Made by a program: the position numbers and the translations under genes
Shown here: one piece after another, positions 1-64,000 of the stretch
How the letters are laid out: every line of letters begins with the position of its first letter
Position numbering within the stretch: the stretch's first letter is position 1
Notes under the pieces: model-generated
The model's input: only the letters and a program-made list of their open reading frames with translations
What the model was told of the DNA's origin: nothing
Databases searched by the model: none
DNA from: an uncultured candidate division WWE3 bacterium
Lineage (GTDB): Bacteria > Patescibacteriota > WWE3 > UBA101185 > UBA10185
Assembly (NCBI GenBank): GCA_903879985.1
Contig: CAIRNR010000004.1
Span: 32,762-96,761 of the forward strand
DNA length: 64,000 nucleotides
Reading direction: 5' to 3'

Positions 1-8
1 TTATTTAT

Positions 9-638
9 ATGAATGAACAAAAGAGATCAAATAATAGTACGATTTTTGGTTTAGTAAGTTTCGTAATTATTTCATTACTTGGATTTTTTGCTTTTAAGTC
101 TAATAAAAGTGCCGCCGAAGTAGGAACAAATACAGTTCCGGATACATCTCTACAGGTTACATCAACTCCTGAGTCTGTTTTTAGTGTATATCAAACTTCT
201 CCTTCTACCACACCAACAGATACTCCTACACCTAGTCCAACCGCTACGGTAACACCAATGCCTACCGCGAAAGCTACCTCAACTCCTACGCCAACTCCGA
301 CATTAACTCCCACATTAACTCCCACCAAAGCTTTATCTCCATACAAAGATGGAACATATGAAGCTATGGGTAACTATGGAGCCCCAGACGGTTCTCAGCA
401 AATTGATGTAACTTTACAACTCACAAGTGGGTTGATAACAAGTGCTTCTGTAAAGGCACTCTCTCAACAACATACATCTTTAAGATATCAGCAAGATTTT
501 ATTCAGAACTATAAAGATCAAGTAGTAGGTAAAAAAATTGCAGATCTGAATCTAAATACCGTTTCCGGTGCATCTTTGACCACAGACGGATTTAACTCAG
601 CTCTGAACACTATAAAAAATGAAGCAAATACACTTTGA
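9..638 (+). CDS. Membrane-anchored extracytoplasmic FMN-binding domain protein (RnfG/NqrC/PplA-like).
   Basis: Seen in sequence: an N-terminal TM helix, a Thr/Pro-rich linker, then a C-terminal domain with FMN_bind-like sequence (DGTYEAMGNYG...VTLQL) and a candidate flavinylation motif, TVSGASLTT, resembling the D-x-x-SGAT consensus. It overlaps the apbE start by 20 nt, which suggests translational coupling. Confidence 0.6.
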   Translation: MNEQKRSNNSTIFGLVSFVIISLLGFFAFKSNKSAAEVGTNTVPDTSLQVTSTPESVFSVYQTSPSTTPTDTPTPSPTATVTPMPTAKATSTPTPTPTLTPTLTPTKALSPYKDGTYEAMGNYGAPDGSQQIDVTLQLTSGLITSASVKALSQQHTSLRYQQDFIQNYKDQVVGKKIADLNLNTVSGASLTTDGFNSALNTIKNEANTL

Positions 639-1482
639 AGCCATAGGTACTCGTTGGCAAATTGACTCATTGGACAAACCAATTGAGCAGCAAGTAGTTG
701 ATGCAATTAAGCATCGTGTAGAAATTTTCGAAGACACATATTCAAGGTTCCGCAACGGTTCTTTCGTTGCTAATCTTGCAAGCGATGCCGGAACTTACAC
801 ATTACCTGAAGATGCAAAGCCGCTTTTTGATTTGTACTTTGAACTATATAAAATTACAAATAAAAAATTTACGCCTTTAATTGGGCAAACTCTAGAAGAA
901 TTGGGTTACGATAAAACATATTCTTTTAAAGCAAATATTCCTACAAAGCTAGATGATTTGAGTCAGGTAGCGAGTTATCAATATCCTAAATTAACAATCG
1001 CAAAGCCTGTACGCTTAGACTTTGGTGCCGCAGGAAAAGGTTACATCATAGATATAGTCTCAGACTTACTAAAGGAAAGTGGTTATACTGAGTTTATTGT
1101 GGATGCCGGTGGCGATATTGTTCACTATTCTAAAAGTGGCAAGGCAGTCCCTGTAGGATTAGAGAATCCAATAAATATTTCAGAAGCAGTTGGTGTGGCA
1201 ACAATAGATAACCGTAGTATTTGCGGTTCGTCGGGGAATCGCCGCAAGTGGAGTGTTTACACTCATATAATTGACCCTGAAACTTTAGCTTCGCCAAAGA
1301 ATATTTTGGCTACATGGGTTGTTGCAAAAAACACTATGCTGGCCGATGCGCTATCCACTTGTTTATTTTTAGCCGATCCAGCAAAACTTCAAGAGCATTA
1401 CGACTTTGAATACCTTATAATATATGAAGGTCAGAAAGTCTCCGTTTCCGATAATTTTCCGGCCGAACTTTTCTATGTTTAA
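619..1482 (+). CDS. apbE: ApbE-family FAD:protein FMN transferase (flavin transferase).
   Basis: The 287-aa product has the ApbE hallmark DFGAAGKGYIIDIV, matching the conserved D-x-G-[GA]-I-A-K-G-Y stretch, and the length and order expected of ApbE. It sits between an FMN_bind protein and an RnfD-like reductase. Confidence 0.75.
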   Translation: MKQIHFEAIGTRWQIDSLDKPIEQQVVDAIKHRVEIFEDTYSRFRNGSFVANLASDAGTYTLPEDAKPLFDLYFELYKITNKKFTPLIGQTLEELGYDKTYSFKANIPTKLDDLSQVASYQYPKLTIAKPVRLDFGAAGKGYIIDIVSDLLKESGYTEFIVDAGGDIVHYSKSGKAVPVGLENPINISEAVGVATIDNRSICGSSGNRRKWSVYTHIIDPETLASPKNILATWVVAKNTMLADALSTCLFLADPAKLQEHYDFEYLIIYEGQKVSVSDNFPAELFYV

Positions 1483-2986
1483 GAAATACATCAACGATAA
1501 TTCCATGTACAGCATTGTACTCAATGCTTTAGTTGCTATTATTCTTGGCGCATTTTTGTTCGCAACATTTGGTTGGGTGTCTCTAAACGCTTGGAATTTA
1601 TTGTTGTCGCTATTTGTGATTTTAAGTGTTGGATTTGTTTCCAATTACACTTTAGGAAAAATATTTAAAGTACACGTTAATCGTGAATCTTCTATTATTG
1701 CTTCGCTAGTTTTGTTTTGTATTTTGGTTCCTGCCAAATCACCGCGAGAACTTCTAATACTTGCGTTGGTTTCGCTATTGGCGCAGCTATCAAAATACGC
1801 ATTTGTTTGGAACAGAATACATATATTTAACCCAGCTGCGGTTGGCGCGTTTATGGCAACCTTAATTTTCAATTACCCTGTTACTTGGTGGGTAAGTAGC
1901 AAAGTTATGCTGCCTTTAGTTGCTTTAGCTGGTTTAACTGTTGTCATGAAAACCGGTAGAAAATATATGGTAGCTGTATTTTTTGTTGTTGCCTATTTAA
2001 CTCTAATTTTAAATTATGGCGATAGTATTCCATTTTTAAATCTGTCAAAACAATTTTTCACCGCATGGCCAACAGTTTTCTTTGCCACAATAATGTTAAC
2101 TGAACCTTTAACGATGCCAAATATCAAACGTTTTCAAATTGGTTACGCTGTTTTTATAGGTTTATTGTTTGGTATGACCTTTAATATCGGTCCAATTTTT
2201 TCAACTCCTGAGCTAGTTTTGCTAATAGGAAACTTGGCTGTATTCGTTCTTAAACCTAGATCACGCTATATTTTATCTCTAAAAGAAATCAAGACATTAA
2301 ACCCTGAAACAAAAGAATTTGTGTTTAATACAGATAAAAAAATAAATTTTAAAGCCGGTCAATATATGGAACTTGAAGTCCCTCATAAGCATGCGGATTC
2401 TCGTGGTTTACGCCGATACTTTACAATATCCTCGTCACCCCAACAAAAAGAAACAAGCTTTGGAATTAAATTTAACAAAGGTGGCAGTAGCTATAAAAAC
2501 GCACTAAGTAAAATTAAAGTTGGAGAAGAAATTTACGCTACACAGTTAGGCGGAGACTTTGTTTTAAAAAACAACTCGGATAAATCTTCTAACTATGTAT
2601 TTATTGCTGGTGGCGTAGGTATAACTCCGTTTATAAGTATGATCAGGAATTTAATCGATAAGCCTACAGGTGCAAATGTCACTTTGTTCTATACTGTGAG
2701 GCGTGTTAAAGATATTGCTTACAGAGAATTATTAGAATTAGCGGCAAGTTCCAAGGTTATTAATTTATTTTATGTTGTTACAGACGAGCAGTCACTTATT
2801 GACGATAAGAATTTTATCTATGGGACACTTTATCCGATCAAGATTATAAACAATGTTAAAAACGCACTTAGTGCTAATTACTTTATTTCAGGTCCACCTG
2901 CAATGGTTGGACATTTTGCTGCCAATCTAAAGAAAAACGGTGTTAGTGGAAATAAAATTCATACTGACTTTTTCCCAGGTTTTTAA
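1475..2986 (+). CDS. Fusion of an RnfD/NqrB-like polytopic membrane domain with a C-terminal FNR-type FAD/NAD(P)-binding reductase domain.
   Basis: The ORF track gives 1424..2986. An ATG at 1475 (MFKKY...) overlaps the apbE stop, giving ATGTTTAA coupling. The N-terminal part (about 280 aa) has roughly 8 TM helices and the RnfD/NqrB-type motif HIFNPAAVG. The C-terminal part carries RRYFTISS (the FAD R-x-Y-S/T motif) and FIAGGVGITPF (NAD(P) G-G-x-G-x-x-P), as in the ferredoxin-NADP reductase family. Confidence 0.65.
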   Translation: MFKKYINDNSMYSIVLNALVAIILGAFLFATFGWVSLNAWNLLLSLFVILSVGFVSNYTLGKIFKVHVNRESSIIASLVLFCILVPAKSPRELLILALVSLLAQLSKYAFVWNRIHIFNPAAVGAFMATLIFNYPVTWWVSSKVMLPLVALAGLTVVMKTGRKYMVAVFFVVAYLTLILNYGDSIPFLNLSKQFFTAWPTVFFATIMLTEPLTMPNIKRFQIGYAVFIGLLFGMTFNIGPIFSTPELVLLIGNLAVFVLKPRSRYILSLKEIKTLNPETKEFVFNTDKKINFKAGQYMELEVPHKHADSRGLRRYFTISSSPQQKETSFGIKFNKGGSSYKNALSKIKVGEEIYATQLGGDFVLKNNSDKSSNYVFIAGGVGITPFISMIRNLIDKPTGANVTLFYTVRRVKDIAYRELLELAASSKVINLFYVVTDEQSLIDDKNFIYGTLYPIKIINNVKNALSANYFISGPPAMVGHFAANLKKNGVSGNKIHTDFFPGF

Positions 2987-3017
2987 CCTATATCTCATTC
3001 CAACATAAATAGTATAA

Positions 3018-3461
3018 TTGCCTCAGATGAAAAATATAAAAATATATCAATATATAGCAGCATTTCAAGCCTTAATAGCAATGCTTGGAAGTTTATACTT
3101 TAGTGAAATCTTGCATTTTATTCCGTGTTCGTTGTGTTGGTACCAACGAATTTGTATGTATCCGTTAGTAGCACTCATTTCAGTAGGTATTATTTTTAAA
3201 GATAAGAACTTTTACAAATATGTTTTACCCCTAAGTATTATCGGTTGGGGTATATCTTTGTACCACAATCTTTTGTACTTTAATATTTTGCCAGAAACCG
3301 TGACAGGAAAATGTTTGATTGGTGTGTCGTGTACATTTAGATATGTAACTTTTTTTGGCTTCGTAACGATTCCTTTGCTTTCGTTTCTTGCCTTTACTGT
3401 TATAAATATTTGTATGGGAATATCCGTTAAGTTACAAAAATCTTCTGTTGAACAAATTTAA
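3018..3461 (+). CDS. bdbC: Disulfide bond formation protein B (BdbC-type DsbB).
   Basis: The N-terminal half is near-identical in pattern to Bacillus BdbC: MLGSLYFSEI..FIPCSLCWYQRICMYPL. It has four TM helices and a second Cys pair, CLIGVSC. Confidence 0.8.
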   Translation: MPQMKNIKIYQYIAAFQALIAMLGSLYFSEILHFIPCSLCWYQRICMYPLVALISVGIIFKDKNFYKYVLPLSIIGWGISLYHNLLYFNILPETVTGKCLIGVSCTFRYVTFFGFVTIPLLSFLAFTVINICMGISVKLQKSSVEQI

Positions 3462-3463
3462 TT

Positions 3464-4159
3464 ATGTTTAGCACTATAAACGCATACATCACAAATCTAA
3501 TCGAAGCTCATCCAATAGATCCGTTTACAGATTCGGTGGGTGCGTTTTTATCTCACGGCAGTATCTTTCTACCATTCTTATTTCTGTTAATAGAAGAAGC
3601 TGGTGTGCCGGTTCCAATCCCGGGAGATGCTGTTATAGCCTTTATCGGTTACCAAATTTCACGTGGAAATATTAGTTATGCTGTTTCATTTATTTTATTT
3701 TTGATATCTGTATTGGCTGGTTCTTCAATTTTGTATTACCTGTCATATCGTTATGGTGAAAAGTTAGTAGTTATGGTCGGAAAATATTTGCATGTTAACG
3801 AAAAGAAGTTAACTTTGGCACGATCTGCATTTAAAGAATTCGGACCTATTGCAATTATCTTTGGTCGACATATACCAGGGTTTAGAATTCCAATCACAAT
3901 ATTTGCTGGTTTGTCGGAAATAAAATATAAAACGTTTATCTTATGTGAATTTATTTCAGTTGTGCTTTGGATACCTATTTATCTTTCGATTGGCGAAAGA
4001 TTAGGACCAAAAACAGTAAAGTTATTTCACGCGCATCACTGGTATTTTGTTATTGCAGCAATACCTTTGTTATTTTTCTTGGGCTCGTATATATACGTTA
4101 AGGTTAAAGAATTTCGTCAAAAGAGAAAGCACCAAAGGGAAACTAAAGACTCTGATTAA
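3464..4159 (+). CDS. DedA/SNARE-associated family membrane protein.
   Basis: It carries the DedA signature region HGSIFLPFLFLLIEEAGVPVPIPGDAVIAFIGY and has multiple TM helices. Only 2 nt separate it from dsbB. Confidence 0.7.
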   Translation: MFSTINAYITNLIEAHPIDPFTDSVGAFLSHGSIFLPFLFLLIEEAGVPVPIPGDAVIAFIGYQISRGNISYAVSFILFLISVLAGSSILYYLSYRYGEKLVVMVGKYLHVNEKKLTLARSAFKEFGPIAIIFGRHIPGFRIPITIFAGLSEIKYKTFILCEFISVVLWIPIYLSIGERLGPKTVKLFHAHHWYFVIAAIPLLFFLGSYIYVKVKEFRQKRKHQRETKDSD

Positions 4160-5322
4160 TTTCCAAAAACATATAATTCTTCTTCAGCTCTTGTAACTCC
4201 TGTATATAGCCAACGTCGCCACTGATCGTCATCCATTTTTGAAAAACGTTCTTCAAATATAACAACTCTTTTTGCCTGACTACCTTGAGCTTTATGTACT
4301 GTTAAGGCGTATCCAAAGTCAAACAGATCTCCGTCTTTTGCTTTAAGTCTGTCTTTTGTAAAGTTAACTGCTTCTGTGGCGCCAAACTGTGGAGCGTATA
4401 TTTTTCCACTATAAATTGCTCCCCTATCGTCCATGTCGATTTCAGCTTGATACCACATATCATTTAGCGCAATTATGTCGACAATAGTACCAAGCATGCC
4501 GTTATAAATTCCTTTTTTGTGATTATTTCTTAGGCAAATAACACGGTCGCCTGCTTGTGGTTCCGGTGTTTCATAGCCGAGTGCGTTTCTTACAAATTGA
4601 TTTATTTTGTTTCGTGTTGAATTGTAACCGCAAAGTATTAGCGTGTCTGTGGTGTAGTTTTCTAAAAGTTCCGTACTTGCTTCTGAATAATCAAAATCTT
4701 CATGTGTATATTTAATAACTTTATCGCTATATTTTTTGCCTGGAATCTTTCCAGATTCTCTAGCGTGAATAGAAACTGTAATAATTGGATTACCTTTTGC
4801 TTGTCGATGAATAGTTTCAAGTTTAAGTTGTGGTTCTTGCATCAAATTAAAACTTCCTCGTATTGGTGGCAATTGTCCGTGATCTCCAACTGCAATAATT
4901 GGAATACGATACGATAATAAATCTTGCCAAATTTGTTCGTCAATCATTGAGGCCTCGTCCACAATTATTAGTTCAGATTCTATTTCAAGTTTTTTTGTCC
5001 AACCCGTAATAACTCCTTTAGAGCTTTCAATTGGATCATAAATAAGTCCGTGAATTGTGCTCACTGAATCTGTTGATCTTAGAGTTTTGTTAGCGGTAAG
5101 TTTTTGTTTTAAGTTTTGAGCGGCACGTCCGGTGTAACTGCAAAATGCAACTTTTAGTTTGTCTTTTTGAAGATCGTTAATTTCTTTTTTTATGTGTGCG
5201 ATTAGTGTTGTCTTTCCTGTTCCTGCATATCCGCCTAAAGTAATAAAAGGTGCGCGATCGGGCATGAGATACCAGTTTAAGATTTGTGCTGATGCTACTT
5301 TTTGATCTGGGGAAAGTTCCAT
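4156..5322 (-). CDS. RecD/Pif1/Dda-like superfamily 1 helicase (AAA_30 plus UvrD_C_2 type).
   Basis: Motifs seen: Walker A GGYAGTGKTT, Walker B/motif II IIVDEASMI, and the C-terminal LTVHKAQGSQAKRVV typical of RecD/TraA-type helicases. The start is possibly internal (MPDRAPF), since the annotated start overlaps the dus stop by 28 nt. Confidence 0.6.
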   Translation of the reverse strand: MELSPDQKVASAQILNWYLMPDRAPFITLGGYAGTGKTTLIAHIKKEINDLQKDKLKVAFCSYTGRAAQNLKQKLTANKTLRSTDSVSTIHGLIYDPIESSKGVITGWTKKLEIESELIIVDEASMIDEQIWQDLLSYRIPIIAVGDHGQLPPIRGSFNLMQEPQLKLETIHRQAKGNPIITVSIHARESGKIPGKKYSDKVIKYTHEDFDYSEASTELLENYTTDTLILCGYNSTRNKINQFVRNALGYETPEPQAGDRVICLRNNHKKGIYNGMLGTIVDIIALNDMWYQAEIDMDDRGAIYSGKIYAPQFGATEAVNFTKDRLKAKDGDLFDFGYALTVHKAQGSQAKRVVIFEERFSKMDDDQWRRWLYTGVTRAEEELYVFGN

Positions 5323-6284
5323 TTGGCAATTGTATCATTTACTTGTTGATAGTTTTTGCACATCATTAAAGTTTGCCTAAGTTCATCGGCACCTTTAAAG
5401 TTATTTACGTACATTTTGAAAAACTTTTTTAATGTTTCGAAATATTTTGAGTCTCCGTATTTTTGGTAAAACATTTCGTTATGCTTTAAAAGTAGGTCTA
5501 TATAATTTTTTGTTGAATGTGGGGTTGTGTTTTCGTTTTTTTCAAATACCCAAGGATTGTAAAATATTCCGCGACCAATCATTATGCCGTCAACGCCATA
5601 AGTTTTATGTTTTTCTAAAACGTTTGCATAACTTTTAACATCGCCGTTTCCGATTATTACTGTTTCAGGTGCTAACGAATCGCGAAGTTTTACTGCTTTA
5701 CCTATTTCTTCCCAGTGCGCGTCAACTTTTGATAACTCCTTGGCGGTTCGTGCATGAAGTGTAAGTGCTGATATGTTTTGACTAAGTAAAAACGAAATCC
5801 ATGCTTGAGTATCCTCTGGTGTTTTATTCAAGCGTGTTTTTACACTTATTGGTAAATCTCCGCAACCGCGTCTAACAGCATCAATCAATTCGGCAGCAAC
5901 TTCAAAGTTTCCGATTAATGCCGCGCCGGATTTTTTAGCCATAACTGCGTGTGCCGGGCAAGCCATGTTTATGTCAATGCCGTCGAATCCTAGTTCTTTA
6001 ACCATTTGAGCTGACTGAAAAAAATGTTCAGGTGTTGATCCCCAAATTTGGGCGACAATCGGACGCTGGGTTTCGTTAAAAAATAATTTTCTACCTACTC
6101 TCTCTTTGTTTCCGCGAACTAATCCGTCGGCGCTGACAAATTCTGTAAACATAACATCAGGTTTTGCTGTGGTTGTTACAAGTTCTCTAAATACAACATC
6201 GGTTACGTCGTCCATGGGAGCCAGGACTGTAAAAGGTTTATTTAGTTTTATCCAAAAGTTTGATGTGTTTTGCACGGAAGACAT
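5295..6284 (-). CDS. dus: tRNA-dihydrouridine synthase (Dus family TIM-barrel flavoenzyme).
   Basis: It has the N-terminal LAPMDDVTDVVFR (compare Dus LAPMAGVTD..FR), a catalytic Cys region, and a length of 329 aa. Confidence 0.75.
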   Translation of the reverse strand: MSSVQNTSNFWIKLNKPFTVLAPMDDVTDVVFRELVTTTAKPDVMFTEFVSADGLVRGNKERVGRKLFFNETQRPIVAQIWGSTPEHFFQSAQMVKELGFDGIDINMACPAHAVMAKKSGAALIGNFEVAAELIDAVRRGCGDLPISVKTRLNKTPEDTQAWISFLLSQNISALTLHARTAKELSKVDAHWEEIGKAVKLRDSLAPETVIIGNGDVKSYANVLEKHKTYGVDGIMIGRGIFYNPWVFEKNENTTPHSTKNYIDLLLKHNEMFYQKYGDSKYFETLKKFFKMYVNNFKGADELRQTLMMCKNYQQVNDTIAKWNFPQIKK

Positions 6285-6291
6285 TTTATCA

Positions 6292-6570
6292 TTAAATGCT
6301 ATCGGACGTCATTGGGTGCAGTGTCGCGGATTTAGTTAGTTGGGCTTTTTCTGTGTGAGTAAGCTTTTTTAGCTGATATTCTCTTTTTAAGGATTCGCTG
6401 AGTGTTTGATATTCCTCAAAGTATTTAATAGTTATTGGTCTCTTGTTATGTGTATATTTAGCGCCTTTTTTAGAAGAATTGTGCTCGGTTTCGCGACGTT
6501 TAATATCGGTTGTATAGCCGCAGTAGTAGGTTTTGTCGGCGCATTGGGCAATGTAAACGAAGTAGGTCAT
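6292..6570 (-). CDS. GIY-YIG nuclease domain protein (UPF0213-like).
   Basis: The sequence YFVYIAQCADKTYYCGYTTDIKRRETEHN is a canonical GIY-x10-YIG...R...E...N arrangement. The protein is 92 aa. Confidence 0.65.
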   Translation of the reverse strand: MTYFVYIAQCADKTYYCGYTTDIKRRETEHNSSKKGAKYTHNKRPITIKYFEEYQTLSESLKREYQLKKLTHTEKAQLTKSATLHPMTSDSI

Positions 6571-6739
6571 TGTTATAGTCTAGCATTGTTCCCGCGCTGT
6601 GTTTGCCTATAGGTTACACGCCTGGTATAATGACCCAAGCGCAAAAACTAAATCGGCAAAATTTAGTTAAATATGTGGCATGGGCGAAAATTAGGCCTGA
6701 TGACGCCACAAAGGGCGATTTGCCCGAAGGAGATTTACA

Positions 6740-7330
6740 ATGTTTGGTTTGACGGAACGAGAGTTTTTTAAGATGTATGTCCGGAGCAATGTTAGCTTCT
6801 GGTTCCTTTCCATGGTGCCTTTTATATTTTTCACTGGACCTTTTTTGGTCTGGACTGGTGCCCAAAAGGAATACTGGTTTATGGTAAAAGATACGCCAGT
6901 GCTTCCTTTTTCCTGGATATCGTTCATTGTGGGATTCTTTATTCTCGCTGTGACGATTATCTTGGTGCTGAAAAAATGGAACCATGTTCGTAACGGGCTC
7001 ATTGCGAATCAGCAAAGGCGGATGCTTATGTTCTATCGCCATAGCCTTGATGAATTAGGTGAGAAGCTTAGTAAAGGTAATATCGCAAGTGACCAGATAC
7101 GGCGTGTTTTATATGCCGCTCGTGATGTGTTAACCTCCGAGATTGATGTGTCATTGGAGGAGCTAAATGGCATAGTACACGAGGATGGAACTTATACTAC
7201 GCTGGTGGCCTATGGTTTTTCAATTTATGTGGATATTATTGAAGATATTCCCACATATACTAAACGGTTGTATGCAAAGTACAATGATGCTCCTTCCGTT
7301 TATGTAAACATTTGGACAGTAAACATGTAG
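6740..7330 (+). CDS. Hypothetical membrane protein (2-3 TM).
   Basis: It has a protein-like composition with TM segments and is followed directly by an intrinsic terminator. The competing minus-strand ORFs (6614..7042 and 6691..7002) are low-complexity and basic. The patch is GC-elevated. Confidence 0.4.
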   Translation: MFGLTEREFFKMYVRSNVSFWFLSMVPFIFFTGPFLVWTGAQKEYWFMVKDTPVLPFSWISFIVGFFILAVTIILVLKKWNHVRNGLIANQQRRMLMFYRHSLDELGEKLSKGNIASDQIRRVLYAARDVLTSEIDVSLEELNGIVHEDGTYTTLVAYGFSIYVDIIEDIPTYTKRLYAKYNDAPSVYVNIWTVNM

Positions 7331-7352
7331 TTCTGATTTGCGCTAAACAGAA

Positions 7353-7386
7353 AACCTCGAACATGCCGATATTCGAGGTTTTTTTA
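7353..7386 (+). terminator. Rho-independent terminator.
   Basis: Hairpin CCTCGAA-(9 nt)-TTCGAGG followed by TTTTTTT. Confidence 0.6.
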
Positions 7387-7435
7387 CGCCCAAAATTCTC
7401 AGTCATTACAAAGCTATTCCTACTAAACTCCTTCC

Positions 7436-7765
7436 ATGAATCGTTATTATCAAAACTATCAAATGCAACCTAATTATCAGCTGCAGCCATATCAGCCTCA
7501 TTACCAAGTAGCCAATGCTTTTGGTCCAGGATTTTTTATACAAATCTTGTTTTGGGGTTTATTGATTCTTGGTTTCGTACTTCTATTTAAATATTTATTA
7601 AGTTCTCATCACGAGCATGAAGTTTCCGCGAAAGAAACTGTTGCTACTCCGATGGCATACGTCCCGCGTGACTCAAAATATTTAGACATAGTTAAAGAAC
7701 GATACGCAAAAGGTGAAATTAACAGAGAAGAATTTGAGCAGAAAAAACTCGATTTTTCGGCGTAA
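7436..7765 (+). CDS. SHOCT-domain membrane protein with a Q/Y-rich N-terminus.
   Basis: It has one TM helix, and the C-terminal AKGEINREEFEQKKLDF fits the SHOCT short C-terminal motif. Confidence 0.5.
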   Translation: MNRYYQNYQMQPNYQLQPYQPHYQVANAFGPGFFIQILFWGLLILGFVLLFKYLLSSHHEHEVSAKETVATPMAYVPRDSKYLDIVKERYAKGEINREEFEQKKLDFSA

Positions 7766-7780
7766 CCTTTTTCCATTAAA

Positions 7781-8677
7781 TTAAAATCCGTAAGTAGTCA
7801 TTGGGTAATTGCCGATTCTGATTCTTTCCAACGAATATATTTCACTATCGCATTGTGTTGCTCCGCTAATCGTTGAGAAAGCTGCAACGTAACCATTATT
7901 TTTTAGCATATCAATCACGTGATCGTTATATGATCCTGAAGGATACGTATAAACCGGATCAATTTTTCCTAAATCTTTTTGAAGTGTTGCAATAGAATTT
8001 TTTGTTTCACTGTTTACAACTTCATCAGTTTGAAAAGCTAGCAACAAGTGGTTAACACCATGTGGGTAGAACGCCGCATATTTTGATTTATCCATTGCTT
8101 GCAAAGTTTTTATTCCTAAGTAACCACCTTTATCTATAAATCCGGTTGGAATCATAAAGTTTAATAAAAATTTATATTTTTCACCTGTAGGCAATGCAAA
8201 TTCATTATTGTCGCTGTAACCGTCATCGAGAGTTATTATTATAGATTTTGCGGGTAACGTGGTTTTATTTTTTAAAGCGTTTACCAAATCCATAACGCCA
8301 ATTGTGTGGTAACCCTGTTTTAATAAGTACGCTAACTGTTGATCAAATACTTGTGGTTCTACAGTAAGTCCCTTTTGATTATTTGCTTCCGCACGTTTCA
8401 TTGGCTGAATATGGTGATACATTAAAATTGGAAGGTGTAAACAATAACCCAAATGCTCGTGAGCTGGTTTTGCTTTTAAGTCGTCGGTTGATTCTGAAGT
8501 TTGGTTTGTATCAATTATTGTAGACAAATCTTGGCTGGTTGGTGTTGTTGGCAGCGGCAGTGCTTGCTTGGGTAAGGATTGTTGCGAATACTTATATGTT
8601 GCAAAAAGGATCGCAATTGAAATTAAGGAGCTAACCAGAATAGTAATTAGGAATCTTGCACCGAACTTACTTTTCAT
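7781..8677 (-). CDS. Secreted polysaccharide deacetylase (NodB homology domain).
   Basis: It has an N-terminal TM or signal anchor, a Thr/Ser-rich linker, and IIITLDDGYSDN (the NodB TFDDG motif) with downstream His-rich motifs. Confidence 0.65.
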   Translation of the reverse strand: MKSKFGARFLITILVSSLISIAILFATYKYSQQSLPKQALPLPTTPTSQDLSTIIDTNQTSESTDDLKAKPAHEHLGYCLHLPILMYHHIQPMKRAEANNQKGLTVEPQVFDQQLAYLLKQGYHTIGVMDLVNALKNKTTLPAKSIIITLDDGYSDNNEFALPTGEKYKFLLNFMIPTGFIDKGGYLGIKTLQAMDKSKYAAFYPHGVNHLLLAFQTDEVVNSETKNSIATLQKDLGKIDPVYTYPSGSYNDHVIDMLKNNGYVAAFSTISGATQCDSEIYSLERIRIGNYPMTTYGF

Positions 8678-8684
8678 CAGATTA

Positions 8685-9293
8685 TTATACTAGAGTTACA
8701 CCTAAACGTTCTAACTCTGCTACAAAATCTGCAAAGTTTGTGTAAAGGAATGTGTTTATACCAAGACTTTTTGCACCCTCCATTTTACTTTCGTCGTCAT
8801 CAGAATAAAAAATCTCGTTTGGTTCAACCCCAGTTTTAGTAATTAATTGTTGGAATATTTCCGTACTAGGTTTATCTATGCCTGCTTCATAAGATAAAAC
8901 TATTGTGTCAAAATCATCTAGGAATCCAAATCTTTTTTGTAAGCCATTTATTCTTGCTGGAAAATTATTTGAACAAATTACAGTTTTGTATCCGGCACTT
9001 CTAACATTTTTAACATACTGAGCTGCTTCCTCGTTAACTTCATAGCCTTTTATTAATAGGTCACAAATTTCCTGAACTGATAAATTTAATCCCCATTCTT
9101 TTAAAGCCCATGTCCAAAATTCTGTGTCAGACATTTTTCCCAGTTTATACAGCTTATTCATTTGATCGGATTTTAGGAATACTCGTTTTGCTGCGTCTTC
9201 AGAAACTCCAAGTGCCTGAACAGCTTTAATAAAGTTGGATTTACCGTTTAAAAAATATACGCCGTCTAGGTCAAAACATATTGCTTTAATCAT
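8685..9293 (-). CDS. HAD-superfamily hydrolase.
   Basis: The ORF track extends the start to 9449, overlapping the upstream gene. The likely start is the ATG at 9293 (MIKAICFDLDGV = HAD motif I DxDGV). Motif III, SDDDE, lies near the C-terminus. Confidence 0.6.
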   Translation of the reverse strand: MIKAICFDLDGVYFLNGKSNFIKAVQALGVSEDAAKRVFLKSDQMNKLYKLGKMSDTEFWTWALKEWGLNLSVQEICDLLIKGYEVNEEAAQYVKNVRSAGYKTVICSNNFPARINGLQKRFGFLDDFDTIVLSYEAGIDKPSTEIFQQLITKTGVEPNEIFYSDDDESKMEGAKSLGINTFLYTNFADFVAELERLGVTLV

Positions 9294-9309
9294 ATGTGTA
9301 ATTTTATCA

Positions 9310-10641
9310 CTAGTTTGCAACACCCTTAGTTTTTGGAATAGCCAAAAGCATTTTTGCTTGGGGATACCAACTGCCGTCAGATTTTTGCCATGCGAATCCC
9401 ATGGCGCACGGATCCGAGCTTCTAAATATAAATGGTGTAATGGCAACAATTCTCGGATCGTTTAGCCAGTAGTTTGTATAAGCATCCTTAAATCGGTCGG
9501 AGGTTGTGTCAGCGGACAATAAACCGGCTTGAACATATTGGCTACAACTAGTCTGACCTTCTTTATGAAGCCAACCTGTTTCAGTAATAAATATTGGCAA
9601 CGCACTTAAGCTGAAATTGGCTTTAAGTAAATTCATTTCCCACGCGTAGTTATTTATTGTATCGCGGGCGGTGTAGCCAAAGGGTAAGTTGTTTATGTCG
9701 CCACTAAAGTTTGGTTGTGGATATGAGTGTGTGGACCAGCCGTCAATTTTTTTAAATATTCCGGGTACAGCGTCATTCATTTTTATAAGATAAGTATCTT
9801 CACTCATGTAGCGATCTTGAGTTCGTGCGCTGCTGTTAAAAGCTCCTGGCATAATAAAAAAGTCTTTGCTTTTAGCTTTAAAAGATTTAATAGCTTTGTC
9901 CAAAGCTTGGGCGTATTCGTCGGGAGCTATTCTTTGGCACCAATAGTCTTTAGCATTCATTTCATTAAACAAAGCTATATATCTGTGTTTACTAGGCCAT
10001 TTAACACTGTTTAAAGTTGAGGCCAATGCGTCGAAATCCATTTTGTCTGGTTTGCATACGCTGTCATTTGAAATTTGAATAATTGGAATTAGATGCGCCG
10101 AGGCAGCTGCATCAAACATACCTTGCCAAGATTTTTGATTGCGATCATTAATACTCATTGTTAATAAAACGTATCCCCAATCGCCGCCGTTACTGTTTAC
10201 TAATTTTGCTGCTGCTTTTATATCGTCCGATATATTGTGAACATACATGCCGACTTTATTGTTAGCGGTTCCTCTTCCGTAAAATACTTGGTCTGATGCG
10301 TCGGTTACTGCATCTGCCGTTGGTGTTGGTGTAGGCGTAGAAGTTGGTGTTGGCGTAGGTGTGGGTGTTGCGGAGGGAGACGTAGTCCCATTTGGAGTTT
10401 GGTCTGCTGGTGCTGCGTTTACAATAATTTTGGTTGGAGAATTCTCAGCGGAGTCGTTCGCGCCTAAAACATTTGCAGGTTCTGACATTGTATTTTGTGT
10501 TGGCATTAATACCGCGAGTTTTTGCTTATGAAAACTTGTATACGCGTATGTTCCTATAACCGCGATTACAAGTAAAGTTATGGAAGAAAAAAAGATTTTC
10601 GAAAAAATTGAGCCTTGAGAATGTTGTCTGATTTTTGGCAT
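9310..10641 (-). CDS. Membrane-anchored secreted glycoside hydrolase-like protein (clan GH-A-like TIM barrel; inference).
   Basis: It has an N-terminal TM helix, a TPTPTPTPTST linker, and IFITETGW resembling the GH-A nucleophile motif (I/V-T-E-x-G). Confidence 0.45.
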   Translation of the reverse strand: MPKIRQHSQGSIFSKIFFSSITLLVIAVIGTYAYTSFHKQKLAVLMPTQNTMSEPANVLGANDSAENSPTKIIVNAAPADQTPNGTTSPSATPTPTPTPTSTPTPTPTADAVTDASDQVFYGRGTANNKVGMYVHNISDDIKAAAKLVNSNGGDWGYVLLTMSINDRNQKSWQGMFDAAASAHLIPIIQISNDSVCKPDKMDFDALASTLNSVKWPSKHRYIALFNEMNAKDYWCQRIAPDEYAQALDKAIKSFKAKSKDFFIMPGAFNSSARTQDRYMSEDTYLIKMNDAVPGIFKKIDGWSTHSYPQPNFSGDINNLPFGYTARDTINNYAWEMNLLKANFSLSALPIFITETGWLHKEGQTSCSQYVQAGLLSADTTSDRFKDAYTNYWLNDPRIVAITPFIFRSSDPCAMGFAWQKSDGSWYPQAKMLLAIPKTKGVAN

Positions 10642-10684
10642 TTACCCATTTTGCTTTATGAAAGAGTTATTGTCAAAGGAGGAA

Positions 10685-10900
10685 TTAGATTTCAAAAACT
10701 TTATGTTTTGCGTTGTCACCTTGAATTAATTTAATGTGACTTTTAGGAATACTATAATGCTTGGAAAGTGCCTCTCTTATTGCATTGTTCGCTTTACCTT
10801 CCAATGGTGGTTCATTTACGTAAATATGAATATTTTCAAGTAAATCTGTGATTATTCTAGGTTTTTTGGAGTTTGGGTGAGCAACTACGTTTATTTTCAT
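10685..10900 (-). CDS. YggU/DUF167 family protein.
   Basis: The 71-aa product has the PPLEGKAN core typical of UPF0235/YggU. Confidence 0.6.
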   Translation of the reverse strand: MKINVVAHPNSKKPRIITDLLENIHIYVNEPPLEGKANNAIREALSKHYSIPKSHIKLIQGDNAKHKVFEI

Positions 10901-10976
10901 TTAGTTATTCTACTACACTATAAGCTTCTAAAACACAGTTAATCGTGATAGAATGGCGAAAATCTTAACATAGGAA

Positions 10977-12281
10977 ATGGGAGAGTGTGACATGGTAGCA
11001 AAAAAAGGTAGAAATGCCGGTGATTTCGAAGAAGATTCTGGTTTTGGTGTAGGTTCCGGAGGAAGCAAAGGAATGCTATATGAATTCCAGAGACTTACCC
11101 AGAAGATCAATGCCAAGGCCGCAAAGACGACAGCGCAACTCCCCATAAAAGGCGAAGCGACGTTGTTTCTTAGTGGGGGCCTTCAGATTGTAAAATTGGG
11201 GAAGGAAGCGCCAGAAGTTCGTGAGGCTGTGGAATATCTTATTAAAAACCCACGGATTCGTTATGCAAAAAGAATTGTTGTTCGTGAAAATGGTGTTGGT
11301 CTGGTGCCCGTGTTATTGGCACTTCAGTTTAAGGCCAAAACTTTTGATGTGTCGCTGTGGACTCTAAACACACTGCCGATACTGAGAAAAAACATTTTTG
11401 GAAACGGTGTCGAAGAACGTATTCGAATTTCCGTGGAAGCAAAAGCTTCAAGAAAGGGCGGTGTAGCAATTCTTGTACACGAACCTTTCCAGGCACGCGC
11501 AACAGTACTTGCTGAAATCCGGGACCTTTTGGGATTATCTCGTACCGGTATTGTTTACGTTATTTCTCACAAAAGCAAAGGTATTGAAACTTTGCTGCGG
11601 GACATAAATGAAAGCAATATGGTTGGAGAGGTCGTAGCGAGGGGTTTAGGTGGTGCAAGGGTGATTGAGGTTACTGCCGGGGTTTCGCAGAATTACAAAG
11701 ATTTTGTAGGAGATGCATCAGGTTTTGAGTGCACTGCCGCGGAGAAAAAAATATCGTTTCGTACCGCTTACTCATTATTTTCCCCGGAAAAAGTGGATGG
11801 CGGATCCGCAATGCTCATTCGGTATGTTTTTAAGATTACTGCTGCGGATAAGCTGGCAGCGCTTAAGGTATATGACATGGCGTGTGGCTACGGTGCGCTT
11901 GCATTGTCGATACTAAGCGCACGTGAAAACGCAACGGCGGTATTAAGCGACTCTGATGCTCGCGCCGTAAATTTGGCTCAGCTTAATGCAAAGTTACAGG
12001 GCATTGCTGCAAGGGTCAAAGTTGTATTGGCAGATGGACCGGATGGTGTGACTGGAGAATATGATTTGGTTGTTTCAAATCCTCCTTTGCATATTAGCCG
12101 TGGACATCTTGTTGAAGTACTTTACAACGCGCGTAAGTTGGTTAAAAAAGGAGGACGACTCATTTTGGTCGTGGAGGATTCTCGTGTTGTTGAGGTATGT
12201 GGTCTCATGAAAGACAAGGGAATCTATTTCACAAAAGTCTTCGATGGTGGAACGCATTCAGTTCTGGAGTACAAAAAGTAA
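10977..12281 (+). CDS. RsmC/RlmG-like rRNA (guanine-N2) methyltransferase: an N-terminal non-catalytic domain plus a C-terminal MTS domain.
   Basis: The C-terminal part has DMACGYGALAL (SAM motif I) and DLVVSNPPLH (the N/D-P-P-F/L-H motif of N2-guanine or N6 MTases). The gene is GC-elevated and its start is uncertain. Confidence 0.55.
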   Translation: MGECDMVAKKGRNAGDFEEDSGFGVGSGGSKGMLYEFQRLTQKINAKAAKTTAQLPIKGEATLFLSGGLQIVKLGKEAPEVREAVEYLIKNPRIRYAKRIVVRENGVGLVPVLLALQFKAKTFDVSLWTLNTLPILRKNIFGNGVEERIRISVEAKASRKGGVAILVHEPFQARATVLAEIRDLLGLSRTGIVYVISHKSKGIETLLRDINESNMVGEVVARGLGGARVIEVTAGVSQNYKDFVGDASGFECTAAEKKISFRTAYSLFSPEKVDGGSAMLIRYVFKITAADKLAALKVYDMACGYGALALSILSARENATAVLSDSDARAVNLAQLNAKLQGIAARVKVVLADGPDGVTGEYDLVVSNPPLHISRGHLVEVLYNARKLVKKGGRLILVVEDSRVVEVCGLMKDKGIYFTKVFDGGTHSVLEYKK

Positions 12282-12298
12282 AAGCTCCGGAAAAACAA

Positions 12299-12342
12299 AA
12301 AGCAGGCTCGTGTTTATTAAACATTAGCCTGCTATTTTTTTA
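12299..12342. terminator. Bidirectional intrinsic terminator.
   Basis: Hairpin AGCAGGCT-(17 nt)-AGCCTGCT flanked by A-runs and T-runs on both sides. It lies between convergent genes. Confidence 0.6.
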
Positions 12343-12355
12343 CTTCTCCCCTATT

Positions 12356-12598
12356 CTATTCCTTTAACAATGGCCACTCTCCTGCATTAACGCCATCCAT
12401 GATAACCAAAATGATGCAATTGTTTGGTACATCAAGGTAATATCTGTGGCCCGGTGTTCCAAAATCCGCGATATCTTTTGTTAGCATATCGCCACGCAGG
12501 TATCTGGTATATCCGGCACTCTTTGCCTGTGCAATGATCCCAGCTTGATCTGTTACCAGATGCTGCAAATGCGGAGGAATCGTCACGACGAATGGCAT
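12356..12598 (-). CDS. Hypothetical 80-aa protein, the last gene of the ECF transporter operon.
   Basis: It is co-oriented with ecfT and only 20 nt downstream of it. No motif was recognised. Confidence 0.3.
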   Translation of the reverse strand: MPFVVTIPPHLQHLVTDQAGIIAQAKSAGYTRYLRGDMLTKDIADFGTPGHRYYLDVPNNCIILVIMDGVNAGEWPLLKE

Positions 12599-12618
12599 AT
12601 CAAACTCCTTTCCCTTTC

Positions 12619-13395
12619 TTACTGAAAATAGACCAATTGTACGATCATAAGCGCAATGGTCACGATTACCAATGCTAAACCTTTTTTGCTTACGTGTACC
12701 TCGTTAAGTTCTGTGCGTGTTTTGTGTGCACCAAACCCTCGAACATCTAGAGCGATAGCTATTGTATCAACGCTCCGCATTTCTGTCGCTAAGAGCGCGG
12801 CCAATGTTGTCTTGATTCTTTCAAACCCTTTTTTGGATTTTCTAAGCGTTTGTACGTCATCAATGGCTTGAAGATCATATTGATACGTTGGAATCATACG
12901 TAGCGCTAGGTAGGCAATCCGTGAAAATCTATATGGAATGCCTACTTTTATCATCGACATTTCGAGTTCTTGAGGCGAGGTGCTAACGGAATACGCAATC
13001 GTGGATGCGACAAGCCCAAAAGTTCTTAGGACTATAGCGATTCCAACTTCCATACCTGTGTATGAAAGATTTAAAAACCAGATTGAAATCCCTTCCCCCG
13101 GTCTGGCCCAACCTTGGTATACAATCATTCCCCAACCTGAAATAGCCATAATTAAAGTAATTTTCAGGTACCGCCAAATATCAACGCGTGCGGCAAGAAA
13201 CGAAAAAATGGTGACTCCCAAAGTAACTGGCAACACTGTTTTAATGTCTCTCAGTGTGTATAACCAGCCAGCTATAATACAAATCCATACGAATTTCATT
13301 AGTGGATCTGTTCGGTTAAAAAGGGATCTGCCCGGTTTATATGCTAGAAGCATTTTGCACCTCCAGTTGGCTTGGACTTGTTGGTAGATTTGCAC
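12619..13395 (-). CDS. ECF transporter transmembrane (T) component (EcfT/CbiQ/YkoC-like).
   Basis: It has 5-6 TM helices and the CbiQ-type motif IALDVRGFG (A-x-x-x-R-G). It overlaps the upstream ATPase gene. Confidence 0.7.
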   Translation of the reverse strand: MQIYQQVQANWRCKMLLAYKPGRSLFNRTDPLMKFVWICIIAGWLYTLRDIKTVLPVTLGVTIFSFLAARVDIWRYLKITLIMAISGWGMIVYQGWARPGEGISIWFLNLSYTGMEVGIAIVLRTFGLVASTIAYSVSTSPQELEMSMIKVGIPYRFSRIAYLALRMIPTYQYDLQAIDDVQTLRKSKKGFERIKTTLAALLATEMRSVDTIAIALDVRGFGAHKTRTELNEVHVSKKGLALVIVTIALMIVQLVYFQ

Positions 13396-14941
13396 TTAGG
13401 TAGTGCATTGCTAAAGCTACCGTGGGATTTATGCTTGCATATCCCAAATCTGAATATAAGCGAGAGGTCAAATCCGAGGTGTGTCCGCTAAATTGGATAG
13501 CCCCGTTTTTTAACACAATCACTTCTTGCACGAAACTTCCCATTATCCTGGGGTCGTGCGTGATGTAGATCGAGGCGCCGGTAAAGGTGCTCAAGATCTC
13601 TTCGAAAAACTGAACTTGTTGTGCATCCAGTCCTGCGGTGGGTTCGTCGAGAATCAACAAATCCATAGGGCGTACTGTTGCAATCGCCAATGAAAGTCGT
13701 CGTTGTTCTCCACCTGATAGTTGAAAGGGCGAGGTGTCTTTATACTTAGACAGATCAAATCTTTCAAGCCACATTGCCACTTCTCTTGCCGAACATGTAG
13801 TGCCGTAAGCAATTTCATCGGCTACAGTCGTAGTGATAAAACCCAAACCAGGTTTTTGAGGCATCATTGCGATGTTACTGGCCAAAGTTTGAATTTTACC
13901 TTTAGATTGCTTTCGTAAGCCCGCAGCAAGTCGCGCCAATGTAGACTTACCGGATCCGTTGTGTCCTATTATTGCCACACGAACTCCGTTTTTAATAACT
14001 GCGGTTATATCCTTTAAGGCCAAAGTGCCGTCTGGATAACGATAGAAAACGTCATTGAGGTTCACGATATCTTTACCAGTACCGTTATTGTGTCTTTTAA
14101 CTGGCATCACTGTAACGTTAGCAGGCAAAAAAATCTTGCCTTTAACGATTCGAGTCAAAATATGTAGACCTGCGAGTTTTCTTTGGATCTGCATGACATG
14201 TGGTACTTCCACTTTGGCTTTTTTCATCGCCGTAAAACATTTTGGAAGTTTCTCGATATCAGTATCGATTGTCACTTTTCCGGAATCTAGCACGATTAAG
14301 CGTGTAGCTAGTTCAAGAAAAGGATCTAGCCAGTGCGTTGCCACTATTACGATGTCTACGGATTTTTTAATCTCCTTTAAGGCATCAATTACATCAGCAA
14401 CACCTTCTGGGTCTATATTGGCCAGCGGTTCGTCCAGAATCAGAATTTTCGGTCTGAGTGCGAGCAACGACGCTATTGCCAATCTTTGTAGCTGTCCACC
14501 CGACAATGTATCTACAGAAACATTTTCCAAATTTTCAAGGTGCATTAACTTAAGGGCATCTCTGCTTCGGCTTATTACCTCTTTTTTAGGGTAAAGAAAG
14601 TTACATAATGCTGCCGTTGCTTCTTCGATTACAGTTAAGTTACAAACCTGGCTGCCGGGATCTTGCAAAACAAAACCTACTCTGCCGGCAAGACCCTTAA
14701 TTCCCAAATTCTTTACCGATTTACCTCCAAAGGTAATTTCTCCTGTTATCTTTCCACCATAGTATTCGTATAAAATTCCCAAAATGGCTTGGAGCAATGT
14801 TGATTTGCCTCCGCCGTTTGGACCAGATAAGAGTACAAACTCGCCCGAAGATATTTGAATATCAACATTTGTTAAAGCTCTTACTCCGTTGATATACGAG
14901 TATGAAAGGTTGTTCACTGAAAGTTGCATAGTACCCTCCAA
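13337..14941 (-). CDS. Fused duplicated ECF/ABC ATPase (EcfA-EcfA', YkoD-like).
   Basis: One 534-aa polypeptide holds two complete ABC cassettes: Walker A GPNGGGKST and GHNGSGKST, signatures LSGGQLQRLAIA and LSGGEQRRLSLA, and Walker B ILILDEP and LLILDEP. Confidence 0.8.
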   Translation of the reverse strand: MEGTMQLSVNNLSYSYINGVRALTNVDIQISSGEFVLLSGPNGGGKSTLLQAILGILYEYYGGKITGEITFGGKSVKNLGIKGLAGRVGFVLQDPGSQVCNLTVIEEATAALCNFLYPKKEVISRSRDALKLMHLENLENVSVDTLSGGQLQRLAIASLLALRPKILILDEPLANIDPEGVADVIDALKEIKKSVDIVIVATHWLDPFLELATRLIVLDSGKVTIDTDIEKLPKCFTAMKKAKVEVPHVMQIQRKLAGLHILTRIVKGKIFLPANVTVMPVKRHNNGTGKDIVNLNDVFYRYPDGTLALKDITAVIKNGVRVAIIGHNGSGKSTLARLAAGLRKQSKGKIQTLASNIAMMPQKPGLGFITTTVADEIAYGTTCSAREVAMWLERFDLSKYKDTSPFQLSGGEQRRLSLAIATVRPMDLLILDEPTAGLDAQQVQFFEEILSTFTGASIYITHDPRIMGSFVQEVIVLKNGAIQFSGHTSDLTSRLYSDLGYASINPTVALAMHYLSANLPTSPSQLEVQNASSI

Positions 14942-14951
14942 TACAAAAGAA

Positions 14952-14996
14952 GGCCCGTCATTTTTTGTGTAAAAAAACGACGGGCCAGTTTAGACA
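14952..14996 (-). terminator. Strong intra-operon hairpin (terminator or attenuator) between the S-component gene and the ATPase gene.
   Basis: GGCCCGTC-ATTTTTT-GTGT-AAAAAAA-GACGGGCC forms a roughly 15-bp stem. It is followed on the minus strand by a T-rich tract. Confidence 0.5.
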
Positions 14997-15027
14997 CCGA
15001 ATATATAACTAACTGCTCCAGGCCTTC

Positions 15028-15627
15028 TTAATCAGGTACAAAGCCGGTTGCAGGAGTGGTGGCTTGAGATGCGGTTAATTTGCCCCACCCAGTTTTTGCA
15101 ATCGGAATCAATGCCCAGAAGACCATGACGCTGGTGAAGATCTTTCCGATGAAGCCCGGCCCGTAATATCCCAATAGTCCAGGAAGGGTTAACGGCACTG
15201 CATCGCGGTATCCATCCGGTAACCATCCCAGGGCCCATGCGATTAAGGATCCCAAAATCACCGTGCCCATATTGATATTACCGCGGAACCACCAGAAGGC
15301 GAGATCAACGCCAAGGCCTTCAATTCCGTCGGCAAGGATTACCCAAAGGCCGATCGGTGAGCCCAGCATCAACTCGACAACGCCTGACAGAAGTTTAACA
15401 ATCGTTGCAGCCCCAGGTTTCCTGATCCGCAGGATGATTAAGAAGCTGACGACGTTGAATCCAAAACTGCCAAAGAGGTCTTTCACGGCTGGGATAATTT
15501 GTGCGCCATAAATAAACTGCGCCCAACCCCACTGCCACAGACCGGCAACCACAACCATTCCCGCCATTTCGACAAAATCGCGCGTGGTAAAACCACCCCA
15601 TTTAGGTCGTGCCATTTTCGTTTCCAT
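15028..15627 (-). CDS. ECF transporter substrate-specific (S) component-like membrane protein (YkoE-like position).
   Basis: The ORF track start is 15735. A GGAGCAAGG RBS lies 7 nt before the ATG at 15627 (METKMARPKW). The protein has 5-6 TM helices and is Trp/Gly-rich. Gene order S then AA' then T matches ykoEDC-type ECF loci. It is GC-elevated. Confidence 0.45.
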   Translation of the reverse strand: METKMARPKWGGFTTRDFVEMAGMVVVAGLWQWGWAQFIYGAQIIPAVKDLFGSFGFNVVSFLIILRIRKPGAATIVKLLSGVVELMLGSPIGLWVILADGIEGLGVDLAFWWFRGNINMGTVILGSLIAWALGWLPDGYRDAVPLTLPGLLGYYGPGFIGKIFTSVMVFWALIPIAKTGWGKLTASQATTPATGFVPD

Positions 15628-15783
15628 AACCTTGCTCCTTTTTTCAAACGTATTGATATTTCTGATGTGATTTTTGACGAGTGAAAACTCGGTGTCTTCT
15701 AAATGACTTTCTTCTTCTGCGCGCCAATGTAACACACTTTATTTTGATATACAAGCATATAGTACTTAGACTATACTTTTAAA

Positions 15784-16008
15784 GTGCACATACTATTTCA
15801 CATAATCCTTTTACCATTCAGAATCATGTTTTTTATACTAAAAATGCTTTTTCACCTTATCAAATATCTTTTTATGCATGTAGGTCGCTTTTTGATTGTC
15901 ACGCTGGGCTTAAGTGATGATGTGGTTTTGGGTATTATGGCGGTTATTATGTTTCCTTTAACCTACTTTAAACTGATTCCAAAGCGCAAGGTTAAAAGAA
16001 CTTTTTAA
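15784..16008 (+). CDS. Small hydrophobic protein (74 aa).
   Basis: The ORF has two TM helices. It lies in an AT-rich intergenic region. Confidence 0.25.
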   Translation: MHILFHIILLPFRIMFFILKMLFHLIKYLFMHVGRFLIVTLGLSDDVVLGIMAVIMFPLTYFKLIPKRKVKRTF

Positions 16009-16039
16009 GCGTTGTATTTTTGTTATCATTAAGGAAGTT

Positions 16040-16369
16040 ATGTTCGAAGTTTACGATAAAAAAATTAAGCAACTTATAAACTCAAAATCAAAAGAAACTT
16101 CTTGGGCAGATGTATTAAGTACTCACCGCGAGATGATTTCCCTAATTCAGCACGAACGGCTTATTCATTTATTGGTTATGATTTTTGTGGGTATTGTAAT
16201 GGCAATGTCTTGCTTTGCTACTATCCTTTCAAGTGCGCCAAGCTTAATTATTTTGGACCTACCTTTGATGGTTCTTTTTATTGCTTATATCTTTCATTAC
16301 AGATTTTTAGAAAACACCACTCAAGCCTGGTATACGTATATTGAAAAAATTAAGGAGAAAATTAACTAA
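16040..16369 (+). CDS. Small membrane protein (109 aa, 2 TM).
   Basis: Its stop overlaps the mscL start in an ATGTTAA-type junction. Confidence 0.35.
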   Translation: MFEVYDKKIKQLINSKSKETSWADVLSTHREMISLIQHERLIHLLVMIFVGIVMAMSCFATILSSAPSLIILDLPLMVLFIAYIFHYRFLENTTQAWYTYIEKIKEKIN

Positions 16370-16776
16370 TGTTAAAAGGATTCAGGGATTTTATTATGAA
16401 AGGTAATGTAGTTGATATGGCAGTTGGAGTTGTGATTGGTGTCTCTTTTGGTGCTGTAGTTACTGCAATGGTTAAAGATTTAATTACACCACTCATCGGA
16501 GTATTCGGTGGAACTCCAGATTTTTCCGGTGTTTCATTTACATTGAATAATAGTAAGTTTTATGTCGGTGATTTTTTGAATACTTTAATTTCATTTCTTT
16601 TGCTTTCGGCTGTAATTTATTTTGCCGTAATACTTCCAATGAATAGACTAACGAAAAAAATGAAGGGAGATGTGAAACCTGAGCCAACTGAAAAGCAATG
16701 TGCCGAATGTTTAAGCATGATTCCCATTAAGGCTATGCGCTGTAAGTTTTGTACTGCTCTGCAGGAAAGTAACTAA
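16369..16776 (+). CDS. mscL: Large-conductance mechanosensitive channel MscL with a C-terminal CxxC...CxxC extension.
   Basis: The N-terminus MLKGFRDFIMKGNVVDMAVGVVIGVSFGAVV matches the MscL consensus, and there are two TM helices. The C-terminus is CAECLSMIPIKAMRCKFC. Confidence 0.8.
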   Translation: MLKGFRDFIMKGNVVDMAVGVVIGVSFGAVVTAMVKDLITPLIGVFGGTPDFSGVSFTLNNSKFYVGDFLNTLISFLLLSAVIYFAVILPMNRLTKKMKGDVKPEPTEKQCAECLSMIPIKAMRCKFCTALQESN

Positions 16777-16779
16777 TAA

Positions 16780-17466
16780 ATGAGCTTGGTTCATAAAACA
16801 AAAGTATCATGGCTTCGTGATTTTTTTCTTGGTGGTCAGGATGGCTTAGTAAATGTTTTGGGAATTGTACTTGGCCTTTTTGCCGCCGGTGGTGAATCTC
16901 ATATCATAATAGTAGCTGGAATGGCTGCCGCCTTTGCTGAGGCCGTTTCCATGGGAGCCGTTGCTTACACCTCTACCCTAGCCCAAAAAGATTTTTACGA
17001 TAAACAAAAACAAAACGAAAAAGCGCATATCGAAAAATTTCCTGAAGAAGAAAAACAAGAATTATATAAAATTTATTCTGCAAAAGGCTTTGAGGGAAAA
17101 CTTTTGGACGATATCGTGGATGAGATAGTTTCTGATAAAGAAGTTTGGGTAAATATAATGATGGAAGAGGAATTGGATTTATCAAAGGTTGATACTTCAA
17201 GCATTGTAAATAGCGCGTTAGTGGTTGGACTTTCAGCGTTGGTTGGTTCGTTTGTTCCGATTTTACCTTTGTTTTTTCTAGCCAGAACAGATGCTTTGAT
17301 AGCAAGTATTGTTGTTTCTGCATTGGCACTTTTTGCGGCCGGTGTTTATGAGGCAAAATCTTACGTGGGTAATTGGTTGCACAAAGGTTTGCAGATGGTA
17401 GCAATTGGTATGGGTGCAGCTCTTGTTGGATTTTTGGTCGGACGAGTTTTTAACGTAAATCCCTAA
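16780..17466 (+). CDS. VIT1/CCC1 (DUF125) family Fe/Mn transporter-like membrane protein.
   Basis: The N-terminal GGQDGLVNVLGIVLG pattern, the central cytoplasmic acidic helix region and the C-terminal TM bundle are typical of VIT-family proteins. Confidence 0.55.
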   Translation: MSLVHKTKVSWLRDFFLGGQDGLVNVLGIVLGLFAAGGESHIIIVAGMAAAFAEAVSMGAVAYTSTLAQKDFYDKQKQNEKAHIEKFPEEEKQELYKIYSAKGFEGKLLDDIVDEIVSDKEVWVNIMMEEELDLSKVDTSSIVNSALVVGLSALVGSFVPILPLFFLARTDALIASIVVSALALFAAGVYEAKSYVGNWLHKGLQMVAIGMGAALVGFLVGRVFNVNP

Positions 17467-17489
17467 TTAGATTTAGAAATTAATAAAAA

Positions 17490-17525
17490 AGAAACCCTCA
17501 GCGATTTTGTCGAAGAGGGTTTTAT
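17490..17525. terminator. Bidirectional intrinsic terminator.
   Basis: Hairpin AACCCTC-(15 nt)-GAGGGTT. It has a strong T-tract on the minus strand and a weaker one on the plus strand. Confidence 0.5.
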
Positions 17526-17538
17526 GCCGGTCGATTCA

Positions 17539-17985
17539 TTAATGTGTATCGGTTGTTCCGGTTAACATCATGTAGGCGCGACGTTTCATATCTGCCAATT
17601 CCTGGTTGTCTTCCAAAATAAGATCACAGGATTCATCCAAGAGCGTTGCCGGATTATCAGTACGTTCCAGGTCGCTTAAAAGAATTGGACCGCAAGAATA
17701 CCATTCAAACGTATCCTCATCGGGAATTACTATCATCATTATTTTGGCGCCATATTGTTTAATCAGTCTTGTCATTTCTTTTGATGCCGGAGTTGGAAAA
17801 ATGCCAAAAAATTTGATTGCTTTGAGTGGAATTGCCGGTGTGTTACAGATGCGCCAAAAGCCATCTGGTACATCCAGTGTTACCACCCAGCCTTCTGGTA
17901 CCTTGATACTGTCAAGAATGTCGGTTCTACCTCCGACGGCTCTTCCCAGGTCGGTCAAGTGCATAATTAAGTCACCGTTTTTCAT
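17539..17985 (-). CDS. Hypothetical cytoplasmic protein (148 aa); GC-elevated singleton.
   Basis: The ORF is clean and flanked by terminators. No motif was recognised. Confidence 0.3.
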   Translation of the reverse strand: MKNGDLIMHLTDLGRAVGGRTDILDSIKVPEGWVVTLDVPDGFWRICNTPAIPLKAIKFFGIFPTPASKEMTRLIKQYGAKIMMIVIPDEDTFEWYSCGPILLSDLERTDNPATLLDESCDLILEDNQELADMKRRAYMMLTGTTDTH

Positions 17986-18065
17986 TGCTGTCTCCTTTTA
18001 TCGTCGTCTATTTTGATGATGTTAGCATGTGCCCAATTCGTTTGCAACCTATAGGTCCTTTGGTG

Positions 18066-18605
18066 CTATTTACTTATAGTCGCGTAGACCTCGTACCAAT
18101 TCGTTGTAATTTCCTTTTGGGCCTCCGATAAAGTTATTTTTCCGCTGCAAACTTGCGCATGTAAAAAATTCTCTACTTGGTCTTTTTGTTTTGCTTGTTG
18201 AATTGGTTCAGGAAATAAGTTGTTTGGATCGCTTGGGTTTCCACCAATCTCTAAAGGTATTATATGATCTTCTTCGTAGTCAGCTAGCTTTGTGTCGTCG
18301 TATCCATAATCCTTAATGCCCTGCACTTTCAGCTTGTTTGTATAAGTAACGCTTGGTCTTACCCTTGCGGTATATCCTGAAACGCAAATAGTTGTCTTTA
18401 TGTTTTCCTGGGTTACGTTTGGATCGATTGTGCCGGGATTACATTCTGGATCAGGTAGAGTTCCGTTTAAGCTGCATTTAGAGGTTTTAGCTGGCGTGGC
18501 TGTTACTGCAGATGTAGATTGAGAAGTTTGCTGTATATTTGAGGAGTTTTTTGTTGGTGTAGCGCTTTTGAGTACAAAATAAATCACTGTAGCAACAAGC
18601 ACCAC
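18066..18605 (-). CDS. Membrane-tethered extracellular HNH-family nuclease-like protein.
   Basis: It has a hydrophobic N-terminus (start uncertain; GTG start, with in-frame hydrophobic codons upstream) and a Thr/Ser-rich linker. The C-terminal domain has DHIIPLEIGGNPSDPNNL, which fits the HNH core (D/H-H-I-x-P...N). Confidence 0.5.
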   Translation of the reverse strand: MVLVATVIYFVLKSATPTKNSSNIQQTSQSTSAVTATPAKTSKCSLNGTLPDPECNPGTIDPNVTQENIKTTICVSGYTARVRPSVTYTNKLKVQGIKDYGYDDTKLADYEEDHIIPLEIGGNPSDPNNLFPEPIQQAKQKDQVENFLHAQVCSGKITLSEAQKEITTNWYEVYATISK

Positions 18606-18709
18606 TATTATAGCTATTTTGGTTTCGCGTGAGAATTTATATATAAACGATTATACCTTGTTGTGCTATACTCGCCGCACAAATATTACCCCAAAAAAAG
18701 GAGAAGGTA

Positions 18710-19309
18710 ATGAAAACTCGTAATCGGTTTTGGACGATAGGTTTGTTGGTGTTTGTGTTTGTCCTGATTTCGGCCTGCGCACTTGGTGCTGCTCCCGTGC
18801 CCCCACCGCCTGACCCGTTACCGCTGTGGAAAGGAATGGACCCAAATGATATAGCGGGTTCGATGGGCATTTCAAAGGATACTCATGTGATTACTTACGA
18901 GGTGTCCATGAATATTAACCCGAAGTTTTACAAGGGTCCCGGCAAGTTAAGTTATACGAGTAACAAGCTGCTGTTATCTACGGACATCATGCCTACGTTT
19001 ATCAACGAATTTTCTGATTTCACCGTACTCTATGGATACGACGATCGGACGTTGATGTATAACGGAATTGCAACCAAGGCGGTTGTATTTGACGGCAGTA
19101 AGCAAGTTATAGCCGAGGCAAGATTAGAAGAAGGCGACGGCAGGACACTTACGCTTTTGGAGGTACATTACGACACCTCTGGAAATGTGATTTTCTGGTG
19201 CCACAGTACTATCAGTACTGGACTTGGGGACAAGATCGATGAGTACGATGTTAATGGTGTTAAGGCTAAAGAGTATTTCTTCCTTTGGCCGGTTTCTGCA
19301 TTCAACTAA
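18710..19309 (+). CDS. Lipoprotein, function unknown.
   Basis: The signal peptide has the lipobox LISAC. A poly-Pro linker (PVPPPPDPLP) follows, and a terminator lies downstream. Confidence 0.45.
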   Translation: MKTRNRFWTIGLLVFVFVLISACALGAAPVPPPPDPLPLWKGMDPNDIAGSMGISKDTHVITYEVSMNINPKFYKGPGKLSYTSNKLLLSTDIMPTFINEFSDFTVLYGYDDRTLMYNGIATKAVVFDGSKQVIAEARLEEGDGRTLTLLEVHYDTSGNVIFWCHSTISTGLGDKIDEYDVNGVKAKEYFFLWPVSAFN

Positions 19310-19330
19310 CTTTAGGATAGAGTTTTGCTT

Positions 19331-19368
19331 GGGCATACATTTTTTTTGGAAGTGTGTGCCCATTTTTA
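19331..19368 (+). terminator. Rho-independent terminator.
   Basis: GGGCATACA-(13 nt)-TGTGTGCCC followed by ATTTTT. Confidence 0.45.
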
Positions 19369-19502
19369 TAGGTCACAAATATATCGCTGCTTGTAGTCCT
19401 ATAGTAGGTATTTAATTTAATTAGTGTTATGTATTTTTTTTACCCTAAATTAATCCATTTTAAGTTTGTGTATATAGCTAAATTGCTGTTAATATAATAG
19501 TA

Positions 19503-20099
19503 ATGAAATTTTTAGATTTTAAAGGAAAAACCCTTAATTTGGGGGATCAATTTAGTGCTATATTTTCAAAGGCAAAACCTGTTCTAGTGCAATCCGGAAT
19601 TATTGTTACGGTTTTAGTTATAATAGCGGGATCTTGCGTCACTTATTACAATTATCTAACTTTAAAAGAACTTTCTGTCCTTGTAAAATCTCAATCGGAA
19701 ATTATTTCAAAATCTTCAAACTTTAAAGAAAGCGTTAAAAATTCTGATTCGACTTCGTTTGAAATTTCAAATATTAATAAACAACTCGCAATAGTGCTTT
19801 CAAAAATATCAAATAATTCTTCATCTAAAATTTCTGAACCTTCTACAAATGTAACCCCTACCCCAGATGCACCTGCCTATTTGGGAATGATTAGAACCGT
19901 CAATGACCCTACGACTACAGTAAATATATACGATGTGCCAAGCAATGGTGGCAACATTATTAGTACTGTTCCTTCAGATGATCTACTTTTTTATTATAAA
20001 ACTGCCCAGGGTTGGTATCAGATTGAACTAGAACCTGGGAATTTAGGTTGGATTCAGGCTGATTTGGTAATAGAATTACCTAGTACAACGAAAGAATGA
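19503..20099 (+). CDS. Membrane-anchored protein with a C-terminal bacterial SH3 (SH3b) domain.
   Basis: It has an N-terminal TM helix, a Ser-rich linker, and a C-terminal region (TVNIYDVPS...GWYQIELEPGNLGWIQADLV) typical of SH3_3. Confidence 0.5.
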   Translation: MKFLDFKGKTLNLGDQFSAIFSKAKPVLVQSGIIVTVLVIIAGSCVTYYNYLTLKELSVLVKSQSEIISKSSNFKESVKNSDSTSFEISNINKQLAIVLSKISNNSSSKISEPSTNVTPTPDAPAYLGMIRTVNDPTTTVNIYDVPSNGGNIISTVPSDDLLFYYKTAQGWYQIELEPGNLGWIQADLVIELPSTTKE

Positions 20100-20926
20100 A
20101 GATTATTAAAATAGTATTGAACTTATATTGTTTGCTCATAACACTGCCCCTGTTAGTGGTAGGGTTTAAGAATTTGAATTCATTTGCCAGTTTAACCTTA
20201 TTTTTATTTTTACTTCCTATCGCTCTTTATTTGCCTGTTAGTCTTTTTGGTAGATTAAAAAAAGTAAAAATTACTTTAGTAGTAATTAATTTTATTTTTT
20301 CACTAGTCATATTGGTTGTAGAGTTGTTAGCTGTAAAAAACCTAGTTGATGGTATTTTTGTATTTTTATTTTTACCGGTCTTTATTAACTTTTTAATGCT
20401 TTTGATTCAATGTTTTAAAAAATCCCCTGAAAAAGAAGTTATAGAGGCTGACGCTTTTGCAACCGATACACCTGCAGCAATCGATACCTTAATTTTTGAG
20501 CAAGAACACTTAGTTCAGGATGAAACTAGGCGTAAATTTATTAAGGTTATAGCCGGTGCGGGAATTGGCACTATCGTTTTATGTTTAATGAATCCTCAAA
20601 AGGCTGCAGCCGCATTTTTTGGAAGTATGCCTGGTCCTGGTGTCATTTCGATAAAGGATTCAGCAGGTACAAAGATTGATCCTTCAATAAAAGATCCAAC
20701 GGATAGTTACGGCATTAGTGATACAAGTGAAACTGGAGTAGCACATTACTATGGATTTATTCACTATAACGGTAGTGACTGGTATATTTTAAAAGATGCT
20801 GGAGATGGTACATTTGCTTACGCCACTAAGGCTAATAACGTAGGTGTTGCTTATGCAACTGCGTGGACAAATAAAGCTTCGAGTTTAGGTTACGGTTCCT
20901 TTTCTGCTGCCTTTAAAACAATATAA
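20096..20926 (+). CDS. Polytopic membrane protein with a C-terminal extracytoplasmic domain; hypothetical.
   Basis: It has an ATGA start-stop overlap with the upstream gene, about 4 TM helices, then a soluble 150-aa region. Confidence 0.4.
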   Translation: MKIIKIVLNLYCLLITLPLLVVGFKNLNSFASLTLFLFLLPIALYLPVSLFGRLKKVKITLVVINFIFSLVILVVELLAVKNLVDGIFVFLFLPVFINFLMLLIQCFKKSPEKEVIEADAFATDTPAAIDTLIFEQEHLVQDETRRKFIKVIAGAGIGTIVLCLMNPQKAAAAFFGSMPGPGVISIKDSAGTKIDPSIKDPTDSYGISDTSETGVAHYYGFIHYNGSDWYILKDAGDGTFAYATKANNVGVAYATAWTNKASSLGYGSFSAAFKTI

Positions 20927-20928
20927 AC

Positions 20929-23900
20929 TTACCACCACAACAAAACTCGCCACATTTCATTACCTGTATGTCTCATAACGTAAAGGTATCTTAAATGATC
21001 CTTTGGATAAGATGATGCGGTAGGATCAGCGTATTCTATAATTTCCATTCTATTACCAATAACTGCTGTACCCATACCATAAGGAACCGTTGCGGAAGGC
21101 ATTACAAGGTTAGTAACAATATCGTAATAGTTAATTCTACCAGTAGCCTCTTTTGTAAAATAAATTCTGTCGACGCCGTCATAACTGTACATAGAACCTG
21201 TTGTTAATGTTTCCATATTTGGGAACTGAGTGATCGTTTCCCAAACTCCATATGGAATATCGTATCTGTTAAGTTCGGTTGCCGCACCACCTCTAAAAGA
21301 ATACATAAATCTTGCCTTCATATTAGAAGTGCTTGGATCATATAATCTATCTAAATGTAAGCCAGTACCACGAGGTGTTATTGGATAAATAGCGTAAACA
21401 TCTGCGCCTGCTGTGGCACCAATGGTAAAACCAAAAGAAGTACCAAAAGCGGACATTTGTGTCTGACTGTTCTGTCCTGCGGCTACGACAGCTTGCTCAG
21501 CTGGGTTTGCGGTTCCTGGTACCTGACCTGCAAGCATTCGTGCTCTGTGACCTGCAAAGTATGCGTATGGCCAGTTCTGTGTGTAATCAATAATTGCTGT
21601 TGTGGAACCTCCTGTAGCAACTCCGTAACAATCTAATATTTCGTAAACTGTTGTTGCATCTGTCGTGGCGCTTAATGCTGTAGCTAATGTAAGCGTTGTT
21701 GCGGTGTTAGACAAAATCGCTGCCTGACTTCCCGCCCCTGCCCCAGCGACAATTTGTACAAGTCTTGCGTCGGTTCCTTTTATGGTTCTTATAACGGAAC
21801 CTGATTCTGTAGTTAAACCAGACGCGACTGTTAAAGTACCTGCCGCGGAGGTTACAACTTGGAACCAGCTATTGTTACCACTTTGCGAAAAGCCACTTAA
21901 TTTAATCCACATACCTACTGTGAATACTGCTAAACGGCTTGAAGAGTCTGTAATAGTTGTTGAGTTTGATACCTGAATTGTTGCATCACTAGCTGACACT
22001 ATAGTTTGTAATGTTTGGTTAAACCAGTTTACCGGCCAGTTTTTTGTTGCGTCGATAATTGTTTTAGCATCGCCGGCTGTTGATGTACAAACACCCCAAG
22101 TTCCTTGATTTGGTGTTCCTGAAGTGGCTCCTGGTGGAAAATACGAAGTTTTAGGCAAGGTTGAGTCAACTCCAAAGGGTTTCATATCTTGAATCATATA
22201 GCGTGTTGTACCATCAACTGGAGAGGCGCCTAAAACTAGAGTGCCCATTGTAAATGTTGTGGAGGTGTTTGCCGAAATTCTTCGTACATAGCCACCTGCA
22301 CCAATTTGTATGGATACAAGTTTGCCTACAAGTTCACTTGGTGCCCAATTTTTTGTAGCATCAACTATGATTAATGTAGTTTGTGCTTGGGTTACGGTTG
22401 CTGTACCTGTGGCTGTTGCTCCAACTGAAAGTCTAAAAATTAATGCTGTATCGTAACCGACAACTGGCCAAGCGCCGTTAATAGCTGCCGGTGCAAGAGC
22501 GCCCGCAACGGTTACAGAGTCACCAATTAAAAAGTTTGTAGAAAGAATAGTTGTAACCGCGGCAACGTTTGTAGTTGCGCCTGATGCCCACGAAACGGTA
22601 CATCCCGTGCCTCCTGCTGGTAAAACTGTTGTAACAATTGTTGATCCGGTAGTGTTATACGCGGTTCCCGCGTTTTCTAAAGCTATACTTGTTACAGCAC
22701 CAACTGAATCAACTCCTGTAACTCTATACTTTGCGGTAGTACCACCACCTCCGTTAACCGTCAAAATATTTCCAATAAAATAACCACTGCCTCCTGCGGC
22801 AATTGTAACCGGTTGTGTGCCTCCTGTATTACCTACTAATCCTCCGGCGGAAACTACAACACCTCCTGCAGCCACACCGTGTGCTCTGTCTCCAGTTTGA
22901 CCTGGTGCTGATAAAGAAATAGCTCTACAAATACCCCAATCTAATTGTGTTCCCGTTGTCCAATGATCTGCATCGATTCCGTATTGTTGCATGGCTGAAT
23001 GTGTAGCATACGTAGACCATATCTTGTCGGTGTCTGGCCATACCTCGTAGCCATCTCCATTCGCGGGATTAGAAAGCCAACTTTTTCCTATCGTAAAAGA
23101 TGTGGCATCGTTAGCTATGATTGTTCGATATTGGCCAATACTCGCTGCGGTGGTTGATGCGGTTATGCGTAATTGCATTCCTGCATATTGATTAATAACC
23201 ATATTAGCACCGGAGTTTACTAATCTTCTGGACGTTCCACTTGTTGCTGTAACGCCTGTTATTAATGCTGATGGACCGTCGTGTACTATTTCTGTAGCCA
23301 AATCAGTAGCTGCAGCATTTAAAAAGTTATACTGCACCGATTTAACGTGCCAGTAATCTGAAATTACATCATAATAGGAAAGTGAAAGCCATGGAGCTGC
23401 TGCAGAATTTAACAACCAAATTCCGCCACCTTTAACAACGAATCTTGATGTGGCATCAGGTGTAACGTCCCAAGCAACGGAGACTGTAATCATGGAAGCT
23501 TCAATATAGTAGTCACTACCTGCACCGGGTGCGGTCCATGGAGGATTTCCCCAAGGATCAATGGCTAAATACGCTGGGTCTGCTACGGTAAGAACGGTTG
23601 AAGTATTATATAAAATACGTCTAACCTGAGATTGACCAGTGCCTAACACAACTCTAACCTGATAATCCCGCCATTGATTTGGTTTCCATAGTCTATAAAT
23701 AGGTGGATTAACTGTTGCATCTGTTAACGATGTCGTCGCGCCCGCAGTTGCTACCCCGTAGTCATACGTTATAGGTTCACCAACATCTAATATTGTTCTT
23801 TCCTGACCTGCACCTGTTCCTGATAAGATTTTTATTTTTAATCCCTTTAAGGCTTTTCCATTTAAGGCAGCTGCATAAAAAGTTGTAGTAGTTGGTGCAG

Positions 23901-24177
23901 GTGAAGCTAAAACTCTTGAGTAATATCCGACGTCGTTGGAATAGCGTAACGGTGCATCTACAGCCGCGGTTACAGGTCCGTTAGCTAATTGGTGCCATGT
24001 GTCGTTGATTGTGTCATAACGATACATCGTAGCTGCAGTATAGTAATACATGTATCTGGGTGCTCCAGGAGGAGAACATGTAGCACAGATGTTTGTATTG
24101 GTAGCGACTGGTGCTAATTTACACCATTCCCATACCGGTTGATCAACTAAATTTTTTAAATTTAATGTAATAGCCAT
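20929..24177 (-). CDS. Giant (1082 aa) Thr/Gly/Ala/Val-rich fibrous protein, possibly a fibre or adhesin; no N-terminal signal peptide.
   Basis: It is one uninterrupted ORF with internal repeats (IIDATKNWP, IVDATKNWAP, IIDYTQNWPY) and beta-rich composition. It is co-oriented with two upstream small genes. Confidence 0.5.
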   Translation of the reverse strand: MAITLNLKNLVDQPVWEWCKLAPVATNTNICATCSPPGAPRYMYYYTAATMYRYDTINDTWHQLANGPVTAAVDAPLRYSNDVGYYSRVLASPAPTTTTFYAAALNGKALKGLKIKILSGTGAGQERTILDVGEPITYDYGVATAGATTSLTDATVNPPIYRLWKPNQWRDYQVRVVLGTGQSQVRRILYNTSTVLTVADPAYLAIDPWGNPPWTAPGAGSDYYIEASMITVSVAWDVTPDATSRFVVKGGGIWLLNSAAAPWLSLSYYDVISDYWHVKSVQYNFLNAAATDLATEIVHDGPSALITGVTATSGTSRRLVNSGANMVINQYAGMQLRITASTTAASIGQYRTIIANDATSFTIGKSWLSNPANGDGYEVWPDTDKIWSTYATHSAMQQYGIDADHWTTGTQLDWGICRAISLSAPGQTGDRAHGVAAGGVVVSAGGLVGNTGGTQPVTIAAGGSGYFIGNILTVNGGGGTTAKYRVTGVDSVGAVTSIALENAGTAYNTTGSTIVTTVLPAGGTGCTVSWASGATTNVAAVTTILSTNFLIGDSVTVAGALAPAAINGAWPVVGYDTALIFRLSVGATATGTATVTQAQTTLIIVDATKNWAPSELVGKLVSIQIGAGGYVRRISANTSTTFTMGTLVLGASPVDGTTRYMIQDMKPFGVDSTLPKTSYFPPGATSGTPNQGTWGVCTSTAGDAKTIIDATKNWPVNWFNQTLQTIVSASDATIQVSNSTTITDSSSRLAVFTVGMWIKLSGFSQSGNNSWFQVVTSAAGTLTVASGLTTESGSVIRTIKGTDARLVQIVAGAGAGSQAAILSNTATTLTLATALSATTDATTVYEILDCYGVATGGSTTAIIDYTQNWPYAYFAGHRARMLAGQVPGTANPAEQAVVAAGQNSQTQMSAFGTSFGFTIGATAGADVYAIYPITPRGTGLHLDRLYDPSTSNMKARFMYSFRGGAATELNRYDIPYGVWETITQFPNMETLTTGSMYSYDGVDRIYFTKEATGRINYYDIVTNLVMPSATVPYGMGTAVIGNRMEIIEYADPTASSYPKDHLRYLYVMRHTGNEMWRVLLWW

Positions 24178-24193
24178 AAATTAATTATTTTTA

Positions 24194-24499
24194 TTAAAAC
24201 GTAATGTTGTTTCTTATTCCGATTGCATATTCCATTCTTGCTCTGTCCATTATTTCGTATCTTTGATCAACAGGTTGTGCTGCTATAGAGACTGGTTGTG
24301 TACTTTGATAAAAAGTTCCTGTTACTGCTGTTGATGCCGCAGCTTCAACTACAACTCTCTGTCTTTGCTGGATATCACATACAGCACTTGGTTCTAATAA
24401 TTTAACAATTCTTCTTAAAAGGGAAACACTTTCATCTTGAGCTGGGTTTATAACTGTTCCGCTACTATCTGCGACTCTTGTTTGTTCAAAATATGACAA
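24194..24499 (-). CDS. Hypothetical 101-aa protein between the fibre-tip-like gene and the giant gene.
   Basis: The ORF is clean and co-oriented with its neighbours, with gaps of 17 nt and 36 nt. Confidence 0.3.
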   Translation of the reverse strand: MSYFEQTRVADSSGTVINPAQDESVSLLRRIVKLLEPSAVCDIQQRQRVVVEAAASTAVTGTFYQSTQPVSIAAQPVDQRYEIMDRARMEYAIGIRNNITF

Positions 24500-24534
24500 T
24501 TTAAATTCTCCTTAAAACTTTTTAAATATAATCC

Positions 24535-24912
24535 CTATATAATATACCAATTGGTACCTTTAGAGACAACCTGCATAGCAGAATTTTGAAATGCTAATAT
24601 AACGGTTGCGTTTCCATCATCAATTTTATCCGAACCTGCACCAGCTACGGTAACAGTATTTATCGTTGAATCAGTTTTTTTTATTTTATAAACCTTATTT
24701 GGGTGAGTTGTGGCATCTGGAAGTGTAATTGTTATATTTCCTGTTAGCGAACTAGAGGCGTCCGCCAGAATTACTGTTCCTGCGTCTGCAGCTGTATTTC
24801 CCGTAACGGTAACAGCATTTATTATGTCAATAACACCAGTGATAGAAAGATCACCAATTTGGTGAGAATGTAGTAACGGTTTTCCTAATAATTTATCGAT
24901 TGTGACGGGCAT
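24535..24912 (-). CDS. Small beta-rich protein resembling phage or adhesin receptor-binding tip domains (inference).
   Basis: The ORF track start at 25017 is a TTG and overlaps tatC. The ATG at 24912 (MPVTIDK...) is more likely. The C-terminal pattern YKIKKTDSTINTVTV...IDDGNATVIL...VVSKGTNWYII recalls tail-fibre tip modules. Confidence 0.3.
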   Translation of the reverse strand: MPVTIDKLLGKPLLHSHQIGDLSITGVIDIINAVTVTGNTAADAGTVILADASSSLTGNITITLPDATTHPNKVYKIKKTDSTINTVTVAGAGSDKIDDGNATVILAFQNSAMQVVSKGTNWYII

Positions 24913-24957
24913 AATTGCTTGTTTCCATGCTAACAATATTGTACCATTAATACAAGT

Positions 24958-25668
24958 ATGGATGATAAAAACGAGACGTACGAAATTTTCATAAAAGAGT
25001 TTATGGTACTTCGTCAAAAATTGATAAGTGTTTTTATTTTATTCTTCGCCGGATCGGCTATAGGATTACTTTTTAATCAACAAATATTAAAATTGGCACT
25101 CAAAATATTTAATTTCAGTGGTGTTAACATGGTTTTAACTTCTCCAGGGCAAATGATTGAAATTTCTATTTACACTGCTGTGTTAACAGGCCTGTTTTTT
25201 GCCACTCCTGTGCTAATATATCAAATTTACATGTATATTCGACCTGCATTTAAAGATAAGGAATATCACTTAATTATGTCTTTTGTTCCTTTGAGTCTTG
25301 TTCTTTTTATTTTGGGAGGAGCTTTTGGTGTTTGGATTAATCAATTAATGCTTGCCCTTTTTTCTAAATTTTCCAGCGACTTTAGACTGAATAATATTTG
25401 GGATTTACAACGATTTTTCTCTCAAGTAATTATGACAGCAATTTTGACCGGGCTTTTATTCCAAATGCCTTTGTTTTTATCTGCGCTAATAAGATTCAGA
25501 TTGTTGTCACGACAGCTTTTAGTGCAAAAAAGAAAAGTCGCATATGTTATCTTGTTAATAATCGCAGTTTTGCTGCCACCCACTGACATTTTGTCCTTAC
25601 TTATTCTTACAATTCCACTTATACTATTATATGAATTAACTTTGTTTTTAAATGTTGGACAACCTTAA
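24958..25668 (+). CDS. tatC: Sec-independent protein translocase TatC.
   Basis: It has 6 TM helices and TatC-type motifs, LTSPGQ and the YMYIRPAFKDKEY loop (compare F-I-x-P-G-L-Y-x-x-E). Confidence 0.7.
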   Translation: MDDKNETYEIFIKEFMVLRQKLISVFILFFAGSAIGLLFNQQILKLALKIFNFSGVNMVLTSPGQMIEISIYTAVLTGLFFATPVLIYQIYMYIRPAFKDKEYHLIMSFVPLSLVLFILGGAFGVWINQLMLALFSKFSSDFRLNNIWDLQRFFSQVIMTAILTGLLFQMPLFLSALIRFRLLSRQLLVQKRKVAYVILLIIAVLLPPTDILSLLILTIPLILLYELTLFLNVGQP

Positions 25669-25683
25669 AGGAGGTGCATTTTT

Positions 25684-25863
25684 GTGTTTGGAATAGAAAA
25701 TATTGGAACACCGGAGATTATCATTGTCGCAGTAGTGCTCTTGATTATTTTTGGACCTAAAAAGCTTCCAGAGTTTGCTAAGGGATTAGCTGATGCAGTT
25801 AAGGAAGTAGGAAATGCCTTCAAAGGCGATAAAGGAAAAGGACAGGAGAAAAAAGAAAGTTAA
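25684..25863 (+). CDS. tatA: TatA/E-family translocase subunit (59 aa; absent from the ORF track).
   Basis: A GTG start lies 10 nt after AGGAGG. The translation VFGIENIGTPEIIIVAVVLLIIFGPKKLPEFAKGLADAVKEVGNAFKG... has the TatA hallmark FGPKKLPE and an amphipathic helix. Confidence 0.65.
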   Translation: MFGIENIGTPEIIIVAVVLLIIFGPKKLPEFAKGLADAVKEVGNAFKGDKGKGQEKKES

Positions 25864-25868
25864 GGAAA

Positions 25869-28800
25869 ATGAAGAATGTGCGCATGCCCAAAAGTTTAAA
25901 AGTTCTTATTTTTGGAGTACTTTTTAGTATTCTCTATGTTGGGGCTGCCTCTAAAGTTATGGCAGCTCCTGCCGAATACCAACGCTGTGGACGCGGTGGT
26001 AGTTGTGAAATCGGTGAATTCTTATACGACGATTCATATTCGCCGATTACAACTGCGGGTATTTGTATTCTTACAAGTCGTACTTCATCTGGAAGCGTTT
26101 ATGCCGATCCTCCTTCAATAATGACTTCTTCCAGTGCGGGAGATGGTTGGTATTCATCTAACTGGACAGTTGGCGGTGCTCAAACCGAAGGACTTTATCC
26201 CACAACAGTTTGTTGTACTCCTGTTGGAGAAAATAAAATTTGTATCGATAAATCTTTTGTTATTGGTACAACTTTATTATCTGGCTCGGAAGTAGCCAAT
26301 GCCGTTTGGGATTCACAAACCAGCGATCACACAGGCGCAGGAACTTTTGGAAATGTATTAGGAAATATTTTATATAACATTTGGAATTACGGTACGCGCT
26401 CATTAACTTCTGCAACATTAGCCCTAGGAGAACAATTAGCTGTTAAATCTGAAGTAAATTCATCCATTACTGCATCACAAACAGCTGTCACAAGTGCTGT
26501 TAGTGGTTCACAGGGGTTGGTTATAGCAAATCAGAACTCAAATACAGGAACAGTTACCAGCGCCGTCACAGGTTCACAAGGTTTAGTGATCGCTAACCAA
26601 AATTCCAATACGGCTAGCGTAAACAGCGCGGTTGCAGGCTCTCAAGGATTGATTATTGCAAATCAAAATTCCAATACCGGAACAGTTACAAGTGCTGTTA
26701 GTGGTTCACAAGGATTAATTATTGCAAATCAAAATTCCAATACGGATAGTGTCAACAGTGCAGTTACAGGATCACAAGGTTTGGTAATTGCCAACCAAAC
26801 TGCCAATACATCTACAATTACCGGTTGGATAACTAGTACGCTCGCCGCACTACAAGCCGCAATACTTGGACAACAATCAAGCGATACCTCGTCATTAGCA
26901 GGCACTGTAACAAGTGCTATGTCTGGTTCACAAAACGCAATTATTGCCAATCAAAATTCAAATACAGATACCGTTACAAGTGCTGTTACTGGGTCTCAAG
27001 GTTTGGTAATCGCAAATCAAACAGCTAACACAAATACAATCACTGGTTGGATAACAAGTACGCTTGCATCATTACAAGCCGCAATACTTGGACAACAGTC
27101 ATCAGATACTTCTACATTGGCAGGAACCGTTACCAGCGCCGTCACAGGTTCACAAGGTTTAGTTATAGCAAATCAAAATTCAAATACTGGTACAGTTACA
27201 AGTTCAGTTTCCGTTGCACAAAACGCAATTATCGGAAACCAAAATTCAGCAACAGGAGTAATAACAGGCGCAGTTTCAAGTTCAGTATCGGCAGCTCAAG
27301 GTGCAATATTAGGTCAACAAACATCTGACACATCAACAATAACCGGTGCAATAACGGCAGGAACAGGCACAGTTACCAGCGCTGTTAGTGGTTCACAGGG
27401 CTTAATAATTGCCAGCCAAAGTGCTGCAACGGGCACAATAACAGGTGCAGTTTCAAGTTCTGTTTCTGGAGCACAAGCTGCAATTTTAGGTCAACAAACA
27501 TCTGATACTTCAACGCTTTTAGCACAAATGCTCGCAGACAAAACCTACTTGGGAAATGCAGTTACTTCTTCTCAATCAGCAATTATGGGACCCTCTGCTA
27601 AAAATCTAACGCAAATTGCAACAGGTGTTTCCGGATTACAATCAACAGCAGATTCTATTTCCACAAAAGTAGATTCATTGCAAACATCTATAGGTACGGT
27701 GGATACGAATGTTGACTCACTAATAACCAATTGGAATAATCTAGATTTGTCTCAGGTTTCTAGTGCCATGAGCGCAATAAGTACAAGCTTAGGTACTATT
27801 TCAGACGGATGTGCAAGTACAACTACTGTTTTTGGTGATATTCGCTGTTTAAAGGATAAATGGGGAGTTCAAGATGCCTCATCTTTGTATAATGCCGCAA
27901 ATAATGCTTATACAACATCTATAGCACTTCAGGGTGAATTGGATTATAACCAAAAATCGACAACAGCTTATAAAGATTTACAAAATTTAAAAACTTATGT
28001 GTTAGCTCTTCAAACTTCCTTAGGTACCGAAGCTGACGCGGCAACAGTGCCTACTATTTTTGGGCGTATTAAAAAATCTCAAGATACATTGGCAAATTTA
28101 AATACATCGGGAACCGGACTTGACGATTTACTAAGCAAGTGGGGTTCTTATGATGCCGCCGATATATATAACAAGGTTAAAAATCTTTCTGATGATATAG
28201 AAAAGGTTAATACAGTTCCCGACGTAGATTCGATTTTAAAATTATCTAAACAAAACTCTTCAGATATGAAAGAGTTGAAAAATACAACTTACGCATTAAA
28301 GGCTGTTGTAGATGTTAACAGAGTTTTACTTGATAAATTTTCAAATTCTCCAATTGTAAAAACATGGCTTGAAGATGGCTCGGTAATTTTCAAAACATTA
28401 ATTACTAACCCATCAACTATTTCTAAACAAACAGTTCCTCTAAAATTTTATCTACCTAAAGAAACCAGAAAAGAAGATTTAATTAAAGTAGATACAGGTT
28501 TGAATGTTGAATTTGATTCAAAAGAAGATGCATTTTTTGTTAGTGGTTTATTCCCATTAAATCCTGGTGAAACAAAAATAGTAGCTGTTGAGGTTAAGGA
28601 TGTTTGGAAAATAAATACAACTGAATTGGATTCATTAAGAATGCAAGCCGAAGATTTATCTGTTCCTCTAAAAGATAGTTCGTTTTTTGCGCAAGGTGTA
28701 ACTCTTAAGTCGGATATCGTCGTACGACTTGACGATATTAAACGTTTGCAAAGCGAGGCTTATACACCAGAAGATCGTATCAAAACTTTCAGAGACAATA

Positions 28801-29819
28801 TGACGCAATTAAGTTCTATTAAGCTTGAAATGGGAGAACTTAAATCATTAGTCGCGCAATCAGCGTCATCTAAGAATTTATTAGGATTTGTTGGCGGCGC
28901 ACAAGTTTCATCTATTTGGGGAATCGTGTTTGTATTACTCGCTGCCTTTGGATTTATTTTGATTTATACCAAGTTCTTGCTGGGTGCATTTAAACCTAAA
29001 GGAAAAGTTAAAAATGAGGTTCAGGAAACAACAACCAGCATTGGAATGCCCGATTTACCAGAACAAAAGAAAGTACTTCCAAATATTGTGTTGCCAGCTT
29101 TACCAAAGCCAACATTTGCTAAACTATCGATGAATGTCCATGTACTAAAATTGGTATTTATATCTGTAGCTTCATTTGCTGTAATGGGTGCAGGCGTATG
29201 GTTTATGTTAACAAGATTAACGCCAAGTAAACCTGTGTCTGTTCCACAAGAAATTAAAAAGGAAATAACACCTACGGTAGCTGAAGAACCAACTAATGTT
29301 GATTCTGCACCAAACGAAACTCAGATAACCACAGAAAAATCTGTATTGGGAGCTCAAAGTACAAATGTAGTAATCACAATTCCTTCATATTCCGACGGCG
29401 TAAATGTACGACAACAACCTGATATTACTTCTCCAGTATTAATTAGATATAACAAGGATACAGAGGTAATAAAATATTCTGAATCTGGAACTTGGACAGA
29501 AGTAGGAATAGATTTAACAGTTGCTGGTGTTAACTACACCCGTGGTTGGGTAAGCACTGGTTTAATTACAGTTCCTTCTTCCGTAAAGGTTGTTGCACCG
29601 GCAGATACCGATGGAGTAAATGTTAGAGCAAAGCCCGGATTAAGCTCTGACGTTATTGGTATCACTCCAGTTGAGTTTAATACAGTTAAATATGGTGAAT
29701 CCGCGGACGCCGATTGGGTTGAGATAGAAGTTGATATGAAAAAAGATGATACTAAATACACAAGAGGCTGGGTTAATAAGCAGTTTGTACAAAAAGCTGA
29801 ATCTACTCCATCATTATAA
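25869..29819 (+). CDS. Giant (1316 aa) secreted repeat protein with two late TM segments and tandem C-terminal SH3b domains.
   Basis: It has a Sec signal peptide, a Cys-rich head, about fifteen 22-aa repeats (VTSAVTGSQGLVIANQNSNTGT), a long helical or coiled region, two hydrophobic segments (around 28.90-28.97 kb and 29.13-29.21 kb), then two SH3_3-like modules (DGVNVR...YTRGWV, twice). Confidence 0.6.
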   Translation: MKNVRMPKSLKVLIFGVLFSILYVGAASKVMAAPAEYQRCGRGGSCEIGEFLYDDSYSPITTAGICILTSRTSSGSVYADPPSIMTSSSAGDGWYSSNWTVGGAQTEGLYPTTVCCTPVGENKICIDKSFVIGTTLLSGSEVANAVWDSQTSDHTGAGTFGNVLGNILYNIWNYGTRSLTSATLALGEQLAVKSEVNSSITASQTAVTSAVSGSQGLVIANQNSNTGTVTSAVTGSQGLVIANQNSNTASVNSAVAGSQGLIIANQNSNTGTVTSAVSGSQGLIIANQNSNTDSVNSAVTGSQGLVIANQTANTSTITGWITSTLAALQAAILGQQSSDTSSLAGTVTSAMSGSQNAIIANQNSNTDTVTSAVTGSQGLVIANQTANTNTITGWITSTLASLQAAILGQQSSDTSTLAGTVTSAVTGSQGLVIANQNSNTGTVTSSVSVAQNAIIGNQNSATGVITGAVSSSVSAAQGAILGQQTSDTSTITGAITAGTGTVTSAVSGSQGLIIASQSAATGTITGAVSSSVSGAQAAILGQQTSDTSTLLAQMLADKTYLGNAVTSSQSAIMGPSAKNLTQIATGVSGLQSTADSISTKVDSLQTSIGTVDTNVDSLITNWNNLDLSQVSSAMSAISTSLGTISDGCASTTTVFGDIRCLKDKWGVQDASSLYNAANNAYTTSIALQGELDYNQKSTTAYKDLQNLKTYVLALQTSLGTEADAATVPTIFGRIKKSQDTLANLNTSGTGLDDLLSKWGSYDAADIYNKVKNLSDDIEKVNTVPDVDSILKLSKQNSSDMKELKNTTYALKAVVDVNRVLLDKFSNSPIVKTWLEDGSVIFKTLITNPSTISKQTVPLKFYLPKETRKEDLIKVDTGLNVEFDSKEDAFFVSGLFPLNPGETKIVAVEVKDVWKINTTELDSLRMQAEDLSVPLKDSSFFAQGVTLKSDIVVRLDDIKRLQSEAYTPEDRIKTFRDNMTQLSSIKLEMGELKSLVAQSASSKNLLGFVGGAQVSSIWGIVFVLLAAFGFILIYTKFLLGAFKPKGKVKNEVQETTTSIGMPDLPEQKKVLPNIVLPALPKPTFAKLSMNVHVLKLVFISVASFAVMGAGVWFMLTRLTPSKPVSVPQEIKKEITPTVAEEPTNVDSAPNETQITTEKSVLGAQSTNVVITIPSYSDGVNVRQQPDITSPVLIRYNKDTEVIKYSESGTWTEVGIDLTVAGVNYTRGWVSTGLITVPSSVKVVAPADTDGVNVRAKPGLSSDVIGITPVEFNTVKYGESADADWVEIEVDMKKDDTKYTRGWVNKQFVQKAESTPSL
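26470..27510 (+). repeat. In-frame tandem repeat array with a 66-nt (22-aa) period, about 15 units with degenerate spacers.
   Basis: Direct reading: VTSAV[ST]GSQGL[VI]IANQNSNT[GD][TS] repeats, interspersed with ITGWITSTLAALQAAILGQQSSDTS units. Confidence 0.7.
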
Positions 29820-31302
29820 GTGGTTCTTCACCTTCAAAGTCTCGTTTACTTTCCTTAACAAATAATGCTGATAAACTTCCGACGAACATAAATGCTACTG
29901 CAGTTTTAAATACCGTAGCAAAAGATAAGATATTTGCCTTGACGGCCATTAAAGCTACAACTTCACCGTATATAGCCTGAGAATGCGCGTTAATAATTGT
30001 ATGTTGCTGTAAAGCTAATAAATTACTGTTAAAACTGTTGGTTAGGATTGTTGCAAATATAGCGATACCAAAAGCTCCGGCGATGTTACGTGCTAATGCT
30101 AAAACCGATGAAGCAATTCCGATTTCGTGAACAGGTACTGTTGATGTAGCGGCATTTGTTAATGGAGACATTCCCAAACCAAGTCCAAAAGCCATAACAA
30201 ACATGCGTATTGCAATATCCACGCCGGTCCACTTAACGTCTATTTGAGAAAACAAAGCCATGGCTATTGCACCAATAAACATTCCTACTGCAACTAGATA
30301 TCTTGGTTCAAATTTTGATGCTAGTTTTCCTCCAAGTGGCGCAGCGATTAACATACCAATTGCCATTGGTATAAATAATAAGCCTGTTTGAGTAACCGTA
30401 TATCCCATGTAGTTTTGTATAAAAATTGGAAGAATAAACATTCCGCCCATCATTCCCATGAATGAAATAAATGAAGTTACTATTGCTGCACTAAATGACG
30501 GAATCTTAAAAAACTTTAGGTCTACAACCGGTTCTTTAGCTCTTTGCTCAATAAGTACAAATCCAACAAATGACAAAGTAGTGACGATATAAGTGATAAT
30601 ACTGTTTGCACTCCCCCATCCCCAACCTTGACCTTGATCTAATACTAAAACCAAAGCTCCCAATGAAAGTCCTAAAGTTAGTGCACCTGCAATATCAAAG
30701 TTTTTCAATCCTTTAACTTCTTTGACTGGCTCGTCGATATATTTAATAGCCATAAAAGTACCAATCATTCCGATAGGAACGTTTATATAAAATACTGATC
30801 TCCATGAGAATGTGTCTATTAGAGGACCGCCCAATAATGGGCCAAATACTGCGGCAACAGCAAATATTGCTGACCACAAGCCCATTGCTTGAGCTCTCTG
30901 ACTTTTATCTTGAAATGTATGAGCAACAATAGAAAGTGCTATTGGATAATCGATTGAAACGGTGATAGCTTGAAGGACGCGGAATAAAAGTAAAGATTGT
31001 AAGTTAAAAGACAATCCAGCTAACATTGAGGTTACAACAAAGCCAACTATACCAAAAATGTATAAAGCTTTTCTTCCAATTAAGTCGCCGAGCTTTCCGA
31101 ATATTGGAACAAAAATCGCATTTGCAATTATGTAGCCTGTTGAAATCCAGCTTGCTTGAGAAACAGTTATACCAAAGTCTTTAATAATTTTTGGAAAGGC
31201 TAGGTTTACAATAGTACCGTCAAGTCGCCCTAAAAAACTGGCGATCATTACGGTTGCAAGCACTACCCATTGGTTTTTGTGAAATACTGTTTTTTCGGCC
31301 AT
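29803..31302 (-). CDS. MFS transporter, DHA2 (EmrB/QacA-like, 14 TM) family.
   Basis: It has 14 predicted TM helices and an MFS motif A-like region, GKLGDLIGRK. It is co-operonic with HlyD-type adaptors and a MarR regulator. Confidence 0.7.
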   Translation of the reverse strand: MAEKTVFHKNQWVVLATVMIASFLGRLDGTIVNLAFPKIIKDFGITVSQASWISTGYIIANAIFVPIFGKLGDLIGRKALYIFGIVGFVVTSMLAGLSFNLQSLLLFRVLQAITVSIDYPIALSIVAHTFQDKSQRAQAMGLWSAIFAVAAVFGPLLGGPLIDTFSWRSVFYINVPIGMIGTFMAIKYIDEPVKEVKGLKNFDIAGALTLGLSLGALVLVLDQGQGWGWGSANSIITYIVTTLSFVGFVLIEQRAKEPVVDLKFFKIPSFSAAIVTSFISFMGMMGGMFILPIFIQNYMGYTVTQTGLLFIPMAIGMLIAAPLGGKLASKFEPRYLVAVGMFIGAIAMALFSQIDVKWTGVDIAIRMFVMAFGLGLGMSPLTNAATSTVPVHEIGIASSVLALARNIAGAFGIAIFATILTNSFNSNLLALQQHTIINAHSQAIYGEVVALMAVKANILSFATVFKTAVAFMFVGSLSALFVKESKRDFEGEEPLIMME

Positions 31303-31332
31303 AGTTTATTCTTTGTGCTTAGACAACGGTTG

Positions 31333-31965
31333 TTACTTTGTGAACACAGTCATTTTTGCAGACATTCCGTTTTTAATTTCAGGATATTGTTCTGAATTGA
31401 ATTTTGCGAACACTTCAAACTGTTGTGTTGGACGTGTGCCTGAAATAGAAAATGCAGCTTGTGTTTGTTTAGCACTTTCACCTACTTCATCAACGTATCC
31501 CCAAAAAGTTTTTCCAGGTAAGGCATCGACTGTAAATGAAACGACCTGTCCGATTTTAATTTGATTTAAACCTTTGTTTTCGTCTATGGTTCCGTTAATT
31601 CTCATTTGAGTAGTGTCTATCATTTGAACAACCGGAACTTGTGCGGACACGATACTTCCTATTTGTTGATTTGTGTTTGATACTATTCCGTCGGAATAAG
31701 ATCGAATAACTTCTGAACCAACAACGCCTAAAACGTCACCTTTTTTAACTTTTTGACCTTCGATAACGTCAACACTTATAAGTTTTCCAGGCACGGTTGC
31801 TGACAATGATGTTATTGGTGCATCAACAAGAGAGTTTTCTATAGAAACTCTGGATGTTGTTTTTAATAAAAATAATGTTGTCCCGAAAATAATTCCAATA
31901 GCCAAAACAATTAATAATGTTCTTACGAATATTTTGTTTTTTAATGCATTTAATAAGTTTTTCAT
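31333..31965 (-). CDS. Short HlyD/EmrA-like membrane fusion protein (biotin-lipoyl-like plus beta-barrel, no long coiled coil).
   Basis: It has an N-terminal TM helix and periplasmic adaptor-like beta-rich sequence. Confidence 0.45.
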   Translation of the reverse strand: MKNLLNALKNKIFVRTLLIVLAIGIIFGTTLFLLKTTSRVSIENSLVDAPITSLSATVPGKLISVDVIEGQKVKKGDVLGVVGSEVIRSYSDGIVSNTNQQIGSIVSAQVPVVQMIDTTQMRINGTIDENKGLNQIKIGQVVSFTVDALPGKTFWGYVDEVGESAKQTQAAFSISGTRPTQQFEVFAKFNSEQYPEIKNGMSAKMTVFTK

Positions 31966-31989
31966 AATATTTTTTTAAGTGTATATACC

Positions 31990-33126
31990 TTATAAAACTA
32001 AGTACTTTTTGCTAACTATTGTTGATGGATCAACGATTATTTTGTCGTTAGCGTTTAATCCACTTACTATTTCGGTATATGCACCGTTTACGTTTCCGAT
32101 AACAACCTGTTTTAATACAGCGCTGCCGTTTTCTTCAACCCAAATATTTTGACCATTTAAGATCAGCCATGTTGGTGCTAAGAAAACTTGTTTATCATAA
32201 ATGTTTGTAATAAATGCAACACCACCTTGTTTATATTTTCCAAGTGTTGGGATTTGGTCACTCGCGATATCGACCTGATATACATTTTCTCCATTAGGCA
32301 AAGAAAGTTTATCCGGATAAATTTTAATAACGGTTCCGTCAAAAGTTTGGTCTTGCATACCGTTTAATTTTATTGTTGCCTTAGCTCCTCCACTTACATA
32401 ATTGATTTCATCTTCAGAAATATTAACTCTAAACACCAAAGCTTTTGGATCGATAATATTAAAGGTTGTTGAAGGTGTAGCCATTACGTATGGTGTATTT
32501 ATATCTTCGTGAGTAATAACACCGTTAAATGGTGCGTTAATTGATGCAAGTGTTAAAGCATACTGAGCTAACTCTATTTGAATAGCTGCATTATTAACAT
32601 TGTCTTTACTTTGTTGTCTCAAATGATCTACTGCTGTTTGAATAGCATCTGCTTTTTCATCGCCTTTTATCCCAGCTATTTGATAGTAGTCATAAGGATA
32701 AACTAATTGGGATTTTAATACTTTATCGTTAGCATTAGCTTTTGTTTGTTTGTAGGCTGCGTTTGCGGCATCGTAATTATTCATTGCTGCTTCAAGTTGT
32801 TTTTGGATTGTATATGTATCGAGTGATGCAATGGTCTGGCCTTGTTTAACGGTTGTTCCTTCTTTAAATGGAAGGTATACAACTTTACCTCCTGTTTGAA
32901 AATGTAATGAAGCTTCGTTTTGCGAACGAACAAATCCTTCTACCATTATTTGTGAATTAACAGCTTTAAGGTTAACTGTTTCAGATTTAATTTCTGAATT
33001 TTTGCTTTTTGTAATAAGTTTTGCTACTCCAAAGAATGTCCCTGTAGCAATTACTACCATAATGGCTAGCGAAATAATTAAATTTTTTGAAATACGCGTT
33101 TTCATATTATTTACCTTCCTTTTCAA
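31990..33126 (-). CDS. HlyD-family efflux periplasmic adaptor (membrane fusion protein).
   Basis: It has an N-terminal TM helix, a coiled-coil central part (AAMNNYDAANAAYKQTK...) and a C-terminal beta domain. Confidence 0.55.
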   Translation of the reverse strand: MKRKVNNMKTRISKNLIISLAIMVVIATGTFFGVAKLITKSKNSEIKSETVNLKAVNSQIMVEGFVRSQNEASLHFQTGGKVVYLPFKEGTTVKQGQTIASLDTYTIQKQLEAAMNNYDAANAAYKQTKANANDKVLKSQLVYPYDYYQIAGIKGDEKADAIQTAVDHLRQQSKDNVNNAAIQIELAQYALTLASINAPFNGVITHEDINTPYVMATPSTTFNIIDPKALVFRVNISEDEINYVSGGAKATIKLNGMQDQTFDGTVIKIYPDKLSLPNGENVYQVDIASDQIPTLGKYKQGGVAFITNIYDKQVFLAPTWLILNGQNIWVEENGSAVLKQVVIGNVNGAYTEIVSGLNANDKIIVDPSTIVSKKYLVL

Positions 33127-33553
33127 GTTTTTGATACAACTTTTTTAAAATTTCTAACAAATTACTTTTATCCTGTTCTGAAATGACATTTAATACGTAG
33201 GTCATTCTTTCGACCTTAGCTTTGGTTGATTTTTCTAAATCTTTTTTACCTTTTGTAGTTAATGTAATCAAAACTTTTCTTCTGTCGTTTTCGTCGTCTA
33301 CTCTTTCAACTAATCTGTTAACCAACAATCTGTCTATAAGAACGGTTGCAGTTGGTAGTTTAACATTAAGCTCTTTTGCTAACTGGCTCATTGTGACATT
33401 TTCTTTGTCGGCAATAAGCATTAAAGCTCGTAACTGCAACATACTAAGCTCGTGATCAATAGTCTCATTAAACTTAATATTTTTACCTACGGCTCTAATA
33501 ACCTTGTAGGAAAGTAGTATTATTTCTTGTTCTGATGCTTTTTGTTTAGTCAT
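33107..33553 (-). CDS. MarR-family transcriptional regulator.
   Basis: It has a winged HTH: SQLAKELNVKLPTATVLIDRLLVNRLVERVDDENDRRKVLITLTTKG. Confidence 0.7.
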   Translation of the reverse strand: MTKQKASEQEIILLSYKVIRAVGKNIKFNETIDHELSMLQLRALMLIADKENVTMSQLAKELNVKLPTATVLIDRLLVNRLVERVDDENDRRKVLITLTTKGKKDLEKSTKAKVERMTYVLNVISEQDKSNLLEILKKLYQKLEKEGK

Positions 33554-33624
33554 AAATACACCTATAGTGCTTAACGAAGCTAAAGGTTAGCATCACTTAG
33601 TATTTATGTCAAATTTGGGAAGGT

Positions 33625-34338
33625 TTATTTAGTGTATACGTCAGACCAATTTCCGGTCTTGCATCCGTTAATGGTTCTCATTTTCCAGTAGCCACCGAAC
33701 CATCCAAGAATAGATCCGAGCCCTGTTTTTTCGTGGCCGTCGTTTTTTAGTGTTAATTTAAATGGTAAAAAGGTTTTGGAATATCCAAAGTTTAGTTCAA
33801 CTTTGTTTCCGCCAACAGCAGACCATGTAAGTTGTTCAGTTTGAGAATTGTAACTGGACCATGTTATTAGTGGTGGTTTTGAATCTAGGCAACGTGTATC
33901 TTTTTTAAATGTGTGCGTTGGTTCAGTCGGTGGCGCAAGGAGCGTAAATGTCCACGTGGTATCTGCTTCTGTCATACACGATGGCGAGGATACAGAATAA
34001 TCGTCATTAAGTACGCAATTTGTTCTAAATAACACTGCTCTTATTCTGTGAGTTCCCCCACCGAATGTTTGATTTTCTACAGTCCAATTTCCTTGAGTAT
34101 TAAAAACGTGAAAATTAGTTATAGTATCTATATAAACGACTAATACGTTGCTACTATCAAAGCCTGATGTACCTGTTATATCCACTGGAGCATTAACTGT
34201 AGGTTGTGTTGACTCGTTAATTGATACCTCTAAACTTGGACGGGCATATGTTTTTGAAGTCATTGTTAGAGATAGTAAAAACACTATGGTTAGTGTTTTG
34301 AAAAGTGAAGATTTTATTTTAAAAGAATTAACAGACAT
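33625..34338 (-). CDS. Secreted protein carrying the shared TFKKDTRCL plus Cys-bracketed C-terminal module (subtype 2).
   Basis: It has a signal peptide. The C-terminal 95 aa are homologous to the C-terminus of the 61429..62805 product (FKKDTRCL...GWFGGYWKMRTINGCKTG). Confidence 0.45.
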   Translation of the reverse strand: MSVNSFKIKSSLFKTLTIVFLLSLTMTSKTYARPSLEVSINESTQPTVNAPVDITGTSGFDSSNVLVVYIDTITNFHVFNTQGNWTVENQTFGGGTHRIRAVLFRTNCVLNDDYSVSSPSCMTEADTTWTFTLLAPPTEPTHTFKKDTRCLDSKPPLITWSSYNSQTEQLTWSAVGGNKVELNFGYSKTFLPFKLTLKNDGHEKTGLGSILGWFGGYWKMRTINGCKTGNWSDVYTK

Positions 34339-34350
34339 AGAATAATTTTA

Positions 34351-34743
34351 CTACCTCTTATTCATAAATGTTATGGTCAATTGAAGTGTTGTAGCAAACG
34401 AAACCCACAACAAATAAAAAATGTTTAAATATACCACCCATGGTTTGTATGGCATGATTGCAATAAACGCCCAAAGTATTGTAAATAAAACTAAAATAAT
34501 ATCTGCTGCTGCGAGTTTATTGTTTTTTAAACCAAATTGAATGTATGTGAAAGAAAAGTTAAATATCAAATTTAAGGCAAAGGGTAACGTGATTAGCCAA
34601 GATATTTTTCCCAAAAATGTATCGTAAAATACGCTTCCAAAGCTTACTGCAATGATTATATAAAGGACAGTCCAAACAGGACCAAAAATCCAAGCTGGAG
34701 GTGACCACTTTGGTTTTTTAAGTTTTTGATAATACTTTTGCAC
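34351..34743 (-). CDS. TspO/MBR-like tryptophan-rich membrane protein (short form).
   Basis: The N-terminus KPKWSPPAWIFGPVWTVLYIIIAVSFG matches the TspO start pattern (L-x-K-P-x-W-x-P-P...P-V-W-x-x-L-Y). There are 4 TM helices. Confidence 0.45.
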   Translation of the reverse strand: MQKYYQKLKKPKWSPPAWIFGPVWTVLYIIIAVSFGSVFYDTFLGKISWLITLPFALNLIFNFSFTYIQFGLKNNKLAAADIILVLFTILWAFIAIMPYKPWVVYLNIFYLLWVSFATTLQLTITFMNKR

Positions 34744-34788
34744 TATATTTTAAGTATATGCTTTTGAGAAAAAATAGCTGTACTTAAC

Positions 34789-34817
34789 TTGGGATACTTG
34801 TTAACGCGTGATATACT
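34789..34817 (+). promoter_or_regulatory. Candidate sigma70-like promoter for the 34856 gene.
   Basis: TTGGGA-(17 nt)-TATACT, then RBS AAAGGAGAG before the ATG at 34856. Confidence 0.3.
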
Positions 34818-34855
34818 ATCGGGTATATTGAAGGATAAAATGAAAAGGAGAGATT

Positions 34856-35239
34856 ATGGCAGAGATAGTGAAAGTATTGAAGGCACTAGCCACAACGGAT
34901 GTAATCCCATCAAAGGTTTTTACCTTGGACAAGTTTTACGAAGTTTACACAGCATTGCCCAATGGTATATTGATTTTTAAAGTACAATACCTTTCAGCAG
35001 GAAATATTCCTTGGGTAGTTATTGTAAATGGAGATACTTGGTCTACAGTTGTAAATCCCCGACTTGCTAAGTTGTTTCCCTGCTTGACGGAAATTTTGCC
35101 CGCCGAAATTATCTCCGCTGACTGGTTTTTTGAACATCGTACGAAAATGTCCGCATTGCTTGGCAGAGGTTTGTTTATTTGGCAAGTTCTTAAGTTGGAA
35201 CGTCCTGGCCAAATAGAATGCAGAATTGAAGGTCCTTAA
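34856..35239 (+). CDS. Hypothetical 127-aa protein.
   Basis: It has an RBS, a clean ORF and a terminator immediately downstream. Confidence 0.35.
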   Translation: MAEIVKVLKALATTDVIPSKVFTLDKFYEVYTALPNGILIFKVQYLSAGNIPWVVIVNGDTWSTVVNPRLAKLFPCLTEILPAEIISADWFFEHRTKMSALLGRGLFIWQVLKLERPGQIECRIEGP

Positions 35240-35261
35240 AACAACAAGCCGTAAAAGGAAA

Positions 35262-35303
35262 AGCACCTAAGTTTATTTATATTCTTAGGTGCTTATTTTT
35301 TTG
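35262..35303. terminator. Bidirectional intrinsic terminator.
   Basis: AGCACCTAAG-(13 nt)-CTTAGGTGCT followed by TATTTTTTT. It lies between convergent genes. Confidence 0.6.
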
Positions 35304-35306
35304 TTT

Positions 35307-35693
35307 CTAATGTCTGTGTTTAAACTCATTTTCTGTATTATTTATGGCTATGGCAATTGTTGACACAAAAAAACCAAGCGCAAGTGCAATTACTCCAATG
35401 AAACTTAAATAAAAGTTTATAACCACAAATCCTGACAAAAATATTGCGGCTGATCCAAAAAGAATTATTATTGGCCAGTTTTTGTGGAATATAGGATGTT
35501 GCATGTTGAACACGTCCTTCAATTTAGCATCAGGGCTATATACGATATCTATAACGATCCATGAAAGCAGGATAACTCCAAAGCCTCCAATTATTCCTGC
35601 AAAAGTCGGATTAGCTTCTCTTGTAAAATATGCCGCAAGTGCGCATAAAACAACGCCAATACTTTCACAAACCAACGAAATAATTCTTCCCAT
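35307..35693 (-). CDS. Small membrane protein (4 TM), hypothetical.
   Basis: Hydrophobic ORF. Confidence 0.3.
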   Translation of the reverse strand: MGRIISLVCESIGVVLCALAAYFTREANPTFAGIIGGFGVILLSWIVIDIVYSPDAKLKDVFNMQHPIFHKNWPIIILFGSAAIFLSGFVVINFYLSFIGVIALALGFFVSTIAIAINNTENEFKHRH

Positions 35694-35779
35694 TTTAACT
35701 CCTCCTATTTTTATATGAATATTGTGGCAATTCTATATTTTGTAAATTTATTGTCAAACTTAATTTAAAAAAAGAAAAA

Positions 35780-35810
35780 GGCCGCAACTAGTATATTAAT
35801 AGTTACGGCC
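35780..35810 (-). terminator. Intrinsic terminator.
   Basis: GGCCGCAACT-(11 nt)-AGTTACGGCC with a long T-run on the minus strand. Confidence 0.55.
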
Positions 35811-35830
35811 TTTGGTTTAGTTTTTTGTTA

Positions 35831-36229
35831 TCAGCGCAGCAAGAAAAATACGGCTGTAAGGATAACGATTAGAACGATCAGCAGTTTCCAGATATTTCGC
35901 TGATCAAGAAACGGGTCGGTAATTTTGTCGGGAAGTCCGATGAAAATTCCAAGGCCCAGTCCAGCACCCGCCATACATGCAAAAATTTCTGCAAGGAATG
36001 TCGATAGGTCATAGGTGCGGTACATCGGTGTAACTGTACCGGAGCAGAACAGTAAGCACGCCAGGAGACACAATGCCCCAAATGCGGCAATTCCCCAACC
36101 GGCTGTGTCTGCTTTGGTTATACGTTTTTGTACTGAATTTGGCATCATCAAAAACAGCGAGATAATGCCCACTGCGAAGATTGTTATTGCAACTCCGCTG
36201 AAAATATATTTTAACGTAGTTCCATCCAT
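35831..36229 (-). CDS. Small membrane protein (4 TM), hypothetical.
   Basis: Hydrophobic ORF. It starts a GC-elevated patch. Confidence 0.3.
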   Translation of the reverse strand: MDGTTLKYIFSGVAITIFAVGIISLFLMMPNSVQKRITKADTAGWGIAAFGALCLLACLLFCSGTVTPMYRTYDLSTFLAEIFACMAGAGLGLGIFIGLPDKITDPFLDQRNIWKLLIVLIVILTAVFFLLR

Positions 36230-36253
36230 GATATTTTTTCTCTCTCTTTCGTT

Positions 36254-37222
36254 TTACTTCTTTTTGGGTTCTGCTGTTGCATCACATTCGCCTGGCATCA
36301 GCGAAGTGCAACCTTGCTGCAGGTTTTGAAGGGCGGCCAGCGAAGGTGTGGTAATCATTTTACTGTAACCTTCAGCAGCCGATTGATACAGTGTGCAAAT
36401 TCCTGCCACTGAATCCAAAGATACGCCATACATATAGGCATATTTTCCGGCGGGTAACATCGCGATGCCTTCGGGAGTGCCATCGTGAATTGCCTGGTAT
36501 TGCGAGCAAACTTTCATATCGCGGGTTTCAGCCTGCAGCGCTTTTGTGGGAAATCCCATAAACTGCGCCGGCAGAACCTGGTCAGCATTTTGTGATCCAA
36601 CAAATGTGGCAAAAGCTTTGTCGCCACTTTGGATCAGTTTCTGAATATCGGCGCCGTACTTATTATAAAAATCAATAATCACGGCTGTCTTCAGATCGCT
36701 AAGTTCCAGGTTTGAGATTTGACCATCAATCCTGAAAATTTCTCCTTTGATGTTCATGGCCTGAGCACGGTTTGATCGCATGTATACGGCGATATTTGTC
36801 GCGTGCTTTTGGCATTCCGTCACATCCCCAGGATAGGTTTGATTAACATGCAGCATATTCAATAGCGCCGGCGTTTCCTGGCCCATGCCCTTATCGCCAA
36901 ATGCGCCCGTTAAAGCTGCAATAAAGAATTCCTGCGAGTTGCTGTAGCAAAGTTTCATTACAGCCAGCTCGTCTTTGGTCTCAGACTGTGCATTTTCCAT
37001 TTGGGTTGTGTACAGTTTGAGTTGCTTCGTTTTCTCCACATCAAGGGCGACATGGGCGCTGTAAACTTTCGCAGCCTCCATGTACGCGATTTTCATTTCC
37101 TGCGTAAACTGTGTGGCTAACGGCGCAGGAGACGGTGCGGGAGCACAGGCGGATACCAGCATCATCAAAGTGATGAGCGTTACAAAGAGCAAATACGGAA
37201 TTTTCTTAAAATTGAGTTTCAT
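36254..37222 (-). CDS. Lipoprotein, function unknown (GC-elevated).
   Basis: The signal peptide has the lipobox LVSAC. The product is 322 aa with several Cys. Confidence 0.4.
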   Translation of the reverse strand: MKLNFKKIPYLLFVTLITLMMLVSACAPAPSPAPLATQFTQEMKIAYMEAAKVYSAHVALDVEKTKQLKLYTTQMENAQSETKDELAVMKLCYSNSQEFFIAALTGAFGDKGMGQETPALLNMLHVNQTYPGDVTECQKHATNIAVYMRSNRAQAMNIKGEIFRIDGQISNLELSDLKTAVIIDFYNKYGADIQKLIQSGDKAFATFVGSQNADQVLPAQFMGFPTKALQAETRDMKVCSQYQAIHDGTPEGIAMLPAGKYAYMYGVSLDSVAGICTLYQSAAEGYSKMITTPSLAALQNLQQGCTSLMPGECDATAEPKKK

Positions 37223-37248
37223 TTCTTCCTCATTTCACTGGATATTGA

Positions 37249-39039
37249 CTATTGATGAGTCCAGACAATAAGTCCGAACAAGACGCCACACACTAACTCG
37301 ATCACGAGAATAAGTGTTGGCCAGAACGTAAATCCCCCGGTAATTGCCGCTTGTTGTGAAACAGCTGCGGAAATCACTTGGTTTATTTCGTCCTGAGATA
37401 ATACAACGCGGTCGATGAGGTAATTGAAGTTATCCTCCATTGAGGGCTTCTTAGCGCCATACCTTTCCCAAAGTCCCATAGGGGTTCCTTGAGTACCGGT
37501 TAGGCTCAGTTTGCCATCGGCGGCGATGATTAAAGCGGGCTTTCCAAAAAACCCTTCCGGTGTAAACGGAATTTTCTGTAGTTCATCTGGAATACCGGAA
37601 GCCATAGCCTCTTTCAAGGTTTCGTTTCCTATGGGGAGTCCAGACATTACACGGCATCCTGCTGGTTTAATATAGCGGCCATCAGGTCCATTACTGACAA
37701 CGCACGTCGTCAGAATGGTGTTTTGCTGCATAATCGTGTACAGCGTTTTATCGCCGAACACTTTTTTCCACTTGCCGTTGTAGAGATCAGCCCGCATATT
37801 GTAGACGAGATCATCCAGCGAAACGCCCGTGGCATTCAATTCTTCCTCGGAAACAAACGCAAACGAGTTTGAAATATGCAGTACGTTGCCGTAGTACATG
37901 TTCACGTTCTGCGCGTCGGTGGTAAAACCGGCCCAGTCAACATTTTCGGCTCCAAATTTACCGAGTGGGTAAACAAAGTCAAAGTAAGTTGGCGTGTTTC
38001 CTTTGGCGGGGCTGTACAAATCGCGTGGCTCCAGCAGCATGTGTGCCGCTTGTAGCTTTGCAATGATAGCGGGATCACCAATAAATCCGGCGTTGGCGGT
38101 AGCCAGCAGTGGATTTGAATATTGGTGCCAGGACGTGGATCCTCGAGTCGTCTGTAAATTTACGTAATACATCCAGTCGACAGGAGCTGTGTAGTCGACC
38201 ATGTTGAATTTTGTCCTGAAATTTGAATACCAAAGGTCCTGATAATTTGGAGGAAGCATCCATCCAGAAAAAAACATCAACGGGTGGTTTGCATTTCCAG
38301 CATCTGGTACCAGGTTTGTTTCGGGTGTTGCGTATATGTCGGGTAGGTTAGATTGCCCTGCGTAGCGTAAAAGTGCTTTAACGTCAGGGTCGTGTTGATG
38401 GTGCCATCTCGTTTCCCAGTCATTACAAGTATCGTCGTCGTCGTCCCAACCTACGCATACCTGATACGGATCCACATCGTACACGTGCTCGAATTCCGGG
38501 CATGTGCTGTCAGCGTCTCTATTGCCAGTACAAACTTTAACCAGCATAGAGTTTTTGGTGAGATCGACACCTTGAAGAGGCAGCATTTCCGTGAACGTAT
38601 AGTTCAGCAGTTCTGCATACCTCATTGAAACTTCCGCTTTCTTTGCTGCAAGCCCTCCTTGGGATGCAGAATCCGCAGCCTTAGTCACCTCTCCCGGCGC
38701 CCGTTCCGTAATGGATTGGTACGTCGAAATTGACGAAAAGGTTGCGATAACGAAGAAAACGGCTGATATGCCCATGAATGCACCAGCTCCGGAATTTGCA
38801 GCAAAAAACGCCGCAATGATAAGCCCGGTAACAAGGATAGCCAAAAACACCAAAAATGGTGCCCAGTCGGCTGCCCCACGCCAGAGTGCCATGGATTGAT
38901 TATATGTCTGAGTCCAGACATATCTTAAGCTCGAGTTTCCTGATACCGTTGTGTCCGCCATAGTTGCCGGAGAGCACGAAACAGCAAGGAAAATGAGCAA
39001 TCCTAGGATCGCATAAATCCTTCTTTTCTTATCTTTCAT
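37249..39039 (-). CDS. Large (596 aa) secreted protein with an N-terminal signal, two TM segments near the N-terminus and a C-terminal TM anchor; function unknown (GC-elevated).
   Basis: The ORF has a Trp/Tyr/Asp-rich ectodomain and a hydrophobic C-terminal helix. It is 26 nt from the lipoprotein gene. Confidence 0.4.
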   Translation of the reverse strand: MKDKKRRIYAILGLLIFLAVSCSPATMADTTVSGNSSLRYVWTQTYNQSMALWRGAADWAPFLVFLAILVTGLIIAAFFAANSGAGAFMGISAVFFVIATFSSISTYQSITERAPGEVTKAADSASQGGLAAKKAEVSMRYAELLNYTFTEMLPLQGVDLTKNSMLVKVCTGNRDADSTCPEFEHVYDVDPYQVCVGWDDDDDTCNDWETRWHHQHDPDVKALLRYAGQSNLPDIYATPETNLVPDAGNANHPLMFFSGWMLPPNYQDLWYSNFRTKFNMVDYTAPVDWMYYVNLQTTRGSTSWHQYSNPLLATANAGFIGDPAIIAKLQAAHMLLEPRDLYSPAKGNTPTYFDFVYPLGKFGAENVDWAGFTTDAQNVNMYYGNVLHISNSFAFVSEEELNATGVSLDDLVYNMRADLYNGKWKKVFGDKTLYTIMQQNTILTTCVVSNGPDGRYIKPAGCRVMSGLPIGNETLKEAMASGIPDELQKIPFTPEGFFGKPALIIAADGKLSLTGTQGTPMGLWERYGAKKPSMEDNFNYLIDRVVLSQDEINQVISAAVSQQAAITGGFTFWPTLILVIELVCGVLFGLIVWTHQ

Positions 39040-39183
39040 TTCTAGTCCTCGATTCTATTAAGATTTCAAAGTTCTTGGGGCTTATAGTAACATAGTGATG
39101 GGGAGTATTCAACCTGTAGTAAGCGTTCTTTAACAACTTAATTTCAGGCTTATATTGACCTATATTAATGCTGGTTAGATGGA

Positions 39184-40422
39184 CTATTTTACGTGTACAA
39201 ACTTATTTAGGTATCTGAAAGGTACAATTGAAAATATCGAAATCAGTCCTACTATCAAAGGAATAAACCTAAGCGCTGCTGTTTGATCAAGTAATGCTAC
39301 AATTGGTATCAGTGCTAAGCCCAGGCATCGACCAAAATTATAACTAAGCTCACTATCGCAAATAAAAGCGTACTTACTCTTTCCTTTATCTTCTTCATCC
39401 ATTATCCCCATGACAACGGGGTAACTTAATGGTCCATATAGGGCATAAGCAATTGTAAAAGCGCCTATATATAAAAGTACTGCGGCAGGTCCAAAGTACA
39501 GAGCTAGTATTAATCCACCGAAAATACTTAAAATTCTACCCAAGCTTGCCATTTTCCAGACTTCTCTACTCGCTCCTTTACGGCCTACTAAGTAAACACA
39601 AATAGCGGAAAATAGTGCTGTACTTGAATTTACCAAACCAAGAGTTCCTTCTTTTCCTACGAGTACCAATACAAGTACGCTTGGTATTACAAACTCCGCT
39701 CCGGCAGCGATATTGGATAAAATGTTGTAAATTCTTACCATTTTCCATTTCTTGGTTGGTTTTTGAACTATTAATTCTTCATGGCCATTCCCTTGAACAT
39801 TAATGCCTTGAAGTATATAGCCGGATACTGCAACTAATACTAATCCCACAAGCATTAAAGCCTTATATGACAGGTTCAATGTTTCAAGGCCATAAATTGA
39901 GGCAAAAGCAATAAAACTGCCTGCTAAAAATGGAGTAAAAATATTAATTATCATTTCACCAGCACTAACTAGTCCTACATAGTAAACGCGGCTATCACCC
40001 TTACTTAAAATTAGTTCAATATAGTTTTTATTAGCCCAAAAAATGCCGGAACCAATGCCAGCAAAAAATCCATAAATCGCTAAAACATTTGAATTTATAG
40101 ATGGAAAAACAACTATGCAAACTGCCATTATTCCTTCGAGTAAACAACCTAACCAATATAAAGGAGCAGTTTGGATTTTGCGCAGTAGTAATCCGTTTAA
40201 ATAAAAGCCAAGTGGAAGTCCGATGCAGTACAAAAAGTTATATATAAATAGTGAATATAAATTTTGGCCATTACGCCACAGATACGCGTTTGTAAAAATA
40301 AAAAATAATGTGTAAGCCATTGCGTAGAGGTAATAAGAAATCGTAAGTTTTTGTAAATCTTTTGAAAGTTTTTGATAGAGACTTATTTCTGAAAGTAGAA
40401 TTTTTTTAATCGAATTATACAT
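39184..40422 (-). CDS. 12-TM transporter-like membrane protein (possibly MFS-type).
   Basis: The product is 412 aa with about 12 hydrophobic helices. No diagnostic motif was found. Confidence 0.35.
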   Translation of the reverse strand: MYNSIKKILLSEISLYQKLSKDLQKLTISYYLYAMAYTLFFIFTNAYLWRNGQNLYSLFIYNFLYCIGLPLGFYLNGLLLRKIQTAPLYWLGCLLEGIMAVCIVVFPSINSNVLAIYGFFAGIGSGIFWANKNYIELILSKGDSRVYYVGLVSAGEMIINIFTPFLAGSFIAFASIYGLETLNLSYKALMLVGLVLVAVSGYILQGINVQGNGHEELIVQKPTKKWKMVRIYNILSNIAAGAEFVIPSVLVLVLVGKEGTLGLVNSSTALFSAICVYLVGRKGASREVWKMASLGRILSIFGGLILALYFGPAAVLLYIGAFTIAYALYGPLSYPVVMGIMDEEDKGKSKYAFICDSELSYNFGRCLGLALIPIVALLDQTAALRFIPLIVGLISIFSIVPFRYLNKFVHVK

Positions 40423-40489
40423 ATGCTGAGGTTAATTATAGCGCGTAGTTACGGGTTGGGTAAGGTGTAGGGTTTATGGATGTTGCGTG

Positions 40490-40530
40490 CGAAAAAGAAA
40501 AGGACAAACGTTTTTGGGTTTGTCCTTTGT
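40490..40530 (-). terminator. Intrinsic terminator.
   Basis: AAGGACAAAC-(8 nt)-GTTTGTCCTT followed by a T-run on the minus strand. Confidence 0.55.
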
Positions 40531-40542
40531 GGGGTTTTTAAA

Positions 40543-40797
40543 CTAGGCTGTTTTACTATTATTTACATTCACAGCCAAACTTAAAAATTCGCGTTTAACT
40601 TCCGGTGTTGCATCAGCAGTTAAATGGTTAAGCAGTGCAATCAGATCCGAAAAGGTTTTGCATTTTTCGGAGATTTTCTGATTCGTGTAGACGCCTTTTG
40701 GAAGACCCTTGCTTCTGACTTCGGGTAACCCAGCATCACTAAATGCCTTTTGAATTAAAAGCTTTCCTTGTAACGTATTACTCCAATGAACCGTCAT
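40543..40797 (-). CDS. Hypothetical 84-aa protein.
   Basis: The ORF is clean with a terminator downstream. Confidence 0.3.
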   Translation of the reverse strand: MTVHWSNTLQGKLLIQKAFSDAGLPEVRSKGLPKGVYTNQKISEKCKTFSDLIALLNHLTADATPEVKREFLSLAVNVNNSKTA

Positions 40798-40845
40798 TTT
40801 TAATTCCTTTCATTTATAGGATATCGGGATTATACGTGATAATTA

Positions 40846-40875
40846 TTGACAGGTCAACCTATAGCGTGGTAAATT
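40846..40875 (+). promoter_or_regulatory. Candidate sigma70 promoter with an extended -10.
   Basis: TTGACA-(18 nt, ending TGg)-TAAATT lies upstream of the 40918 gene, and the RBS GGAGG sits 7 nt before the ATG. Confidence 0.4.
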
Positions 40876-40917
40876 ACGTCGATTGTTATTAAACCAAAAA
40901 TCAATTGGAGGCTAAAA

Positions 40918-41217
40918 ATGTCAAGTTTGCGTTACCAAATTAACAAGAGTAATGAGGAATTGTACACGCATCTGCTCAATTACGAGCAGTCCATGTACCA
41001 CTCACTGGCTTTTCTTTTCATCATTAGTATGGTGTTAGTTGGCCTGGTGATTTTCCTGCTTTTCAAATCAAGCTTTCAGGATGCAGTTTTTTCGATTTGC
41101 GTCACGGAAGCAATACTTTTTTTCTTTGGCTGGGGATTCATTTCGCCGCGTGTCGCCTGGAAAACCATTCCGGTTGCAAAGCCTGACGAAGATCCTGATC
41201 TCGCAACTGCAGAATAG
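40918..41217 (+). CDS. Small membrane protein (99 aa, 2 TM).
   Basis: It has a strong RBS and a terminator-like hairpin at 41225..41270. Confidence 0.4.
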   Translation: MSSLRYQINKSNEELYTHLLNYEQSMYHSLAFLFIISMVLVGLVIFLLFKSSFQDAVFSICVTEAILFFFGWGFISPRVAWKTIPVAKPDEDPDLATAE

Positions 41218-41346
41218 CTAGCTTAACCCGACCTTACTGTCAAAAGACTTAAGGCCGGGTTATTTTTTTGATGTAACTTAGTGTGTTTAAGCAAAAAAAT
41301 AGCCTGATTTGATTTTTGGTCATATCAGGCTTATTTGTAACATTAA

Positions 41347-42660
41347 CTATTTATTCTTTTTTCCTTTATCCTCCTTATCTCCTTTTTTATCACCGCCGCC
41401 GTTGTTTTGACCTGTATTTTGGTCGTGATTCTGTTGGCCTGCGGGTTTGTCGGGTTGATGATTTTCAGCAGGTTTCACAGATGTGTCATTTTTGGGTTTA
41501 TCTGTGTCCTGATGATCACCGCCGGATGGTTTTTGGTCGGAATTATTCCCGGGTTTATCGTTGTTTCCGGGTTTCCCTTTGTCGTCACCACCTGGCTTGC
41601 TACCGTTATCGTTGGGTTTACCATCGTTGCCGGGTTTTCCCTTGTCGTCGCCTGGATTCTTGTGATCGTCATTGCCAGGTTTATCCTTATCCCCATCGCA
41701 TGGTTTTGTGGGTTCTACATGCTTTGTGGGTTCGGGAGATTTGGTCGGCTTTGGCTGCTCGGTCGGCTCGTGAGTTTTGGTTGGCGCTGGTGACTTAGTC
41801 GGACAAGGATCTGTCGGCTTTGGCTGCTCGGTCGGCTCGTGAGTTTTGGTTGGCGCTGGTGACTTAGTCGGACAAGGATCTGTCGGCTTTGGGGGCTTGG
41901 TCGGCTCGTGAGTTTTGGTTGGCGCCGGTGACTTAGTCGGGCAAGGATCTGTCGGCTTTGGAGTCCTAGTAGGCTCGTGAGTTTTGGTTGGCGCCGGTGA
42001 CTTAGTCGGACAAGGATCTGTCGGTTTAGGAGTCCTTGTTGGTTCGTCAGTTTTGGTCGGCTCGTGAGTCTTCGTGGGCTCCGGGGACTTAGTCGGCTCG
42101 TGAGTCTTCGTGGGTTCTGGTGATTTAGTCGGTACACCTGTGCCGGTTTTAGTTGGCTCCGGAGTTGGTGTATCTGTCTTTGGTGCGGTTGTGCCCGTTG
42201 GAGTGTAAGTAGGAGCAGGTGTGGGCGTATCCGTTTTCGGCGCGCTGGTGCTTGTCGGTGTGTACGTTACCACTGTTTTGGTAATGGTTCCGGTTGGCGT
42301 CGGTGTGTAAGTTGACGTAGGTGTCGGAGTCGGCGTTGGGGTTGCGGTGTTTGTTGCCGTTTCAGTCATCGTGGTTGTTACAACTGGCGTAACGGTCGTA
42401 GGTACCTGAGTTGGGCATCCACAATTGCAACAGCAGCAACAACAACAGCAGCAAGAATTGCCACCGTTCTGATTCTGCGTCCGATAGGATGCGGAAACAT
42501 TCATCTGCGCCGACGTTGGGTTATTTTGGCTCGTGGTGGTAAGTAAAGTTTTCGGCATACTTGAAGCAACGATTGTTGCACCGATTACAATTCCACCACC
42601 GATGAACACGCTCGAAAGTACAAGCGCGAAGGCCAGTACAATAGCATTAAATTTGCTCAT
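41347..42660 (-). CDS. Secreted low-complexity Thr/Pro/Lys-rich repeat protein with a poly-Cys tract.
   Basis: The likely start is the second Met (MSKFNAI...), which has an AAAGGA RBS. It has a signal peptide and the tract CCCCCCCCCNCGC, followed by a T/P-rich region, then 23-aa repeats (PTDPCPTKSPAPTKTHEPT...) and a KPGNDD/KGDK-rich tail. It is GC-elevated. Confidence 0.5.
   Translation of the reverse strand: MSKFNAIVLAFALVLSSVFIGGGIVIGATIVASSMPKTLLTTTSQNNPTSAQMNVSASYRTQNQNGGNSCCCCCCCCCNCGCPTQVPTTVTPVVTTTMTETATNTATPTPTPTPTSTYTPTPTGTITKTVVTYTPTSTSAPKTDTPTPAPTYTPTGTTAPKTDTPTPEPTKTGTGVPTKSPEPTKTHEPTKSPEPTKTHEPTKTDEPTRTPKPTDPCPTKSPAPTKTHEPTRTPKPTDPCPTKSPAPTKTHEPTKPPKPTDPCPTKSPAPTKTHEPTEQPKPTDPCPTKSPAPTKTHEPTEQPKPTKSPEPTKHVEPTKPCDGDKDKPGNDDHKNPGDDKGKPGNDGKPNDNGSKPGGDDKGKPGNNDKPGNNSDQKPSGGDHQDTDKPKNDTSVKPAENHQPDKPAGQQNHDQNTGQNNGGGDKKGDKEDKGKKNK
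41715..42140 (-). repeat. 69-nt tandem DNA repeat array (about 5-6 units) encoding 23-aa Pro/Thr/Lys repeats.
   Basis: Direct reading: GGCTGCTCGGTCGGCTCGTGAGTTTTGGTTGGCGCTGGTGACTTAGTCGGACAAGGATCTGTCGGCTTT is reiterated with few substitutions. Confidence 0.7.
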
Positions 42661-42869
42661 CTCATTTTCCTTTCTTTTGTAGTCATGGGTTTTCAAAGTT
42701 CCGAATTTGTCTTACCTGAAACGTTTAGTCCTCTTCAATAATGCCTCCTTTTTATCTCTTTATGTTTGATTATTCACGGGATATTATCATGCTATAGGGC
42801 CTTAGTCAAAAAAAAGAAAGGCACCAGAGATGGTATAAACCACGCAATGGTGCCTTTTAATAACTCTAG

Positions 42870-43124
42870 CTATGCGCTTAATTGATAAGTAATGGCGAGT
42901 TTAAACAAATCCCCCATTAATCGCGCGGCTGGTTCTGGCATAGCCGTCATAATCGGGAGTTTATTCAGGGCTTCAAGAACTGCATCTTTTGTTCCTCGAC
43001 GTTCCACATATTCCACAAGGGCCGTGGAATAATTCAATGCAAGACGTCCTAAGCCTGACTCTACTTCATCGAGTTCTTTGATTATCATTGATGCTACCTG
43101 TTTGAAGGTTGCTGTATCTAACAT
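42870..43124 (-). CDS. Hypothetical 84-aa protein.
   Basis: It is co-oriented with the 261-aa gene and 12 nt downstream of it. Confidence 0.3.
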   Translation of the reverse strand: MLDTATFKQVASMIIKELDEVESGLGRLALNYSTALVEYVERRGTKDAVLEALNKLPIMTAMPEPAARLMGDLFKLAITYQLSA

Positions 43125-43136
43125 TTTGAGGCTCCT

Positions 43137-43922
43137 TTACTTGATGTCCCACCAATTGGATCTGACTATTATGCCCAGTGTTGTATCGTTCTTGTGTTCT
43201 TCCCAAATAGCTCCAATCGCATCATTCTGATCAGGGTTATATTTATTGATTTTGGATTGCGTGTTATTTGCAATGAATTCCAACAACTTTAGAGGATTTG
43301 GTGTGACCAAGTCCCAGTAAATTGCTTTTGTTGGCTGCGCTTCGTTATAAAAATGTTCAATCCAACATGGTCGTTGCTTGCGTTCACCTGAAATCTTGAA
43401 GTAATACCGCTGCTTAGCGTCTACTACTTTTTTAATCGCTTTCACATGGTTATTATCTTCGGCCGCCTCAATAGCCAGGTTCATATCTCTCAATGTAGGA
43501 TAAATGAAACCTACATGATGCAATACAATGTCGTTGTTGAGTCCGTGAATTAACATTAACGCGATCATAGCATCGGTTCTTTGAGATAAGCCACGGCAGG
43601 AAACAATTGCATGAAGATCATTATTTCCATGGAGTTTTACTCTGACGCCACCCATATAGCCGAAGCCTAAAGCAAAATTCTCGGTAGGTGTCATTGCGAT
43701 GGCTTCTTTTGGGTCCAACGTATTTCGTAATTCCGCTTCCATCCCGGGGCCAACAATTGATGCTTTTGATGCTAAAAGCGGTTTATCTCCTGACCATCCT
43801 CCGTGGTACATATGAACTTCTTGTTGTGTATCCACCACCGAAATTGTTGTATACAGATGAAGTTTTGCTAACTTCATCATCGCGTGAGCACGCTCATACA
43901 AATAATCCACTTTATTTTGCAT
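43137..43922 (-). CDS. Hypothetical 261-aa cytoplasmic protein (His-rich motifs).
   Basis: The ORF is clean. No family was recognised. Confidence 0.3.
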   Translation of the reverse strand: MQNKVDYLYERAHAMMKLAKLHLYTTISVVDTQQEVHMYHGGWSGDKPLLASKASIVGPGMEAELRNTLDPKEAIAMTPTENFALGFGYMGGVRVKLHGNNDLHAIVSCRGLSQRTDAMIALMLIHGLNNDIVLHHVGFIYPTLRDMNLAIEAAEDNNHVKAIKKVVDAKQRYYFKISGERKQRPCWIEHFYNEAQPTKAIYWDLVTPNPLKLLEFIANNTQSKINKYNPDQNDAIGAIWEEHKNDTTLGIIVRSNWWDIK

Positions 43923-43993
43923 TTTCGTCTCCTTATCTATTAGTCTGATTTTGACAACGTCGACATTATACCTTTATGGTCCTATAGTATCAA

Positions 43994-44533
43994 CTATAAA
44001 TTCAAAGTTTGAGCCATCGCATCTATCAATTTATTTAGATCAAAGTTATTTTGTTCGTATTTGCAGGCTGTTTTGTTTGGATCATCGTAATTAGCGCATT
44101 GTGGAAATCCCAGTGTAAATGTGAACTTAACTACTTTATCTTTCTTTTGATAGGTGTAGCTATAGCTATTAAAAATTGTGCCTGCGGCGCCTTCGCTTGT
44201 AGTTTGTATACAGTACGTTGTACCACTACTGGCTATGGTTGCTATTTCGCCTTTACAAGAAAAAATGTCGCTGGAAATTTCTACTTCAGGTGGCCACGTT
44301 TGCGCGTTAATATATGTTGTGCCTAATTCGGGATATTTGAATGTACTACCTTCAACGTTTGTAGTTGCCGTGTTCCAATATGTTGTTGGATCAACTGCAA
44401 CATTATTTAATGCCTGTTGCTCCTGGATTTGTTTTATCTTCTTTTGATTTTGTAGCTCCACTTGAGTAAATATTAATGCAATAGAACTTATTACTATTAA
44501 TAATGATATTGGTATCAATAATTTTTTATTCAT
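43994..44533 (-). CDS. Secreted or membrane-anchored hypothetical protein with 4 Cys.
   Basis: It has an N-terminal signal anchor. Confidence 0.35.
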   Translation of the reverse strand: MNKKLLIPISLLIVISSIALIFTQVELQNQKKIKQIQEQQALNNVAVDPTTYWNTATTNVEGSTFKYPELGTTYINAQTWPPEVEISSDIFSCKGEIATIASSGTTYCIQTTSEGAAGTIFNSYSYTYQKKDKVVKFTFTLGFPQCANYDDPNKTACKYEQNNFDLNKLIDAMAQTLNL

Positions 44534-44607
44534 ACTTATATCTTACTTCTTTAGTTAAAAGTTGTTTTATGTTTTATTGATATTCTGCTGAAGGGTATAC
44601 TGTAATA

Positions 44608-45450
44608 ATGAAAGACGAACAAAAACCAACAAGTGATTTTCTTGGTGAGGAATTAAGATCAATAAATGAAGTTGCTTCAACACTTGACGAGAAAGCTGGT
44701 TTAATTACAGATTTAGCCTTCAGAGTTTTTGTTGAAAATCGTGTCACCCATACGGATTACGACGCCAGAGAATATACTTTTTTGCCGAAGGTTCACGGAA
44801 TTTTATATAAATTGCCCAATCATCCAAATCAAGTTATAGAGGCATTACCTGAAAGATATTTTCATGGAGAATCTGTTGAGGGAAATGCAAAAGTAATGCC
44901 GTCATTTGTAACACGTGGACTTATTACAGCTGAAGGTCAGCAAGTTATTCATTCGGATCAGCAATCTTTATTAGAATTATCTAAAGGTAAGGAAAATGTA
45001 GTTATGGCTATATTATCTGATTGCGCTGTAATCGTTGGTGAAAACAATGACTCGTTGTTTTTTGCGCACATTGGTTATGGCGAAATTGGAAATATACAAA
45101 ATGTATTAACACTTTTAAAAGAAAAAGGTGTTGATATCAAAAAATTAGTTGCTGTAGTAATGGAAAGACCTGAAGCAACCGACATAGGTTGGAATAAGAC
45201 TGTAACTAAAGAAGATTTACTAGAAATGGGCTTTATTGAAAGTAATATCACTGTGGGACATTCTGAATTTGTTGAAGAGACACAAAATGGAAAAAAACTT
45301 TTTGGCCACAATAATATTCTACAAGTTACGGCAACACCTGAATTTGTTACCGTTCAATCATTTGATTATCGAGATAAATCAGGCTTTGAAGGGCGTATAC
45401 CCTACAGTGTAACCGCTCACGACGCCATTAAAGTTTTTACATTAGAGTAA
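44608..45450 (+). CDS. Hypothetical 280-aa cytoplasmic protein.
   Basis: The ORF is clean. No motif was recognised. Confidence 0.3.
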   Translation: MKDEQKPTSDFLGEELRSINEVASTLDEKAGLITDLAFRVFVENRVTHTDYDAREYTFLPKVHGILYKLPNHPNQVIEALPERYFHGESVEGNAKVMPSFVTRGLITAEGQQVIHSDQQSLLELSKGKENVVMAILSDCAVIVGENNDSLFFAHIGYGEIGNIQNVLTLLKEKGVDIKKLVAVVMERPEATDIGWNKTVTKEDLLEMGFIESNITVGHSEFVEETQNGKKLFGHNNILQVTATPEFVTVQSFDYRDKSGFEGRIPYSVTAHDAIKVFTLE

Positions 45451-45459
45451 ATATTCAAG

Positions 45460-47496
45460 TTATTTTATATTGTACCAACCGTTTTGGAAGCTATCGGCCG
45501 AAACAGGAACGCTATACTCTCCGCTTTTGCAGTGATTTATTGGTTTAATTTTTATATTCTGCCAACTTGCAACGTTTGGCAAAAATTCATGACCGTCATT
45601 ACTCATATTTGAAATATTCCATGGATAATTTCCGGTGCCATCATCTATTTTTACAGAAATTTTATCGGCACCATATTGAGTCCAAATTAAGTTCATGCCC
45701 GATACACCGTTTACTGTTGCCGGTTCTAATTTAATCCAAGTCGTTTTTCCTGGTTTACTCCATAGGCAGCGTGTATCTTTTTTAAATGTTTTAAAGCTTG
45801 CAGCTGCTGACTGTGTTTCTGAATAACTAAATTCTTGTACGCGACTTCGTGCGTTATCAGTAACAAAAACGTTTTCATCCTTATCTACAACTATTCCGTA
45901 AGGTTTATAAAATTGGCCAAGATCTATACCTGGAGTGCCATAGATTTGCCACGTATTACCGTTATACATTTGTATACGACTATTAAAATCGTCAGCGACA
46001 TATAAATTCCCGAGTGAATCAAAAGCAATATCTGAAGCGCCTTCAAATTGTCCTGGATCAGAACCTTCTCCTTGGGCAACAACGTTCCAAGTTGTACTAC
46101 CCACGGGTAAAACGCTAATACTACTGTCTCCAGAAGAAACAACGTAAACATCACCATTTTCAGCTATAGCAATGCCCACAGGATTATCAAATGTTGTGTC
46201 TGTTCCTAATTCAGTCCATGTATCGTTTATATATTCATAAACTTTTCCGAAATCTGTATCCGTAACATAGACATTGTCGTTTTTATCAACAGCTATTCCC
46301 ATTGGAGTATCTAATACCTCGTTAGAATTTTGAAAAATGGACCAGTCTTCCCCATTGTAAGTCATTACGTTTCTGTTTTCCGGATTTGTAACATAAATAA
46401 CTCCGTGAGAATCTACCGCAATACCATAAGGCATAAAATCTTCTCTGTCCTCAGTTGTAGAAATAGTTGACCAGTTTGTGCCATCGAACACTTGTATTTG
46501 GTTATTAGTTGAATCAGACACATAAATATGACCATTTTTATCAGTGGCTATTTTGGTTGGGTTATCAAACTTTCCTGCTCCAGTGTAACCACCATATGTT
46601 GTTAGCTCATCTTCAAAAATATCGTATTTGATTATAGAATGTGCTCCTGTGTCTGCTACAAATATATTGTTACCATCTGGAGTTACGGCTATTCCGTAGT
46701 TGTAGTCAAAACTACCTGACAAAACTTCTGACCAATTTTCGCCATCAAATCTTACAATTCGGCCATTAGATGTATCAGATACATATACTTCTCTGTTGTT
46801 ATCTACGGCTATTCCTGAAGGGTATGATAGTGCTCCGATTCCGCTACTAGCACTATCGAATGCGTGCCAATCGTTACCATCATACATTTGGAATCTTTGG
46901 TTCATTGTGTCTATTACGTAAAGTTTATCTAGTGGATCAATAGCAATTTGACGAGGACTGTTAAATTGTCCAACACCCGCTCCGGAAGTGCCTATTATTG
47001 TCCAGGTCTCTCCATCAAACTTTTGTATACGATTATTCCCTTGATCTGATACATAAATATTTCCTTGTGAGTCAGTTACAACGCCATAAGGTTGGTTAAA
47101 CTCTCCTAGCCCACTTCCACCACTTCCAATTATTACCCAAGTTTCACTTGTAGCATCGTATTTTTGAATTTGATTGTTATAGGTATCTGCTACGTAAACA
47201 TTGTCATTTGTGTCAACGAATACTCCAAACGGAGTGTTCATATTTTGTTGATCTGAATTAGCAAAAATTGTCCACGCGGAGTTTTCATATCTTATTATTC
47301 TGTTATTTCCGGAGTCAGCTGCATACATATTTCCATGGCTATCTAATGCTACAGAACGTGGTTGGCTAAAAAGAATTTCGGGCCAGGCTTTAATTGTTGA
47401 AGGGTGGGTAAAGTCAATTGCAGCGTAAGTCTTTGCGTTAAAAAAAACGCAACTACATGCTACAAACACTAGCAGTTTAAGATAAAAAGGTTTCAT
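45460..47496 (-). CDS. Secreted NHL-repeat beta-propeller protein with the shared C-terminal module (subtype 1).
   Basis: It has a signal peptide and about 10 NHL-type repeats (YAADSGNNRIIRY, YVADTYNNQIQKY, YVSDQGNNRIQKF and others), then FKKDTRCL plus a 95-aa C-terminal module ending NHCKSGEYSVPVSAD. Confidence 0.6.
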   Translation of the reverse strand: MKPFYLKLLVFVACSCVFFNAKTYAAIDFTHPSTIKAWPEILFSQPRSVALDSHGNMYAADSGNNRIIRYENSAWTIFANSDQQNMNTPFGVFVDTNDNVYVADTYNNQIQKYDATSETWVIIGSGGSGLGEFNQPYGVVTDSQGNIYVSDQGNNRIQKFDGETWTIIGTSGAGVGQFNSPRQIAIDPLDKLYVIDTMNQRFQMYDGNDWHAFDSASSGIGALSYPSGIAVDNNREVYVSDTSNGRIVRFDGENWSEVLSGSFDYNYGIAVTPDGNNIFVADTGAHSIIKYDIFEDELTTYGGYTGAGKFDNPTKIATDKNGHIYVSDSTNNQIQVFDGTNWSTISTTEDREDFMPYGIAVDSHGVIYVTNPENRNVMTYNGEDWSIFQNSNEVLDTPMGIAVDKNDNVYVTDTDFGKVYEYINDTWTELGTDTTFDNPVGIAIAENGDVYVVSSGDSSISVLPVGSTTWNVVAQGEGSDPGQFEGASDIAFDSLGNLYVADDFNSRIQMYNGNTWQIYGTPGIDLGQFYKPYGIVVDKDENVFVTDNARSRVQEFSYSETQSAAASFKTFKKDTRCLWSKPGKTTWIKLEPATVNGVSGMNLIWTQYGADKISVKIDDGTGNYPWNISNMSNDGHEFLPNVASWQNIKIKPINHCKSGEYSVPVSADSFQNGWYNIK

Positions 47497-47563
47497 GGGC
47501 TACCTATAATCATAATACTTGTTAATATATTTGAGCAATAACTTTAAATTAGCTGATTATTTA

Positions 47564-47830
47564 CTATTTAGACCAGCGTTTTAATTTTGGTAAGTTATCA
47601 GTGGCCATGTTGCGAGCTTCTTCCTCGGACATGCCCATTTGTGTAGCCATTCCTGCCTGTTTATTGATCATCTCTTCTAAAGTTCCGTTCCATGTGAATT
47701 CGCCATCTTGAAAACAATATGTACAGTATTCATCGTTTTGCGATCCGTCCTTGTTTGTTCCAAAATCTTCTGTTGCCATCATTGGCATTCCGCAACTTTG
47801 ACAAACTACTACTTCATTAGTGCTATCCAT
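47564..47830 (-). CDS. Putative zinc-ribbon domain protein (88 aa).
   Basis: It has CQSCGMPM...YCTYC (CxxC-x(n)-CxxC) with a conserved Trp/Gly tail. Confidence 0.4.
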   Translation of the reverse strand: MDSTNEVVVCQSCGMPMMATEDFGTNKDGSQNDEYCTYCFQDGEFTWNGTLEEMINKQAGMATQMGMSEEEARNMATDNLPKLKRWSK

Positions 47831-47875
47831 ATTTTTTGCCTTTCAATTAAATAACATAGAATTAAGACAATTATA

Positions 47876-47917
47876 AATAAAAAAATGCACCCGATAAATG
47901 ATTAGTTCATCGAGTGC
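47876..47917 (-). terminator. Intrinsic terminator.
   Basis: GCACTCGAT-(13 nt)-ATCGGGTGC followed by an 8-T run on the minus strand. Confidence 0.5.
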
Positions 47918-47956
47918 AAAATAGTAGGCACAAACTGTGCTTGTTTAGCGGGTCAG

Positions 47957-48193
47957 TCAGGTTGGGTCAAATCCGTCGACATTTGTTCCGGCAGGTGACC
48001 ATTGTGTTATCTTTCCATCAGGTTCTACCGTGTGTCCTCCGCCAACATAATTGCCTTCAGCATCTGTATCCCATGATATGCGTGTACCTGGGCGATACAA
48101 TGTGTGGTGCGCACCATCTGGCCTATGTGACTCACCCATTCTGCCTAAATCTCCTTCATCGTAAGGATTATTTGTAGCTGTGGGTCCGCCCAT
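47957..48193 (-). CDS. Small Gly/Pro-rich hypothetical protein (about 78 aa; GC-rich).
   Basis: The ORF track start is 48313. An internal ATG at 48193 follows the RBS AAAGGAGGT (MGGPTATNNPY...). Confidence 0.35.
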   Translation of the reverse strand: MGGPTATNNPYDEGDLGRMGESHRPDGAHHTLYRPGTRISWDTDAEGNYVGGGHTVEPDGKITQWSPAGTNVDGFDPT

Positions 48194-48248
48194 ATTTACC
48201 TCCTTTATTAGTAGATTAAGGTAATAATATTCTCTAACCAATGGCTGA

Positions 48249-48785
48249 TCAATCTCCCAGGCCGGCGGATACAAACTGGCGGGTATTTTCTGCGCCATTT
48301 CCTGCTTGTACAAACTTGCCTTGATTAAAATCGTAGGCTGAGTTCACCGAACCGCTGGAATTTTTGAGCACAAATCTTGTTAAGTAGCCATCGGCTGTTA
48401 AGGTAATGGTACCGGTACCTTGATCATTTCCTCCATTATCCCAGTGTGTGGTTACAGTGTGCACGCCGTTTTGATTCACGACCTCGTACCAGTATTTGCC
48501 GCCGGAAGTGGTTTTGTAATCGAATCTGGTTGAACCTTCAACAAACTTAAGTGCTTTGTCCCAGATACCCTTCATATAGTACGGAAGGATCGTGAACGCC
48601 AGGTAACCATTCATCATTACGGCCACATACTTGCCGCGGGCTTTGGCCATATGGTCAATCACCCATTGGTTAAGCTGTTCCTTGGAATACTTTTTGAAGT
48701 CTTCTTTTTCACCGAGGGTTGGTTCTCTACCATACACAGACTTAAACAGGTCAGAGAAAGAAATGTAACACCACCAAGCAGACAT
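48249..48785 (-). CDS. Hypothetical 178-aa protein (GC-rich).
   Basis: The ORF is clean and Trp/Tyr-rich. Confidence 0.3.
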   Translation of the reverse strand: MSAWWCYISFSDLFKSVYGREPTLGEKEDFKKYSKEQLNQWVIDHMAKARGKYVAVMMNGYLAFTILPYYMKGIWDKALKFVEGSTRFDYKTTSGGKYWYEVVNQNGVHTVTTHWDNGGNDQGTGTITLTADGYLTRFVLKNSSGSVNSAYDFNQGKFVQAGNGAENTRQFVSAGLGD

Positions 48786-48863
48786 AATATTCTCCTTTCG
48801 ATAGGTTCCCTCTTGGTGTGAGGGTTATAAGATTGCACGAATACTACATCCGACAAAAGTATT

Positions 48864-49634
48864 TTGCAAACAGCCTGTTTTTCGCATGCTATAATTACGC
48901 AAGTGCTTACGCCAAACACCAACAAAAAAAGATATATATTAAAAGTAAGTGGCGAGCTATTTTCCTCTAAAGACAAAAACATAGACTTTGAAAAATACGA
49001 TGAGTTTTCTAAACAGCTTATACAAATGGTTGATAAAACTGGTATTCAGTTAGCCTTGGTTGTTGGTGGTGGAAATATTTTTCGCGGTCGAGAACGAAAT
49101 CAAAATGTAGATTCTGCTGAAGCTGATTCAATTGGAATGCTTGCTACGGTTATAAACGGGATCGCCCTCCGAGAAGCATTTGTTCGTAATGGTGCCACTG
49201 AAACCAGATTAATGACTGCTTTTCACTTACCTGAATTTGCTGAACCTTATATTCGTTTAAAAGGGAAATCTCATTTAGATAGACATAGAATAGTAATATT
49301 AGCCGGTGGTTTAGGTAAACCAAATTTTTCAACCGACTCTGCTGTTGCTCAATACGCTGGAGAGCTTGATTGTAGTATGGTTTTAAAAGCAAGTACTATT
49401 GATGGTGTTTACGACAAAGATCCTAAGAAAAGTAATGACGCGGTTAAATACACTAAGTTAACTTTTCAAGAGGCATTGGAAAAGAGGTTAAAGGTTATGG
49501 ATACTACGGCTTTTGCGATGTGTATGAATTCGGAAATTCCAATCTTTGTTTTTGACGGTAAGGACCTTAATAGGTTGCCAGATATTGTTAATGGCGACTT
49601 TAGTTTCGGCAGTTTAGTTTGCCCTATAGTATAG
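48864..49634 (+). CDS. pyrH: UMP kinase.
   Basis: It has KRYILKVSGELF and VVGGGNIFRG, the amino-acid kinase family PyrH motifs. The ORF track start at 48864 is a TTG. A GTG at 48903 gives a canonical PyrH N-terminus length and lies 7 nt after a TATAAT box. Confidence 0.7.
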   Translation: MQTACFSHAIITQVLTPNTNKKRYILKVSGELFSSKDKNIDFEKYDEFSKQLIQMVDKTGIQLALVVGGGNIFRGRERNQNVDSAEADSIGMLATVINGIALREAFVRNGATETRLMTAFHLPEFAEPYIRLKGKSHLDRHRIVILAGGLGKPNFSTDSAVAQYAGELDCSMVLKASTIDGVYDKDPKKSNDAVKYTKLTFQEALEKRLKVMDTTAFAMCMNSEIPIFVFDGKDLNRLPDIVNGDFSFGSLVCPIV

Positions 49635-49686
49635 ACTTTTTACCCATTTTCTGTTAAAATCCTCGCAATATCTTAAACTATCTGAA

Positions 49687-49995
49687 ATGGAAAAGGAGTC
49701 AACTATGGCTGAACCTCGTAAGTCTTTGAGCACTAAGATCATTGAAAAGTTTCCACTTATTGGAAGCGTCTTAGTCATCTTAGTTGTTATGCTGACGTGT
49801 GCAACTACCCCGTACTACACGCTATTAAAGTACATACTCTGCATTATTGTTATCGCGCTGTATGGGGCACATGCATTAAGCAGGGCCGAGAACAAAAAAT
49901 ACGCCTTTGGTGATGTTCCGATTAACTTCGTTATCATCTTGCTTGTTCTCGTGTATATGGTCGGCCTGGTTGTTACCGGTATGTTTTTTAAGTAA
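49687..49995 (+). CDS. Small membrane protein (102 aa, 3 TM).
   Basis: It has an RBS GGAG and a terminator at 50004..50046 (AAGCGTCTTTA-(16 nt)-TAAGGACGCT followed by TTTTTT). Confidence 0.4.
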   Translation: MEKESTMAEPRKSLSTKIIEKFPLIGSVLVILVVMLTCATTPYYTLLKYILCIIVIALYGAHALSRAENKKYAFGDVPINFVIILLVLVYMVGLVVTGMFFK

Positions 49996-50055
49996 AATGG
50001 GAAAGCGTCTTTATATCCTCATGGAGTATAAGGACGCTATTTTTTGCCCGATTCT

Positions 50056-50235
50056 CTAATATGCTTGTCCTGGTGGTAATAAAGGAGCGTTTCGGTACAT
50101 ACATGAATTACTAAGTTTTCCAGGCAGGCACTGTCCGCCGGAAGTGTACTTATATAGGAATATCCCGATTGCAACCAGCAAAGCTGTTATTACGCAGAAA
50201 AGTATTATCAACCTAGTTTTTTTAGTGAATTTCAT
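50056..50235 (-). CDS. Candidate 59-aa small membrane protein (below the ORF-track cutoff).
   Basis: ATG..TAG ORF MKFTKKTRLIILFCVITALLVAIGIFLYKYTSGGQCLPGK... with one TM helix. No clear RBS. Confidence 0.2.
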   Translation of the reverse strand: MKFTKKTRLIILFCVITALLVAIGIFLYKYTSGGQCLPGKLSNSCMYRNAPLLPPGQAY

Positions 50236-50265
50236 TAATAAATTATGATACTTTGAGTTTTAGAG

Positions 50266-50308
50266 TCAACAAAAAAGGGTATCAATGCTTTGTTTGCAAA
50301 TGATACCC
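50266..50308 (-). terminator. Intrinsic terminator.
   Basis: GGGTATCA-(16 nt)-TGATACCC with a T7 run on the minus strand. Confidence 0.55.
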
Positions 50309-50327
50309 TATGTTTTACGTTACATAT

Positions 50328-50834
50328 TTATCCTATTCCTAGTCTAGTGAGAAGGTGTGCTTTGACCATTTCAATATTGTCTTTAGGCACACCCATACGT
50401 AGTAGAACGTTCGTTAAATAATCCCGAAGTTCTACCCGATCATCGCATAGTATTGCGACACTTTCACCATCGTCGCGTTCTTCCGAGGCGTAATCCACGA
50501 CAGGCTCATGTTTTTTCATGATAAGTATTCGACCACCATTTGTCGTAGAAATTGCCTCGATGTGCTTCCAGGAATACGGTAGGTACATCGAAACTTCTAC
50601 TCGGGCACATGGTTGCTTTGCGCGTTCTTTTTCACCAAAAAACGATGGTTCCTGTGCAGCAGCAATAATTCTTCCGCCAAATACATCATAAGAAATATTT
50701 CCGCTATTTTGGAAATAATCAAATTTAACAAAGCGGAAGATCTTTAACGTACCGTACTGACCTTCTTTAAGCCGCGATGCCACAAAGAATCCGTGGTTGT
50801 ATGTCTTACCCGGGTTATTAAACAGATTATTCAT
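50328..50834 (-). CDS. Hypothetical 168-aa protein.
   Basis: The ORF is clean and lies 1 nt downstream of the 78-aa gene. Confidence 0.3.
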   Translation of the reverse strand: MNNLFNNPGKTYNHGFFVASRLKEGQYGTLKIFRFVKFDYFQNSGNISYDVFGGRIIAAAQEPSFFGEKERAKQPCARVEVSMYLPYSWKHIEAISTTNGGRILIMKKHEPVVDYASEERDDGESVAILCDDRVELRDYLTNVLLRMGVPKDNIEMVKAHLLTRLGIG

Positions 50835-50835
50835 G

Positions 50836-51072
50836 TTAAAATCCCAGGCTAGATCCGTCTAAAACCAGTGTTTGTGGCCTGTTAGCGTTGTTTTCGATGT
50901 TTTTGATTCGAAGTTGTCCCATAATACTGTTGGGGCTAACCGTTTGGCCTGGTTTAGGTTCCACAAGTAAATCTATTTCGCCGGTGGAAACAGCCATTAG
51001 GGTATGTCTTCTTTCTCTTCCCATTCTACGGGAGTCCGGTAAATCAACACGATAAAAATATTTCATTCTCAC
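50836..51072 (-). CDS. Hypothetical 78-aa protein.
   Basis: The ORF is clean and tightly coupled to the 168-aa gene. Confidence 0.3.
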   Translation of the reverse strand: MRMKYFYRVDLPDSRRMGRERRHTLMAVSTGEIDLLVEPKPGQTVSPNSIMGQLRIKNIENNANRPQTLVLDGSSLGF

Positions 51073-51169
51073 TCCTTTAACATCTATATTTGGATTAATT
51101 AGCCGTAGTTTAGGCTAAAATATCGAAAAAGTCAAAGCTATAGGATACGTAATCGCCGTAGGCGCTAAG

Positions 51170-52540
51170 TTACTTTTCTATCGCAACAATCTTTATTTGA
51201 GTAACATCGTGAAAGCCGAATTTTCCGTGTTCCCTACCCATACCGGACTTTTTGTAACCACCAAAAGGATTTGATTCTTTACAATACCCTAAATTATTTT
51301 GGCTCACCATTCCTGTATTAATTTGTAAGGCTACCCTTTCAAATTTTGCTTTGTCTTGTGTAAAAACGTAACCGCCAAGTCCATACATTGTGTCATTTGC
51401 CAAAGCTATGGCTTCTTCTTCGGTTTCAAAACTGACCACGGGCAAAACCGGCCCAAATACTTCTTCCTGCCAAACCTGCATATCTTTTGTGACGCCTGTT
51501 AATAATGTGGGAAGATAGAAAGCACCGTTTAAACCTTCGGGCCTTATACCGCCAACTAATATTTTTGCACCCTTTGAAACTGCGTCTGCAACTTGTGCTT
51601 CTAGTGCGATTACTTGTCGTTCAGCAACGAGCGGTCCCATATTATTAATTTCATCTGTAGCAATTCCTACTTTTTTCTCAGCTATCTTTTCTAATAACAG
51701 TTTAATAGTTTCATCGAACCTAGATTTATGAACAATTAATCTTTTTAAACCATCACAAATCTGACCGCAGTTTAAGAATCTATTTAAAATAATTGTGTCG
51801 ATAACGGCCGGAATGTCGGCATCCTCGAAAATAATTCCCGGAGCTGAACCGCCCATTTCTAATAGCACTGGTATAAATTTTTCGGCTGCTACTTTATATA
51901 GCTGCTGACCAATTTTAGTGCTACCTGTAAAGCAAATCATGTCTACATTTTGGTGAGCTAATACATCTCCTACAATTCCGTCGCCGTATACAATACTTAA
52001 TACACACTCTGGTAAACCTGATTCCGTGGTAATTTCTTCGAGCATTTTGGAAAACAAAGGAACTTCTTCTGATGTTTTTAAAACGATAACATTACCGGCA
52101 ACTAAATTTTGTCCGCACTGCCACACAAAATTGGACATTGGAAAGTTCCAAGCAATTATGACTGCGACTACACCACGGGGTTCGTAGTAAACAACGTTTT
52201 TTTCGTTGTCGTCTTCATATGTAACCTCTGGTGATAAGGATTCGTTTGCGTGAGCACTGTACCAACGTAAATATTTAATTCCACCTGCTACATCTTCTTT
52301 GGCTTCGTTAATGGGCATTCCCATTTCTTTTGATTGTAGTAAAGCTAGTTCGTCGGCATGTTGTTCAATAGTGTCATAAAATTTTAAAAGATATTTGTTA
52401 CGCCCTTCTATACCCAAGTTTTTCCAGTTTTCTTTTGCTTTGTGCGCTTTTTCAACTATGTTTTGAATTTCTTCGGCGGTGGTTATTTCAACTTCGCCAA
52501 TTACTGAATTGTCTGATGGGTTTATTGATGTTAGTTTCAT
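51170..52540 (-). CDS. NAD(P)-dependent aldehyde dehydrogenase.
   Basis: It has ALDH motifs: FTGSTKIGQ, the Glu active-site region LLEMGGSAPGIIF, and the catalytic Cys region GQICDGLKRLIVH. The product is 456 aa. Confidence 0.8.
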   Translation of the reverse strand: MKLTSINPSDNSVIGEVEITTAEEIQNIVEKAHKAKENWKNLGIEGRNKYLLKFYDTIEQHADELALLQSKEMGMPINEAKEDVAGGIKYLRWYSAHANESLSPEVTYEDDNEKNVVYYEPRGVVAVIIAWNFPMSNFVWQCGQNLVAGNVIVLKTSEEVPLFSKMLEEITTESGLPECVLSIVYGDGIVGDVLAHQNVDMICFTGSTKIGQQLYKVAAEKFIPVLLEMGGSAPGIIFEDADIPAVIDTIILNRFLNCGQICDGLKRLIVHKSRFDETIKLLLEKIAEKKVGIATDEINNMGPLVAERQVIALEAQVADAVSKGAKILVGGIRPEGLNGAFYLPTLLTGVTKDMQVWQEEVFGPVLPVVSFETEEEAIALANDTMYGLGGYVFTQDKAKFERVALQINTGMVSQNNLGYCKESNPFGGYKKSGMGREHGKFGFHDVTQIKIVAIEK

Positions 52541-52620
52541 ACTGGAATTATACAGCAGTTATTCTATAAGGACTCCCTTTAGCGGTCACCATCTCCCACA
52601 CACCAACAAATACCTGTATA

Positions 52621-54267
52621 ATGCTTAGTGCAATGCCTACTGAAGAAGTATTAATACAACTAAATAACGCCTCTTTTAGATACGGTGCTGAAGAATTTCT
52701 TTTTAAAGACGTTAAGCTAACCGTTAAAAAAGGTGACCGTACAGCCATTGTTGGCATTAACGGCAGTGGTAAGAGCACGCTCTTAAAGCTCTTAACAGGA
52801 CAGCTTCCTATAGAAGAAGGCGAAATTTCAATTAACTGCAAGCCTTACTACGTTCCTCAAATAGACCTATCTGTTAACCAAGAAAACTTGACTGTGTATG
52901 AATATATCGAAAAGTATTATACCGAATGGTGGGAAATTCCAAGTGAAGTTGAACGACTATTTGGCCTAACAATTAATACTGACGCTTTAGCAAAAACTTT
53001 AAGCGGTGGCGAACTCATGAAACTAAACTTGGCAATAGCACTAAAACATAACCCGGACGTTTTAATCTTGGACGAACCAACAAACCATTTAGACGTTAAA
53101 GCCATAAAATCTCTTATCGACTTTATACAGGCTCCTGTAAATCAAAAATATACTTTTATTGTAGTTTCACACGACATATTTTTCATTAACACCGTTATAA
53201 ATAAAATTTGGGAATTGGATAAACAAACAATAACAACTTATGGCGGTAATTACGATTTTTATGTTCAGCAAAAAGAATTTCAGGTAAATGGATTAAGAAA
53301 ACAATTTGAAGTCGCTAAAAACCAGTTAGAACGCGCAAAAGAAACCGAACAAAAGGAAATTGAAAAACGTGCCAACAAAGCTAATCAAGCAAAACGTGCA
53401 TTTATAAAAGGAAGTATTGATAAAACTGAATTCAGTGAAGGTAAAAATTCGGCCGGTTCCTCTATGCACACAATTACTGCTGCTATTGAAAAGTTAAAAG
53501 AAGACGCTGCCGAAGATTTGGAATTATTTGAAACCGAAGAACGCAAATTAGCTTTTATGAATATTAAAAACACAAAAGAAAATTTGGGCAGAACAATTTT
53601 CGAGTTAAAAGATAACAAGCTTTTAGTTGACGATAAAGTTTTGTTAACCGAGGTTAATCTGAAAGTTTTATACGGAGACAGAATAGTTTTGGCTGGAGAT
53701 AATGGTACAGGAAAATCCTCACTAATAAAGGCGCTTTTACAAAAAGGCACAGGTTATGCAGGTAGTCCAAACATTAAACTTGAGGGCGAAAACTATGTGG
53801 GCGCTAATATGGCTTGGGTTTATATCGATCAAAACTACAGTTTAATAAAACCAGATTTAGATTTAATCCAAAACCTAATGACTTATAACAACACTTTTAC
53901 CGAAGATATTGCTAAGGAACAATTAGGTAAGTTTAAGTTCAGAACAAAAGCTGAGCACAATAAACTTGGTAAAAATCTTAGTGGTGGTGAAATGGTTCGA
54001 CTTGTTATGGCTATGATCACGTCAAATCCTGTTGATTTGTTAATTATGGACGAACCTACAAATAATTTAGACGTTGCTACTGTGGAAGTTTTGGTTAAAT
54101 CGTTAACTTTTTTCCGAGGTTCATTAATTATTATTTCTCATAATATCGACTTTTTGACTAAGATTAATATTCAAACTGCCTATTTGATAAAAAATAAAAA
54201 GATTAAGCCGTTAAATGTAGCTCCAAGTAATCGCGAGGAATTTTATAAGGCGTTGTTAGCCGCTTAA
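52621..54267 (+). CDS. ABC-F family ATPase (two ABC cassettes, no TMD; EttA/Uup/YheS-like).
   Basis: It has Walker A GINGSGKST and GDNGTGKSS, signatures LSGGELMKLNLA and LSGGEMVRLVMA, and a coiled linker (KETEQKEIEKRANKANQAKRA). Confidence 0.8.
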   Translation: MLSAMPTEEVLIQLNNASFRYGAEEFLFKDVKLTVKKGDRTAIVGINGSGKSTLLKLLTGQLPIEEGEISINCKPYYVPQIDLSVNQENLTVYEYIEKYYTEWWEIPSEVERLFGLTINTDALAKTLSGGELMKLNLAIALKHNPDVLILDEPTNHLDVKAIKSLIDFIQAPVNQKYTFIVVSHDIFFINTVINKIWELDKQTITTYGGNYDFYVQQKEFQVNGLRKQFEVAKNQLERAKETEQKEIEKRANKANQAKRAFIKGSIDKTEFSEGKNSAGSSMHTITAAIEKLKEDAAEDLELFETEERKLAFMNIKNTKENLGRTIFELKDNKLLVDDKVLLTEVNLKVLYGDRIVLAGDNGTGKSSLIKALLQKGTGYAGSPNIKLEGENYVGANMAWVYIDQNYSLIKPDLDLIQNLMTYNNTFTEDIAKEQLGKFKFRTKAEHNKLGKNLSGGEMVRLVMAMITSNPVDLLIMDEPTNNLDVATVEVLVKSLTFFRGSLIIISHNIDFLTKINIQTAYLIKNKKIKPLNVAPSNREEFYKALLAA

Positions 54268-54276
54268 AGTTCGAAT

Positions 54277-55800
54277 TTAGTTTAAGTTGTACCAACCACC
54301 AGGAAACTTGTCGGCTGACACAGGAACACTTTCAACTCCTGATTTGCAGTGATTTTTTGGTTTGATGGCTATGTTCTGCCAGCTTTGTACATTTGGTATA
54401 AACTGATGGCCATCGTTTGTTGAGTCAGCTATTCTCCATGGATAGTTTCCTGTACCATCGTCAATTTTTATTGAGACTTTGTCGGCACCATATTGTGTCC
54501 AAGTTAAATTTACGCCTTTTACTCCGTTTATTGTTGTAGCTTCAGCTTTTATCCAAGTTGTTTTAACGGGTTTGCTCCATAAACATCGTAGATCTTTGTT
54601 AAATGTTTTAATCGTTGTTTCACTCGATATTGAGCCTCCAATGGAGTCATCGTAAATCGCTACTCTATTATTACCTGAATCTAAAACGTAAAAATTTACG
54701 CCGTCGTTACCTAATGCAGATGGCTGATTGAATCCAGCAGAATTTACTGATTCACTATTATTGTTTGTGTTGTTAGATACAAAATCCGGTTGGCCTAAAA
54801 CTCCAGTAGCATTTTGGCCATTTTGTGTGGGCAAAGTATCCCAAATTAATACTCTATTGTTACCTGGATCGCCAACATACAAAACATCATTTTGAATTAC
54901 TATTCCCATAGGGTATGCAAGTGTATTAGCTGCGGGAAGATCATGTCCCCTGTTAACCTCGTAACCTGTAAAGTCTTCCTGTCCTAGCACTAGATCTGCT
55001 TCTTTATCATTCGAGTCCGGAATTGAGTTCCAGATTAGTACTCTTTGCATGCCTCCATCGGAAATATATAATTTGCTTTTATATACATAAATACCATTCG
55101 GTCTGTTAATAGACGTACTGGAGCCATAAGTATCTGCAGCTGACGTAAGTGTCGCAGCACCTAAAACTAGATCTGCGTCTTGACCATTTTGGTTAGGAAG
55201 TGTTGTCCAAATTAAAACGCGTCCGTTGTTTACATCGGAAACGTATAAACGTGTACCGTCGTAAAATACTGTCATTGGTGTACCCATGCTGTTGGCCGCG
55301 GGATCTTCCCCTCTGTTGTAGCCTACACTTAGCATGTTATCCTGTCCCAAAACTAAATCTGCTGTGCCTGCAACGGTATCTTCAGTGGGAATCTCATTCC
55401 ACATCAAAACTCGATTATTAAAGGTATCGGTTACAAACAATTTTGTATTGTCAGTAAAAACTCCCATTGGTCCGTTAAGTCCAGTAATTACAACATCATA
55501 AGGTTCTTCGTTTGTGGTTGGAATGTGATCCCAAATTATTACCCTGTTATTTATGGCGTCAGCTACAGCAACATATTTATCGGTAACACACAAATCGCCC
55601 GCCGGACCTTCCCCCATGACATTTAAATTTCCGCTTTCTAGTGTTCTATCAATTAGTGAACTGGAGTTAAGTGCGGCTGCCGAAACATTCGGTGCAAAAC
55701 AAATAGCTGTTAAGATTATTGAGAAAATTGTGAATGAATGGGCAAATCTCTTATACATTGAATTAATTATAGAAGTTAGGTCTTTAGTGTAAATAGACAT
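54277..55800 (-). CDS. Secreted NHL-repeat beta-propeller protein with the shared C-terminal module (subtype 1 paralogue).
   Basis: It has a signal peptide and NHL-type repeats (FVTDTFNNRVLMW, YVSDVNNGRVLIW, YVGDPGNNRVLIW, YVLDSGNNRVAIY), then FNKDLRCL plus a module ending NHCKSGVESVPVSAD. Confidence 0.6.
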   Translation of the reverse strand: MSIYTKDLTSIINSMYKRFAHSFTIFSIILTAICFAPNVSAAALNSSSLIDRTLESGNLNVMGEGPAGDLCVTDKYVAVADAINNRVIIWDHIPTTNEEPYDVVITGLNGPMGVFTDNTKLFVTDTFNNRVLMWNEIPTEDTVAGTADLVLGQDNMLSVGYNRGEDPAANSMGTPMTVFYDGTRLYVSDVNNGRVLIWTTLPNQNGQDADLVLGAATLTSAADTYGSSTSINRPNGIYVYKSKLYISDGGMQRVLIWNSIPDSNDKEADLVLGQEDFTGYEVNRGHDLPAANTLAYPMGIVIQNDVLYVGDPGNNRVLIWDTLPTQNGQNATGVLGQPDFVSNNTNNNSESVNSAGFNQPSALGNDGVNFYVLDSGNNRVAIYDDSIGGSISSETTIKTFNKDLRCLWSKPVKTTWIKAEATTINGVKGVNLTWTQYGADKVSIKIDDGTGNYPWRIADSTNDGHQFIPNVQSWQNIAIKPKNHCKSGVESVPVSADKFPGGWYNLN

Positions 55801-55821
55801 TTAAATTAACCGCCAGTGTAC

Positions 55822-56019
55822 TTATTTTTCTTGGCTGTAAGTCATTCCCCAAGGTGTATCACAATAGTTTGGACAACCTTTGCAATTTAACAATCTAACG
55901 GAATAATGTGCTTTTACGCATGAATCGTAGTCATGTATATTGCGTGTGACCAAAAAGTATAGCGAAATTACCAATGTAACAATTACTAAGCTAATAATTG
56001 CCAATATTTTACTTCGCAT
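55822..56019 (-). CDS. Small membrane protein with a Cys-rich tail (65 aa).
   Basis: It has one TM helix and the C-terminus CVKAHYSVRLLNCKGCPNYC. Confidence 0.3.
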   Translation of the reverse strand: MRSKILAIISLVIVTLVISLYFLVTRNIHDYDSCVKAHYSVRLLNCKGCPNYCDTPWGMTYSQEK

Positions 56020-56069
56020 AATATGAGTATATATCAGATTGAGTTAATAATATAGACGCATACAATTAC

Positions 56070-57419
56070 TTGTATAATAAGAGAGTGATACCTAACATTT
56101 TTTTCTTTGAGACAAAACCCTTTATGGCAGTTGAGATGCTGGACGTCCTAAAAGACAATTTTTACTTGCTTTCCTATTTTGCTAATGATAGTTATGAAAA
56201 ACTTAAAGATTCCGGCTATCTGGTTAAAACATATGGTAATACCTCAGTCGAGATAGACTACGATAACGCTTTACTTAATACTCTTAAAGATACTAACTTT
56301 ATTAATAGCTATATAACTACCAAAGATTACGTTTTGTTCTTTGGTATGAATGAAAAAATGGATGCGACCCTTAAGAAATTACGTATAAAAATGGCACTGC
56401 CAGAGCTCTCGGTCCAAGAAAAATTAGGAAATAAGTTGGTTCTGAATGATATGTGTAAATCATTAGGCATAGAGGTTAATAAGTCCCTAGAATTTACCAA
56501 AACACCAATTGATACAGAAAAACTTTATTCCGCTTGTACAAATGAGTTAGGCTTACCTTTTATTATTCAAGGTGGTCATGGTGCGTCTGGTGCTGATACA
56601 TCTTTAATAAATAATCTGGAAAGTTTTACTGTAAAAATATCTAAATTAGGTAACACTTTTAAGGCGAGCAGGTACATTAGTAAACATATTCCACTATCCA
56701 CGCATATATGCATAACTAAAGACAAAATATATTCTGAGGGACCATTTGTACAGCTCCTAGGTTTTAAAGAACTTGCCATAAATCCATTTCAGTTTTCAGG
56801 TAATGATACAAACCAAAGTTGCATACACAAGGATATAAAGAAAAAGGTTTTGCAATATAACAAAAAAATAGCGGATTATGCGAAGAAGTTGGGATTTAAA
56901 GGAATTATGGGTATTGATTACCTTTGGGATACGCAAGAAAACAAAGTTTTCGTTCAAGAAATAAATAGTAGATTAGTTGGATTAACTAGGTTATTAACAG
57001 GCATTCAAAAGGAACAAGGTATAACCCCGCATTTATTGTTACACCTAAATGAGTTTGTGCCTCTTGATGAATATATTAAGGAATCAGTTAGTAAGTCTCT
57101 GGACAACAGAAATTATTCTCAAGTTTATATTTCATATAACGTTACTGAGGTGAAAAATGTAAAAAATAGCATTACGCCGGGAATCTACGGGTTGGTTAGC
57201 GGTAAACTGAAAATTTTAAGCAGCTCGCTTTTTGTAAAAGACATGACGGTAGACGATATTCTAATAACTATGACTGTGCCAAAAGGAATGGAAACCTATG
57301 AAGATCAGGTATTGCTGAAGATAATTCTTAAAAAAAGTGTATTAGAAAATAATAAATATGAACTTTCGAAAGAATTTAAGGATTTGGTAGGTTTATTACG
57401 TAGTGAACTGTTAGACTAA
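56070..57419 (+). CDS. ATP-grasp fold protein (carboxylate-amine ligase-like; substrate unknown).
   Basis: The 449-aa product has VFVQEINSRLVG, resembling the ATP-grasp E-x-N-x-R Mg-binding motif, and a Gly-rich HGASGAD loop. Confidence 0.4.
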   Translation: MYNKRVIPNIFFFETKPFMAVEMLDVLKDNFYLLSYFANDSYEKLKDSGYLVKTYGNTSVEIDYDNALLNTLKDTNFINSYITTKDYVLFFGMNEKMDATLKKLRIKMALPELSVQEKLGNKLVLNDMCKSLGIEVNKSLEFTKTPIDTEKLYSACTNELGLPFIIQGGHGASGADTSLINNLESFTVKISKLGNTFKASRYISKHIPLSTHICITKDKIYSEGPFVQLLGFKELAINPFQFSGNDTNQSCIHKDIKKKVLQYNKKIADYAKKLGFKGIMGIDYLWDTQENKVFVQEINSRLVGLTRLLTGIQKEQGITPHLLLHLNEFVPLDEYIKESVSKSLDNRNYSQVYISYNVTEVKNVKNSITPGIYGLVSGKLKILSSSLFVKDMTVDDILITMTVPKGMETYEDQVLLKIILKKSVLENNKYELSKEFKDLVGLLRSELLD

Positions 57420-57429
57420 TATTTCACTA

Positions 57430-58134
57430 TCATTTAACCTCTATCCAATACGAACCCCTTAAGTAGTAAAAAGGAAAGATAGCTAAAATACTGTAAACAT
57501 TTCTTAAGAAGTTATTAAGTAAATTACTTTTAAAAAATGTACAACGTTCTAAATACTCAAATTTTGTTGGAAACGAAAAACTAAACTTAGTAAAACCAAA
57601 AGTTTTTAAAAAACTAACCCACTCCCCTTTTGTTTTTAAGTTTACATGTCCCATTGAAGTTAGTTGACGTTCTTTAGAGTCAAATAAACAAAATTGTGGG
57701 GAATCTATGTTAGGAACTACTATAAAGATGCTTCCTCCTGGGTTTAGTTTTGACTTAACGTCAGTTAAAAGTTTAGTTAGATTTTCATCATAAATATGTT
57801 CGATAATGCTGGCCAATATTATAAAATCATATTTTTTGTCGGGTGCTTTATAATCGTATTTTAAGTAAAAGTTGTCGTAATACTTTTCGCCTTTTTTCTT
57901 AGCTTCTTCAGATATATCCACGCCGTCTATTGCGATATCCAGTTTAAAAACATCTCTCAAATAGTATGCTGTTTTTCCCATTCCACAACCAAAATCTAAT
58001 ACAGTTTTATATTTGTTTTTAACAATAATGTCGCGTATTACCTCAACAAATGGTTCGTAGACAATTTCGTCGTAGGTTTTCCAGTCTCTGTTTGATAGTT
58101 GCTGGTTAATTGATATATCTGATTCAGGCATCAT
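57430..58134 (-). CDS. Class I SAM-dependent methyltransferase.
   Basis: It has motif I VLDFGCGMGKTA and the motif post I/II spacing. Confidence 0.6.
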   Translation of the reverse strand: MMPESDISINQQLSNRDWKTYDEIVYEPFVEVIRDIIVKNKYKTVLDFGCGMGKTAYYLRDVFKLDIAIDGVDISEEAKKKGEKYYDNFYLKYDYKAPDKKYDFIILASIIEHIYDENLTKLLTDVKSKLNPGGSIFIVVPNIDSPQFCLFDSKERQLTSMGHVNLKTKGEWVSFLKTFGFTKFSFSFPTKFEYLERCTFFKSNLLNNFLRNVYSILAIFPFYYLRGSYWIEVK

Positions 58135-58226
58135 TGATGTAATTTTAGCAGATAAGTTTTGGGATTTATAATTGACTTATAGTGTGTTCGATAGAACGTC
58201 TAGAAATTTAGTGCTACTATTTACGT

Positions 58227-59285
58227 ATGAAAGTTTTGATAAAACTTGTTTTAGCTTTTGCAGTTTTGGTTATAGGAGTATTATTTCTGACCGGTGTTCT
58301 TAACTTAAGTTTGTTAATGAAAAGTGTTAAATATTCTGCAAGTCCCCAAGGTAATACCTATTTCACAACTGGCAGCGATTACGAGGGGAATTACGTTTTT
58401 GGTGGAGCGATGCAGTTGGCCATTAACGAGCTTAATGCCAATATTCTTCATAGCAAGTTACAACTAAATTTATCTGCAAATGATGTAGAAACCCGACGAA
58501 TACTTAATATCTTTAACAAAGCAGAATTTACCACAAATGATTTAGACCTACAAAGTTACTACGTTAAAAGTGGTTATGGTGAGCAAACGATAACAGCCAT
58601 AAATACAGAGTCAAAGGCAAAATTTCCAAACAAGTCATTTAAGGATCTTATGCTTTCGCTTTCACCAAGAGATATTATTTCTTATGCCTATTTTTTAAAA
58701 CAGGTTGCATACACAATCCCATTTACGTCCAACTATACAACGTTTCTTAATGAAAGTGTAAAGGGTTATAAAGCTACTTCTGTTGATCAAAAAAAGAATG
58801 TACAAATAGTAGACTATAAAAGCGGCGATAACTTTATAGTTAAATTGGAATTAAAAGACAATAGCGATGAGCTTTATTTGGCTAAAGGGTATGACATGAC
58901 AAACCCTTTAGATGCGATAAAAACTATAAACAGCAATATTTTGAGAACTACTATGGCGGAGGATGATATCTTTTACGCTCCGGAAATTCATTTAGATATG
59001 AATAGAAACTATTTTGGTTTTACGGGAAAAAGCTTATTAAACAATGGTTTTAATGATTACGTAATCAGTTATATGTACGAGGATATTAAGTTCGATATGG
59101 ATAATGTTGGAGCACGCGTTGAAAACCAGGCGGTTTTTGGTGGCGCTATTACGGGTTTACCTGAAAAACATACGTTCAAAAGTTTGGAGCTTGATAAACC
59201 TTTTTGGGTAATTATGAAAAGAGCAAACAGTTATAATCCTTACTTTGTGCTTGGCGTGAAGAACTCCCAAATAATGTTTAAGTAG
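58227..59285 (+). CDS. Membrane-anchored serpin-like protein (inference).
   Basis: It has an N-terminal TM helix. The C-terminus FKSLELDKPFWVIMKRANSYNPYFVLGVKN resembles the serpin C-terminal consensus (F-x-x-D/N-R/K-P-F-L/W-F/V-x-I...P-x-F-x-G-x-V). Confidence 0.3.
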   Translation: MKVLIKLVLAFAVLVIGVLFLTGVLNLSLLMKSVKYSASPQGNTYFTTGSDYEGNYVFGGAMQLAINELNANILHSKLQLNLSANDVETRRILNIFNKAEFTTNDLDLQSYYVKSGYGEQTITAINTESKAKFPNKSFKDLMLSLSPRDIISYAYFLKQVAYTIPFTSNYTTFLNESVKGYKATSVDQKKNVQIVDYKSGDNFIVKLELKDNSDELYLAKGYDMTNPLDAIKTINSNILRTTMAEDDIFYAPEIHLDMNRNYFGFTGKSLLNNGFNDYVISYMYEDIKFDMDNVGARVENQAVFGGAITGLPEKHTFKSLELDKPFWVIMKRANSYNPYFVLGVKNSQIMFK

Positions 59286-59297
59286 TAAAATTAAGCT

Positions 59298-60287
59298 ATG
59301 TTAGCTGCAATACCTGCCGAATCTAAAAATGAAACAGCGCAGATCGAATATGAACCTTCTGTAGTTAAACTTATAGAAAACTTTACCCAAGAAATAGAAA
59401 CGCCAGCTTCAAATTATTTTGGTATTAAACCAGAAGCTGTTGTTGTTATTCAAGAGCAATTATCCGACATTGGTATCATGCCACCTAAAACCGATCTTAA
59501 GAAAATGAGAACTTATTGTGCCGATCTTAAACCGGAATTGCAAAAATTTGTTTATGCAGGAACCGAAGCTGACGCAGAAATAAGCTTATTTACAGGAACT
59601 GTAGAGGTAGATATATCTAAAACACCAAAAGCACCACCAGAAGAAGTACACGATCGTGATGGAAAATTAATTGCTCGCTTACATCCGGGAAGAGGCGCCC
59701 GCGACGAAAGATTAGTTTTAGGTCTAAATAGATTCGATGTTATACTTCCGAATACAGAAATTAGGAGTAGCTCCGTATTCCCACACGAAGGAGTTTTCAA
59801 TGGTGATTTAACTATAGTATCTTTAGATCCACAAATGGAAGTTCCACATGGCCTTTTATCAATTAATGCTGAGATGCCTTCCCACCACCGAAATCATATT
59901 TGTATAACAGCATTAGAACATGCAAAAACTAGAAAAGTAATTCCCACAGCAGCTGAAGTTTATGGTAGCTCTGCCCTAGGAGCGCAGGCATATTACACAC
60001 TAGAAGGTAAACCTCATTCTATTGCGTCATACTTTAAAGTTAATGGTGCACGCGCATTTGGTGTTTATTATCAAGGATCATCTGAGGAAGCAGCTTATAA
60101 ATGGATTGGAAAAGGTAGAGATGAAGTTTTTGTTGGTGAAAAGCCGGAAGTAACTGTTGAAGCTGGTGTTGTTTCAGTAAAAAGAGGCGGTTGTGAGTAT
60201 AAGTTTGATGCTGAAATTGATGTGGATGGTATGCTCAAAAATATTTCAAATAATTTGTTAAAGAAGTTGAATGTTTTGGATTTGTGA
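59298..60287 (+). CDS. Hypothetical 329-aa protein.
   Basis: It lies 12 nt after the serpin-like gene. No motif was recognised. Confidence 0.3.
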   Translation: MLAAIPAESKNETAQIEYEPSVVKLIENFTQEIETPASNYFGIKPEAVVVIQEQLSDIGIMPPKTDLKKMRTYCADLKPELQKFVYAGTEADAEISLFTGTVEVDISKTPKAPPEEVHDRDGKLIARLHPGRGARDERLVLGLNRFDVILPNTEIRSSSVFPHEGVFNGDLTIVSLDPQMEVPHGLLSINAEMPSHHRNHICITALEHAKTRKVIPTAAEVYGSSALGAQAYYTLEGKPHSIASYFKVNGARAFGVYYQGSSEEAAYKWIGKGRDEVFVGEKPEVTVEAGVVSVKRGGCEYKFDAEIDVDGMLKNISNNLLKKLNVLDL

Positions 60288-60300
60288 AAGTTGGTTGAAA

Positions 60301-60855
60301 CTAAATCTTCTCTAAAACTCGTTTCTTAATATCTTCCACGGATAACTCTTCCCGAGCACTAAACCTAACTAAAGGCATATTTGATTCCTCCAGTATTTGT
60401 TCTACGTTCCTATCTCTTGATATGCGGTCCTTACGATTATGTGAGGAATCATCGAGTTCAATTGCCACAAGCGGTTTAAGATGTTTTTTATCGCAAACCA
60501 AATAATCCACTGACTTCTGATTCACGTGTGAAAAAGCACCTTCCCACCATTGTTCTCCAACTTCATGGTCAAGAAACGCCGATAAATGAATTTGAGGGAA
60601 AATATTGTATTCATTTCCTACAGCATCCTTTAATAATTCAAAAAATTTAGTCTCGGTGCTTGTCATTAGATATCCTCTTTTTTTGTATTGATATTTTGAT
60701 TTGGCGAAGCCGTGATATTTTTTAAAGTGTAATGCTATGTCTAAAACGTAAAGTCCAATTACGAAGAGCCCTAGGTACCAGTAGTGGACGATAGCATACG
60801 TAAATGAATTAACTAAACCGATTAGCATTGTGTTGTTAACGTTGTATGGTGTCAT
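60301..60855 (-). CDS. DUF2726-like (PD-(D/E)xK nuclease-related) membrane-anchored protein.
   Basis: It has an N-terminal TM helix. The core ...QKSVDYLVCDKKHLKPLVAIELDDSSHNRKDRISRD... matches the DUF2726 pattern (VDF..-x-P-x-x-AIE-x-D-x-x-H...RD). Confidence 0.5.
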   Translation of the reverse strand: MTPYNVNNTMLIGLVNSFTYAIVHYWYLGLFVIGLYVLDIALHFKKYHGFAKSKYQYKKRGYLMTSTETKFFELLKDAVGNEYNIFPQIHLSAFLDHEVGEQWWEGAFSHVNQKSVDYLVCDKKHLKPLVAIELDDSSHNRKDRISRDRNVEQILEESNMPLVRFSAREELSVEDIKKRVLEKI

Positions 60856-60900
60856 ATCTATATATTAGATTACGCTATTGTATGAGTATGTGGAATAGTG

Positions 60901-61422
60901 CTAATTTAAAACTTTCACTTCAATGACTTTAGGAATATTTGGTTTACCATTTTGATCAAATGTTACTGTGATTGGGTCATTTTCCAATTGTCTACGGGTA
61001 CTATCTGAAAATCCGGCTACGTTTACTTGAGCTACTCCTTTTCCTTTTAATTCTTCAAAGGTAAATCCTGTACGATAGTCACAAGCACCTCGGGCCATAC
61101 GCATATCAGAACCTACAGGGTTGTAGTGAAAACCTGCTGTGTAAGAACTATCTTTAACGACACCTTTCGCAAAGCTTAATTTAATTATTATGTCAGATTT
61201 ATCTATCCACCCGCATAACCTATCTTCTTCAACAGGTGTTGGGGTTACGATTGTGTTAGTACTCTGTGTTGTTTGCTTTGCTGGTGTGGTGCTTACTGAA
61301 TTTTTAGTTTGAACCTTGTTTACCGGCTTTATATTATGTTTATTAGCATTGTTTAGCGTATATCCTAATAAAATTAGTAACCCTGTGATTATTATAGCTG
61401 CAATTATTTTTTTGTTTTTCAT
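60901..61422 (-). CDS. Secreted hypothetical protein (173 aa) with an N-terminal TM anchor and a Thr-rich linker.
   Basis: It lies 6 nt downstream of the Kelch-like propeller gene. Confidence 0.35.
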   Translation of the reverse strand: MKNKKIIAAIIITGLLILLGYTLNNANKHNIKPVNKVQTKNSVSTTPAKQTTQSTNTIVTPTPVEEDRLCGWIDKSDIIIKLSFAKGVVKDSSYTAGFHYNPVGSDMRMARGACDYRTGFTFEELKGKGVAQVNVAGFSDSTRRQLENDPITVTFDQNGKPNIPKVIEVKVLN

Positions 61423-61428
61423 ATTAAT

Positions 61429-62805
61429 TTATAAGTGATAAATTTGTGACCACGGGCCTATTTTACACCCATTAATTGTGCGCATCTTCCAGAAGCCCCC
61501 AAACCATCCCATAACTGTACCAACACCAGTTTGGATATGCCCTGTGTTTGGTACTTTTACTGTAAACGGAAGCTCTGTGTTACCCCAACCAAATTTTATT
61601 TCTACTGTATCTCCTGAATATGCGATCCAAGATAAAATATTAGTAAGTGGGTTGAACGTGGATCTTGCTACTGCTGGAGGTGTTATTCCTAAGCATCTGG
61701 TGTCTTTTTTGAAGGTGTTACTTTTTACATGCCTTTCCGATTGAGACGATTCCGAGGATTCAACCGCTTCCAAGCTTCCCCTAATAAGTTGTTCCTGATA
61801 ATGCGGATCTTCATACGAACTTAAGCTTCCGAGGATATAGATACTATCACCAAAGCTCACGGAAGCTGCCCAAAATACGCCAGCAGGAAGTGTTGCAGAA
61901 TCTAAAGTCCATGTAACATCATTACCGTTAACTGTACCCACATATGCGGTGTCTAAACCAGCCATACCTTGTCCAAGTCCGCCAATCATATAAATATCGT
62001 GGTTTAGTATAGTTGGAGACATGAGAATCCTATTGTCTGGAAATCTATCGCTACTTTGATGCCAGGAAATTTCCCCATTTTCAAGCGTTCCCGTATAAAC
62101 TAGTAATATTTGTTCTTCTTGATCGGGAGTAATAATAAATATTTTATTTCCGTCCGCTACGGATTCGAAAATCGGAAACATGGACATTACCACGGTAAAA
62201 GGTAACGAAGTTGAATCGGTAGTCCAAGTAATATCTCCATCAGAAATGGTTCCAATAAAGCCATTCGCTTGTGCATGACCCTCAAGAGTATATCCACCAG
62301 CATAATAGACGTGGTCGTTATCAATTGCTACAGCTCCGCCGGCAAATGCTTCTGGCAGCGTGTGTGCACTTGTTGTCCAAGTAATATCACCGTCGTTAGT
62401 AAAAGTTCCTATGTATACAGCATCGGAAGTTGTATCAGCTAAAGATCCTCCAATTACGTAAATTGTATTTCCATCTACTAAGGTGCTACCCAACGCTATG
62501 CCACCAGGAAGGTGATGAGAACTTATTGTCCATGTAATGTCACCGTTATCGGCTACAGTGCCAATGTTAATAGTATCCAACATGTTGTTATCCCAATCCG
62601 AACCTCCGATAGCATATATTTTTCCGTTGTGCGTCGCGGTTATATAACCCATCACCGATCCAGGTAAACTGTTTGCGTTCTTCCAAACCATATGTTCGGT
62701 TGCGGCTTGTGATTTAAGTGGGGTAAATGTAATAAGAGCTGCGATTATAGCTACAAAAGAAAAGCTTTTAAGATAGGCAGAATACTTAATCATATGTGTA
62801 TACAT
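61429..62805 (-). CDS. Secreted Kelch-like/beta-propeller repeat protein with the shared C-terminal module (subtype 2).
   Basis: It has a signal peptide and five or more repeats of [ND]GDITWT...LP...G...I[YV]..GG, then FKKDTRCL plus a module ending GWFGGFWKMRTINGCKIG. Confidence 0.5.
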   Translation of the reverse strand: MYTHMIKYSAYLKSFSFVAIIAALITFTPLKSQAATEHMVWKNANSLPGSVMGYITATHNGKIYAIGGSDWDNNMLDTINIGTVADNGDITWTISSHHLPGGIALGSTLVDGNTIYVIGGSLADTTSDAVYIGTFTNDGDITWTTSAHTLPEAFAGGAVAIDNDHVYYAGGYTLEGHAQANGFIGTISDGDITWTTDSTSLPFTVVMSMFPIFESVADGNKIFIITPDQEEQILLVYTGTLENGEISWHQSSDRFPDNRILMSPTILNHDIYMIGGLGQGMAGLDTAYVGTVNGNDVTWTLDSATLPAGVFWAASVSFGDSIYILGSLSSYEDPHYQEQLIRGSLEAVESSESSQSERHVKSNTFKKDTRCLGITPPAVARSTFNPLTNILSWIAYSGDTVEIKFGWGNTELPFTVKVPNTGHIQTGVGTVMGWFGGFWKMRTINGCKIGPWSQIYHL

Positions 62806-62863
62806 ATATGGTACAGCTAAGGAAAGTTATTGCGCAATAGTAAGACTGTCTAGTGTTTAGGAT

Positions 62864-63571
62864 TTATTTTACAGCGCTAACAACAATCACTTTATTATAT
62901 ATGGGTAATACTAATTCTAAAGGTTTACATACGCTACCAAAAGATTTTATATTTGTGGATTCAAATCCATTTACTTTGTACAAGCGTTTTATGCCAAAAT
63001 AAGAATTGTCGTTTTTATGTTCATATTTGTTTCCGTAAAGTTCCTTTTGCATAAACGAAGTTGAAAGAATGGAGTTTGTTCTATATTTACTACTTGTGAC
63101 CTGTGTAACAGGTTCTTGCCCCAAGACCAAAGACACAATATTATCAAGTGAAGCAATGTTTTCGGTAGCTAGCATAAACAATCCACCTTTTTTTAAAATC
63201 CTATGCACTTCTGCTATGAGAAAGTCCTTATCTAGTAAGTGTTCTATTACCTGATTGCATATAACAATATCAATCGAATTAGCACTAAATGGATATTTAT
63301 CTTTTTCTACATCCAGTTTTTTATAAAGCAATGTTTTATCAATGATTTTTTCGGTTGGTAAAATATCTAACCCGTAAATATCCAAAATTTTATGCTTAGG
63401 AAGTTTAGACAGCATTTTTATGGTTTTATCCCCTATACCACATCCAACATCTACTATAGTTACTTTTTTATTGGAGGTTAGAGTAAATTCTAAAGTTTTA
63501 GTAGAAATAAACTTTTCAGCATCGTCGAAGGCTTGTGCTACAATTTTTGAGAAGTATTTTTTAATAAACAT
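62864..63571 (-). CDS. Class I SAM-dependent methyltransferase.
   Basis: It has motif I VTIVDVGCGIGDKT and the acidic motif II. Confidence 0.6.
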   Translation of the reverse strand: MFIKKYFSKIVAQAFDDAEKFISTKTLEFTLTSNKKVTIVDVGCGIGDKTIKMLSKLPKHKILDIYGLDILPTEKIIDKTLLYKKLDVEKDKYPFSANSIDIVICNQVIEHLLDKDFLIAEVHRILKKGGLFMLATENIASLDNIVSLVLGQEPVTQVTSSKYRTNSILSTSFMQKELYGNKYEHKNDNSYFGIKRLYKVNGFESTNIKSFGSVCKPLELVLPIYNKVIVVSAVK

Positions 63572-63587
63572 AATGAAAATTCTTTGT

Positions 63588-63968
63588 TCATTTCTTAAAT
63601 AATCCTAGTATTGTCCTAGTAAATACATCTATAGTAGCTTTTGGTGTAATTTCTAAACCATTTGTTTCTAAAATTGGTATCCATACTGGTTTAGCAAAAA
63701 AGTTTGGATCAGTTTTCATTTTTTCTTTTTCCGGGGATTCTCCTAATACCGGTTCTCCGCTAACGTATGTGCATTCAAATATATGTTGAACTCTTTCCGT
63801 GTTACCCGCAGTATATGTAACTGTTTCTATAAGTTTTGGTGAAGTTACTACTATACTTGTTTCTTCTAATACTTCTCTAATAACTGTTTCTTCCAGGGTT
63901 TCATTTTCTTCTCTTTTACCGCCGGGTAATACGTAGTGCTCGTGGTTACTTTCTTTTTCAAAAAGCAA
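63588..63968 (-). CDS. NUDIX hydrolase.
   Basis: The Nudix box GGKREENETLEETVIREVLEETSI fits G-x5-E-x7-R-E-U-x-E-E-x-G-U. The N-terminus lies near the window edge, so the start may sit further upstream. Confidence 0.65.
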   Translation of the reverse strand: MLFEKESNHEHYVLPGGKREENETLEETVIREVLEETSIVVTSPKLIETVTYTAGNTERVQHIFECTYVSGEPVLGESPEKEKMKTDPNFFAKPVWIPILETNGLEITPKATIDVFTRTILGLFKK

Positions 63969-64000
63969 TAATACACTGTTATTTTTGCAGACTATGGCTC

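Follow-up and report, generated by a model that had tools for sequence, protein, structure and literature searches.

Nine consecutive cysteine codons in a candidate surface-protein gene of an uncultured WWE3-like bacterium

What would a bacterium do with a protein in which nine cysteines follow one another without interruption, and is such a protein encoded at all? The question is raised by an open reading frame on the minus strand of a 64,000-nucleotide stretch of DNA (the window). The organism, judged by sequence, is probably a WWE3 relative within the CPR/Patescibacteria, living in oxygen-stratified boreal lakes; the ABC-F gene in the neighbourhood has its closest named relative in a WWE3 bacterium (61% identity), this one protein being the basis of the CPR assignment, and ERR4195937 is a sample of the stratified humic lake Alinen Mustajarvi (PMC10244341). 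The reading that we favour, with about even credence, is that the locus is a genuine monocistronic orphan gene whose product would be an anchored, disordered surface stalk of variable length, carrying, close to the membrane, a cluster of thiols that would bind metals or form cross-links.

Reading frame and expression signals

The gene and its flanking signals, in window coordinates, are these:

41347..42660, minus strand: coding sequence, ATG at 42658-42660 and TAG/TAA stop at 41347-41349; the 437-aa gene is also called in independent metagenome contigs
42668..42671, minus strand: AGGA Shine-Dalgarno-like motif, 7 nt 5' of the ATG at 42660, by direct sequence reading
42712..42748, minus strand: strong Shine-Dalgarno GGAGG (42744-42748), then an 8-codon upstream ORF from a TTG, MKRTKRFR and stop, by sequence reading
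42781..42809, minus strand: sigma-70-like promoter match, TTGACT, 17 nt, TAATAT, with a TG extension, by consensus match only
42808..42857, minus strand: terminator-like hairpin and T-run, 3' of the upstream 84-aa gene (-23 kcal/mol, z = -4.0, 0/200 shuffles as stable)
41293..41331, minus strand: intrinsic-terminator-like hairpin (AGCCUGAU...AUCAGGCU) and U7, directly 3' of the stop codon (-13.8 kcal/mol, z = -3.4)

The frame runs from its ATG through 437 codons (437 aa plus stop). The Cys frame alone is open at the site of the cysteine codons, over 454 codons, while the other five reach 20-76. Assemblies from ENA, JGI and Logan, which cover several samples, show 100% identity over the region, and the Cys tract has the same sequence in 10 metagenome contigs from several samples and assemblers. 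An assembly frame error, which a preliminary description of this DNA had named as one way in which its poly-Cys reading could fail, is unlikely since the tract is identical in 10/10 contigs, and it was dropped; the ORF and frame of that description are real. The ORFs in other frames (41316-41798 and 41407-41793 on the plus strand, 41715-42137 on the minus strand) all fall within the T-poor/A-poor repeats and are most plausibly artefacts of composition, much as had been suggested. On sequence grounds, then, this looks like a real, lineage-specific orphan gene.

The gene also looks monocistronic, with its AGGA motif, a promoter-like site and terminator hairpins on either side, the upstream one (42808..42857) setting it apart from the upstream neighbours. 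Promoter-like sites in the region are not more numerous than shuffles lead one to expect. The short upstream ORF ends in a TAA (42712-42714) that shares the frame of the main ORF.

Where does translation start? From the identical DNA, several pipelines gave a 340-aa product that begins at M98 and leaves out both the N-terminal helix and the poly-Cys. It might be, accordingly, that poly-Cys occurs in no protein, either because M98 is the true start of a 340-aa protein without an anchor, or because the ORF is unexpressed. The strongest Shine-Dalgarno of the leader (GGAGG) does belong to the separate 8-codon upstream ORF and not to the ATG at 42660, and in the repeat part the frames are kept open by T-poor composition. 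However, M98 has no Shine-Dalgarno motif, and with a start there a 290-nt leader would remain that is open, in frame and, by coincidence, encodes a textbook N-terminal hydrophobic helix. AGGA is correctly spaced from the ATG at 42660, the remaining five frames are closed at the tract, and the flanking terminators bound a unit of the right size, so that we hold this alternative to be highly improbable.

The membrane segment and the cysteine cluster

The N-terminal part of the protein comprises three features:

42559..42651, minus strand: hydrophobic segment, aa 4-34 (FNAIVLAFALVLSSVFIGGGIVIGATIVASS), the only one in the protein (Kyte-Doolittle; AF2 helix 4-31)
42454..42558, minus strand: polar S/T/N/Q-rich spacer, aa 35-69, from the helix to the Cys cluster, by sequence
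42415..42453, minus strand: Cys cluster CCCCCCCCCNCGC, aa 70-82, with C9 at 42427-42453 and 11 Cys in 13 residues, invariant in 10 contigs

The 19-residue Kyte-Doolittle maximum is 2.53 at the N-terminus, against a mean of -1.55 over the remaining protein, and an AF2 single-sequence model contains helix 4-31 only, with pLDDT < 50 elsewhere and no fold usable as a search query. Residues 4-34 are predicted to form a transmembrane signal anchor or the core of a long signal peptide; at about 30 residues, the stretch looks more like an anchor than like a cleaved signal peptide. Of the signal peptide proposed earlier, the hydrophobic segment thus stands, and its length fits an anchor better. The exported, mucin-like, low-complexity architecture is borne out as a prediction, with a hydrophobic helix at the N-terminus and a Thr/Pro-rich remainder. 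On the other hand, the poly-Cys, described as following a signal peptide, does not come directly after the hydrophobic segment; a 35-aa polar spacer intervenes. Only one Lys precedes the helix, which speaks against an anchored stalk.

Two other modes of anchoring were considered and rejected. A bacterial lipoprotein would need a lipobox, L-[AS]-[GA]-C, and here there is none, the first Cys being residue 70, after G-N-S. (The ORF at 36254-37222, by contrast, carries a typical LVSAC lipobox.) A sortase-anchored protein, including one of the protein A Xr type, does not fit a C-terminus that ends in ...GGGDKKGDKEDKGKKNK, without LPXTG or a hydrophobic stretch; the tail has no hydrophobic or sorting motif that could act as a C-terminal anchor.

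The nine consecutive Cys codons are present as described, close to the 42424..42462 first given, and read TGC TGC TGT TGT TGT TGC TGC TGT TGC. TGYx4 occurs six times in the window, every time inside this tract, where shuffles predict 0.22. With Cys making up 0.82% of the other window proteins, as against 3.7% of this 437-aa protein, the chance of a C9 is about 1.7e-19 per position. The preliminary description held poly-Cys runs to be very rare in bacteria, and the literature agrees: few residues are as strongly depleted as Cys, both from prokaryotic low-complexity regions, for which a low tolerance of long Cys homopolymers is reported (PMC6821194), and from homorepeats (PMC5125637). In a scan of metagenome contigs for (TGY)n of at least nine, 147 runs at 120 loci were sampled. 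The frames in which most of them lay were those of Gln, Ser/Asn or Thr/Ala; the 11 in which the Cys frame was the longest resembled microsatellites or wrong-frame high-GC DNA, and 0 of the 147 lay in a convincing Cys-frame gene.

How did the tract arise? Within it, 15 nt are directly duplicated (42428-42442 and 42443-42457, 93% identical), and it looks, from its sequence, like a recent product of that duplication. One could therefore see in the gene a young orphan built by tandem duplication, whose protein is possibly made but has no specific thiol function, the C9 having come about as a side effect, neutral or mildly tolerated, of the duplication of five codons, (S/C)CCCC, and the Pro/Thr repeats likewise being recent expansions. 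The internal 15-nt repeat favours this account, as do the identical pair among the 69-nt units described below, the absence of homologues for both the gene and a 261-aa neighbour, and a codon usage atypical for the genome (GC3 0.47, expected 0.29). However, long Cys homopolymers are reportedly ill tolerated (PMC6821194), yet the tract is invariant in 10/10 contigs while the adjoining repeats differ in assembled number; it stands at a defined place, after the anchor; and further Cys recur at regular places, one per 23-aa unit. Taken as a whole, the account is doubtful. The lack of a homologue in any search, which gives no sign that selection maintains the Cys tract, and the recent look of the duplication nevertheless count against the reading that we favour.

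Thr/Pro repeats, copy number and base composition

Beyond the cluster, the protein comprises these features:

42103..42414, minus strand: non-repetitive Thr/Pro-rich region, aa 83-186, by sequence composition
42056..42132, minus strand: 36-nt (12-aa, PTKSPEPTKTHE) repeat, 2.1 copies, by TRF
41744..42061, minus strand: 69-nt tandem array, by TRF (period 69, 4.1-4.6 copies, 91-94% matches)
41350..41661, minus strand: Lys/Asp/Gly/Asn/Pro-rich tail, aa 334-437, with 20 K+R and 19 D+E

Thr accounts for 85 and Pro for 76 of the 437 residues (T+P = 37%), and tandem Thr/Pro-rich repeats (69-nt x4, 36-nt x2) form a large part of the protein, as in PT-repeat or mucin-like proteins; a curated family match such as Pfam PT repeat was absent, with no Pfam at E <= 0.01 and no PHROG. 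The Thr/Pro-rich region after the Cys tract and the Lys/Asp/Gly/Asn-rich tail, which is also rich in Pro, are where the preliminary description had put them. The 23-aa repeats exist too, but by TRF and by sequence there are four full units (aa 213-304, 41749-42024), not the five or six that had been counted. Each follows PTDPCPTKSPAPTKTHEPTxxPK, a pattern that contains a single Cys and a single His; between the last two 69-nt units the DNA does not differ, and they form a perfect 138-nt duplication.

Do the repeats vary in nature? Both the trinucleotide run and the 69-nt repeats had been proposed as slipped-strand substrates. The (TGY)9 is a poor one, since it is composed of mixed TGC/TGT codons with a 15-nt duplication, not of a pure trinucleotide repeat, and does not vary in any contig. 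The 69-nt repeats, on the other hand, do differ at the assembly level: otherwise identical contigs from different samples have 4, 3 or 1 assembled copies, giving alleles of 437, 414/416 and 368 aa that differ by whole 69-nt units only, with no SNPs in the flanks, and three more contigs end inside the repeats. The long contigs (145 kb and 78 kb) all have 4 copies, and the variants are found on short contigs put together from short reads (k141, or a scaffold with Ns). The difference, of a kind that a variable-number tandem-repeat surface protein would show between isolates of one lineage, could reflect real slippage, or else short-read assemblers may have collapsed the perfect 138-nt duplication.

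This bears on the possibility that the main point of the protein is a rapid change of stalk length through the 69-nt repeats, as in a contingency-type variable surface protein, with the Cys cluster secondary and with evasion of phage or grazers, or tuning of host-cell attachment, as its purpose. The SNP-free 4-, 3- and 1-unit alleles from different samples and the three contigs that break within the repeats are what such variation would produce, and CPR extracellular proteins are reported to vary by strain (PMC4736985). However, the 3-copy form is precisely the product expected from collapse of the perfect duplication, the variants come from short contigs of short-read assemblies, and the 145-kb and 78-kb contigs carry 4 copies only. 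The variants are moreover all in frame, so that length would vary without on/off switching. We consider this explanation, its purpose included, unlikely. A simple-sequence contingency locus in the strict sense (phase variation) was rejected, the (TGY)9 being mixed in codons and invariant in the 10 contigs and the 69-nt changes all being in frame.

The gene is a GC-rich patch, as had been noted (45-50% against 33%): its GC content is 51.5%, compared to 38.2% for the window and 32-39% for the adjacent stretches. About 58% of the excess comes from amino-acid composition (45.6% would be expected with window codon usage), and the remainder is raised GC3, 0.47 against 0.30 +/- 0.08 (0.29 expected). 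This patch had been taken to suggest a foreign origin, which is not established: much of the excess is compositional, several other window genes have equally high GC3, and no donor-like DNA was found. Recent acquisition of the gene or a fragment from a higher-GC donor, for example of a Chloroflexi type with PTxTPx linkers after a membrane anchor, would account for a GC3 that is raised along the whole gene (0.41-0.61 per segment), for the lack of synteny between the surrounding segment and relatives, and for best protein matches to the Pro/Thr linkers of Anaerolineae-type anti-sigma-like proteins and of P0005, the latter from the same ENA sample series (ERZ14268xx). These matches, however, are limited to the low-complexity region, and blastn to two Pro/Thr-linker genes gave only 65-70% DNA identity, as shared composition would. 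In addition, amino-acid content explains about 58% of the GC excess, other window genes reach a comparable GC3, and mobile-element genes, tRNA and phage families are absent nearby (Rfam/tRNA and PHROG scans); such an acquisition is very unlikely. Phage or mobile-element cargo was also dropped as a candidate.

Relatives, known systems and possible function

Searches with the full-length protein returned only Pro/Thr low-complexity matches. An exhaustive HMMER search with the N-terminal 101 aa against 1.84 billion representatives gave three junk hits (wrong-frame repeat translations), a negative that is weakened by the absence of the query itself from this library. No homologue was found in pattern and tblastn scans of JGI metagenome and viral contigs or by tblastn against plasmids and phages, PDB sequences yielded a non-significant linker match only, and scans for Rfam families and tRNAs turned up nothing in the window. 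The 261-aa neighbour protein likewise had no homologue, contig scans for relatives with this neighbour and an aldehyde dehydrogenase found none, and synteny with the loci of ABC-F relatives was absent. Many of the window neighbours are secreted or membrane proteins without a family match, alongside NHL and SH3_3 proteins and one lipoprotein; the immediate neighbours had no Pfam or PHROG match, and no disulfide-forming, metal-handling or glycosylation genes are adjacent.

Several known systems resemble parts of the protein. PT linkers, such as those of Cellulomonas cellulases and the PTxTPx tails of Chloroflexi membrane-anchored anti-sigma-like proteins (P0001, P0003), share its PTKTP/PTKSP hexapeptide-like periodicity, disorder and position outside a membrane anchor, with 47-55% BLASTP identity confined to that region. 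In contrast to them, the whole protein here is linker, joining no folded domains and matching no Pfam family; a poly-Cys cluster stands at its base, and each 23-aa unit has a Cys and a His. The tail motif KPGNDGKPNDNGSKPGGDDKGKPGNNDKPGNN resembles region Xr of Staphylococcus aureus protein A (KPGKEDxN octapeptides) in composition and periodicity, and the repeats of both genes are prone to copy-number change; this likeness is weak and compositional (pairwise E = 0.008). Xr spans the wall, whereas here LPXTG is lacking and the tail is distal to the anchor, not beside it.

Metallothioneins hold metals in C-C and C-X-C thiolate clusters, the mammalian alpha domain having 11 Cys and the beta domain 9. 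With 11 Cys in 13 residues and only C-C and C-X-C spacings, the present cluster has about the thiol count of one such domain. However, metallothioneins are small and cytosolic, with spaced Cys that wrap the cluster, while here an unbroken C9 sits in a 437-aa, membrane-anchored, probably extracytoplasmic protein. Membership was rejected: the motif type is there, but the length, the N-terminal membrane segment and the lack of a family or PDB match do not fit. Cysteine-string protein (DnaJC5) and juxtamembrane palmitoylated clusters also have a string of consecutive Cys close to a membrane segment. Those clusters, however, lie in the cytosol, carry S-acyl groups added by DHHC enzymes and are joined to a J domain; nothing of the kind is present or to be expected in this bacterium, and the candidate was rejected, the 437-aa protein having no DnaJ or other Pfam domain. 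A RiPP precursor, of lanthipeptide or SCIFF type, was rejected as well, given the length of 437 aa and neighbours without LanB/C/M or radical SAM domains, and so was a thioester adhesin, the protein having no folded domain. Of the roles that had been suggested for the poly-Cys run, metal binding and a disulfide knot are conjectural, and a thioester finds no support.

CPR bacteria rely on surface contacts with other cells, and the function of most of their surface proteins is undescribed. Their genomes are reported to encode extracellular, Cys-rich, strain-variable proteins with a proposed role in attachment, and the large ones of Peribacteria have predicted export, elevated Cys and, possibly, strain-level variation in common with the present protein (PMC4736985). 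Those are, however, about 1,650 aa long, with dispersed Cys (about 7%) and some domains, whereas here the protein is 437 aa and domainless, with its Cys concentrated in one homopolymer.

Of the anchored stalk that we favour, the reading frame, the layout of the protein, its repeats, its lack of homologues and the differing repeat number of the assemblies are observed; that the protein is exported, how it lies in the membrane, that it acts as a stalk and is glycosylated, that repeat number truly varies in the population and whatever the thiol cluster does are inferred. Residues 4-34 would insert in the membrane and serve as a signal anchor or else as a signal peptide, perhaps a cleaved one, and all residues beyond 34 would be extracellular and entirely disordered. 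The Thr/Pro-rich middle, some 250 residues, would form an extended stalk, possibly O-glycosylated, whose length would shift in 23-aa steps by recombination or slippage between the 69-nt repeats, with the zwitterionic Lys/Asp/Gly/Asn/Pro tail at its far end. The 11 Cys in 13 residues near the membrane, together with the Cys and His of each repeat, would make up a dense thiol patch that, in anoxic water, would most likely bind soft metal ions or metal sulfides, or bridge chains through metal-thiolate or disulfide links. On the other hand, nine Cys in a row make a sterically poor chelator for a single metal cluster.

A more specific proposal is that the C9/C11 cluster is a functional extracytoplasmic poly-Cys module, a "metallothionein on a stalk" of a CPR-like bacterium in anoxic lake water, which we think quite unlikely. 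If the proposal were true, the module would serve to capture soft metals or metal sulfides (Fe, Zn, Cu, Hg) or to render them harmless, or else bridge neighbouring stalks, covalently or through metals, into a surface lattice, and it would be a type of bacterial surface motif without described precedent.

Without demonstrated expression and thiol chemistry, the significance of the gene is limited, since it is found in a single lineage and has no homologues or functional context. Cys homopolymers are almost absent from prokaryotic proteins, and the gene is therefore a natural test case for metal capture, redox chemistry and surface cross-linking. The number of 69-nt repeats, for its part, offers a simple marker of microdiversity in an otherwise clonal lake population.

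Architecture and start site of the target protein

The target gene is a 437-codon open reading frame with an ATG start (41347..42660, minus strand), and both the frame and its run of nine Cys codons, (TGY)9 or C9, are present in the sequence as preliminarily described; the interpretation first given to them is supported in part.

Segments of the target protein, from N- to C-terminus (all encoded on the minus strand)
aa 4-34: hydrophobic segment of about 30 residues, preceded by MSK
aa 35-69: polar Ser/Thr/Asn/Gln spacer
aa 70-82 (42415-42453): Cys cluster CCCCCCCCCNCGC, with C9 at 42427-42453
C-terminal to the Cys cluster: non-repetitive Thr/Pro-rich stretch of about 100 residues
Between that stretch and the 23-aa repeats: two 12-aa repeats
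aa 213-304: four 23-aa repeats, PTDPCPTKSPAPTKTHEPTxxPK
C-terminal end: Lys/Asp/Gly/Asn/Pro tail of 104 residues, charge balanced

The hydrophobic segment does precede the poly-Cys run, as first proposed, but not directly, since the 35-residue spacer intervenes, and the 23-aa units number four rather than the five or six originally counted. Each carries one Cys and one His. In the DNA they correspond to a 69-nt array at 41744-42061 (4.1-4.6 copies with 91-94% matches by TRF), the final two units of which are identical. C-terminal to the N-terminal helix, mean hydropathy is -1.55, and the AF2 model (single-sequence input, low confidence) contains a single helix at residues 4-31 and no other predicted structure. 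The target protein has no C-terminal anchor. These predictions support a surface protein that is disordered throughout and either anchored by its N-terminus or secreted.

Where does translation start? Depending on the pipeline, identical DNA is called as 437 aa or as 340 aa (start at M98; 41347-42369), the latter omitting both the membrane helix and the poly-Cys tract. There is no Shine-Dalgarno motif at M98, and a start there would leave an in-frame leader coding for a textbook N-terminal helix; for these reasons the 437-aa product is favoured. The predicted signals for expression agree with monocistronic transcription of the gene.

Predicted expression signals of the target gene
7 nt upstream of the ATG, minus strand: AGGA, in Shine-Dalgarno position
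42809-42781, minus strand: TTGACT-17-TAATAT promoter-like site (consensus match only)
Just upstream of the target: strong hairpin and U-run (z = -4.0)
Right after the stop codon: strong hairpin and U-run (z = -3.4)

The strongest Shine-Dalgarno sequence of the leader (GGAGG) precedes a TTG-started, 8-codon upstream frame, MKRTKRFR* (42712-42748, minus strand), whose TAA stop shares the frame of the main ORF. Minus this stop, the protein would gain 26 residues, a basic cytoplasmic N-terminus before the helix; the small frame may encode a leader peptide, or it may be what is left of an earlier start. In addition, 42658-42678 (Shine-Dalgarno/start) and 42812-42832 (3' half of the upstream terminator) form a 21-nt inverted repeat, 81% complementary, which would be relevant only to read-through transcripts and may be a coincidence of purine/pyrimidine runs.

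Reality, rarity and origin of the cysteine run

A frame error in the assembly had been named as a possible refutation, and this is very unlikely. The Cys frame runs open through 454 codons at the (TGY)9 site, against 20-76 codons in the five remaining frames; the 1.7-kb region is 100% identical across independent ENA-pipeline, JGI and Logan assemblies from several samples, and the tract is unaltered in all 10 contigs covering it. Four consecutive TGY codons occur six times in the window, all within the tract, where 0.22 are expected, and the chance of C9 is about 1.7e-19 per position, given a Cys content of 0.82% in the other window proteins.

In prokaryotic low-complexity regions, Cys is among the most depleted residues, with toxicity reported for long Cys homopolymers (PMC6821194); across proteomes, Cys homorepeats are consistently rare (PMC5125637). 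A (TGY)9 scan of metagenome contigs gave at least 147 runs in at least 120 loci. Among the matches listed, most read in Gln, Ser/Asn, Thr/Ala, Ala/Val or Leu frames; the Cys frame is longest in 11, and these resemble microsatellites or wrong-frame high-GC DNA, with no genes among them. Literature and scan together make C9 in a well-defined bacterial ORF unusual, which bears out its proposed rarity. In protein libraries, the full-length target found only Pro/Thr-linker matches and no homologue, and an exhaustive search with the N-terminal 101 aa found only junk matches. (The target itself is absent from these libraries, so the negatives are not absolute.) Scans for a homologue were likewise negative in contigs (metagenome and viral), in plasmids and phages, and in PDB sequences.

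Both low-complexity parts had been predicted to be slipped-strand substrates. The codons of the Cys tract are mixed (TGC TGC TGT TGT TGT TGC TGC TGT TGC) and it includes a direct duplication of 15 nt (42428-42442 and 42443-42457, 93% identical), so that C9 is a doubled (S/C)CCCC unit rather than a pure trinucleotide microsatellite, and thus a poor substrate for slippage. For this invariant tract the prediction is not borne out, but for the 69-nt array it holds at the assembly level, copy number differing among contigs that are otherwise SNP-free.

Copies of the 69-nt unit in contigs carrying the target region
4 copies: the window, a 145-kb scaffold, a 78-kb JGI contig, L003 and L004
3 copies: L138, L139 and, by unit order, L135 (contig end), each having only one of the identical pair of units
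1 copy: L134, by a clean in-frame deletion of 207 nt

L134 (1955-3061), L138 (984-2228) and L139 (760-2010) encode products of 368, 414 and 416 aa, with flanks as in the window; L139 has a 10-N scaffold gap within the tail, and three further contigs end inside the repeats. De Bruijn assemblers collapse identical repeats, dropping one of two identical units. The loss in the three-copy contigs fits slippage, and equally it is also exactly what assembler collapse produces.

A possible role for the thiol cluster

What might such a protein do? The Pro/Thr region would form an extended stalk, its length shifting in 23-aa steps, with the zwitterionic tail as the exposed end. The membrane-near cluster of 11 Cys, with the one Cys and one His of each repeat, would provide a thiol patch that may bind soft metals or metal sulfides, or bridge adjacent chains. 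Metallothionein domains have C-C and C-X-C spacing, and one such domain resembles the Cys cluster in this spacing and in thiol number. For CPR bacteria, extracellular, Cys-rich and strain-variable proteins with a proposed role in attachment have been described (PMC4736985). A serious rival is that the Cys tract is a neutral by-product, as its recent origin by duplication and the lack of orthologues of the target would suggest. The target belongs with those bacterial surface proteins that are Pro/Thr-rich and variable in repeat number, a loosely defined class from which the juxtamembrane poly-cysteine cluster, for which no precedent was found, sets it apart. The cluster is real and rare, but limited to one lineage and lacking functional context.

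Base composition and genomic surroundings

The GC-rich patch is evident (51.5% in the target, 38.2% in the window), but the foreign origin read into it is no more than possible. Re-coded with window codon usage, the target amino acids give 45.6% GC, so that codons for Thr, Pro, Ala and Gly account for about 58% of the amount by which the target exceeds the mean of other window genes (37.6%). What remains is a genuine shift at third positions, with GC3 at 0.47 where 0.29 is expected (window genes average 0.30 +/- 0.08) and raised in every segment, helix and tail included. In the codon-usage scan 36254-39039, 15028-15735, 48249-48785 and 40918-41217 are equally shifted, and the heterogeneity is therefore not peculiar to the target. 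Compared with Pro/Thr-linker genes from organisms of higher GC, the target DNA is only 65-70% identical, and no mobile-element, phage or tRNA landmarks lie near the target. As a side observation, genes with GC3 of about 0.46-0.53 (35831-39039, minus strand; 15028-15735; 48249-48785; genome gene average 0.30) code, among others, for a lipoprotein with an LVSAC lipobox (36254-37222) and for a membrane protein of 596 aa, neither with a family match.

Landmark genes of the window
5295-6284: Dus
34351-34743: TspO
52621-54267: ABC-F

The ABC-F gene, 10 kb from the target, has its nearest named relative in a candidate division WWE3 bacterium (61% identity), and further relatives reach 72-78%. In two of these (loci L008 and L009; ABC-F 74-77% identical), the three genes lie within a few kb, whereas in the window they are 18-46 kb apart, separated by lineage-specific genes largely without family match. 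This spread places the target in a variable segment and suggests that the interval is a large lineage-specific or rearranged one. No homologue was found for the adjoining 261-aa gene, and the remaining small neighbours have no family match.

Lake Alinen Mustajarvi, Finland, is a stratified humic boreal lake. One source run, ERR4195937, comes from this lake, which was part of a European lake metagenome screen (PMC10244341). The window (1-64000) has no tRNA genes or Rfam families at the gathering threshold; it is rich in secreted and membrane proteins without family match and also encodes NHL and SH3_3 proteins and a lipoprotein, a gene content that tentatively fits a CPR-type organism. A 1082-aa ORF (20929-24177, minus strand) is Thr/Ala/Gly-rich, lacks an obvious signal peptide and matches no Pfam family. 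Another, of 1316 aa (25869-29819, plus strand), has a signal-like N-terminus, two SH3_3 domains, many units of about 22 aa at 26486-27209 (TSAVTGSQGLVIANQNSNTGTV; 66/132/222-nt periods) and predicted transmembrane segments near its C-terminal third; the product is a second large surface protein with repeats.

Follow-up and report, generated by a model that had tools for sequence, protein, structure and literature searches.

A strongly divergent Fn3-type module at the C-terminus of secreted Patescibacteria proteins, a candidate surface-docking domain

AF2 models show the last 95-110 residues of four secreted proteins encoded in the window (the 64-kb stretch of DNA analysed here, itself from the WWE3 lineage) to be a strongly divergent Fn3 beta-sandwich, and the family to which this module belongs occurs in Patescibacteria (CPR) and a few phage contigs only. 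Given this distribution, and because the module is always the last folded domain and follows many kinds of cargo, we infer that it is plausibly a surface-docking domain. Our preferred interpretation, to which we would assign a probability of about 45%, is that it represents a common envelope-proximal docking or pedestal domain of disulfide-stapled Fn3 type, and not a sorting signal; structure and distribution are reported below as results, and the function is our interpretation of them.

Results

The four proteins have different N-terminal bodies, and their modules fall into two subtypes, A and B, as follows.

33625..34338, minus strand: 237-aa secreted protein with signal peptide, ~105-aa body and subtype B module (ORF, translation)
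33628..33912, minus strand: its subtype B module, 95 aa, TFKKDTRCL ... GWFGGYW ... NGCKTG
45460..47496, minus strand: 678-aa secreted protein with signal peptide, 12 NHL repeats and subtype A C-terminal module (ORF, translation, Pfam)
45463..45789, minus strand: its subtype A module, 109 aa, TFKKDTRCL ... NHCKSG ... GWYNIK; divergent Fn3 with an N-terminal Cys-bearing extension
54277..55800, minus strand: 507-aa secreted NHL-repeat protein with subtype A module (ORF, Pfam)
54280..54606, minus strand: its subtype A module, 109 aa, TFNKDLRCL ... NHCKSG ... GWYNLN; 74% identical to the module at 45463-45789
61429..62805, minus strand: 458-aa secreted Kelch-like propeller protein with subtype B module (ORF, Pfam)
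61432..61716, minus strand: its subtype B module, 95 aa, TFKKDTRCL ... GWFGGFW ... NGCKIG; 55% identical to the module at 33628-33912

A preliminary description of this DNA had placed the four open reading frames at exactly these coordinates, and we confirm all of them on the minus strand; it missed a fifth paralogue that lies ~1.2 kb outside the window on its right-hand side (L028 7426-8754), and at least five paralogues are present inside ~33 kb. The bodies that it recognised, two NHL, one Kelch-like and one small, are borne out by Pfam, with the exception of the small protein, for which there is no match. In the 678-aa protein, NHL is found in 12 stretches (E = 2.6e-70), which are expected to form two six-bladed propellers, and the same body gives a partial match, below cut-off, to the ScyF-like NHL model of NCBIfam. 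The 507-aa protein matches NHL with E = 5.5e-11, and Kelch models match the 458-aa protein with E = 2e-7 to 1e-5. No Pfam or NCBIfam match exists for the 237-aa protein, its ~105-aa body included, and 9 public contigs carry a protein identical to it. Hydrophobic N-termini resembling Sec-type signal peptides, read by eye, are present in 4/4 proteins (KTYA/A, VSA/A, SQA/A). Elsewhere in the window, two other proteins have a classical SH3_3 domain at their C-terminus.

The junction motif that opens the module is TFKKDTRCL in three of the four proteins and TFNKDLRCL in the remaining one, and the second cysteine lies within NHCKSG (two proteins), NGCKTG (one) or NGCKIG (one). If its length is taken from TF to the stop, the two NHL proteins (subtype A) have a module of 109 aa, and the Kelch-like and small proteins (subtype B) one of 95 aa. 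In BLASTP comparisons, subtype A aligns with subtype A at 64% identity over 138 aa (E = 2e-57), B with B at 54% over 95 aa (E = 7e-36), and A with B at 35% over 97 aa (E = 3e-13), so that, judged from sequence, the likeness among the four modules is far above chance. Modules of the same subtype are 55-74% identical, whereas the bodies are 21-35% identical or unrelated, and an HMM built from the four modules, when run against 592 six-frame ORFs of the window, matches those four proteins and no others. The shared C-terminal module with its TF[KN]KD[TL]RCL motif, second cysteine and two subtypes, as first proposed from reading the sequence, is therefore real by both BLASTP and HMM.

The further proposal that the module had not been recognised before also holds. 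In the four whole proteins, the module region has no Pfam or NCBIfam match at E <= 1, and when isolated modules were compared with Pfam at E <= 10, subtype A gave only SH3_19 at chance level (E = 0.15) and subtype B gave nothing. Searches of the full-text literature found no description of such a module. Current Pfam and NCBIfam models leave it unannotated, and at the least a separate profile for the family is warranted, for example as a new entry of the Fn3 clan in Pfam.

Both subtypes were modelled by AF2 with high confidence (pLDDT 94.5 and 94.0 for subtypes A and B, respectively), and fold searches with both models lead to Fn3, in line with the Fn3/Ig-like beta-sandwich character that had been suspected. 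The modelled module is a beta-sandwich of ~90-100 aa with the Fn3 strand order A-B-C-C'-E-F-G, which places it in the Fn3 superfamily. Alignments, with strands taken from DSSP of the models, show the hallmarks of that superfamily: the tryptophan of strand B (LTW; W40, invariant), the E-F corner L-P-x-x-x-x-[WY] (L74, P75, W80) and the F-G loop N-x-x-x-x-G-x-x-S (N89 ... G94 ... S97). Moreover, over its full length the family profile can be aligned with repeats labelled fn3 (PF00041) or Ig_Rha78A_N (PF25788) by Pfam, both E-set type beta-sandwiches of bacterial secreted proteins. Pfam fn3 itself is found on 3/93 isolated family modules, weakly (best E = 3.2e-4), and is the sole known-fold Pfam family that recurs on them, DUF6150 being found also on 2/93; the four window modules have no fn3 match at E <= 10, and by that family HMM they fall outside PF00041. 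Several features set the module apart from canonical Fn3 domains, namely the additional N-terminal extension with TF.[KE]D.RC, a co-conserved cysteine pair that joins this extension to the F-G loop, a conserved C'-E turn (NDGH), a position that is never tandem and always that of the last folded domain, and a distribution limited to Patescibacteria and some phage contigs.

The short extension, TF-x-[KE]-D-x-R-C, stands before strand A, and its partner cysteine is located in the F-G loop (N-x-C-K-x-G). Across the family, both cysteines are kept in 92/93 modules, the lone exception having neither, and 85/93 modules contain exactly two, which bears out the earlier observation of two co-conserved cysteines. 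N68 and G70 are invariant, and D69, N89, C12, C91 and P17 are conserved at >=90% across lineages. From this pattern, the two cysteines are most likely bonded as a disulfide formed outside the cytoplasm, which would pin the N-terminal extension to the pole that bears the conserved C'-E turn N-D-G-H; the proximity of the cysteines and the surface exposure of the conserved residues are deduced from Fn3 topology. The role of this conserved polar pole may be structural only, such as packing of the stapled N-terminal extension. A candidate for the oxidising machinery is encoded in the same window, as the preliminary description had pointed out:

3018..3461, plus strand: DsbB-family membrane protein (Pfam PF02600, E = 6.9e-11)

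The same gene carries a DsbB annotation on a sister contig. It is located 30-58 kb from the four module genes, with no physical linkage to them, and it equips the cell to form disulfides outside the cytoplasm, where it could make the Cys-Cys bond of the module.

The extent of the family became apparent only through an exhaustive profile search of representatives, given that a word-indexed homologue search had returned just 6, and then 11, short proteins. The profile search yielded 144 family representatives at E <= 1e-3 and 98 at E <= 1e-10, and ~100 clusters (50% identity), spread over several CPR lineages, carry one full module. In all of these the module occurs once per protein and is the last folded domain; in 86 of the ~100 full-module representatives it is followed by <=22 residues, a figure that includes two truncated sortase-type tails. 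A signal-peptide-like N-terminus is present in 71/86 members that start with M. More than 10 unrelated kinds of cargo precede the module, including FG-GAP, GLUG, NHL, Peptidase_S8 (subtilase), Kelch, Ice_binding, PD40, DUF5122 and Big_5, and the module is much better conserved than they are. Cargo diversity thus extends far past the paralogues of the window. The module is neither a known, annotated domain nor one whose conservation is limited to paralogue pairs, the two outcomes named in advance as counting against the proposal, because it is unmodelled, Fn3-like, Cys-paired and attached to very diverse cargo. Homologues of two of the cargos have other anchors elsewhere: ScyF, a PEP-CTERM protein, is similar to the NHL body, and P0011 carries 'choice-of-anchor' GloVer repeats.

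All 17 of the 17 genomic loci with the module belong to Patescibacteria, in a census that under-counts subtype B because the scan was performed with the subtype A alignment. For the window itself, TypA encoded on the same contig has its closest homologues in WWE3. Phage contigs carry the module too, on small secreted proteins that have hardly any cargo. A tblastn search of INPHARED phage genomes with the subtype B module gave no match, and two large ORFs of the phage contigs gave none against PDB sequences.

Some relatives continue past the module. In ~15/100 representatives, and at 3/17 genomic loci, it is followed by a separate [LMV]PxTG motif, a transmembrane segment and a basic tail, with 49-101 residues of extra sequence in total. 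Similarly to sortase substrates, these relatives finish with [LMV]P[DEN]TG followed by a hydrophobic helix and a tail of basic residues, located directly after the module and an S/T-rich linker. The four window proteins lack a signal of this kind and terminate 0-12 residues past the module; indeed, no LPXTG-like tripartite signal is present in these four or in any other ORF of the window. The term 'sortase-type' refers here to architecture only, since comparison of the tails with NCBIfam LPXTG models gave nothing significant (best E = 0.1).

Discussion

Under our preferred interpretation, the module would hold or position diverse secreted proteins at the surface of a monoderm cell, most likely by non-covalent attachment to a shared envelope component. 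The linker and sortase-type signal of ~15% of members would then be an additional or alternative anchor, and the module itself would be neither recognised nor cleaved by a sorting enzyme. A comparable role is played by the SLH, SH3b, LysM, CWB2 and GW modules, which anchor proteins to the wall or S-layer of monoderms and provide C-terminal, cargo-independent retention. These are usually repeated, whereas the module described here is present in single copy and is unrelated to them in fold and sequence. CPR have been described as a clade of monoderms from which SLH/CsaB anchoring has been lost (10.1101/2021.05.31.446380), and this loss would leave room for another anchoring domain. A bolder form of the idea, which we regard as rather doubtful, makes the module a non-covalent surface-display anchor specific to Patescibacteria, one that would serve dozens of unrelated secreted proteins in functional replacement of SLH/CsaB and would be borrowed by phages. 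Its docking partner would in that case be a conserved constituent of the envelope, which could be peptidoglycan, the S-layer or a wall polymer, and CPR phages would use it to place small proteins of their own on the surface of the host.

CPR/Patescibacteria constitute a large and mostly uncultivated share of bacterial diversity. All cultivated representatives are found attached to other microbes, and how they recognise and bind a host is, in molecular terms, largely unknown (PMC11623550). With the module, a whole class of probable surface proteins can be recognised readily from sequence, candidates for host attachment included. If docking proves to be its function, it would reveal how CPR cells keep hold of secreted proteins without SLH domains, and if the anchor reading is true, it would offer a sequence handle with which to list the surface and host-interaction proteome of CPR genomes.

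A potential alternative explanation, which we consider somewhat unlikely, is that the module is a passive pedestal or spacer, that is, a disulfide-clamped Fn3 domain without a ligand, which ends the chain or spaces the cargo from a wall-spanning linker, tailless members being released. Fn3 domains are commonly spacers in bacterial secreted proteins, and in ~15 representatives the module stands directly before the S/T-rich linker and the sortase-type signal, which is the usual position of a stalk. In these tailed members retention is possible without any binding by the module, and so a passive stalk fits them equally well, while the ~84 anchorless members could simply be released as soluble proteins. 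Furthermore, neither the window ORFs nor the flanks contain a partner or processing gene linked to the module. However, Fn3 domains that act as spacers usually come in tandem arrays of low conservation, whereas this module is strictly single-copy and terminal, and is far better conserved than its cargo. The retention of polar loop residues (NDGH) across CPR lineages, and the presence of the module in phage contigs on small secreted proteins that have nearly no cargo to space, likewise favour the docking interpretation over a spacer.

It is improbable, in our view, that the module binds carbohydrate, with a glycan of the host, the prey or the environment as its target in place of the cell's own envelope. 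An aromatic-rich C-terminal pole (YP.GWYN, SWQ and NYPW in subtype A, GWFGGYW in subtype B) would suit such a function, the profile weakly matches chitosan-binding CBM32 modules (E = 1.5e-3), and the beta-glucan-binding BhCBM56 is found among the Foldseek matches; episymbiosis of the cultivated CPR on other microbes (PMC11623550) is also consistent with it. Yet the CBM32 match is marginal and partial, being a hit to a PDB chain that covers profile positions 9-73, and we reject the discoidin/CBM32 (F5_F8_type_C) fold, a jelly-roll of ~130-150 aa, because both AF2 models match Fn3 and Pfam F5_F8_type_C has no match on the modules. Moreover, the cargos are already typical ligand-binding propellers, so that there is no obvious need for another host-binding unit on the side nearest the cell, and in sortase-tailed members the module is the domain closest to the bacterium's own wall.

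The preliminary description had compared the module to sorting tags in the sense of LPXTG, PEP-CTERM or the T9SS CTD, while offering as a softer alternative a surface-retention or anchoring domain, which is plausible. We find that a sorting signal, recognised and cleaved by an enzyme, is not supported. In its most developed form, this hypothesis would have an enzyme recognise the folded module and cleave or covalently attach the cargo, by analogy with the T9SS CTD and PorU, and we judge it decidedly improbable. Several properties of the module do recall the T9SS CTD of Bacteroidota (Por_Secre_tail, TIGR04183 / PF18962), likewise a folded beta-sandwich, of ~80-100 aa and a size class close to that of the module, which is C-terminal on many unrelated secreted cargos and has many paralogues per genome; the module is similarly terminal on diverse cargo with several paralogues per genome, and its near-invariant junction motif could be a processing site. 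The co-conservation of the junction cysteine with that of the F-G loop nevertheless points to a structural staple and not to a cleavage site. T9SS CTDs sit, as far as is known, at the extreme C-terminus, whereas ~15% of members of the present family run on into a separate sortase-type signal, and for this reason the module and the sorting signal are distinct; the module folds as an Fn3 domain and has neither a transmembrane segment nor a basic tail.

When the four proteins and 93 isolated modules were scanned with Pfam and NCBIfam, none matched Por_Secre_tail, LPXTG, PEP-CTERM, SLH, SH3b or Big_2, nor did the LysM and CWB2 HMMs match either set, which confirms the initial impression that none of the T9SS CTD, PEP-CTERM and LPXTG motifs is present. 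A PEP motif with a transmembrane segment and basic C-terminus is absent from the four proteins, the ScyF match covering the NHL body only. The co-occurring processing enzyme for which a search had been proposed was not found: no sortase, exosortase or rhombosortase-type gene is present among the 64 window ORFs or in the two 10-kb flanks, a search that included a crude TLxTC regex, and no T9SS gene was seen in the inspected 64 kb + 20 kb of genome. In addition, as CPR are described as monoderm, with no outer membrane to cross (10.1101/2021.05.31.446380), an outer-membrane step of the T9SS type would have no place.

Least probable of all is a protein-protein assembly unit that oligomerises, or docks by strand complementation on a filament or scaffold such as the CPR Pam pili, since, even though CPR are reported to have donor-strand-exchange pili made of Ig-like domains, whose membrane tether includes FnIII domains (10.64898/2026.03.03.709456), and the G strand of the AF2 models is fragmented in DSSP, neither a pam-like operon nor a chaperone gene was seen beside the module genes, and AF2 gives a complete and confident Fn3 sandwich, not a strand-deficient fold.

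Four secreted proteins with a shared C-terminal module

We find all four of the open reading frames claimed in the preliminary description, and Pfam bears out the N-terminal bodies proposed for them (two NHL, one Kelch-like and one small, the last being without a match):

33625-34338, minus strand: 237-aa protein without a Pfam match; subtype B module
45460-47496, minus strand: 678-aa protein with 12 NHL repeats (Pfam E = 2.6e-70); subtype A module
54277-55800, minus strand: 507-aa protein with NHL repeats (Pfam E = 5.5e-11); subtype A module
61429-62805, minus strand: 458-aa protein matching Kelch-type propeller models (Pfam E = 2e-7 to 1e-5); subtype B module

Each translation has a hydrophobic N-terminal stretch that reads, by eye, as a Sec signal peptide. 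The module opens with TFKKDTRCL in three proteins and TFNKDLRCL in one, and its second cysteine sits within NHCKSG, NGCKTG or NGCKIG. A shared module in two subtypes, as originally claimed, is confirmed: subtype A (109 aa, ending ..GWYN.., in both NHL proteins) and subtype B (95 aa, with GWFGG[YF]W inserted, in the Kelch-like and the small protein) match one another by BLASTP at E = 3e-13, with values of 2e-57 for A against A and 7e-36 for B against B. Modules of the same subtype are 55-74% identical, whereas the bodies are 21-35% identical or unrelated. Among 592 six-frame ORFs of the window, an HMM built from the four modules detects no further copies. Some 1.2-2.1 kb past the window's right end there is a fifth paralogue (7426-8754, plus strand, of the sister contig L028), which encodes a 442-aa secreted Kelch-like propeller protein with a C-terminal subtype B module (HKTFKKDTRCL ... 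GWFGGYW ... NDCKVG), bringing the genome to at least five module genes in about 33 kb.

A known fold in a new form

The suspicion of an Fn3/Ig-like beta-sandwich is upheld, and as modelled the module belongs structurally to the Fn3 fold. AlphaFold2 models built from family alignments reach pLDDT 94.5 and pTM 0.81 for subtype A, and 94.0 and 0.79 for subtype B; Foldseek agrees on the fold (probability about 1.0, TM about 0.5), and the family profile aligns with tandem repeats that Pfam labels Ig_Rha78A_N or fn3, at 10-17 bits per repeat. On the strands that DSSP assigns in the model, the Fn3 hallmarks fall at W40 (within strand B), L74-P75 ... W80 (the E-F corner) and N89 ... G94 ... S97 (the F-G loop). 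Specific to the family are an N-terminal extension of roughly 20 residues with TF.[KE]D.RC, a cysteine within the F-G loop, and, between C' and E, an N-D-G-H turn that is invariant.

Conservation strongly suggests that the two cysteines form a pair, as 92 of 93 modules have both (the remaining one has neither) and 85 of the 93 have exactly two. In Fn3 topology the N-terminus shares one pole with the B-C, C'-E and F-G loops, so that a Cys12-Cys91 disulfide, predicted from this general topology rather than from model coordinates, is geometrically natural. The DsbB reported from the same window is present (3018-3461, E = 6.9e-11), though distant from the four module genes.

In scans of the four window proteins at E <= 1, the module is matched by no Pfam-A or NCBIfam model. 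When the modules are searched in isolation, with the limit at E <= 10, subtype A yields a single chance-level match (SH3_19, E = 0.15) and subtype B none, while among isolated family modules the commonest Pfam match is fn3 (3/93, best E = 3.2e-4). By membership tests the module falls outside T9SS CTD, LPXTG, PEP-CTERM, CBM32 and the curated Pfam fn3, and we found no account of it in full-text literature searches. It is best called a known type of domain in a form that is new and lineage-restricted.

Family size, cargo and taxonomy

Searched exhaustively with the family profile, 1.84 billion cluster representatives yielded 144 proteins at E <= 1e-3, 98 of them at E <= 1e-10. About 100 representatives have a single full-length module and none has two; 86 have no more than 22 residues after it (counting two truncated sortase-type tails), and a signal-peptide-like N-terminus occurs in 71 of 86 Met-starting members. 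The cargo diversity for which an HMM search had been proposed is evident: FG-GAP (6 members), GLUG (6), NHL (5), Peptidase_S8 (3), Ice_binding (2), Kelch (2), PD40, DUF5122 and Big_5, besides many bodies without a Pfam match.

When the subtype A alignment was searched against GTDB genomes, one for each species, it gave 17 loci, all in Patescibacteria (CPR): WWE3, Saccharibacteria, Nomurabacteria, Moranbacteria and unclassified members. To judge from sequence, the window's own lineage is WWE3: the contig also encodes a TypA with 72-77% identity to named WWE3 proteins. Three copies of the module occur in a single complete WWE3 genome of 897 kb. Another CPR-like contig (L023) encodes two module proteins 3.6 kb apart (8168-8653, plus strand, 161 aa; 12212-14170, minus strand, 652 aa), so paralogue clustering is not confined to the window; a precomputed "Pur_ac_phosph_N (weak)" label on the latter may derive from the module. 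The 95-aa database protein P0005 is an artefact of an N run in the Candidatus Moranbacteria contig PFVN01000078.1, where reading through the gap (869-1534, plus strand) yields a secreted protein of 221 aa whose module is complete.

Sortase-type tails

In about 15 representatives (P0014, P0016, P0027, P0030, P0032, P0034, P0035, P0038, P0047, P0049, P0059, P0082, P0101, P0103, P0104) and 3 of the 17 genomic loci (L003, L004 and L009, about 4300-4630), the module is followed by an S/T-rich linker, [LMV]P[DEN]TG, a hydrophobic (transmembrane) helix and a basic tail. Sortase substrates have this same tripartite architecture, and here it occurs in at least three module subgroups with the variants MVP[DE]TG, VPATG, LP[DN]TG and NLDTG; NCBIfam LPXTG models do not recognise these tails (best E = 0.1). 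Neither a transmembrane nor a basic tail is present in the four window proteins. In tailed members, sorting information is separate from and downstream of the module, which need not be C-terminal. R/K-x-x-A-[LI]-[RK]-x-F-E-[KR] recurs as a cytoplasmic motif in most of the tails, an unusually high conservation for the cytoplasmic part of such signals.

Likely role of the module

The module occurs in single copy, always as the last folded domain, on many types of cargo and far better conserved than these; its polar loop residues do not vary even between deep CPR lineages, and a genome has several paralogues. These properties fit cargo-independent docking modules rather than ordinary Fn3 spacers. 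We infer a putative role as an envelope-proximal docking or pedestal domain, which would retain or position secreted proteins at the cell surface and might work like SLH, SH3b and such C-terminal anchoring modules of monoderms. Homologues of two cargos bear other anchors elsewhere (ScyF-like NHL proteins carry PEP-CTERM, and representative P0011 has "choice-of-anchor" GloVer repeats), and the module therefore appears to fill an "anchor slot". SLH/CsaB has been reported lost in CPR (10.1101/2021.05.31.446380).

One or other of two candidate faces may serve such docking: the stapled polar pole common to both subtypes (D9, R11, N68-D69-G70-H71-E72, N89), and an aromatic-rich C-terminal pole that differs between subtype A (DDGTGNYPW, SWQ, YP.GWYN) and B (GWFGGYW), and which is cell-facing in sortase-tailed members. 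Those members would be equally well explained if the module were a passive stalk, that is, a disulfide-clamped domain, which we consider the main rival; yet terminal single copies, diverse cargo, high conservation and invariant polar loops are unlike ordinary Fn3 spacers.

The earlier reading of the module as a sorting tag is rejected, given the separate downstream signals, a host group described as monoderm (10.1101/2021.05.31.446380) and hence with no place for a T9SS-like outer-membrane export step, and the absence of any sortase-, exosortase- or rhombosortase-like gene, the suggested processing enzymes, from 64 window ORFs and 10-kb flanks on both sides. The module is no evidence for a new sorting system. 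It is of use as a handle on the surface proteome of CPR, and is well suited to a family profile of its own.

Positions 9-73 of the family alignment used as search profile, the N-terminal two thirds of the module, marginally match chitosan-binding CBM32/discoidin modules of a Paenibacillus glucanase/chitosanase (PDB 2rv9_A, 4zxe_A, 4zy9_A; E about 1.5e-3; common pattern tR...P.Wi...v..v.l.W...a..i.v.dg..W). As the module is predicted to fold as Fn3 rather than discoidin, the resemblance may be due to chance.

Phage contexts

Small secreted or membrane-tethered proteins ending in the module are also encoded on phage or phage-like contigs, and phages of CPR bacteria may have borrowed it:

L026, 7647-8333: module gene on an IMG/VR contig, with a terminase large subunit about 3.5 kb away at 2871-4190 (PDB match E = 3.4e-15)
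L027: the same gene as in L026
L025, 7683-8279: module gene on a phage or phage-like contig
L002, 1-462: module gene on a phage or phage-like contig
L022, 10001-10594: module gene immediately after two very small ORFs and an Amidase_2 endolysin-like gene

The L022 gene has a tape-measure gene on one side and RecT and portal genes on the other; its product has a transmembrane helix at the N-terminus, then about 70 aa of Pro/Ser/Thr linker and finally the module. One contig carries a module gene together with RecA, SSB and methyltransferase genes.

Other genes of the window

SH3b-type modules are commonly wall-binding. Two window proteins have C-terminal SH3_3 domains (25869-29819, plus strand, 1316 aa, with no Pfam match outside the SH3_3 part; 19503-20099, plus strand, 198 aa), and the organism therefore also has classical modules of this type on other proteins. 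FMN_bind-like, ApbE and ferric-reductase-like (FAD/NAD-binding) genes precede DsbB at 9-3461 (plus strand), TatC is encoded at 24958-25668, and just past the right end (L028 31-3722) lies an HMA and DsbD_2 gene with a copper-type P-type ATPase; so much redox and metal equipment of extracytoplasmic type seems noteworthy in a CPR lineage of small genome size. Large ORFs (322-1082 aa) without a Pfam match at E <= 1e-3 are found at 20929-24177, 36254-37222, 37249-39039 and 41347-42696 (minus strand) and at 56070-57419 and 58227-60287 (plus strand). G+C is higher in the 35-45 kb stretch (about 0.43-0.45) than around it (about 0.35).
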